Below, in pieces: positions 1 to 15,577 of a DNA stretch of 15,577 nt. How positions within the stretch are numbered: the first letter of the stretch is position 1; the number at the start of each line of letters is the position of its first letter. The DNA comes from Candidatus Hadarchaeales archaeon (GTDB taxonomy: Archaea > Hadarchaeota > Hadarchaeia > Hadarchaeales > Hadarchaeaceae): positions 1-15,577 of the forward strand of contig JAVZGN010000021.1 of NCBI GenBank assembly GCA_038872135.1, in the 5' to 3' direction. The notes under the pieces were generated by a model. That model was not told the DNA's origin and did not search any database. It saw only the letters and a list, made by a program, of their open reading frames with translations. A program made the translations under genes and the position numbers.

Positions 1-1070
1 CGAATCTTTTCATCCTTCCCTATACTCGCCCCCCAGATCGCCTCCTCCATGAATTCGATTGTCTGATGATAGACTTTCTGGTCAACCGGGAAGGGAATGC
101 CATCCTTACCTCCATGGGCAAAAGAATACTTCACTGGATCTCTCCAAGACGGCGGCGCTCCATAGACAATCTCAGAAACGAGCGCCAATGCTCTTATGGC
201 TGCGGGGCCGATTCCTCTAATCCCCACAAGCTCCTCATAATTCTCAGGCCTTATCTCATACGCCCGCTTCAGCGCCGTAAGTGTCCTTGGCGACAGTTTC
301 GTTATCATGTGTCCGGTCGGCATCTTCAATTTCATCTCGGGTGATTTTCCTTCAGAAAACTCGTCGATGGTCCTCTGGCCGGCTTCTCGAAAGACAGAGA
401 GAAAATGCTGAGGCTTCTCATTCACCAAGTCCACGCTTACTTTCCTCGCCTCCTCACTCTCTTTCGCCGTCATGTCCAGCACAACAGCTTCCATCCTGTC
501 CCCGGCAATCCCAGAGTGGGGTTCATCAACGAAACTCCTCACCCTCTCCGAGAGCCAGTGATATCTCCTCGCAAGTCTCTCGTGCATTCCCTGTTGAACT
601 ACTGCCCACTCCCCATCCTCGCTGAGAACAAAGCAGTGGTGATAAAGCTGATATCCGTCCTGGATACATGCATTGTCCACTTTTGCCGCCATTCTGCTCG
701 CATACTTCAGCCTTTCTATTTCCTGCGATGAATAGCCAAAGGATTCCGCGACCCTTTCAATCTCATCTGGCGTTTTCTTCGAGATTTTCCCCTTTCCCCC
801 GCAAACAGCAATCCCAAGATCTTTTGGAATTCCCTCCTTCAGCGCTCCCATAGTCACGGTTGTCAGCCCGGAACTGTGCCAGTCGTAGCCCAGGACACAC
901 CCGAGAGCCTGGAAAAAGAAGGGATCTCCAAGCCTGTGCAGAAATTCCTTCCTTCCATATTCCTTGATTATGAGGGCGGAGATTTCTCCTCCAAGCTTCT
1001 TCATCATCGAAAAAAGCCAAGGGGGACATTTCCCCCCATGAAGTGGTAGCTCAGCAATTCCGGTTCTCAT
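1..1070 (-). CDS. DUF763 domain-containing protein (3' end runs off the window)
   Basis: Not in the ORF track. Manual minus-strand translation from ATG at 1070 gives an open frame to base 1: MRTGIAELPLHGGKCPPWLF...DPFFFQALGCVLGYDWHSSGLTT...QDGYQLYHH...WAVVQQGM...RRYHWLS...GIRGIGPAAIRALAL...KYSFAHGGKDGIPFPVD...GKDEKIR. These are the characteristic DUF763 motifs. Confidence 0.93.
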   Translation of the reverse strand, partial: MRTGIAELPLHGGKCPPWLFSMMKKLGGEISALIIKEYGRKEFLHRLGDPFFFQALGCVLGYDWHSSGLTTVTMGALKEGIPKDLGIAVCGGKGKISKKTPDEIERVAESFGYSSQEIERLKYASRMAAKVDNACIQDGYQLYHHCFVLSEDGEWAVVQQGMHERLARRYHWLSERVRSFVDEPHSGIAGDRMEAVVLDMTAKESEEARKVSVDLVNEKPQHFLSVFREAGQRTIDEFSEGKSPEMKLKMPTGHMITKLSPRTLTALKRAYEIRPENYEELVGIRGIGPAAIRALALVSEIVYGAPPSWRDPVKYSFAHGGKDGIPFPVDQKVYHQTIEFMEEAIWGASIGKDEKI

Positions 1071-1093
1071 CAATTAAAGATGGAGAAAAGAAG

Positions 1094-1100
1094 AATTAAA
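1094..1100 (-). promoter_or_regulatory. putative TATA box of the DUF763 gene (probably leaderless)
   Basis: TTTAATT on the minus strand 24-30 nt upstream of ATG 1070; no SD motif in between. Confidence 0.4.
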
Positions 1101-1127
1101 TCGAATGCTCGATACAAAGGCCATCAG

Positions 1128-1343
1128 TCACTTCAGCAAATAGTAGCCCGCTGCTTTCTCCCTTGCAACCCTCTTGGCATAGCCCTTGTTCACGAGCTCC
1201 ATGAGGGCGTTGTTGACCATCCCCTTCGGGAGCTTTGCGGCCCTCATGACATCATCTGCCGTTTTGAGGGTTTCAGGGTTCGTGCAGCCGAGCTTTTTAA
1301 GCGCATCGTACACCTTTTGAGCATTTGGGCTGAGTTCTGTCAT
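1128..1343 (-). CDS. small basic winged helix-turn-helix DNA-binding protein (71 aa)
   Basis: Pattern LSPNAQKVYDAL...TADDVMRAAKLPKGMVNNALMELVNKGYAKRV...GYYLL fits a three-helix plus beta-wing fold; 13 K/R versus 7 D/E; strong SD GAGGTGA at 1354-1348. Confidence 0.85.
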   Translation of the reverse strand: MTELSPNAQKVYDALKKLGCTNPETLKTADDVMRAAKLPKGMVNNALMELVNKGYAKRVAREKAAGYYLLK

Positions 1344-1377
1344 GGCATCACCTCTTCATCCACTCTCTCCTGCATTT

Positions 1378-2208
1378 TTAAAGCATTATCTCAAGGCTCA
1401 TGTCTACCGGCGGTGCTCTGAGAGTGATGTAGCTGGATGAAACTACATCAACTCCGGTGGCCGCAACCCTCCTGACATTGGAGAGATCTATCCCGCCAGA
1501 AGCCTCAAGGATAACTTTCTTCAACCCATGCTTTTTTAGCAACCTCACGGCCTTCTTCATCTCGCCAACACTCATGTTGTCTAGCATTACTATGTCTGCC
1601 CCAGCTTTGGCCGCCACCAGAGCATCTCTCGCATTCGTTACTTCGACTTCAACTTTTCCCTTCCGTGCAGATTTTGCCATCTTAACAGCTTTTTCAACGG
1701 AGCCGACGATCTTTATGTGATTGTCTTTTATCAAAATCTGATCACTCAAAGTATATCTGTGGGGACTTCCTCCACCAATTGCCACAGCCCTTTTATCAAA
1801 AACTGTGAGGAGGGGGGCAGTCTTTCTTGTTGCGGCCACGATTACCCTCAAGTTCCCCTTCCTCGCTTCTTCAACAAACTTCCTTGTGGTCGTGGCGATA
1901 CCGCTCATCCTCATGAGGAGGTTGAGGGCCGTCCTCTCACCTGCCAGGATCTTCCTTGCTTTTCCCGAGAGCTCCATTATTCTGATGTTTGGAGCAATCT
2001 CAGACCCGTCCCTCTTAAGAATTTTGACTTTTACTCCAAGCAGTCTGAAGAGAGCCGTCGCCTCTTTTACACCTGCTAGAACCCCATGCCCTTTTGCTAT
2101 TATCTCTGCCTTCGTCACCACATCATTTCCCACCAGCACTTCTGAGGTGACATCTCCTTTTCCAAGATCTTCTCTAACCATTTCCAGCAGCTTTTCTCGA
2201 ACATTCAT
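1378..2208 (-). CDS. nadC: nicotinate-nucleotide diphosphorylase (carboxylating) / quinolinate phosphoribosyltransferase
   Basis: Motifs EDLGKGDVTS, ERTALN..MSGIAT, TRKT, HR..LSD.ILIKDNH, EVEV, MLDN, EASGGI; directly downstream of nadX. Confidence 0.96.
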   Translation of the reverse strand: MNVREKLLEMVREDLGKGDVTSEVLVGNDVVTKAEIIAKGHGVLAGVKEATALFRLLGVKVKILKRDGSEIAPNIRIMELSGKARKILAGERTALNLLMRMSGIATTTRKFVEEARKGNLRVIVAATRKTAPLLTVFDKRAVAIGGGSPHRYTLSDQILIKDNHIKIVGSVEKAVKMAKSARKGKVEVEVTNARDALVAAKAGADIVMLDNMSVGEMKKAVRLLKKHGLKKVILEASGGIDLSNVRRVAATGVDVVSSSYITLRAPPVDMSLEIML

Positions 2209-2212
2209 TCCA

Positions 2213-3037
2213 TCAGCTCCCTAGCTGGAGGGGCTCCGTCATATTTCTAAGCATTCTTATGGCCGAAAGGGCCGCCAGATAGCTGGTTCTCGGGGACTCG
2301 GGAAATGGAAGGTTGTTTGCAACAGTGGTGATTTCTCCGCAATCTCCAATGATTTTGATTTCGTGGATGTTTCTTTTAATGGATGGATCTGCGACCACTC
2401 TCACCCTAGTTTTTTTCACCCCGATGGTTGCCAACGCCAGCGTGGCAGCAACATTGACGCTTGCTGGAAAAATCTTTACCGCTTCGCTTGCTGGTCCATC
2501 GAAAATCACCTTCGCTTTTTTGATTTTTGAAAGATCCAGTCTTTGGCGCCTGAGTTGTGATATCGAGGCGAAAGCCTTTGGGGGTTTCCTTGTAGTCAAA
2601 ACAACCTCTTTTATCTCCCCGACGGCTGCAGCCTTTGCTCCGTCAACTCCCACTATTGCACCGGATGGAACGAAGATTCTCCTCCCTTTCTTTTCTGCCA
2701 GAGAGAGGAGTCTCCTGAAAAGCTTCTCATCAGCGAGGGCCCCGACACTCATCACCATCAGATCCTTTCCGCTGTTGAGAATTTCCTCTGAATACTGCTC
2801 CACCGCCAGCTGTGAAGCCGCCTCAATTACCAGCTGAACCCCCCTGTCAGCGCAGATTTCTCTCACGCTTTTTGCAATCTTAGGTTTTGGTTCAAGTCTA
2901 TTCGATAGCAGAATAGCTTTTTCCTTCACGATATCATATACCCAAATGAGTTCTGCTTCTCCCGCTCTGCCTTCGCATATCGCCTTCGCCAGCGTTGAGC
3001 CAATCGCCCCACAACCGATAATTGCAATGCCCAGCAT
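2213..3037 (-). CDS. nadX: L-aspartate dehydrogenase (NAD biosynthesis)
   Basis: Rossmann motif IIGCGAIG, EAASQ, MSVGAL, PSGAIVG.D, TTRKPP, FP..VNVAATL, N.HEI, P..P.TS.LAALS; adjacent to nadC. Confidence 0.95.
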   Translation of the reverse strand: MLGIAIIGCGAIGSTLAKAICEGRAGEAELIWVYDIVKEKAILLSNRLEPKPKIAKSVREICADRGVQLVIEAASQLAVEQYSEEILNSGKDLMVMSVGALADEKLFRRLLSLAEKKGRRIFVPSGAIVGVDGAKAAAVGEIKEVVLTTRKPPKAFASISQLRRQRLDLSKIKKAKVIFDGPASEAVKIFPASVNVAATLALATIGVKKTRVRVVADPSIKRNIHEIKIIGDCGEITTVANNLPFPESPRTSYLAALSAIRMLRNMTEPLQLGS

Positions 3038-3059
3038 CCGAAATGATTAGGCATCTAAG

Positions 3060-3066
3060 TATTAAT
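3060..3066 (-). promoter_or_regulatory. putative TATA box for nadX-nadC
   Basis: ATTAATA on the minus strand 23-29 nt upstream of ATG 3037, consistent with a leaderless transcript. Confidence 0.4.
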
Positions 3067-3138
3067 CGTTAAGCAAAGGTTTTTGGGTCAGGTTCTTAGC
3101 CTCTTGGCAATTTTCGCTTCAGGCTTTCACAAAAGTAG

Positions 3139-3145
3139 TTAAATA
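3139..3145 (+). promoter_or_regulatory. putative TATA box (with purine-rich BRE-like CAAAAG upstream) for the 3166 gene
   Basis: TTAAATA 21-27 nt upstream of ATG 3166. Confidence 0.5.
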
Positions 3146-3165
3146 ACCTTTCCCAAAGTTGATTG

Positions 3166-4008
3166 ATGTCAACGCCAATTCCACCTCCAGAACCAGCCAA
3201 GCCCACCGAGCAACCGATACCTCCCAAACCGCAACCTTCCAAACCAAAGTTGATCACCCATGCAATAATAATCGGCGTGGGTGTTCTGATTGTTGCCATT
3301 ATCGTTGCTACGTCATTTTTTCCAATAACTCCCCCCGTGATTGAAAGGAAGTGCACATTAAGTGGTTATGTGCTAGCCGGCCCCACAGCGGAGTACAGGG
3401 TTGTGAACGCCACGGTTGAGGTGAAAGTCGGCGGTCGTTCATACACAGCAGTCACGGACAGCTGGGGAGCATACAGTCTTCAGTTGCCAACAGGTAACTG
3501 GCAGGTGAGAATAAAGGTTGGGGATAACATTCGATACACCGAGAACATCTCGGTTCCAGGCAGCCAGAGGGAAATGAAAAAAGACATTTACAACGTTATT
3601 CCAGAGCTGGCTTCTGGTGATGGCGGTTCTATAGGAGATGTCCGCGTGGTTTATGTTCCGGCAACTTCCCGTTTGACGGGATATGTTTTTGCCGGGAGCG
3701 AGAGGAGCTACCGTCTCTCCGGTGCAATGGTTGAGATCGAGGTCAGAGGACAAACCTACGCAACAACAACCGGTGGAAGCGGAGAGTATACTGTTGAAGC
3801 CCCGGTGGGAACATGGACAGCAAGGGTAAAAATAGGTGGAAATGTCAAGTCATCTGACACCATAAATGTTTCCATCGGTCAGAACTACCTCATAAAAGAG
3901 TGGTACAACATCGCTCCGGAGCTCATCCCAGATAAATCTGCGGATGGCGTGCGATGCGTATACGTTGAGAGTGGATGGAGGGAGACCCAGAGGATCAAGT
4001 TGGGCTAG
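3166..4008 (+). CDS. membrane-anchored surface protein with two tandem carboxypeptidase-regulatory-like (prealbumin/Ig-like beta-sandwich) domains
   Basis: Pro-rich N-terminus, one hydrophobic helix (AIIIGVGVLIVAIIVATSFF), then two ~105-aa repeats with pattern L.GYV.AG....YR...A.VE..V.G..Y...T...G.Y....P.G.W..R.K.G.N. ATG 3166 preferred over TTG 3163. Confidence 0.8.
   Translation: MSTPIPPPEPAKPTEQPIPPKPQPSKPKLITHAIIIGVGVLIVAIIVATSFFPITPPVIERKCTLSGYVLAGPTAEYRVVNATVEVKVGGRSYTAVTDSWGAYSLQLPTGNWQVRIKVGDNIRYTENISVPGSQREMKKDIYNVIPELASGDGGSIGDVRVVYVPATSRLTGYVFAGSERSYRLSGAMVEIEVRGQTYATTTGGSGEYTVEAPVGTWTARVKIGGNVKSSDTINVSIGQNYLIKEWYNIAPELIPDKSADGVRCVYVESGWRETQRIKLG
3355..3969 (+). repeat. intragenic tandem domain duplication (units 3355-3669 and 3670-~3969)
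   Basis: Hand alignment of the two units gives 33 identical residues in 85 ungapped positions; offset 315 nt. Confidence 0.85.
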
Positions 4009-4427
4009 ATTATTTCCACGCCCCCCTTCTGACTGACCATCACAGTAAAGTTTCTTAGGGCCTTGCGACGCTCGAGATATTCCCTCCCCAGCGTTTCAGT
4101 AATCCTCCTTACCAGATCAGAATAGTTGCAGGAAATTTTTATCCCCCTTTTATCAGCCATTCGGAAAATCTCCTCGCACGCATGATAGACGTTGGTACCC
4201 CTAGGAAACTCCACTTTCACCGGCCAGTTCAAAGTTTTTACCAGCCGCAATGTATTTTTTGATTTCTCCACATTTTCTTTCGCTTTTTTGATCAACGCTC
4301 CAACGTTTGACCGACTCGTTCCCAGCTCAGAAGCAATTCTCGAAATGCTCATCCCACGATTTCTCATCATCAGGACTTCCAGCTGTCGTCTTGTTAGATG
4401 GGTCTTACTTATGTCAACCATTTTCAC
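4005..4427 (-). CDS. tfx: Tfx family DNA-binding transcriptional regulator
   Basis: N-terminal HTH THLTRRQLEVL.MR.RG.S...IA.ELGTSR.NV....KKA.EN.EKSKNTL followed by a Tfx-type C-terminal domain (VEFPRGTNVY...EEIF..ADK.GIKI). Start GTG 4427 or ATG 4421. Confidence 0.9.
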   Translation of the reverse strand: MKMVDISKTHLTRRQLEVLMMRNRGMSISRIASELGTSRSNVGALIKKAKENVEKSKNTLRLVKTLNWPVKVEFPRGTNVYHACEEIFRMADKRGIKISCNYSDLVRRITETLGREYLERRKALRNFTVMVSQKGGVEII

Positions 4428-4469
4428 TTCACAATAATAATTTATCCACCAATTTTATTTAAAATAGCG
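4428..4469. promoter_or_regulatory. divergent promoter region tfx / molybdate transporter operon
   Basis: 42-bp AT-rich spacer; TTTAAATA on the minus strand (4463-4456) suits tfx; AATTTAT near 4439-4445 suits a leaderless start at 4470. Confidence 0.55.
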
Positions 4470-5630
4470 ATGTTAGGGGGCCTAAGATTCGATAGAATGG
4501 AGCTTGCGGGGTCGCTGGGAGACCTTGGCACGATGCTCCCTCTCCTCATCCCTCTCATCTTGGTAAATGGACTCAACGCCACAGTAGCTTTCCTGATGAT
4601 CGGTCTTTTCTACATTTTTACAGGACTCTACTATAGAATTCCAATCCCTGTGCAGCCCCTGAAGGCAGTCGCCGTAATCGCCATCTCAACTGGGGCATCG
4701 GCTCGGCTGATAGCTTCCGCGGGAATAATCATGGGGATTTTCCTCCTTTTCCTTGCCTTGACTGGGTTGATAAAAGAAGTTGCCAGGGTTTTCTCAAAGC
4801 CAGTGGTAAGGGGAATTCAAGCAAGCCTCGGTCTAATGCTATTCATCAAAGGATTTCAGTACATGAGCGGAGAGCAGATGTTCCTCGGTGGAGAGAAGAT
4901 TTTCCTTGGATCGCTTCCTCTGAATCTTGTCATCGCGTTTTTGGGCCTGCTCATCGCTGGGTGTCTTCTGACCTCTAGGAAAATCCCAGCTGCCATTGTC
5001 CTAGTATTGGCGGGTCTAGCAATTGGGCTTGTGTTCAAACCCCCTGAGCTGAGGCCTAGCCCAACTGCTCCCGCCCCGATCCTCCCAAACATTTCTGAGC
5101 TTCAGACAGCTTTTTCCCTACTTTTCCTCCCTCAGGTTCCAGTCACAATTGGCAATGCAATTATTTCCACCTCAGATCTCGCGGAAAAATATTTTGGGAA
5201 AAAGGGAAAGAAGGCGACTCCTAAAGTCCTAGCTGCAAGCATGGGTGTGGCTAACTTGGCTTCAGGATTTGTAGGGGGAATGCCCATGTGCCACGGCGCT
5301 GGAGGATTGGCTGCCCACTACCGGTTTGGAGCAAGGAGTGGCGGAGCAAATTTGATAATTGGAAGCCTCTTTCTCATCGTCGGGTTAGTCTTCGGCTCCT
5401 CCGCAGTTTTCGTGCTCGGGGCAATTCCACTTTCAATCCTAGGCGTGTTGCTCACTATTACTGGGTTACAACTTGTGATTTTGTTACAGGATCTCTCCGC
5501 CTCTAAGGATCTCGCAGTTGCCGGAGTGATAATTGGGATAACGCTGGCCACAAACCAGCTGGCGGCAGGGTTTATCATCGGAATAATCGTGTATTATCTG
5601 ATGAGGTGGTGGCCGTGGTCAGGCCGGTGA
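4470..5630 (+). CDS. putative molybdate/sulfate transporter (MOT1-like MFS family)
   Basis: Signature ELAGSLGDLGT.LP, P.PVQPLKA.A..AI, PQ.P.TIGNA, GGMPMCHGAGGLAAHYRFGARSG; many hydrophobic helices. ATG 4470 preferred because the track start 4398 overlaps tfx and the promoter. Confidence 0.9.
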   Translation: MLGGLRFDRMELAGSLGDLGTMLPLLIPLILVNGLNATVAFLMIGLFYIFTGLYYRIPIPVQPLKAVAVIAISTGASARLIASAGIIMGIFLLFLALTGLIKEVARVFSKPVVRGIQASLGLMLFIKGFQYMSGEQMFLGGEKIFLGSLPLNLVIAFLGLLIAGCLLTSRKIPAAIVLVLAGLAIGLVFKPPELRPSPTAPAPILPNISELQTAFSLLFLPQVPVTIGNAIISTSDLAEKYFGKKGKKATPKVLAASMGVANLASGFVGGMPMCHGAGGLAAHYRFGARSGGANLIIGSLFLIVGLVFGSSAVFVLGAIPLSILGVLLTITGLQLVILLQDLSASKDLAVAGVIIGITLATNQLAAGFIIGIIVYYLMRWWPWSGR

Positions 5631-6604
5631 AAGCTGAAGAAGCGGTTGGAAAACCGCTCGCCCACGATATCGTGAAGTATGGTCCGGGACTTAAGGCGGT
5701 CCTCTTCAAAAAAGGCCACGTGGTCAGGGAAGAGGACGTGGAAAAATTGAAGGATGCGGGCAATTACATCGTCTACATCGAGGAAGGGGGGCTGGAGGGA
5801 GTGCATGAAGACGATGCAGCTTTAAGGATGGCTACGGCATGCATGGGGCAGAATCTTCTCCACACCAAGCCGAACAAGGGGAGGGTTGATCTCTTGGCGT
5901 CGATTTCGGGGGTGCTGAGGGTAAAAGAAGCCATCGTGAAAGAGGTTAATTTGGTAGAGGATTTTGTCTTGGCCACTCTTCCGGACTTTTCAGGCGTGAG
6001 GAAGGGTCAGAGGGTAGCTTCAATGAAAATAGTACCCCTCAGCGTTGATGAGGCTAAAATGAGAGAGGTTGAAGGCATTCTTTCTCGAGAGAAGCCGGTT
6101 GTGGAAGTTTGTGCTCCAGTCGTGAAAAGAATTGGAGCGATAATCACTGGAACAGAAATATTTGAGGGCCGGGTGAAAGATGCTTTCCTTCCGGTTCTCC
6201 AAAAAAAGCTCGGGGAGTTTGGGCTGCAGGTAGAGGAATCCTGCGTAATGCCGGATGATGAAAGAAAAATTGCAGAAAAGATAATAGAGTTCAAAAACAG
6301 CGGAAAAGAGTTGATCTTGGTGTGCGGGGGCATGGCCGTTGACATTAAAGATGTCACCGCGAGCGCCATTAAACTGGCCGGGGCGGATGTGGTTAGGAGA
6401 GGTATCCCAGCGTTTCCAGGCTCAATGATGATGATCTCCTACTTGGGCGATGTGGCGGTTGTTGGGCTCCCCGCCTGTGTCATCCCAGATGAAAGAACCA
6501 CATTTGACATCTTCCTGCCGAAGCTGCTGATGAAGCGCAAGATTGAAAGGGAAGAAATTGCAGACATTGCTCCAAGAGGGCTGGAAATCTTGAGCGGGGG
6601 CTGA
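5615..6604 (+). CDS. molybdopterin-binding protein (MoeA-like / MoCF_biosynth domain)
   Basis: AVG..LAHDI...FKKGH, VHEDDAA, GRV.L.A...G, IITGTEIFEGRVKDAF, GGM.VD..DVT..AI, G.PAFPGSM, VGLPAC, T.FD..LP. GTG 5615 preferred (SD GAGGTG at 5603-5608); overlaps the transporter stop. Confidence 0.88.
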   Translation: MVRPVKAEEAVGKPLAHDIVKYGPGLKAVLFKKGHVVREEDVEKLKDAGNYIVYIEEGGLEGVHEDDAALRMATACMGQNLLHTKPNKGRVDLLASISGVLRVKEAIVKEVNLVEDFVLATLPDFSGVRKGQRVASMKIVPLSVDEAKMREVEGILSREKPVVEVCAPVVKRIGAIITGTEIFEGRVKDAFLPVLQKKLGEFGLQVEESCVMPDDERKIAEKIIEFKNSGKELILVCGGMAVDIKDVTASAIKLAGADVVRRGIPAFPGSMMMISYLGDVAVVGLPACVIPDERTTFDIFLPKLLMKRKIEREEIADIAPRGLEILSGG

Positions 6605-6606
6605 GC

Positions 6607-7200
6607 TTGAAAAAACCTACCGTTGGGGTCGTTATTCTCGCCGCCGGGGAATCAAGTAGGATGGGCGAGCAAAAGCTGCTTCTTCCACTCATGGGACACA
6701 CCCTTCTCGAGCACGTCGTCGGTTCATTTAGAGGAATCGCTGATAGGATTATGGTGGTGCTTGGGCATAATCCGGAGGCTATTTTCCCCCTCCTCCAGAG
6801 GCTGAATGTTGAGTGGGTGGTGAATGAAGAGTATCAACTTGGAATGGTGACCTCTTTCAAGCGTGGGCTGGCAGAGCTTAGGAATTGTGATGCGGTGTTT
6901 CTGGCTCTTGGTGATCAGCCACTTGTGGACAAAACCTTTCTTTTAAAAGCAATCGATGCCTGGAGGGATGGAGCAAAAATAGTCTGCCCAGTTTTCAGGG
7001 GGAAAAAAGGCCACCCTGTTCTCTTTGATCAAAGCCTCTTTGGGGAAATTCTCAGCCTCGACGAAAATCAATTCATCCGTGATGTCATCCACAGGCATGC
7101 CGATCTCATGAAGGTCATCGAAGCCGGGAAATGGGCAATAACTGATGTAGACACACCAGAGGACTTTTTAAAACTCAAAAAAGAATTGGAAAAAAGCTAG
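6607..7200 (+). CDS. mocA: molybdenum cofactor cytidylyltransferase-like nucleotidyltransferase (MocA/YgfJ type)
   Basis: ILAAGESSRMG..KLLL, GM.TS...G, LGDQP, GHPVLF, DVDTPED; the GHPVLF motif fits the MocA branch rather than MobA. Confidence 0.82.
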   Translation: MKKPTVGVVILAAGESSRMGEQKLLLPLMGHTLLEHVVGSFRGIADRIMVVLGHNPEAIFPLLQRLNVEWVVNEEYQLGMVTSFKRGLAELRNCDAVFLALGDQPLVDKTFLLKAIDAWRDGAKIVCPVFRGKKGHPVLFDQSLFGEILSLDENQFIRDVIHRHADLMKVIEAGKWAITDVDTPEDFLKLKKELEKS

Positions 7201-8288
7201 GCGTATCTTATTGCTCTCGTTGGGCAGACCGAAACACAAAGCCCGCACATGTAGCACCGCGCTTTGTCAACTTGGGCAGATTTTCCAACAACATGAATAG
7301 CTCCATATGGGCAGTGTTTTTCGCAGAGGCCGCAGGCAGTGCATTTTGAGACAAGGACCTCCACCGGTTCCGCTGTTAGTCTGGGTTCAGCGGGAAGATG
7401 TGGAAGCGCTTTTCCCCTTATTTCCGAAATCGAGTTGTAGTTTTTTGCCCGCATGAACTTTGCTATTTCATCCGCGATTATTCCATAGATGTTCGGCCCC
7501 CGAATGATGGCTGCTGTGCAGACCTGAACTGCAGAGGCTCCAGCCATGATAAATTCCACAGCATCTCTCCCAGAAGAGATCCCGCCCACTCCAATGACCG
7601 GAATGCTCACAGTTCTCGCGATATCCGCCACACATCTAACGGCAAGAGGTTTAATCGATGGCCCAGATAACCATCCATACCCACTTGCGCTCCCCAGCAT
7701 AGGCATCGCGTTTTCTATGTCTATGCTCAAACAAGGGCCCAAAGTGTTTATGGCGACTATTCCATCCGCCCCTGCGCTTTCCGCAGCTTTAGCAAACTCC
7801 TTTATGTCTAATACATTTGGGCTAAGCTTCACAAATACCGGGACATCCACAACTTCTTTAGCGGCTTTTGTGGCTTCAATCACTGGCGTTGGATCATTTC
7901 CGAGATAGTGAGTCGAGAGCTCCAGGGCATCCGCTCCAGCCTCAACAACTTTTGGCGCAATCTCCCTGATCTCCGCGGCCCTGTAGCCTATGCTGGCTAT
8001 CAGCGGCAACCCGGCCTTTTTGGCTTTGGGGTACTCCACCTTCAACCATTGCTCAAGGGGAAGATCTGTCCAGAGCTCAGCGTTCAGAAGGCTATCTTTC
8101 ACTTTGACTATGCAAGGGCGCGGGACCTTTGCGGGCTGAACACTAACAGTCTTCGCAACGAGAGCACCGGCCCCTCCTTCCGCTACCTTTAAAAGAGCCT
8201 CTCCATCCATCACATTCGGGCCAGCGGCCGGCATCACAGGATTTCTCAGTTTAAGACCGCAGAGTTCCACACTGAGATCGACCATCAT
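7197..8288 (-). CDS. dihydroorotate/dihydropyrimidine dehydrogenase-like FMN oxidoreductase with C-terminal 2x[4Fe-4S] domain; non-canonical active site
   Basis: Class 1 DHOD barrel motifs (LRNP, AKT, VKLSPN, INT, LSG..IKP.A, IGVGGI, AGASAVQV) plus CTACGLC...CP and CYMCGLC...CP; ELSTHY replaces the ELNxSCP catalytic loop. Confidence 0.88.
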   Translation of the reverse strand: MMVDLSVELCGLKLRNPVMPAAGPNVMDGEALLKVAEGGAGALVAKTVSVQPAKVPRPCIVKVKDSLLNAELWTDLPLEQWLKVEYPKAKKAGLPLIASIGYRAAEIREIAPKVVEAGADALELSTHYLGNDPTPVIEATKAAKEVVDVPVFVKLSPNVLDIKEFAKAAESAGADGIVAINTLGPCLSIDIENAMPMLGSASGYGWLSGPSIKPLAVRCVADIARTVSIPVIGVGGISSGRDAVEFIMAGASAVQVCTAAIIRGPNIYGIIADEIAKFMRAKNYNSISEIRGKALPHLPAEPRLTAEPVEVLVSKCTACGLCEKHCPYGAIHVVGKSAQVDKARCYMCGLCVSVCPTRAIRYA

Positions 8289-9625
8289 CTACCACCCCTC
8301 TGCAGCTCCTGCCAGAGCTTTTCGGCAGCTCTTCTCGCAATCGCAGCCGCTTGCGATTCATCAATGGTAAGCAATTTTTTCTCTTTTACCACAACTTTCC
8401 CCCCGACAATAACAGTTTCCACATCATCCCCATCCACGGTGTTCACCAAATGTCCAAGAACTGTATCTGGTCTTATAGGCGTTGGAGCGAGAGTTGGGTT
8501 GATAATGATGAGGTCAGCGAGCTTCCCGATTTCAATCGATCCAACCTCATTTTCCAGCCCATAGAGCTCAGCCCCTTTTATCGTGGCCATCTCCAGAACC
8601 TCTCGCGGAGAAATTACCCGAGGATCTCTAGTAGAAACCTTGTGAATGAGATAGGCTGCCCGGATATTCTCAAACCCATCAAAGATGTATCCATCATTTC
8701 CAAGCCCAACTGGAATCCCTCGCTGGAGCATCTTCGGAACGGGGGCAACCCCAACAGCGTTCAGCATGTTGCTCATTGGATTGTGGGCCACTTTGGCACC
8801 GCTCTTCTGAATTATGTCTAGCTCCTCATCAGAGACATTCACACAGTGGGCGAGCACAACATCTGGACCGAGGAAGCCAACCTCCTTCAACCTTTCAACA
8901 GTTCTCATTCCATATCTTTCATAATTGTGATAGACGTCCACAAGCCCCTCAGAGGTGTGAATGGTCATCGGAACTTTATATTTGCTGGCTAATTGCCTCG
9001 CATACGCCAAAAGCTCATCAGAAACGGTGAAAGACGCATGAACACATATCATCCCCATGATCCTGGAAATCCTCTTTTTCTTCAATTTCTTTATGAATCT
9101 TTCATTCTCCCTCATCCCGCTCGCTCCCTCCGCCCTGCTGTGCCTTTCGGTGGCTTCGAATGAAATTATTCCTCGAATCCCGGACTGTTCGACCGCCGCC
9201 GCAATTTTGTCTAGCACCCCGGCGATGGATTTTGGCCCAGAGTAGGTGTCTGCGAAAAGAGTTGTCCCGGTTTTTAAAAACTCGACGCAGGAGATTAGGG
9301 CGCTGGCATAGGCGTCATCTTTTTTCATCGTCTCATCCATCGGCCACCAGACCCTCTGGAGAATCTGTGAAAAATCAGTAGGTGGCTGTATTTTGAGGGG
9401 AGCACCGCGAAGGAGCATCCCGTAAAGATGTGTGTGGGCGCAGATCAGGCCTGGCATGACTATTTTTCCCTTCGCATCAATTACCTCATCCGCTTTTGGG
9501 GTCCTGCCTTTTTTCCCAATCGACTGAATTCTTCCATCCTCAACAGCTATTGAACCACCCTGAATTATCCTGCAGTTTTTGTCCATCGTGACTATACATC
9601 CGTTTTTTATCACAAGGTCAACCAT
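8285..9625 (-). CDS. ssnA: SsnA-like metal-dependent amidohydrolase
   Basis: PGLICAHTHLY, PPTDF..IL..VWW..D, HASFTVSD, H.SEG, HNP.SNM.NAVG, GLGNDG, G..ADL; SD AGGAG at 9633-9629; its stop overlaps the start of the flavoprotein gene. Confidence 0.8.
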   Translation of the reverse strand: MVDLVIKNGCIVTMDKNCRIIQGGSIAVEDGRIQSIGKKGRTPKADEVIDAKGKIVMPGLICAHTHLYGMLLRGAPLKIQPPTDFSQILQRVWWPMDETMKKDDAYASALISCVEFLKTGTTLFADTYSGPKSIAGVLDKIAAAVEQSGIRGIISFEATERHSRAEGASGMRENERFIKKLKKKRISRIMGMICVHASFTVSDELLAYARQLASKYKVPMTIHTSEGLVDVYHNYERYGMRTVERLKEVGFLGPDVVLAHCVNVSDEELDIIQKSGAKVAHNPMSNMLNAVGVAPVPKMLQRGIPVGLGNDGYIFDGFENIRAAYLIHKVSTRDPRVISPREVLEMATIKGAELYGLENEVGSIEIGKLADLIIINPTLAPTPIRPDTVLGHLVNTVDGDDVETVIVGGKVVVKEKKLLTIDESQAAAIARRAAEKLWQELQRGGR

Positions 9626-9709
9626 TCTCTCCTATAAAGGTAGAAAACCATAATTTAAAACTTGACATCTCAACACTGGTGTTATTAATCGCTGAAAAAA
9701 ATTGTAGTG
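9626..9709. promoter_or_regulatory. divergent promoter region ssnA-like / cyclic amidohydrolase
   Basis: TTTTAAAT on the minus strand (9660-9653), TTATTAAT on the plus strand (9682-9689), with an AACAC-TG-GTGTT inverted repeat (9672-9683) between them. Confidence 0.5.
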
Positions 9710-11041
9710 ATGCATGATCTTGTAATCAGAAATGGGAAAATGATTGTCAAAGGAAAGCTTGTGAGCGGCGAAATCGCTATTGATGATGGGATCATCAGGA
9801 GGATTGCTGTAAGTGGTGTTGAAAAAGGCGATGTTGAGATAAACGCCCATGGGAGATATATCCTCCCGGGAGCTATCGATGTTCACGCGCACATCTTTGA
9901 CCGGAGATTTCAGCACAGAGAATCGTTTGACAGCGGGACGATGGCTGCAGCAGCTGGGGGGGTCACCACAGTAATCATAATGCCTTTAGACACTCCAGTC
10001 CTCACCGTCTCCGAAGTAAAAAAACTGATAGAGCTTGGTGAAAAGAATAGTTTGATAGATTTTGCCATTCACGCAGGCAACATGACTGCCGAGGCCATCA
10101 GAGAAGTTAAAAAGCTCGTTTCTGTTGGAGTTGCATCTTTCAAAACATTTACATGCTCCCCATATCTTTTGGAGAAGGGGGAAATCGAGCGATTGATGGA
10201 TGAGATAAAAAAAGCGAATGGAATTCTGTTTGTTCACGCCGAGGATGAAGATGAGCTGAGACGAGGGCTCGAAAGGGTGAGAGGTAGAAAAGACCCGCTG
10301 GCCCACCACGAGGCGAGAACAGTGAGGGCCGAGGTGAAGGCTGTAAAAGAAGTTATTCGGATGAGTAGATATCATCGCTGTAAGACGCACTTCGCACACA
10401 TCACTTCTGCAGAGGCCTGTGAGGTGATAAAAAAGGGTAAGCGAAAAATCATCACAGCCGAAACCTGTACCCACTACCTGATTTTCACTAGGGAGGATGT
10501 TAAGACTCATGGACCCTATCTGAGGGTCAATCCCTCCATAAAAACAAAAAAAGACAGGGCGGCATTGTGGAGGGCTCTCTCGGAAGGCACGCTAGATCTC
10601 GTGGCCACTGACCATGCTCCAGGCACTGTGGATGAAAAAGAAGTCGGATGGGACGACATATGGAAGGCCCAGATTGGGATCCCCGGAGTAGAGAACCTTC
10701 TCCCGCTGATGCTAGAAGAAGGAGTGTGCAAGAAAAGGATATCTCTCCGGCGGCTCATTGAATGTTTGTCGATTGCACCGGCAAAAATTTTTGGCCTATA
10801 TCCACGAAAAGGGGCATTGCTCGAAGGCTCAGATGCTGATTTGGTGATAGTGGATCTCAAGAAAAAAACTAAGATAACCGCGGATAAACTCCACTACAAA
10901 GTCGGCTGGACGCCATACGCCGGGCTAAGGTCAGTCGCTCCACCAGAGTATACCATTTCGCGCGGAGAGGTGGTTTCAGCCGGCGGGGAGATCATTGGAA
11001 GAGTTGGACGCGGGAAATTTCTATCAAGAGCGTGCTCGTGA
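9710..11041 (+). CDS. cyclic amidohydrolase (allantoinase/hydantoinase/dihydroorotase superfamily), allantoinase-like
   Basis: LPGAIDVHAH, AAAAGGVTT...MPL, FKTF (carboxy-Lys), VHAED, HFAHIT, AETC.HYL, ATDHAP, PAK.FGL...KG....GSDAD. No Arg two residues after the HxH, which argues against PyrC. ATG 9710 (GTG 9707 alternative). Confidence 0.9.
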   Translation: MHDLVIRNGKMIVKGKLVSGEIAIDDGIIRRIAVSGVEKGDVEINAHGRYILPGAIDVHAHIFDRRFQHRESFDSGTMAAAAGGVTTVIIMPLDTPVLTVSEVKKLIELGEKNSLIDFAIHAGNMTAEAIREVKKLVSVGVASFKTFTCSPYLLEKGEIERLMDEIKKANGILFVHAEDEDELRRGLERVRGRKDPLAHHEARTVRAEVKAVKEVIRMSRYHRCKTHFAHITSAEACEVIKKGKRKIITAETCTHYLIFTREDVKTHGPYLRVNPSIKTKKDRAALWRALSEGTLDLVATDHAPGTVDEKEVGWDDIWKAQIGIPGVENLLPLMLEEGVCKKRISLRRLIECLSIAPAKIFGLYPRKGALLEGSDADLVIVDLKKKTKITADKLHYKVGWTPYAGLRSVAPPEYTISRGEVVSAGGEIIGRVGRGKFLSRACS

Positions 11042-11043
11042 TT

Positions 11044-12288
11044 CTATCTTTTCAACGCGGAGATTTTCAGAGCAACTATTGCATCCCGAACATCTGAAAA
11101 CACAGGAGTCCTTACCCTTGAAATTTCTGTGATATCACCGGCTTTTGCGCCAAGAGTGACTAGGACCACTGGCTTCTCCTTGGATTTCTCGCATTTCTCC
11201 ACAACTTTTTTTAAATCATCTCTCCTAAGTTTTCCCGAACCTGTTGCCACCACAACTAAAAGGGCATCGATTTCTTTTTCCTCCAAAACTCTGTCCGCCG
11301 CCACCTGGAAATCTTCGCCAGTGGCTTCCTCCCCGAGGTTCACAAAACCATCGACTTTAACCTCTTTCTTGAATTTTTCAAAAGCTTCTTGAGGGATAGT
11401 GGCCAATGTCATCTCGCTTTTTTCTATCCATTTCCTGGCAAGCAGTCCCGCAGACTTAGAATTAGTCACGACGGCAATTTTTCTACCCCTCATGGGCCTG
11501 CCACCGACCAACATCTTTGCTCCACAAAACATCTCTTCCAATGTCTCCACTGGAATTCCTCCAGCCTGCTTTATTGCCGAGACAAAAATTTTGTTTTCTA
11601 CCGATGCACTGAAGACCAAAACCGGCTTTTCCACCGAGATGCTTTTGATGAACTCGATATCCTTTCTCTTCAGGATATTTTTCAGGACTAGGCCGATGAT
11701 TTCAGTTTCTTTATCCTGTTTGAGAAATTCCAGTATTTGCGTCAGCTGCACTCCAGTCTCGCCCAGGCACACGAATTTACTCATGCCAACTCCGCATCTC
11801 TCCCCCCTTTCGGCAGCCATCTCCGCGAGAAGGGGGTCATCTGCAACAACGGCCATCTTCCCCCTCTGGAAATTCCCAGAAATCGTCGCCACCAGCCCAT
11901 TTCCGGTGTTCACCACCCCAAAAGAGGCAGGCCCCACGAGAACCCCGCGTTTGGAAAAAGATAATAGCATCTGGTTAGTTTTTTCCCTTCCTTTAGACAG
12001 GAGCAGCACACATGTGGATTTCTGAAGGATTTTTTTGATGTTTTTTTCGAGGATTTCTGGCGGGAGCAGGATCATGACCAGCATGTTCTTTTTGATCGAT
12101 GAGAGGGGCTCGGCCCCCGCAAGCTTTCCCTGCACATCCACGACATGAACCTTTCCCTTAAAGCCTGAGAGCCGGTCCTTCAGTAGAAAAAAACGCGTGG
12201 AATAAACCTCATCCTCGCCGCGAAGCTCCGACGCCCCGACAACGGCAACTTCTCTTGGCTCAAACAGATTTTTAAGCTCAGGCTTCAT
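11044..12288 (-). CDS. degenerate acyl-CoA synthetase (ADP-forming) alpha-like subunit, lacking the catalytic His loop
   Basis: LFEP..VAVVGAS, LVGP..FG..N, KPV, AIKQAG, G..IAVVTNS, EIDALLV, KPVV give the ACD-alpha architecture; SQSG, GN and SHTG motifs are absent; ORF intact and coupled to the beta gene by an ATGA overlap. Confidence 0.78.
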   Translation of the reverse strand: MKPELKNLFEPREVAVVGASELRGEDEVYSTRFFLLKDRLSGFKGKVHVVDVQGKLAGAEPLSSIKKNMLVMILLPPEILEKNIKKILQKSTCVLLLSKGREKTNQMLLSFSKRGVLVGPASFGVVNTGNGLVATISGNFQRGKMAVVADDPLLAEMAAERGERCGVGMSKFVCLGETGVQLTQILEFLKQDKETEIIGLVLKNILKRKDIEFIKSISVEKPVLVFSASVENKIFVSAIKQAGGIPVETLEEMFCGAKMLVGGRPMRGRKIAVVTNSKSAGLLARKWIEKSEMTLATIPQEAFEKFKKEVKVDGFVNLGEEATGEDFQVAADRVLEEKEIDALLVVVATGSGKLRRDDLKKVVEKCEKSKEKPVVLVTLGAKAGDITEISRVRTPVFSDVRDAIVALKISALKR

Positions 12289-13004
12289 TCGCCGCCATCC
12301 CCGACAAAGATTCTGGCGTCAACCGCAACCGCTCCCTTTCCAGCAGCAAACACAAAAAGTGGATTGATGTCTAGCTCTTGAATCTGCGGGAACTCGGCCA
12401 CCAGGATACCCACCTTTTCTATCACCTCGGCCACGGCCAGAATGTCTGCGGGAGGCTCTCCCCTTATCCCAGCGAGCACCGGATATCCTTTGATCTCCTT
12501 GATCATTTCAACAGCCTCATCTTTGGTGAGGGGTGCCAGCCTGAAACTCGTATCTTTTAGCACTTCAACCCAGATACCCCCAAGCCCAAACATAACAGTG
12601 GGACCAAATGACTTATCTTGCAAACCACCGACAATCGCCTCCCTGCCGGGGGGGACGTGCTCTTGGACCGTGACACCAAGAATCCTAGCATTGGGACTGT
12701 AGCTCTTGGCGCTGTTCATAATATCTTCAAAAGCTTTTCTCACCTCCATCTCCCCACCTATCCCCACCCTCACTCCGCCAGCGTCGCTTTTGTGAATAAT
12801 ATCTGGGGACGCTATTTTCATGACAACAGGGTAATGGATTTCTCTCGCTATCCTGACAGCCTCATCGGGAGTTGTAGCAAGCTCAGTTCGATTGACCGGG
12901 ATTCCAGCCAGACTCAAAACTTTTTTGGCATCAATCTCTCCCAGTTCTTTTCTACCACTTTTCTTTGCACCATCCAGAATTTCCGCTATTTTTGATTTCT
13001 CCAT
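12285..13004 (-). CDS. acdB: acetate/acyl-CoA ligase (ADP-forming) beta subunit, ATP-grasp
   Basis: YPVVMKIASPDIIHKSDAGGV, VQE, E.IVG...D..FGP.VMFGLGGIWVEVLKD.SFR.AP, L.G.RG..P.D, ELDINPL, AVDARI. Confidence 0.93.
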   Translation of the reverse strand: MEKSKIAEILDGAKKSGRKELGEIDAKKVLSLAGIPVNRTELATTPDEAVRIAREIHYPVVMKIASPDIIHKSDAGGVRVGIGGEMEVRKAFEDIMNSAKSYSPNARILGVTVQEHVPPGREAIVGGLQDKSFGPTVMFGLGGIWVEVLKDTSFRLAPLTKDEAVEMIKEIKGYPVLAGIRGEPPADILAVAEVIEKVGILVAEFPQIQELDINPLFVFAAGKGAVAVDARIFVGDGGE

Positions 13005-13263
13005 TTTTCCCTAATCAAAAAGGTTTCAGAATATATAGCATTTTTGTTTTAGCCAATTTTGGCTCCAATTTATAGTTATTTTCCAAAAAATTACCGTTTA
13101 ATAGCTTGAAATAATAAATGGCGAATTTTTTATATGAATTATTTATAAAAACGTCATAAAATAGATTAAACACTTGAATCAGAGTTATTTGTCTTTTGAA
13201 TTTTTGACCCTTAAATCAGTCCTTTTAATTAACTGAGCCATTTTATAACGCGAAAATAGAAAA
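13005..13263. promoter_or_regulatory. AT-rich intergenic regulatory region with TATA box for acdB and inverted repeats
   Basis: 25% GC by hand count over 13021-13260; TATATATT on the minus strand (13037-13030); AGCCAA-TT-TTGGCT at 13051-13064. Confidence 0.55.
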
Positions 13264-13737
13264 CTAGCCTCCAGGAATCTGATCAAGCGAATTTATCGTC
13301 ACATCCCCGTCATATAATCTCCCGGCTCTAACACTGACGATTGTAACCCTTATAGATTTTCCTATCTCAAGATTGGCCCCTCGGAGCTGAACCTCGGCAT
13401 ATGCCCAATCGCTCTGTCTGAACCTCTGGGGATTCTCAAATGTCCAGCAATAGAATTCATTGTCGATTCCTCTTATCGGCTCTCTCGCCCACCCTCTTAT
13501 GAAATCTGTGGTTGGTTTTGAAACTTCAAAAGAAAGAGTTTCTCCCCCAATGTGCTGGATGTGAAATCTAACGACATTTTCATTGACCAACCCAGCATAA
13601 ACGGCCACTTCCACATATCTGGGCCTGAAAGGAGAATAATATTGGCTTAACCATACAGCTATTGGAGCCGCAGCCGCCACTGTTATCCCCACAAGAAGGA
13701 TTGTAGCAACAATCGGAGAGATTCCCTCCCCATTCAT
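13264..13737 (-). CDS. archaeal type IV pilin-like protein (class III signal peptide)
   Basis: MNGEG|ISPIVATILLVGITVAAAAPIAVWL N-terminus and the I.H.GGE motif typical of archaeal pilins; ATGA overlap with the upstream gene. Confidence 0.88.
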   Translation of the reverse strand: MNGEGISPIVATILLVGITVAAAAPIAVWLSQYYSPFRPRYVEVAVYAGLVNENVVRFHIQHIGGETLSFEVSKPTTDFIRGWAREPIRGIDNEFYCWTFENPQRFRQSDWAYAEVQLRGANLEIGKSIRVTIVSVRAGRLYDGDVTINSLDQIPGG

Positions 13738-14624
13738 CTTATTCCCTCTATCAGCTCCGCCCTGGCAACCTCAAACCCAGAGGTGGGGGTTATTGTGACC
13801 TCAAATTTCACAACCGCCGCCCCGTCTATCCTTGGAAGTAGCCCCCTAAACTTCTGGAAATACATTACTCTCCTTCTTTTGGTTGGTCCAGCCGTTTCCC
13901 ACTGGAAGTTTAGAACACCATCCACGCAAGAGGAGATCTCTTCTTCCTTCCTCTCGTCGAGAATGCGGGCGGTCATCGGAAGATAAATGAGTCCTCCCCA
14001 TTTTTTGGCAGCTCTCTGAAGTCCCCTCAAAAATAGGGTAAAATCATACCATCTTGCCTCTGTGTCGGAATAAAGCCTAGCGAGGTCTGTGAGGGTGTAG
14101 ATGATCACAGTATTGCCGGAAGCAGATCGGCTCATGAAGTCTGCCAGCGACTCCAGTGCAGTCTTTGGTTTGATTGCCGGTGCGGCGGCCGTTCTATGAA
14201 GAGTCGCAAATGCACTTGTAAGAGCTTTCATCTTTTCTGAGGTCTCTTCCTCTTTTAATCTGTCCGAGATCCACTCAAGCGGCACCGGCGATGTCCTGAA
14301 ATAATCCTCGGAAAAATCTCGGAACTTTACATTATCCCGGAAGAGGGCGAAGAGATCCTGCTCAAAACTCATCGAAACTTCATTCAAGAGGTCTTCTGGG
14401 CTCCTGGTAAATGTAACCCACCAGACTTCCCCGGGAAAGATGGAGTCTGGCTCTGCCGGTGCAACAAGCTTTTTTTTCATTGCATAGGTCATTATCGCCG
14501 ACGTCATCAGAAACTCTTTGTTTCCTGCCCCTATCTCTCCTCTAAGAAGAATCAGCGAGCCAGGCGGGAATCCCCCGCCTATGAGAGAATCCAGTGACAA
14601 TATCCCGCTGGGTATCCTGGGCAT
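13734..14624 (-). CDS. KaiC/RAD55-like RecA-superfamily protein, degenerate Walker motifs
   Basis: IPSGI.SLD.LIGGG.PPGS.ILL.GE.GAG, DGV..F.W, R......KFRG, F...I....GF; Walker A reads GAGNKE. ATG 14624 preferred (TTG 14633 alternative). Confidence 0.88.
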   Translation of the reverse strand: MPRIPSGILSLDSLIGGGFPPGSLILLRGEIGAGNKEFLMTSAIMTYAMKKKLVAPAEPDSIFPGEVWWVTFTRSPEDLLNEVSMSFEQDLFALFRDNVKFRDFSEDYFRTSPVPLEWISDRLKEEETSEKMKALTSAFATLHRTAAAPAIKPKTALESLADFMSRSASGNTVIIYTLTDLARLYSDTEARWYDFTLFLRGLQRAAKKWGGLIYLPMTARILDERKEEEISSCVDGVLNFQWETAGPTKRRRVMYFQKFRGLLPRIDGAAVVKFEVTITPTSGFEVARAELIEGIR

Positions 14625-14674
14625 TTTCCTCAAAATACATCTATGCTGGGTGCTTAAATTTCATTCGATGAACT

Positions 14675-15391
14675 TCAGACGCCCAGCTTGCTGGCCAGGA
14701 GCCGAATGCTTTCTGAGACTTTGCTTTTTGGTTTAAACAACACTGCTGGCCTTCTCATGGTCGCCGCTTCCATCACAGAAATATCTTCAGGGATTCCGAC
14801 GAGGATTTTTGACTTGAGCCTCGCTTGGATCTGAGCTCTGTTTAAAAGATGCAATTTTTTGAAAAATGAGGATTTCCTGACTCTGTTGATCACAACTCCA
14901 TTTATCTTCATCCCCATTGTCTGGGCGATTTCTTCAACCTTGGCCGCCGACTCAACCGCCGCTGGATCTTGGGTGGAAACTATGAGGATAAAATCTGAGG
15001 TTTTCATGGGGGCCAGCGAATATTTGGTCAAGCCCGGAGGGGTGTCGATGATCACGACATCAAAATTTTGCTTTGCCCAATCTATTATTCTTCCGAGCTT
15101 TGTCATGTCGGCTTTCAGAAATCCCCGCAAAGAGGTTCCAGATGGGAGAATTTTTATCCCATATGCATCGTAAACGGCATTTTCGACATTGCCCCTTCCA
15201 GCTAGAAGATCATGAAGGTTTGGCTCGCGATCTATCAATCCAATAATGTTGGAGAGGCCAGCGGTGGCAATGTCACAGTCAACAACGAGTATTCTCCGCC
15301 CCATCCTCCCTAGAACAATCCCAAGATTTTCGGCAATGGTAGTTTTGCCCACCCCACCTTTGAGAGATGTTAATGCGATTGCGGTTCCCAT
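14675..15391 (-). CDS. minD: MinD/ParA family ATPase
   Basis: Deviant Walker A KGGVGKTT, VVDCD, L.DLL.G, IIDTPPG, GVVINRV, IPED..V.EA. ATG 15391 preferred (SD GGTGA 15400-15396) over TTG 15409. Confidence 0.88.
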   Translation of the reverse strand: MGTAIALTSLKGGVGKTTIAENLGIVLGRMGRRILVVDCDIATAGLSNIIGLIDREPNLHDLLAGRGNVENAVYDAYGIKILPSGTSLRGFLKADMTKLGRIIDWAKQNFDVVIIDTPPGLTKYSLAPMKTSDFILIVSTQDPAAVESAAKVEEIAQTMGMKINGVVINRVRKSSFFKKLHLLNRAQIQARLKSKILVGIPEDISVMEAATMRRPAVLFKPKSKVSESIRLLASKLGV

Positions 15392-15428
15392 CGCATCACC
15401 CAGCGACAATTAGGATAACGAATGTGGC

Positions 15429-15436
15429 TATTTAAG
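15429..15436 (-). promoter_or_regulatory. putative TATA box for minD
   Basis: CTTAAATA on the minus strand, placing a start site near 15405, just upstream of the SD. Confidence 0.5.
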
Positions 15437-15577
15437 TCTTCAGAGCCTAGTGCTGTGTTGCATAACTTCCCAATGTGGGCTTGATTTTTCTCTTCCGTCA
15501 CCTCCCTCATGCTCCAGTCACCCATGGTGGCTGGGTGGTCTTGTCATACCTTATAACCGAGTTGTAGAAGAGGAACT

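Follow-up and report, generated by a model that had tools for sequence, protein, structure and literature searches.

Does the genome of an uncultured hot-spring archaeon of the Hadarchaeota, which encodes molybdenum-supply genes beside genes resembling those for purine-ring breakdown (positions 4005-11041), hold a counterpart of the oxygen-free route of uric-acid breakdown that was found in gut bacteria in 2025 (PMC12507026; 10.1101/2025.04.24.650524)? In Escherichia coli and Clostridium sporogenes, this reductive uric acid or 2,8-dioxopurine ("yanthine") pathway is described as comprising XdhD-YgfM or XdhAC, YgfK, SsnA, HyuA, YgeW, YqeA, YgeY, as well as YgeX (Li et al., Life Metab 2025, PMC12507026 / bioRxiv 10.1101/2025.05.19.654654; Liu et al., bioRxiv 10.1101/2025.04.24.650524). 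Archaea are mentioned nowhere in the main text of either paper, and our literature search turned up no report of an archaeal counterpart. A sequence-only reading of the window (the whole stretch of DNA analysed, 15,577 nucleotides) had proposed that the archaeon encodes an equivalent pathway. The overall proposal is supported, with three corrections, and three checks that could have told against it, on the affinity of the amidohydrolase, the presence of a suitable hydroxylase, and gene linkage, came out in its favor.

Layout of the locus and its molybdenum genes

The gene content of 4005-11041 proposed from the sequence is present in full, as judged from open reading frames and Pfam and NCBIfam profile matches. 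The features, including the adjoining pair downstream, are as follows.

4005..4427, minus strand: Tfx-family DNA-binding protein, 140 aa (TIGR00721, 112.8 bits; cut-off 60.25)
4398..5630, plus strand: MOT1-family (MFS_MOT1) putative molybdate transporter, 410 aa (PF16983, 175.2 bits in two stretches; cut-off 30)
5606..6604, plus strand: MoCF_biosynth (molybdopterin-binding)-domain protein, 332 aa (PF00994, 68.9 bits, residues 178-307)
6607..7200, plus strand: MocA-like NTP transferase of the molybdenum cofactor cytidylyltransferase type (MCD for xanthine-oxidase-family enzymes), 197 aa (TIGR03310)
7197..8288, minus strand: UacX-type reductase with a DHO_dh-fold FMN barrel and a C-terminal 2x[4Fe-4S] domain, 363 aa (PF01180, 156 bits, plus Fer4)
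8285..9625, minus strand: SsnA-subfamily amidohydrolase, 446 aa (SsnA models are the top NCBIfam matches, below cut-off)
9626..9706, no strand: intergenic stretch separating the divergent ssnA-uacX and cyclic amidohydrolase genes, 81 bp (sequence read)
9707..11041, plus strand: cyclic amidohydrolase (hydantoinase/DHOase/allantoinase superfamily; hyd), 444 aa
11044..13004, minus strand: acdA-like (414 aa, divergent) and acdB (239 aa), ADP-forming acyl-CoA synthetase subunits

The tfx gene is divergent from the molybdenum operon, and hyd is divergent from ssnA across the 81 bp. Overlaps of 30 and 25 bp between the listed reading frames make it uncertain where tfx, MOT1, and MoCF start, and the true MOT1 start probably lies downstream of 4398. 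The stop codon of ssnA and the start codon of the reductase gene overlap in the four nucleotides ATGA, with GGGGTGG just upstream, which makes the translational coupling suggested by the sequence-only reading plausible.

The MocA-like protein has TIGR03310 as its top match (165 bits, below the cut-off of 186.45; PF12804, 139 bits) and is 27% identical to E. coli MocA, with an N-terminus reading LAAGESSRMG against ITAAGLSSRMG in the latter. No NCBIfam family matched the MOT1-like transporter in the profile search, which likewise found no domain in the N-terminal 175 residues of the MoCF-domain protein; in the PDB, the latter has nothing but weak matches, with domains of FAD synthase, CinA, and MogA, and its nearest Atlas clusters are PF00994 proteins of Bacillota of about 324 to 339 aa. 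In relatives, mocA adjoins xdhC and/or xdh genes (Hadarchaeota and Bathyarchaeia), the MoCF gene (L028 and L057), and tfx (L013-L015 and L042). The Tfx of Methanothermobacter has been tied to molybdate-dependent expression of fmdECB (PMC3087415), and the Tfx protein of the locus is, by analogy, a candidate molybdate/tungstate-responsive regulator. On the other flank, acdB (PF13549, 279.6 bits) encodes the sole beta subunit found in the genome, and the acdA-like gene matches only PF13607 (50.8 bits) and TIGR02717 (139 bits; cut-off 567). The pair stands before hyd in 25 loci and is thus syntenic with hyd, ssnA, and uacX in Hadarchaeota; its membership in the system is uncertain.

The reductase and the two proposed ring-opening enzymes

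The reductase consists of a DHO_dh barrel and a single C-terminal 2x[4Fe-4S] domain, with two CxxCxxCxxxC motifs (residues 316 and 345) and without an FAD/NAD domain. According to Li et al. (PMC12507026), whose Methods include assay conditions for UacX, YgfK is replaced in Clostridioides difficile by UacX (PF01180, FMN site, no FAD domain), and YgfK itself gave detectable product only with SsnA present. Our comparison set for UacX was made up of one Bacillota cluster and 116 family members. The window reductase shares 49% identity with UacX of that cluster (L128), a full uricolytic one with the order ygeY-ygeW-yqeA-ygeX-ssnA-uacX-uacT-xdh-hyuA, and 37% with the canonical PyrD found in a genome of the same genus. 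In the tree, UacX types split from PyrD and PreA types with support of 98/99, and the window reductase falls in the UacX clade. All 116 full-length bacterial family members have the ELSTH loop (exact in 105) and no Cys loop; the window reductase shares the former and has no counterpart of the catalytic-cysteine loop of PyrD and PreA. By sequence, then, the enzyme is a UacX-type equivalent and not YgfK, so that the sequence-only reading had the DHOD fold with Fe-S clusters right and the YgfK equivalence wrong. We propose that it serves as a ferredoxin-dependent ring reductase.

The SsnA-like protein scores below the curated cut-offs (PRK07203, 395 bits against 444; TIGR03314, 376 against 455.5) and retains HxH, H223, E226, H260, and D311. 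It groups with SsnA, as had been predicted, rather than with the MTA/SAH-type or guanine-deaminase-like paralogues of the genome: in a tree with a small outgroup, whose deaminases are assigned by family only and include none that is experimentally characterized, 27 SsnA-type rows, the window protein among them, stand apart, with support of 100/100, from 14 deaminase-like rows. Furthermore, 25 of the 31 bacterial SsnA proteins above the TIGR03314 cut-off are closer to the window protein (33-39% identity) than to E. coli SsnA. The archaeal clade nevertheless carries only 18 of the 52 conserved columns specific to bacterial SsnA, and the window protein, as its sequence places it, groups with bacterial SsnA but belongs to a subfamily that is archaeal, distinct, and short of the curated thresholds. 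Its proposed role, based on this kinship, is to open the reduced six-membered ring.

The third enzyme stays below the cut-offs of the specific families (DHOase PRK02382, 349 bits against 452; allantoinase PRK06189, 318 against 631; D-hydantoinase TIGR02033, 302 against 393) and passes only the broad pyrC_multi domain model (295 bits against 279). Its best solved relative is the L-hydantoinase 1GKR (258.7 bits), followed by D-hydantoinase (214), allantoinase (211), and DHOase (178). It is 30% identical to AllB. The assignment to the cyclic amidohydrolases thus stood, and a closer one did not: in the tree the protein has a separate clade, away from both canonical PyrC and HyuA, and we rejected it as an orthologue of HyuA or AllB and as a housekeeping PyrC. 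We propose, from its family, that it opens the hydantoin ring.

Candidate genes for the rest of the pathway and gene neighborhoods in relatives

The genome is 91% complete, and its pathway-related genes are spread over at least six contigs. As the proposed pathway demands, it encodes two hydroxylases of the xanthine-oxidase family, both accompanied by FAD and Fe-S subunits, together with an XdhC-like protein (C24). One hydroxylase, on C22, has an XdhD-like large subunit that shares 40% identity with E. coli XdhD and carries a loop and a Glu aligned with XdhD E606; this loop is missing in XdhA and in the second, XdhA-like enzyme on C3. For the lower pathway, to which the sequence-only reading had also pointed, we found a carbamate kinase on C18 (TIGR00746, 376 bits against 358), two odd carbamoyltransferases related to the knotted type (C18 and C1), and a second ThrC-like enzyme encoded next to the XdhA-like genes; all are candidates. 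In relatives, the ThrC-like paralogue adjoins the C18-type carbamoyltransferase in six of 15 loci and an SsnA paralogue in one. YgeX and YgeY equivalents were not found in the genome by BLAST and Pfam search, with no M20 peptidase over cut-off; YqeC was not found in the genome either, nor were NCS2-type purine transporters and SelD in the 91% that is assembled. FdrA-like (473 bits against 433) and AllG-like (PF06545, 302 bits) genes lie on C20, unlinked to the window, and BLAST of the genome gave no AllC or AllE homologue.

Because the hydroxylases, carbamate kinase, and carbamoyltransferases sit on other contigs here, their tie to the window rests on relatives. The triad hyd/ssnA/uacX is kept in most Hadarchaeota: around ssnA in 29 loci labelled as such, uacX is adjacent in 28 and hyd in 25, the divergent hyd/ssnA arrangement being kept in 25, in agreement with the expected linkage. 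Beyond this phylum, hyd adjoins ssnA in Bathyarchaeia and in one Nitrososphaeria locus. A Hadarchaeota locus (L057) reads ssnA-uacX-xdhC-mocA-MoCF-xdhL-M-S; in three Bathyarchaeia loci (L036, L039, L040) xdh genes are followed by xdhC-mocA-hyd-ssnA; and in L034 a carbamate kinase gene, a HyuA-like gene, two carbamoyltransferase genes, and ssnA stand together. Recurrence in dozens of related genomes argues that the arrangement is not due to chance.

Substrate, competing readings, and known systems

Taken together, these data make it rather probable that the window encodes the ring-opening core of the reductive urate (2,8-dioxopurine) pathway in an archaeal variant of ferredoxin type, joined to a molybdenum-supply operon. 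From homology and linkage we infer each enzymatic step below, and from homology and context solely the substrate. Molybdate would be imported by MOT1, and the cytosine-dinucleotide cofactor would be delivered by the MoCF-domain protein, MocA, and the XdhC-like chaperone, possibly under Tfx control. The XdhA-like enzyme would oxidize hypoxanthine and xanthine to urate, which would become 2,8-dioxopurine once the XdhD-like enzyme had taken off its 6-oxo group. The UacX-type flavoprotein would then reduce the purine core with electrons that reach it from reduced ferredoxin by way of its two 4Fe-4S clusters, and the coupled SsnA-type hydrolase would open the six-membered ring immediately, pulling the unfavorable reduction forward. 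Hyd would open the hydantoin ring that is left, yielding 2,3-diureidopropionate, the ureido groups would yield ATP via the carbamoyltransferases and carbamate kinase, and the ThrC-like enzyme may release pyruvate. Counting against this reading, none of the proteins resembling SsnA, MocA, and hydantoinase reaches its curated equivalog cut-off, hyd is not a HyuA orthologue, YgeX, YgeY, SelD, and NCS2 were not found in the genome, and most Nitrososphaerota-labelled homologues of the SsnA-like gene stand in housekeeping contexts.

The same chemistry could instead act on another N-heterocycle supplied by a molybdenum or AOR-type hydroxylase (xanthine, 6,8-dioxopurine, an oxidized pteridine, or a pyridine or pyrimidine derivative), which we regard as unlikely but the most serious competitor. 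The separateness of the archaeal SsnA-like clade, with its few SsnA-specific columns and sub-threshold scores, would fit it, as would L030, L031, and L034, where the neighbors are AOR-family enzymes instead of XDH. In addition, many Hadarchaeota carry a second set right beside the first, with an SsnA paralogue closer to bacterial SsnA and split YgfK-like (PreA-like plus GltD-like) genes; this suggests a division of labor in which the window-type set may act on a different heterocycle. Yet the present genome, with the window-type set only, has the XdhD-like enzyme with the E606-equivalent loop, the reductase is close to that of a complete bacterial urate cluster, and XDH genes stand beside ssnA and hyd or ssnA and uacX in the four loci named above.

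Reductive pyrimidine or orotate catabolism, with a PydAc-like or orotate reductase, hyd as dihydropyrimidinase or dihydroorotase, and the SsnA-like protein as a feeding deaminase, seems to us improbable. The top family matches are indeed DHOD for the reductase (PRK07259, 240 bits, with PreA at 216 bits) and DHOase for hyd (PRK02382, 349 bits); Li et al. describe UacX as a PydA homologue (PMC12507026), and PydAc is reported to reduce uracil using reduced ferredoxin (PMC7332683). However, the latter source gives PydAc two ferredoxin domains, in theory with four clusters, and the window reductase has one domain and no Cys-containing active-site loop as in PyrD and PreA. Moreover, no beta-ureidopropionase-type M20 enzyme was found in the genome, the breakdown of pyrimidines offers no role for a linkage to mocA, xdhC, and xdh, and the SsnA-like protein splits from the deaminase-like rows.

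That the SsnA-like protein is a salvage nucleoside or base deaminase whose adjacency means nothing functionally is a reading to which we give very little weight: a homologue (52-56% identity) does lie among housekeeping genes (FEN1, PCMT, eRF1, tRNA-synthetase) in 10-11 of 14 Nitrososphaerota-labelled loci, but the start/stop overlap, the near-invariant ssnA-reductase pairing in Hadarchaeota, the pairing of SsnA with a DHOD-fold reductase in bacteria too, and the two deaminase-type paralogues already in the genome (one PRK06038-type, 629 bits against 609) speak against it. Hardly credible is the idea that the reductase and hyd are the organism's PyrD and PyrC: beyond these two genes, the genome showed neither a PF01180 match over cut-off nor a DHOase-like ORF, and hyd passes pyrC_multi, but pyrB, pyrE, and pyrF were likewise not found (the sole OMPdecase-family match is a hexulose-phosphate synthase domain), the canonical pyrD-pyrC-pyrB genes lie together within about 5 kb, as one locus, in relatives that have them and could fall in the unassembled 9%, and two genomes of the same genus (G205, G204) and one of the same family (G212) have this cluster as well as hyd-ssnA-uacX, a paralogy that, with the trees, contradicts it.

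Among known systems, the anaerobic allantoin route of E. coli (AllB allantoinase; the oxamate carbamoyltransferase AllFGH, also named FdrA/YlbE/YlbF; carbamate kinase) has FdrA-like, AllG-like, and carbamate kinase counterparts in the genome, but BLAST found none for AllC and AllE, hyd is far below allantoinase cut-offs, and the C20 genes are unlinked. The Pyd pathway (PydAc, PMC7332683; E. coli PreT/PreA) likewise combines a DHOD/DPD-fold FMN barrel bearing Fe-S clusters with a subsequent cyclic amidohydrolase, but differs in the reported domain number of PydAc, the Cys loop of PreA/PyrD, and the separate PreA clade. The MCD maturation set and Methanothermobacter Tfx are matched by a MocA-like gene beside XdhC/XDH in relatives and by Tfx beside molybdenum-use genes, although the MocA-like protein misses its family cut-off and a MOT1-type transporter stands in place of ModABC. 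The reductive urate pathway of bacteria differs in having YgfK and a HyuA orthologue, in its host, in YgeX, YgeY, SelD, and YqeC, and in that the archaeal genes are scattered over contigs; it is alike in pairing an SsnA-family hydrolase with a flavin/Fe-S ring reductase beside a cyclic amidohydrolase, and in its MocA, XdhC, xanthine-oxidase-family hydroxylases, carbamate kinase, and knotted-type carbamoyltransferase relatives. The variant of C. difficile, reported to use UacX for YgfK and UacY for YgeW/YqeA (Li et al., PMC12507026), and the bacterial UacX family share the reductase architecture, the ELSTH loop, the order ssnA then uacX, and the presumed ferredoxin donor. In this comparison, the locus looks like an archaeal counterpart of oxygen-free uric-acid breakdown, set beside genes that would supply the molybdenum cofactor of its first enzymes.

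Gene content and conservation of the cluster

The window is the entire contig C21 of a 1.08-Mb assembly in 34 contigs (G000; 91% complete, 0.09% contamination), and the closest relatives of its proteins come from metagenome-assembled genomes (MAGs) of Hadarchaeota. Among sequencing runs, the DNA matches are hot-spring metagenomes from three studies, just one with at least half of the sampled words, and no RNA dataset is among the runs listed as matching the window. A sequence-only reading had proposed an archaeal purine-degradation locus with its own molybdenum cofactor supply at 4005-11041, and open reading frames (ORFs) together with family searches located all of its genes in that span.

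Genes of the cluster (ORFs and family searches) and of its flank on the hyd side (last line, family search)
4005-4427, minus strand: Tfx
4398-5630, plus strand: MOT1-family transporter
5606-6604, plus strand: 332-aa protein with a MoCF_biosynth domain at its C-terminus
6607-7200, plus strand: MocA-like NTP transferase
7197-8288, minus strand: DHO_dh-fold protein of 363 aa with two 4Fe-4S motifs (UacX-type; uacX)
8285-9625, minus strand: SsnA-like amidohydrolase (ssnA)
9707-11041, plus strand: cyclic amidohydrolase (hyd)
11044-13004: divergent acdA-like gene and acdB, before the pilin gene

Conservation of this neighbourhood across archaea was borne out in Hadarchaeota. In a search that covered 66 genomes of the phylum, G000 among them, the SsnA-like protein is matched at 65% identity or more in 38 of the 65 others, six of the 38 being cut by contig ends. 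Hadarchaeota-labelled loci make up 29 of the 58 archaeal loci compared (L numbers below); hyd is adjacent in 25 of these 29, and the pair of ssnA and uacX, which in the window is joined by an ATGA overlap of the ssnA stop with the reductase start, preceded by a GGGGTGG stretch, is retained in 28. The cluster is continued by xdhC-mocA-tfx in L013-L015 and L042, and by xdhC-mocA-MoCF-xdhL-M-S in L057. The order in Bathyarchaeia is xdhC-mocA-hyd-ssnA followed by a Pyr_redox_2 flavoprotein, with mocA and xdhC present in 6 of 10 loci; in L036, L039 and L040 this order is preceded by XDH genes and an MFS transporter. L034 combines GltD-like, PreA-like, carbamate kinase, HyuA-like, two carbamoyltransferase and ssnA genes, while L007 combines a carbamoyltransferase of the type found on contig C1 of G000, carbamate kinase and the hyd-ssnA-uacX triad. 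Counting against linkage, most Nitrososphaerota-labelled loci carry an SsnA-like homologue amid housekeeping genes. The homologues of L046-L051, L060 and L061, from Nitrososphaerales and Conexivisphaerales MAGs, are 52-56% identical and have no purine-related neighbour, the genes around them encoding FEN1, PCMT, Toprim, eRF1 and a class I tRNA synthetase. The only bacterial loci of the first locus scan, L059 and L062, proved not to be SsnA clusters.

The outer flanks have no evident tie to the cluster: 3-3037 holds DUF763, nadC and nadX (NAD synthesis from aspartate) and a CarboxypepD_reg protein, and 13264-15409 an archaeal type IV pilin-like gene, a KaiC-like ATPase and a MinD/ParA ATPase. 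Closer in, acdB (ATP-grasp_5, 239 aa) encodes the sole ACD beta subunit found in G000. Its very divergent acdA-like partner (414 aa) shares 26% identity with the canonical alpha subunit on contig C4 and only 27-36% with the alpha genes that hold the corresponding place in relatives, where acdB is 57-68% identical, and such an acdB-acdA pair lies ahead of hyd in 25 loci. The pair could close a purine-to-acetate fermentation, or its position could be mere synteny.

The amidohydrolase-reductase pair and its substrate

Judged from its sequence, the window amidohydrolase is a relative of SsnA in a separate subfamily. Its two best NCBIfam matches are both SsnA models, and both stay below the curated cut-off (PRK07203, 395 against 444 bits; TIGR03314, 376.3 against 455.5 bits). 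In a careful tree of 41 rows, from which three long-branch rows and redundant rows were omitted and whose outgroup comprised only paralogues of these genomes and E. coli GuaD, 27 SsnA-type rows split from 14 deaminase-like rows with 100/100 support; a quick tree of 78 rows gave the same split (SH-aLRT 100). On the SsnA side, both trees place the archaeal clade with bacterial SsnA and a further archaeal paralogue. The deaminase side contains the PRK06038-type deaminase of G000 (629 bits over a cut-off of 609), a second deaminase-like paralogue of G000, similar paralogues and GuaD. The predicted grouping with SsnA, and not with deaminases of the MTA/SAH, 5'-deoxyadenosine or guanine type, therefore stands within this limited outgroup. 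Every alignment row has H64, H66, H223, E226, H260 and D311, the metal and acid-base residues, whereas the archaeal clade shares only 18 of the 52 columns that bacterial SsnA, but not deaminases, conserve, and lacks the other 34. A query with E. coli SsnA gave only near-identical enterobacterial proteins among the 120 matches listed; diverse bacterial SsnA proteins were taken from a set of 201 genomes of one phylum, 45 of which encode a protein over the TIGR03314 cut-off. Twenty-five of 31 such proteins match the window protein (33-39% identity) better than they match E. coli SsnA.

As to the reductase, alignment and phylogeny agree that it is UacX-type. UacX, a ferredoxin-type replacement for YgfK of about 362 aa, belongs to PF01180; Li et al. 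describe it as having a site for FMN but no FAD domain, and it is presumed to use ferredoxin. The window protein has PF01180 over residues 5-279 and Fer4 motifs at 316 and 345, with no FAD or NAD(P)H domain, and its 363 residues compare with 358-372 in bacterial members of the family. It is 49% identical to the 371-aa reductase of L128, a Bacillota uricolytic cluster with the order ygeY-ygeW-yqeA-ygeX-ssnA-uacX-uacT-xdh-hyuA, and 37% identical to the canonical PyrD of a genome of the same genus. A 28-row tree sets 15 archaeal rows, together with L128 and a further bacterial row, apart as UacX types from canonical PyrD and PreA types with 98/99 support. Further, the catalytic-cysteine loop, which in the alignment reads NLSCPN or NLSCPH in canonical PyrD and NFSCPQ in E. 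coli PreA, is replaced in UacX types by a shorter ELSTH-Y-G-D segment (ELSTH-YLGNDP in the window), a criterion that is our own observation and not a published one. Among 116 full-length bacterial proteins drawn from the best 120 matches to the L128 reductase, the cysteine loop is absent from all 116, and ELSTH is exact in 105, as in the window. The replacement of the DHOD/DPD loop by a conserved E-L-S-T-H extends over the whole family (window 7197-8288; bacterial proteins P0121-P0240). To our knowledge, the cysteine missing from the UacX active site is used by all DHOD and DPD enzymes studied. YgfK, a PreT-like and PreA-like fusion of about 1030 aa (TIGR03315), is ruled out for the unfused window protein, and BLAST with E. 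coli YgfK gave no match in G000 at E ≤ 1e-4. The proposed ring reductase beside ssnA is thus present, its type being UacX and not YgfK. From PydAc, the ferredoxin-dependent uracil reductase, it differs in having one ferredoxin domain in place of two (PMC7332683).

Taken together, the triad and the molybdenum genes are somewhat more probably an archaeal variant of the reductive purine (urate) pathway than anything else; the SsnA-like enzyme would then be expected to hydrolyse reduced 2,8-dioxopurine to ureidomethylhydantoin. The main rival is that the triad performs the same chemistry on another heterocycle. The exact substrate is in doubt mainly because, in many Hadarchaeota, a second set adjoins the triad: an SsnA paralogue nearer to bacterial SsnA, with PreA-like and GltD/PreT-like genes that amount to a split YgfK. 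It lies directly downstream of uacX on the opposite strand, placing two reductase-hydrolase pairs side by side (L003, L004, L008, L010-L012, L016, L018, L023, L024, L029 and L048). A genome-wide family search found no such set in G000.

The cyclic amidohydrolase and the pyrimidine alternative

The third triad member stands in for HyuA by position only. Its best solved relative in a PDB search is the L-hydantoinase 1GKR (258.7 bits), with D-hydantoinases, allantoinase and dihydroorotases behind, and in a 21-row tree it forms a clade of its own (90/94). It passes the broad TIGR00857 domain model (295 over 279 bits). An identity as HyuA or D-hydantoinase is out (TIGR02033, 302.4 against 393.25 bits; 27% identity to E. 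coli HyuA; HyuA clade separate at 100/97), as are those of allantoinase AllB (TIGR03178, 301.8 against 357.85 bits; PRK06189, 317.7 against 631 bits) and housekeeping PyrC (PRK02382, 349 against 452 bits; canonical Hadarchaeal PyrC of the related genomes G205, G204 and G212 apart at 99/96). The suggestion of a hydantoin-opening enzyme thus keeps its cyclic amidohydrolase next to ssnA and loses the assignment to HyuA.

Housekeeping pyrimidine synthesis, with uacX as PyrD and hyd as PyrC, was first weighed seriously because G000 has no further DHOD or DHOase; nor are pyrB, pyrE or pyrF found over cut-off in this 91%-complete genome. We dropped it since canonical pyrD-pyrC-pyrB co-occur with the cluster in relatives. 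Matches to DHO_dh in 31 related genomes fall into a PyrD class (about 190-240 bits) and a class of about 365 aa (about 105-155 bits), found together in at least 11 of the 31. G205, G204 and G212 each have canonical pyrD, pyrC and pyrB within about 5 kb as well as a second, hyd-type DHOase match, and a complete hyd-ssnA-uacX cluster at a separate site was confirmed in G205 and G212. Because the canonical genes form one locus of about 5 kb in relatives, their absence from G000 may be a single gap; the missing pyrB, pyrC, pyrD, pyrE and pyrF may reflect the assembly or a genuine loss. Likewise, only the paralogues are seen in G203, a genome of the same genus that is 90% complete.

Other candidate pathway genes, proposed molybdenum supply and relation to the bacterial route

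Several of the enzymes that the sequence-only reading had sought outside the window were found elsewhere in G000, namely hydroxylases of the xanthine oxidase (XO) family (contigs C22 and C3), an XdhC-like protein (C24) and carbamate kinase (C18). On C22, a contig that this assembly leaves unconnected with the window, an XdhD-like large subunit adjoins Fe-S and FAD subunits; in BLAST it shares 40% identity with E. coli XdhD, where it scores 551 bits compared with 460 bits for XdhA, and it has a loop with a Glu aligned with XdhD E606, a residue singled out by Li et al. (bioRxiv 10.1101/2025.05.19.654654). The loop is absent from XdhA and from the enzyme of C3, where an XdhA-like trio is found; C24 encodes the XdhC-like protein. 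Two genes from the carbamate kinase (376 over 358 bits) lies a carbamoyltransferase of no curated family, a second such enzyme is on C1, and a normal OTC is on C3. The C18 and C1 carbamoyltransferases fall below all cut-offs, the YgeW model giving 145-158 bits against 453. Equivalents of ygeX and ygeY were found nowhere in G000, by BLAST with E. coli YgeX and by the M20 family search, in which no peptidase exceeded the cut-off; neither an NCS2 transporter (BLAST with the E. coli protein) nor SelD was found. G000 encodes five PALP proteins, of which two are ThrC-like; the others are CysK, TrpB and a TrpB-like protein. The lower-scoring ThrC-like one adjoins the XdhA-like genes on C3; it is out as a YgeX homologue, scoring as threonine synthase (344 over 303 bits), and is a candidate replacement for YgeX. 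Of 40 relatives, 15 carry an orthologue of it (59-71% identity), which lies next to a C18-type carbamoyltransferase in six loci, a pair of AOR and YgfS-like genes in five and an SsnA paralogue in one, counting flanks of 1.5 kb.

Both XO-family large subunits (C22:4503-6857 and C3:40295-42685) are similar to E. coli XdhA and XdhD; they show AFRGYG and AYRGFG segments and lack the form I CO-dehydrogenase motif, which bears on genome-based claims of CO oxidation in Hadarchaeota. The text of PMC10681998 counts coxM and coxS among genes for CO oxidation in one Hadarchaeota MAG; 'cox' annotations in such MAGs may concern XdhA/XdhD-like enzymes.

C20:4145-7959 (L134) encodes an FdrA/AllF-like protein (473 over 433 bits), an AllG-like protein (PF06545, 302 bits) and then an unassigned 260-aa ORF; the FdrA/AllG-like genes are of the type that encodes oxamate carbamoyltransferase in anaerobic allantoin breakdown by E. 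coli. In several archaeal phyla, AOR-family enzymes are repeatedly encoded next to ssnA, uacX, the ThrC-like gene and the carbamoyltransferases, often paired with a YgfS-like Fe-S protein (L030, L031, L034, L007 and L147-L151; in G000, C22:2576-4513 and C15:4642-6904); of the G000 paralogues, one directly adjoins the XdhD-like genes and another a YgfS-like gene. At C17:15767-18217 (L079:5767-8217), a single 816-aa ORF begins with a full AOR-like region that shares 33% identity with the C22 AOR over 628 residues and has a 3-hexulose-6-phosphate synthase domain at its C-terminus; it represents a genuine fusion or else a pair of genes merged in one frame.

From family and context, we infer that the molybdenum operon supplies cofactor to the XO-family hydroxylases; G000 also has seven AOR-family paralogues that require a pterin cofactor. 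The MOT1, MoCF-domain and MocA genes are co-directional and tightly packed, with gaps or overlaps of a few bases and uncertain starts. The MocA-like protein has TIGR03310 as its top match (165 bits, below the cut-off of 186.45), and its gene lies beside XdhC and XO-family genes in relatives' loci. Its AAG-type N-terminal motif is like that of E. coli MocA, which we take to bear on CTP specificity. A PDB sequence search gave only weak domain matches for the MoCF-domain protein. The tfx gene is divergent from this set; in Methanothermobacter, according to the text of PMC3087415, Tfx is a tungstate-responsive protein that binds at the operon for the molybdenum formylmethanofuran dehydrogenase. 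A MOT1-type transporter inside a prokaryotic cofactor operon is a usable lead on archaeal molybdate uptake.

The oxygen-free urate pathway was resolved in 2025, in bacteria only (Li et al.; Liu et al.). As described there (Li et al., bioRxiv 10.1101/2025.05.19.654654, published as PMC12507026; Liu et al., bioRxiv 10.1101/2025.04.24.650524), XdhD (XdhAC/DOPDH in C. sporogenes) reduces urate to 2,8-dioxopurine, the hydantoin is opened by HyuA, the ureido groups are taken off by YgeW together with YqeA and by YgeY, and YgeX leads to pyruvate; Li et al. observed product only with YgfK and SsnA together. The main texts of both papers make no mention of archaea, and we found no publication on an archaeal version among the papers that literature searches listed; the supplementary similarity-network and MAG tables of both could hold archaeal entries. 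Such a version would carry the pathway into a second domain, give the uncultured Hadarchaeota and Bathyarchaeia of hot springs and the subsurface a testable substrate (purines from dead biomass), and offer heat-adapted enzymes for study, notably a UacX family without the active-site cysteine. Set against this bacterial route, the initial proposal of a purine pathway holds in corrected form, with UacX in place of YgfK, a ring opener other than HyuA, and neither YgeX nor YgeY.

It is tempting to speculate, although we consider it rather unlikely in full, that Hadarchaeota and Bathyarchaeia ferment purines by a reductive urate pathway of their own. If so, buried nucleic-acid purines would be an energy source of these common subsurface archaea, and the 'cox' genes behind the CO oxidation inferred for the phylum would in part be purine hydroxylases. 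In this fermentation, ferredoxin would drive ring reduction through UacX, and a threonine-synthase-like enzyme would take the place of YgeX. Two dedicated carbamoyltransferases would phosphorolyse both ureido groups of 2,3-diureidopropionate, so that carbamate kinase would yield two ATP, compared with one in E. coli.

Follow-up and report, generated by a model that had tools for sequence, protein, structure and literature searches.

A DHOD-like flavoprotein with a rebuilt, Cys-less active-site loop in a Hadarchaeales archaeon: a predicted ferredoxin-type purine reductase

The locus and its gene neighbourhood

The stretch of DNA analysed here (the window) comprises 15,577 nucleotides of contig JAVZGN010000021.1 (assembly GCA_038872135.1) from a Candidatus Hadarchaeales archaeon. 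The following genes and protein domains were recognized in it:

4005..4427, minus strand: Tfx-family DNA-binding protein, possible regulator of molybdenum-related genes (TIGR00721, 112.8 bits, cut-off 60.25)
4398..5630, plus strand: MOT1-type molybdate transporter (PF16983, 5.6e-52)
5606..6604, plus strand: protein with a MoCF_biosynth (molybdopterin-binding) domain
6607..7200, plus strand: MocA/YgfJ-like molybdenum cofactor cytidylyltransferase, convergent with P0001 (TIGR03310, 165 bits, cut-off 186)
7197..8288, minus strand: P0001 (363 aa), a DHOD-like protein of the STHY clade in which an FMN barrel is followed by a 2x[4Fe-4S] domain; a role as ferredoxin-type reductase of oxopurines (2,8-dioxopurine) is proposed
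7206..7361, minus strand: C-terminal ferredoxin domain of P0001, residues 310-361, with two CxxCxxCxxxCP motifs (two Fer4 stretches in Pfam)
7452..8276, minus strand: DHO_dh (PF01180) TIM-barrel FMN domain, residues 5-279 of P0001 (Pfam, 1.5e-45)
8285..9625, minus strand: SsnA-like amidohydrolase, 446 aa (top-ranked models NF005540, 395 bits, cut-off 444, and TIGR03314, 376 bits, cut-off 455, both below cut-off)
9707..11041, plus strand: cyclic amidohydrolase of the dihydroorotase/hydantoinase/allantoinase family, divergent from the ssnA-like gene, proposed HyuA-like second ring opener (27% identity to E. coli HyuA, E 7e-62)

The SsnA-like gene upstream and the MocA/YgfJ-like gene just downstream of P0001 had both been missed by the first-pass annotation of this DNA. 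That annotation had described P0001 as a 363-residue protein with two ferredoxin-type clusters, and this was confirmed by the open reading frame, by Pfam and by a scan for Cys motifs, which located C..C..C...C beginning at residue 316 and again at residue 345. It had also been stated that the protein lacks the GltD-like NAD(P)H/FAD module of YgfK and a neighbouring preT or pyrK. Both points hold, as Pfam reported only DHO_dh and Fer4 in the 363 residues, with neither Pyr_redox_2 nor Fer4_20, and no Pyr_redox_2/PreT-like or PyrK-like gene lies within the window. Among solved structures, the best sequence match to P0001 was L. lactis DHODB (1ep1, E 9.4e-38), and a Foldseek search with the predicted model returned pig DPD (E 8e-30) and the same L. 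lactis enzyme (TM 0.84 on the target) as top structures. This model is unreliable at the putative lids, where residues 57-63 and 183-207 have pLDDT below 50. A sigma-70 promoter and terminator scan was uninformative, the host being an archaeon.

The TGA stop of the SsnA-like gene and the ATG of P0001 overlap in the sequence ATGA, and the SsnA-like protein is 31% identical to E. coli SsnA (E 3e-61). The gene order in E. coli is mocA-ygfK-ssnA-ygfM-xdhD, with hyuA close by. The neighbourhood in the window resembles the mocA-ygfK-ssnA portion of this arrangement, and it is the gene context that settles the reading of P0001.

The rebuilt active site

Two short segments of P0001 depart from the canonical DHOD pattern:

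7662..7676, minus strand: GWLSG, whose Trp206 occupies a position that is Gly in 35 of 37 canonical sequences but Trp in 41 of 42 clade members
7905..7922, minus strand: ELSTHY, a shortened, Cys-less active-site loop, with Ser125 in place of the Asn of ELN, and His127 and Tyr128 in the Ser and Cys columns of ELNxSCP

In class 1B DHOD, the Cys of the ELNxSCPN loop is the catalytic base. The proposal that this loop is replaced in P0001 by a short, Cys-less ELSTHYLGNDP, and GGxSG by GWLSG, was borne out by translation of both segments (the canonical form of the second being GGLSG) and, for the loop, by comparison with 1ep1. In that alignment, P0001 sets ELST, H and YLGNDP, separated by gaps of six and three columns, against a 20-residue stretch of the L. 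lactis protein, and its loop is therefore shorter and devoid of Cys.

The active-site columns were read from an alignment of 146 sequences, including 42 clade members and 37 Cys-loop sequences. The catalytic-Cys column holds C in all 37 of the latter, among them E. coli PreA, whose ECNFSCPQ matches the ELSTHY of P0001; the corresponding residue of pig DPD is C671. In P0001, this column holds Tyr128; of the 42 clade members, 36 have Y and 3 have F there. The His127 column holds H in 33 of the 42, so that neither residue is invariant. The stretch from E123 to K154 has a median of 32 residues in the clade versus 42, indicating a loop about 10 residues shorter than normal.

Relatives and conserved gene context

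In a phylogenetic tree, the STHY clade (43 tips) received an SH-like support of 0.998, and canonical PyrD and PreA sequences fell outside it. The unit formed by the cyclic amidohydrolase, SsnA and the P0001 homologue is kept in each of the three relatives examined, namely G001 (77% identity), G010 (73%) and G003 (52%).

A wider set of 80 public loci with a clade member was found by search patterns derived from the clade's own motifs (an alignment of 10 sequences), and motif conservation among these loci is therefore given by construction. An SsnA-like gene occurs at 57 of the 80 (at most two genes away at 50), an XDH large subunit at 40, and one or the other at 63. YgeY-like genes were found at 25 loci, HyuA-like or cyclic amidohydrolase genes at 15, and carbamoyltransferases, purine/urate permeases and Moco maturation genes at 11 each, while at 17 of the 80, all from Chloroflexota, none of SsnA, XdhL, HyuA-like or YgeY lies near the clade gene. 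Near-complete urate-type clusters, with YgeX, YgeY, HyuA, carbamoyltransferase, YqeA, YqeB/C, MocA and UacT, surround the clade members of Desulfotomaculum (L071), Syntrophomonadaceae (L081), Syntrophaceticus (L097), Peptococcaceae (L113) and a Bacillota MAG (L118).

It had been anticipated that automatic annotation would mislabel such a protein as pyrD or preA. Indeed, relatives carry the database label dihydroorotate dehydrogenase or just '4Fe-4S binding protein', and the ESM Atlas cluster names for the clade are of the generic DHOD/dihydrouracil-dehydrogenase kind. The cluster members of 10 clade representatives yielded three names (Armatimonadota, Bipolaricaulia and a generic 'dihydroorotate dehydrogenase'), none of them Clostridioides.

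Likeness to YgfK and UacX

The known protein whose gene neighbours (mocA, ssnA and hyuA) correspond to those of P0001 is E. coli YgfK, or DOPOR (b2878, 1032 aa), an NAD(P)H:2,8-dioxopurine oxidoreductase that reduces 2,8-dioxopurine to a product detected solely when SsnA is present. The N-terminal YgfK motifs cited in the first-pass annotation do exist, since the K-12 protein contains PVGPAAGPH, ELKTVQ, EKPCI, NTEWSTE and EYLKAW, aligned to the N-terminus of P0001, with PAAGP, KTV, PCI and N.E.W common to both. Two further traits are shared, namely the shortness of the loop that leads to G.(D/P)P (LSTHYLGNDP in P0001, LSTMHGCPP in YgfK) and an aromatic residue in place of the canonical Gly (GWLSG in P0001 and YMSG, with Tyr, in YgfK). 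The alignment score of the LSTHY/LSTMH segment was matched by 29 of 500 shuffles. BLASTP aligned 137 columns of P0001 and E. coli K-12 YgfK, with 23% identity and a pairwise E of 1e-4.

When residues 1-450 of YgfK were compared by hhalign with the profile of the STHY clade, the probability was 65.8% (E 5.7e-5, 239 columns), a weak match in absolute terms and one obtained with a single YgfK sequence; the five other DHOD-like clades gave 18.1, 4.6, 4.4, 3.7 and 2.0%. The profile-profile comparison called for earlier thus places the N-terminal domain of YgfK closest to the clade of P0001 among the six. In contrast, the large barrel insertions, Fer4_20, the Pyr_redox_2 FAD/NAD(P)H module and the use of NAD(P)H belong to YgfK only, and P0001 does not fit the YgfK family TIGR03315 ('putative selenate reductase YgfK', now DOPOR), an architecture of about 1000 residues that includes a C-terminal ferredoxin domain.

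The idea of an FAD-less PF01180 protein standing in for YgfK is no longer new. In the accessible part of a 2025 report (Life Metab 2025, PMC12507026), UacX of C. difficile (UniProt Q181U4) is proposed to be such a replacement, catalysing the reduction of 2,8-dioxopurine ('yanthine') in the reductive uric-acid pathway. As described there, UacX and P0001 are alike in combining a PF01180 FMN domain with Fe-S clusters and in lacking an FAD/NAD(P)H domain. The donor of UacX is presumed to be ferredoxin, and the assay described uses reduced methyl viologen; the gene has SsnA as its neighbour, and its cluster also encodes an XDH-family hydroxylase, HyuA and, for the later steps, ureido-cleaving enzymes (PMC12507026). 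The P0001 window holds SsnA-like, HyuA-like and MocA-like genes, whereas the XDH homologues, a carbamoyltransferase and a carbamate kinase are encoded on other contigs. The UacX survey covers bacteria only, the word 'archaea' being absent from the main text, and the accessible part makes no mention of a Cys-to-Tyr loop change in UacX (PMC12507026).

Proposed role in purine breakdown

The genome is 91% complete, and gene absences have to be read with this figure in mind. It encodes two XDH-family enzymes, one of which is an XdhD-like hydroxylase (40% identical with the E. coli protein across 791 aa; TIGR03313, 664 bits) that comes with FAD and 2Fe-2S subunits. A YqeA-like carbamate kinase (45%) is encoded about 1.7 kb from an unassigned carbamoyltransferase. 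All of these lie on contigs other than that of the window. E. coli PreT and YgfK, used as tblastn queries against the genome, gave nothing at 1e-8. Neither YgeX, YgeY, UacY-type nor purine permease genes were found by tblastn in this 91%-complete genome, and the absence of YgeX, YgeY and the permease means that the route is either incomplete or different downstream.

The earlier prediction of a ferredoxin-driven heterocycle (purine) reductase is supported by the YgfK profile match, by the ssnA-, mocA- and hyuA-like context and by the non-PyrD identity of the protein described below. P0001 is rather likely to be a free-standing, ferredoxin-type counterpart of the YgfK FMN domain, acting like UacX of the reductive uric-acid pathway. 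The role predicted for it is most likely the ring-reducing step of oxygen-free purine breakdown, and the usual pyrimidine-synthesis label is therefore probably wrong.

From the domains and the gene complement, we infer a substrate, an electron donor, a proton donor and a downstream pathway as follows. Electrons from reduced ferredoxin, or from another low-potential donor, would reach the FMN by way of the two C-terminal [4Fe-4S] clusters; the genome contains three small 2x[4Fe-4S] ORFs as candidate ferredoxins. The FMN would then transfer a hydride to an oxopurine, at its pyrimidine ring. The most likely oxopurine is 2,8-dioxopurine, presumably produced by one of the two XDH-family molybdenum hydroxylases of the genome. 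The rebuilt loop would supply the proton, with Tyr128 in the catalytic-Cys column or the adjacent His127 as candidates. The translationally coupled SsnA-like amidohydrolase would then open the reduced ring, drawing the unfavourable reduction forward, and the divergent cyclic amidohydrolase would open the second ring, after which the carbamoyltransferase and carbamate kinase encoded elsewhere in the genome could yield ATP.

A more far-reaching version of this proposal is put forward tentatively, and is doubtful: the N-terminal domain of YgfK may have the free-standing STHY clade as its sister or precursor. The clade would use a Tyr/His proton donor rather than the Cys of DHOD and DPD to dearomatise oxopurines, and in Hadarchaeota a purine fermentation driven by ferredoxin and linked to carbamate kinase may be centred on it.

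Alternative substrates and functions

The alternative that survives best, though unlikely, is that P0001 acts on an N-heterocycle other than 2,8-dioxopurine (some other oxopurine, a hydantoin or a ring supplied by the second molybdenum hydroxylase) with the same flavin/Fe-S chemistry and amidohydrolase coupling. Consistent with such a substrate are the extensive remodelling of the substrate pocket and its variation inside the clade (position 59 is C in 20 and N in 11 of the 42 members, and C186 is present in 22), the failure of tblastn to find YgeX and YgeY in the genome, and the 17 loci devoid of urate-type neighbours. Moreover, some Hadarchaeota (L054-L056) carry a second SsnA paralogue with PreA/PreT beside the cluster, hinting at several substrates. 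However, the full clusters around clade members are of the urate/2,8-dioxopurine type, and the best XDH-family match of this genome is XdhD.

A smaller chance is given to the possibility that P0001 is a PydAc-like, ferredoxin-dependent dihydropyrimidine dehydrogenase acting on uracil or thymine, with the adjacent cyclic amidohydrolase as dihydropyrimidinase. The accessible part of the work on PydAc of Clostridium chromiireducens (Biosci Rep 2020, PMC7332683) describes a uracil reductase with 37% identity to pig DPD, which runs on ferredoxin or viologen and has a DPD-type FMN domain and two ferredoxin domains but, like P0001, no FAD/NADPH domains; the C. pasteurianum variant joins the FMN domain and one ferredoxin domain in a single ORF, again as in P0001 (PMC7332683). 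The architecture of P0001 fits this type, a cyclic amidohydrolase is at hand and pig DPD is among the top structural matches. Likewise, E. coli PreA/PreT and pig DPD share with P0001 the FMN barrel and the C-terminal 2x[4Fe-4S] domain, and tblastn gave 31% identity to E. coli PreA. Nevertheless, P0001 has Tyr where all the Cys-loop sequences have the catalytic Cys, belongs to a clade distinct from the PreA-like one in the tree, has no PreT partner and scores 216 bits on the NCBIfam PreA model NF006183 (cut-off 335). In addition, it is paired with an SsnA-like protein and not with Pyd genes or a ureidopropionase, XDH genes co-occur, and a separate PreA/PreT pair exists in relatives (L055).

It is highly improbable that P0001 is the dihydroorotate dehydrogenase (PyrD) of the organism, with the fused ferredoxin domain replacing PyrK. 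Although it is the only PF01180 match above cut-off in the assembly and its top NCBIfam models are those of PyrD, it falls under both PyrD cut-offs (NF005574 and TIGR01037; 240 vs 269 and 234.6 vs 270 bits), while the true PyrD of the congener G003 reaches 350.7 and 330.2 bits on the PyrD models. The equivalents of Lys46, Asn69, Lys154 and Asn181 of the class 1B enzyme (L. lactis DHODB, 1ep1) are kept in P0001, but the catalytic Cys or Ser loop, PyrK and the pyr operon context are missing, and a ferredoxin domain has been added. The adjacent amidohydrolase does pass the cut-off of the pyrC_multi subfamily (295 vs 279); its orthologue and a separate, pyr-operon PyrC are both present in G003 and G010.

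Among 31 relatives, canonical PyrD and PyrB are both present in the same 21 and both missing in the same 10, including this genome, and all 10 keep the P0001 gene, as judged by ORF length and score. No match to the Fe-S domain of PyrK (PF10418) was found in the 91%-complete genome, and none of its three carbamoyltransferases is PyrB. The sole OMPdecase-family match lies in the C-terminal portion of an 816-aa AOR-like ORF and was not accepted as a clear PyrF. Furthermore, G003 possesses both the operon pyrF-pyrE-pyrB-pyrI-pyrK-pyrC-pyrD (with pyrF under its cut-off) and a P0001 homologue with SsnA and cyclic amidohydrolase neighbours; the genes of this operon have no counterpart in the present genome except the cluster's own paralogues and ornithine carbamoyltransferase. 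Hence, the search for a separate canonical pyrD, suggested with the original observation, found none in this genome, yet the survey of relatives and the G003 operon show that P0001 is not the PyrD of the lineage.

Implications

If the assignment of P0001 as a purine ring reductase is true, hundreds of anaerobic purine ring reductase genes would at present go under the names dihydroorotate dehydrogenase, dihydrouracil/dihydrothymine dehydrogenase or '4Fe-4S binding protein', and pathway reconstructions that score such genes as PyrD would be wrong; here, an apparent pyrimidine auxotrophy would go unseen. The range of the reductive uric-acid pathway, reported from gut bacteria in 2025, would then include Hadarchaeota, Undinarchaeota, Thermoplasmata, Acidobacteriota and Halanaerobiales. 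The clade of P0001 would offer a compact, 363-aa model of the poorly understood YgfK FMN domain, with a mechanistic twist, namely Tyr128 for the catalytic Cys and Trp206 for the conserved Gly. Under the more far-reaching, doubtful version set out above, the loss of de novo pyrimidine synthesis in 10 of the 31 sampled relatives would make nucleobase scavenging and catabolism central to subsurface life.

Other genes in the genome and its relatives

Two candidate pathway genes were discarded: the PALP gene next to the C3 hydroxylase, considered as YgeX, is a threonine synthase, and the 594-aa gene found after the cluster in relatives encodes a type IB topoisomerase. In the Hadarchaeota MAG L063, the C3-type hydroxylase adjoins the cluster, an arrangement that favours the purine reductase reading. 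An SsnA paralogue on contig C13 adjoins an AdoHcy hydrolase gene, a neighbour that by itself hints at another role for this paralogue.

Identity of the putative reductase

The first-pass annotation had described a DHOD-like protein with two ferredoxin-type clusters, and the corresponding ORF proved to be real:

7197..8288, minus strand: putative reductase, 363 aa, the sole ORF at these coordinates

Pfam recognized a DHO_dh barrel at residues 5-279 (1.5e-45), followed by two stretches of 4Fe-4S ferredoxin type within residues 310-361, the two CxxCxxCxxxC motifs starting at residues 316 and 345. The PyrD and PreA models ranked first in NCBIfam, every one of them under its curated cut-off (240 vs. 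269 and 234.6 vs. 270 for PyrD, 216 vs. 335 for PreA). The closest solved structure is L. lactis DHODB (1ep1, E 9.4e-38), and the AlphaFold model, built from 23 homologues (mean pLDDT 82.2, unreliable at residues 57-63 and 183-207), retrieved with Foldseek the pig dihydropyrimidine dehydrogenase (E 8e-30) and DHODB (TM 0.84 on target). By their defining features, the protein is outside PyrD, PreA and full-length YgfK, the 2,8-dioxopurine reductase of E. coli.

The possibility that the reductase is the PyrD of its genome deserves attention, since it is the sole PF01180 match above cut-off in the source genome, G000 (91% complete, 1.08 Mb). What speaks against such a role is the pattern found in relatives. 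Of 31 related genomes, a set that counts G000, 21 contain a canonical PyrD (~300 aa, 193-238 bits), and PyrB scores above cut-off in exactly those 21; both are missing from G000, G001, G004-G007, G014-G016 and G020, and all ten of these retain the 360-380-aa type, as judged on ORF length and score. The congener G003 has a single operon, pyrF-pyrE-pyrB-pyrI-pyrK-pyrC-pyrD (above cut-offs except pyrF), plus the reductase with SsnA and amidohydrolase neighbours. Four genes of this operon have no match in G000, pyrD and pyrC match only the two genes of the window cluster (37% and 31% identity), and pyrB only an ornithine carbamoyltransferase (29%); none of the three G000 carbamoyltransferases qualifies as PyrB, and the PyrK Fe-S domain was not found in this genome. 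Therefore, either the lineage of G000 lacks the whole pathway or one operon was left unassembled, and in both cases the reductase is a paralogue separate from PyrD. The pattern suggests that the whole de novo pyrimidine operon was lost in part of the lineage.

As a separate observation, an 816-aa ORF on contig C17 (G000:C17:15767-18217, plus strand; L038:767-3217) comprises a complete AFOR_N + AFOR_C aldehyde:ferredoxin oxidoreductase and then a C-terminal OMPdecase/HUMPS-family domain (86.9 bits), the only OMPdecase-family match in G000; a fusion, an overlooked stop codon or a frameshift may explain it.

A rebuilt active-site loop

A shortened loop devoid of the catalytic Cys, together with an altered glycine motif, had been noticed in the sequence, and both were borne out by translation, by alignment with 1ep1 and by column comparison:

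7905-7922, minus strand: ELSTHY
7662-7676, minus strand: GWLSG

In the 1ep1 alignment, ELST------H---YLGNDP of the reductase lies opposite a 20-letter stretch of DHODB. A search of 1.84 billion representatives yielded 13,262 matches at E up to 0.001, and from the 150 best matches listed an alignment of 133 sequences was built, which includes the query and nothing shorter than 290 aa. Barrel coverage was good for 129 of them; the loop is short in 80, of the canonical SCP type in 37 and of another type in 12, and the tree sets the Cys-loop enzymes (PyrD-like, PreA-like) apart from several short-loop clades. The separate position of the query with respect to PyrD and PreA was confirmed in a tree enlarged with E. 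coli PreA, with canonical PyrD sequences from relatives and with named loci from bacteria and archaea: its clade, denoted here as STHY, has 43 tips (SH-like support 0.998) and takes in all 11 added named members but no canonical enzyme, the latter carrying ELNLSCP(H/N) or ECNFSCPQ.

When 42 STHY members were compared with 37 Cys-loop sequences, the column of the ELN Asn was occupied by Ser (Ser125 in the query, 36/42), that of the loop Ser by His (His127, 33/42), and that of the catalytic Cys, invariant in the Cys-loop set (37/37), by Tyr (Tyr128, 36/42) or Phe (3/42). Trp73 and Tyr102 (40/42 each), Gly184-Pro185 (42/42) and Trp206 (41/42) are STHY-specific, position 206 being Gly in 35/37 canonical enzymes. 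Lys46, Asn69, Lys154 and Asn181, which we take to be FMN/ring-binding positions of DHODs, are mostly retained, while Cys59 (20/42, with Asn in 11) and Cys186 (22/42) are too poorly conserved to be obligatory catalytic residues. As judged from these alignments, the rebuilt loop is a character of the clade.

Resemblance to YgfK

The N-terminal YgfK motifs given in the first-pass annotation are all present in the E. coli K-12 protein (PVGPAAGPH, ELKTVQ, EKPCI, NTEWSTE and EYLKAW) and align with the query. BLASTP gave 23% identity over 137 columns (pairwise E 1e-4), with a second segment pairing YMSGRALFPL of YgfK with GWLSGPSIKPL; Pfam recognizes no DHO_dh domain in E. coli YgfK. In hhalign comparisons of YgfK residues 1-450 with barrel-only profiles of six clades, STHY gave the best, albeit weak, match (probability 65.8%, E 5.7e-5, 239 columns, YgfK 43-388), followed by VSY (18.1%), Pxx (4.6%), PreA-like (4.4%), PAY (3.7%) and PyrD-like (2.0%), an order identical in further runs. 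A short stretch ahead of the YgfK G.PP reads LSTMH-GCPP...FVKLNPTLL, against LSTHYLGNDP...FVKLSPNVL in the query; the LSTMH/LSTHY segment score was matched in 29 of 500 shuffles, so this likeness alone is only suggestive. The similarity, based on one YgfK sequence, appears specific but is weak.

Predicted function

Two 2025 studies reported that in E. coli XdhD makes 2,8-dioxopurine from urate and YgfK reduces it; in one of them the YgfK product appeared only with SsnA present, for which the authors invoke unfavourable thermodynamics, a need they tie to ygfK-ssnA co-localisation (10.1101/2025.05.19.654654 = PMC12507026; 10.1101/2025.04.24.650524). PMC12507026 also describes UacX, the proposed C. 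difficile ferredoxin-type stand-in for YgfK, and the method for its assay: a PydA homologue of family PF01180 that has an FMN site but lacks the FAD domain, it resembles the ferredoxin-dependent PydAc (described in PMC7332683), with ferredoxin as probable donor. The window reductase likewise has a DHO_dh barrel, joined within its 363 aa to a ferredoxin domain. It most likely acts like UacX/YgfK: ferredoxin would feed the FMN enzyme, which would dearomatise an oxopurine in tandem with SsnA. The proposal of a purine-type ring reductase is supported as far as computation reaches.

The concept of such a reductase was published in 2025, and the window protein would be an archaeal member of this kind; the word 'archaea' is absent from the main text of PMC12507026. 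In the literature searched, 'UacX' in this sense is confined to that paper (the two other matches listed are unrelated), and xanthine dehydrogenase is mentioned in none of the four papers listed on Hadarchaeota. The remaining interest lies in the replacement of the active-site Cys by Tyr and in the connection with the N-domain of YgfK.

Gene context

Gene context is the strongest evidence for this reading. The neighbours are:

8285-9625, minus strand: SsnA-like gene, upstream of the reductase (NF005540, top-ranked, 395 bits vs. cut-off 444)
divergent from ssnA: cyclic amidohydrolase (27% identity to E. coli HyuA, E 7e-62)
downstream of the reductase, convergent: MocA/YgfJ-like cytidylyltransferase
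downstream, with the MocA-like gene: MoCF_biosynth protein, MOT1 molybdate transporter and Tfx

The SsnA-like protein shares 31% identity with E. coli SsnA (E 3e-61), and the TGA stop of its gene overlaps the reductase ATG (ATGA), which suggests translational coupling. The E. coli order is mocA-ygfK-ssnA-ygfM-xdhD, and hyuA lies a few genes upstream. The unit of cyclic amidohydrolase, SsnA and reductase recurs in all three relatives examined (identity 77% in G001, 73% in G010 and 52% in G003). The spacer between ssnA and the divergent cyclic amidohydrolase (9626-9706, 81 bp, AT-rich) shows by eye TATAAA and TTTAAA boxes, which may serve both genes as archaeal TATA elements. Unrelated neighbours, all on the minus strand, are NadC and aspartate dehydrogenase (NAD synthesis, 1378-3037), the ATP-grasp and CoA-ligase parts of an ADP-forming acyl-CoA synthetase on two ORFs (11044-13004), and a pilin-like gene, a 299-aa protein that matches no family, and a MinD/ParA ATPase (13264-15409).

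Elsewhere in G000, contig C22 encodes an XdhD-like hydroxylase that shares 40% identity with E. coli XdhD over 791 aa and is accompanied by FAD and 2Fe-2S subunits; this three-subunit molybdenum hydroxylase is directly adjoined by an AOR-family gene of 645 aa (G000:C22:2576-8092, L037). A second XDH-family enzyme lies on C3, its orthologue adjoining the cluster in Hadarchaeota MAG L063, and an XdhC/YqeB-like gene is also present. Two unassigned carbamoyltransferases fall under all NCBIfam cut-offs, with ~32% identity to YgeW:

C18:15925-16980 and C18:18661-19626: carbamoyltransferase and YqeA-like carbamate kinase region
G000:C1:113032-114054: second carbamoyltransferase

The former, ~1.7 kb from the kinase (45% identity), is the best panel match for the carbamoyltransferases of five bacterial loci (40-44% identity, closer than E. 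coli YgeW). YgeX, YgeY, YgfK, PreT and purine permeases were not found at 1e-8 in this 91% complete genome, in agreement with the earlier remark that a neighbouring preT is missing; the downstream half of the route is therefore either incomplete or of another kind. A eukaryote-type topoisomerase IB gene adjoins the C3 hydroxylase (G000:C3:37109-38893) and in relatives (L044-L046; L032-L034) lies directly after the reductase or a few genes downstream, a synteny that may be a trace linking both loci.

When one genome per species was scanned, at least 585 relatives proved to carry the STHY motifs. The best 80 (52-79% identity), whose motif conservation follows by construction from the clade's own motifs used as patterns, come from Hadarchaeota, Undinarchaeota, Thermoplasmata, Chloroflexota, Acidobacteriota, Halanaerobiales and several Bacillota. 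Neighbouring ORFs were typed by their best match in a panel of proteins drawn from the window, from G000 and from E. coli.

Gene types in the best 80 loci
SsnA-like, anywhere in locus: 57
SsnA-like, within two genes of the reductase: 50
XDH large subunit: 40
YgeY-like: 25
HyuA-like/cyclic amidohydrolase: 15
Carbamoyltransferase: 11
Purine/urate permease: 11
Moco maturation genes: 11
Carbamate kinase: 4
YgeX: 2

Near-complete urate-type clusters occur in Desulfotomaculum (L071), Syntrophomonadaceae (L081), Syntrophaceticus (L097), Peptococcaceae (L113) and a Bacillota MAG (L118). In 17 of the 80, all Chloroflexota (L060-L121), none of SsnA, XdhL, HyuA-like or YgeY is near the reductase. In one of these 17 the clade member lies within a 632-aa ORF (L100:7188-9086) behind a PnrA-type nucleoside ABC transporter. 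Three Hadarchaeota MAGs (L054-L056) carry, just downstream of the reductase, a second, convergent module containing a paralogue of SsnA, 39-40% identical with the SsnA-like protein of the window, after which L056 ends; that of L055 also has PreA and PreT homologues and that of L054 an ORF with YgfK as best panel match, so some relatives may run two reductase/amidohydrolase pairs.
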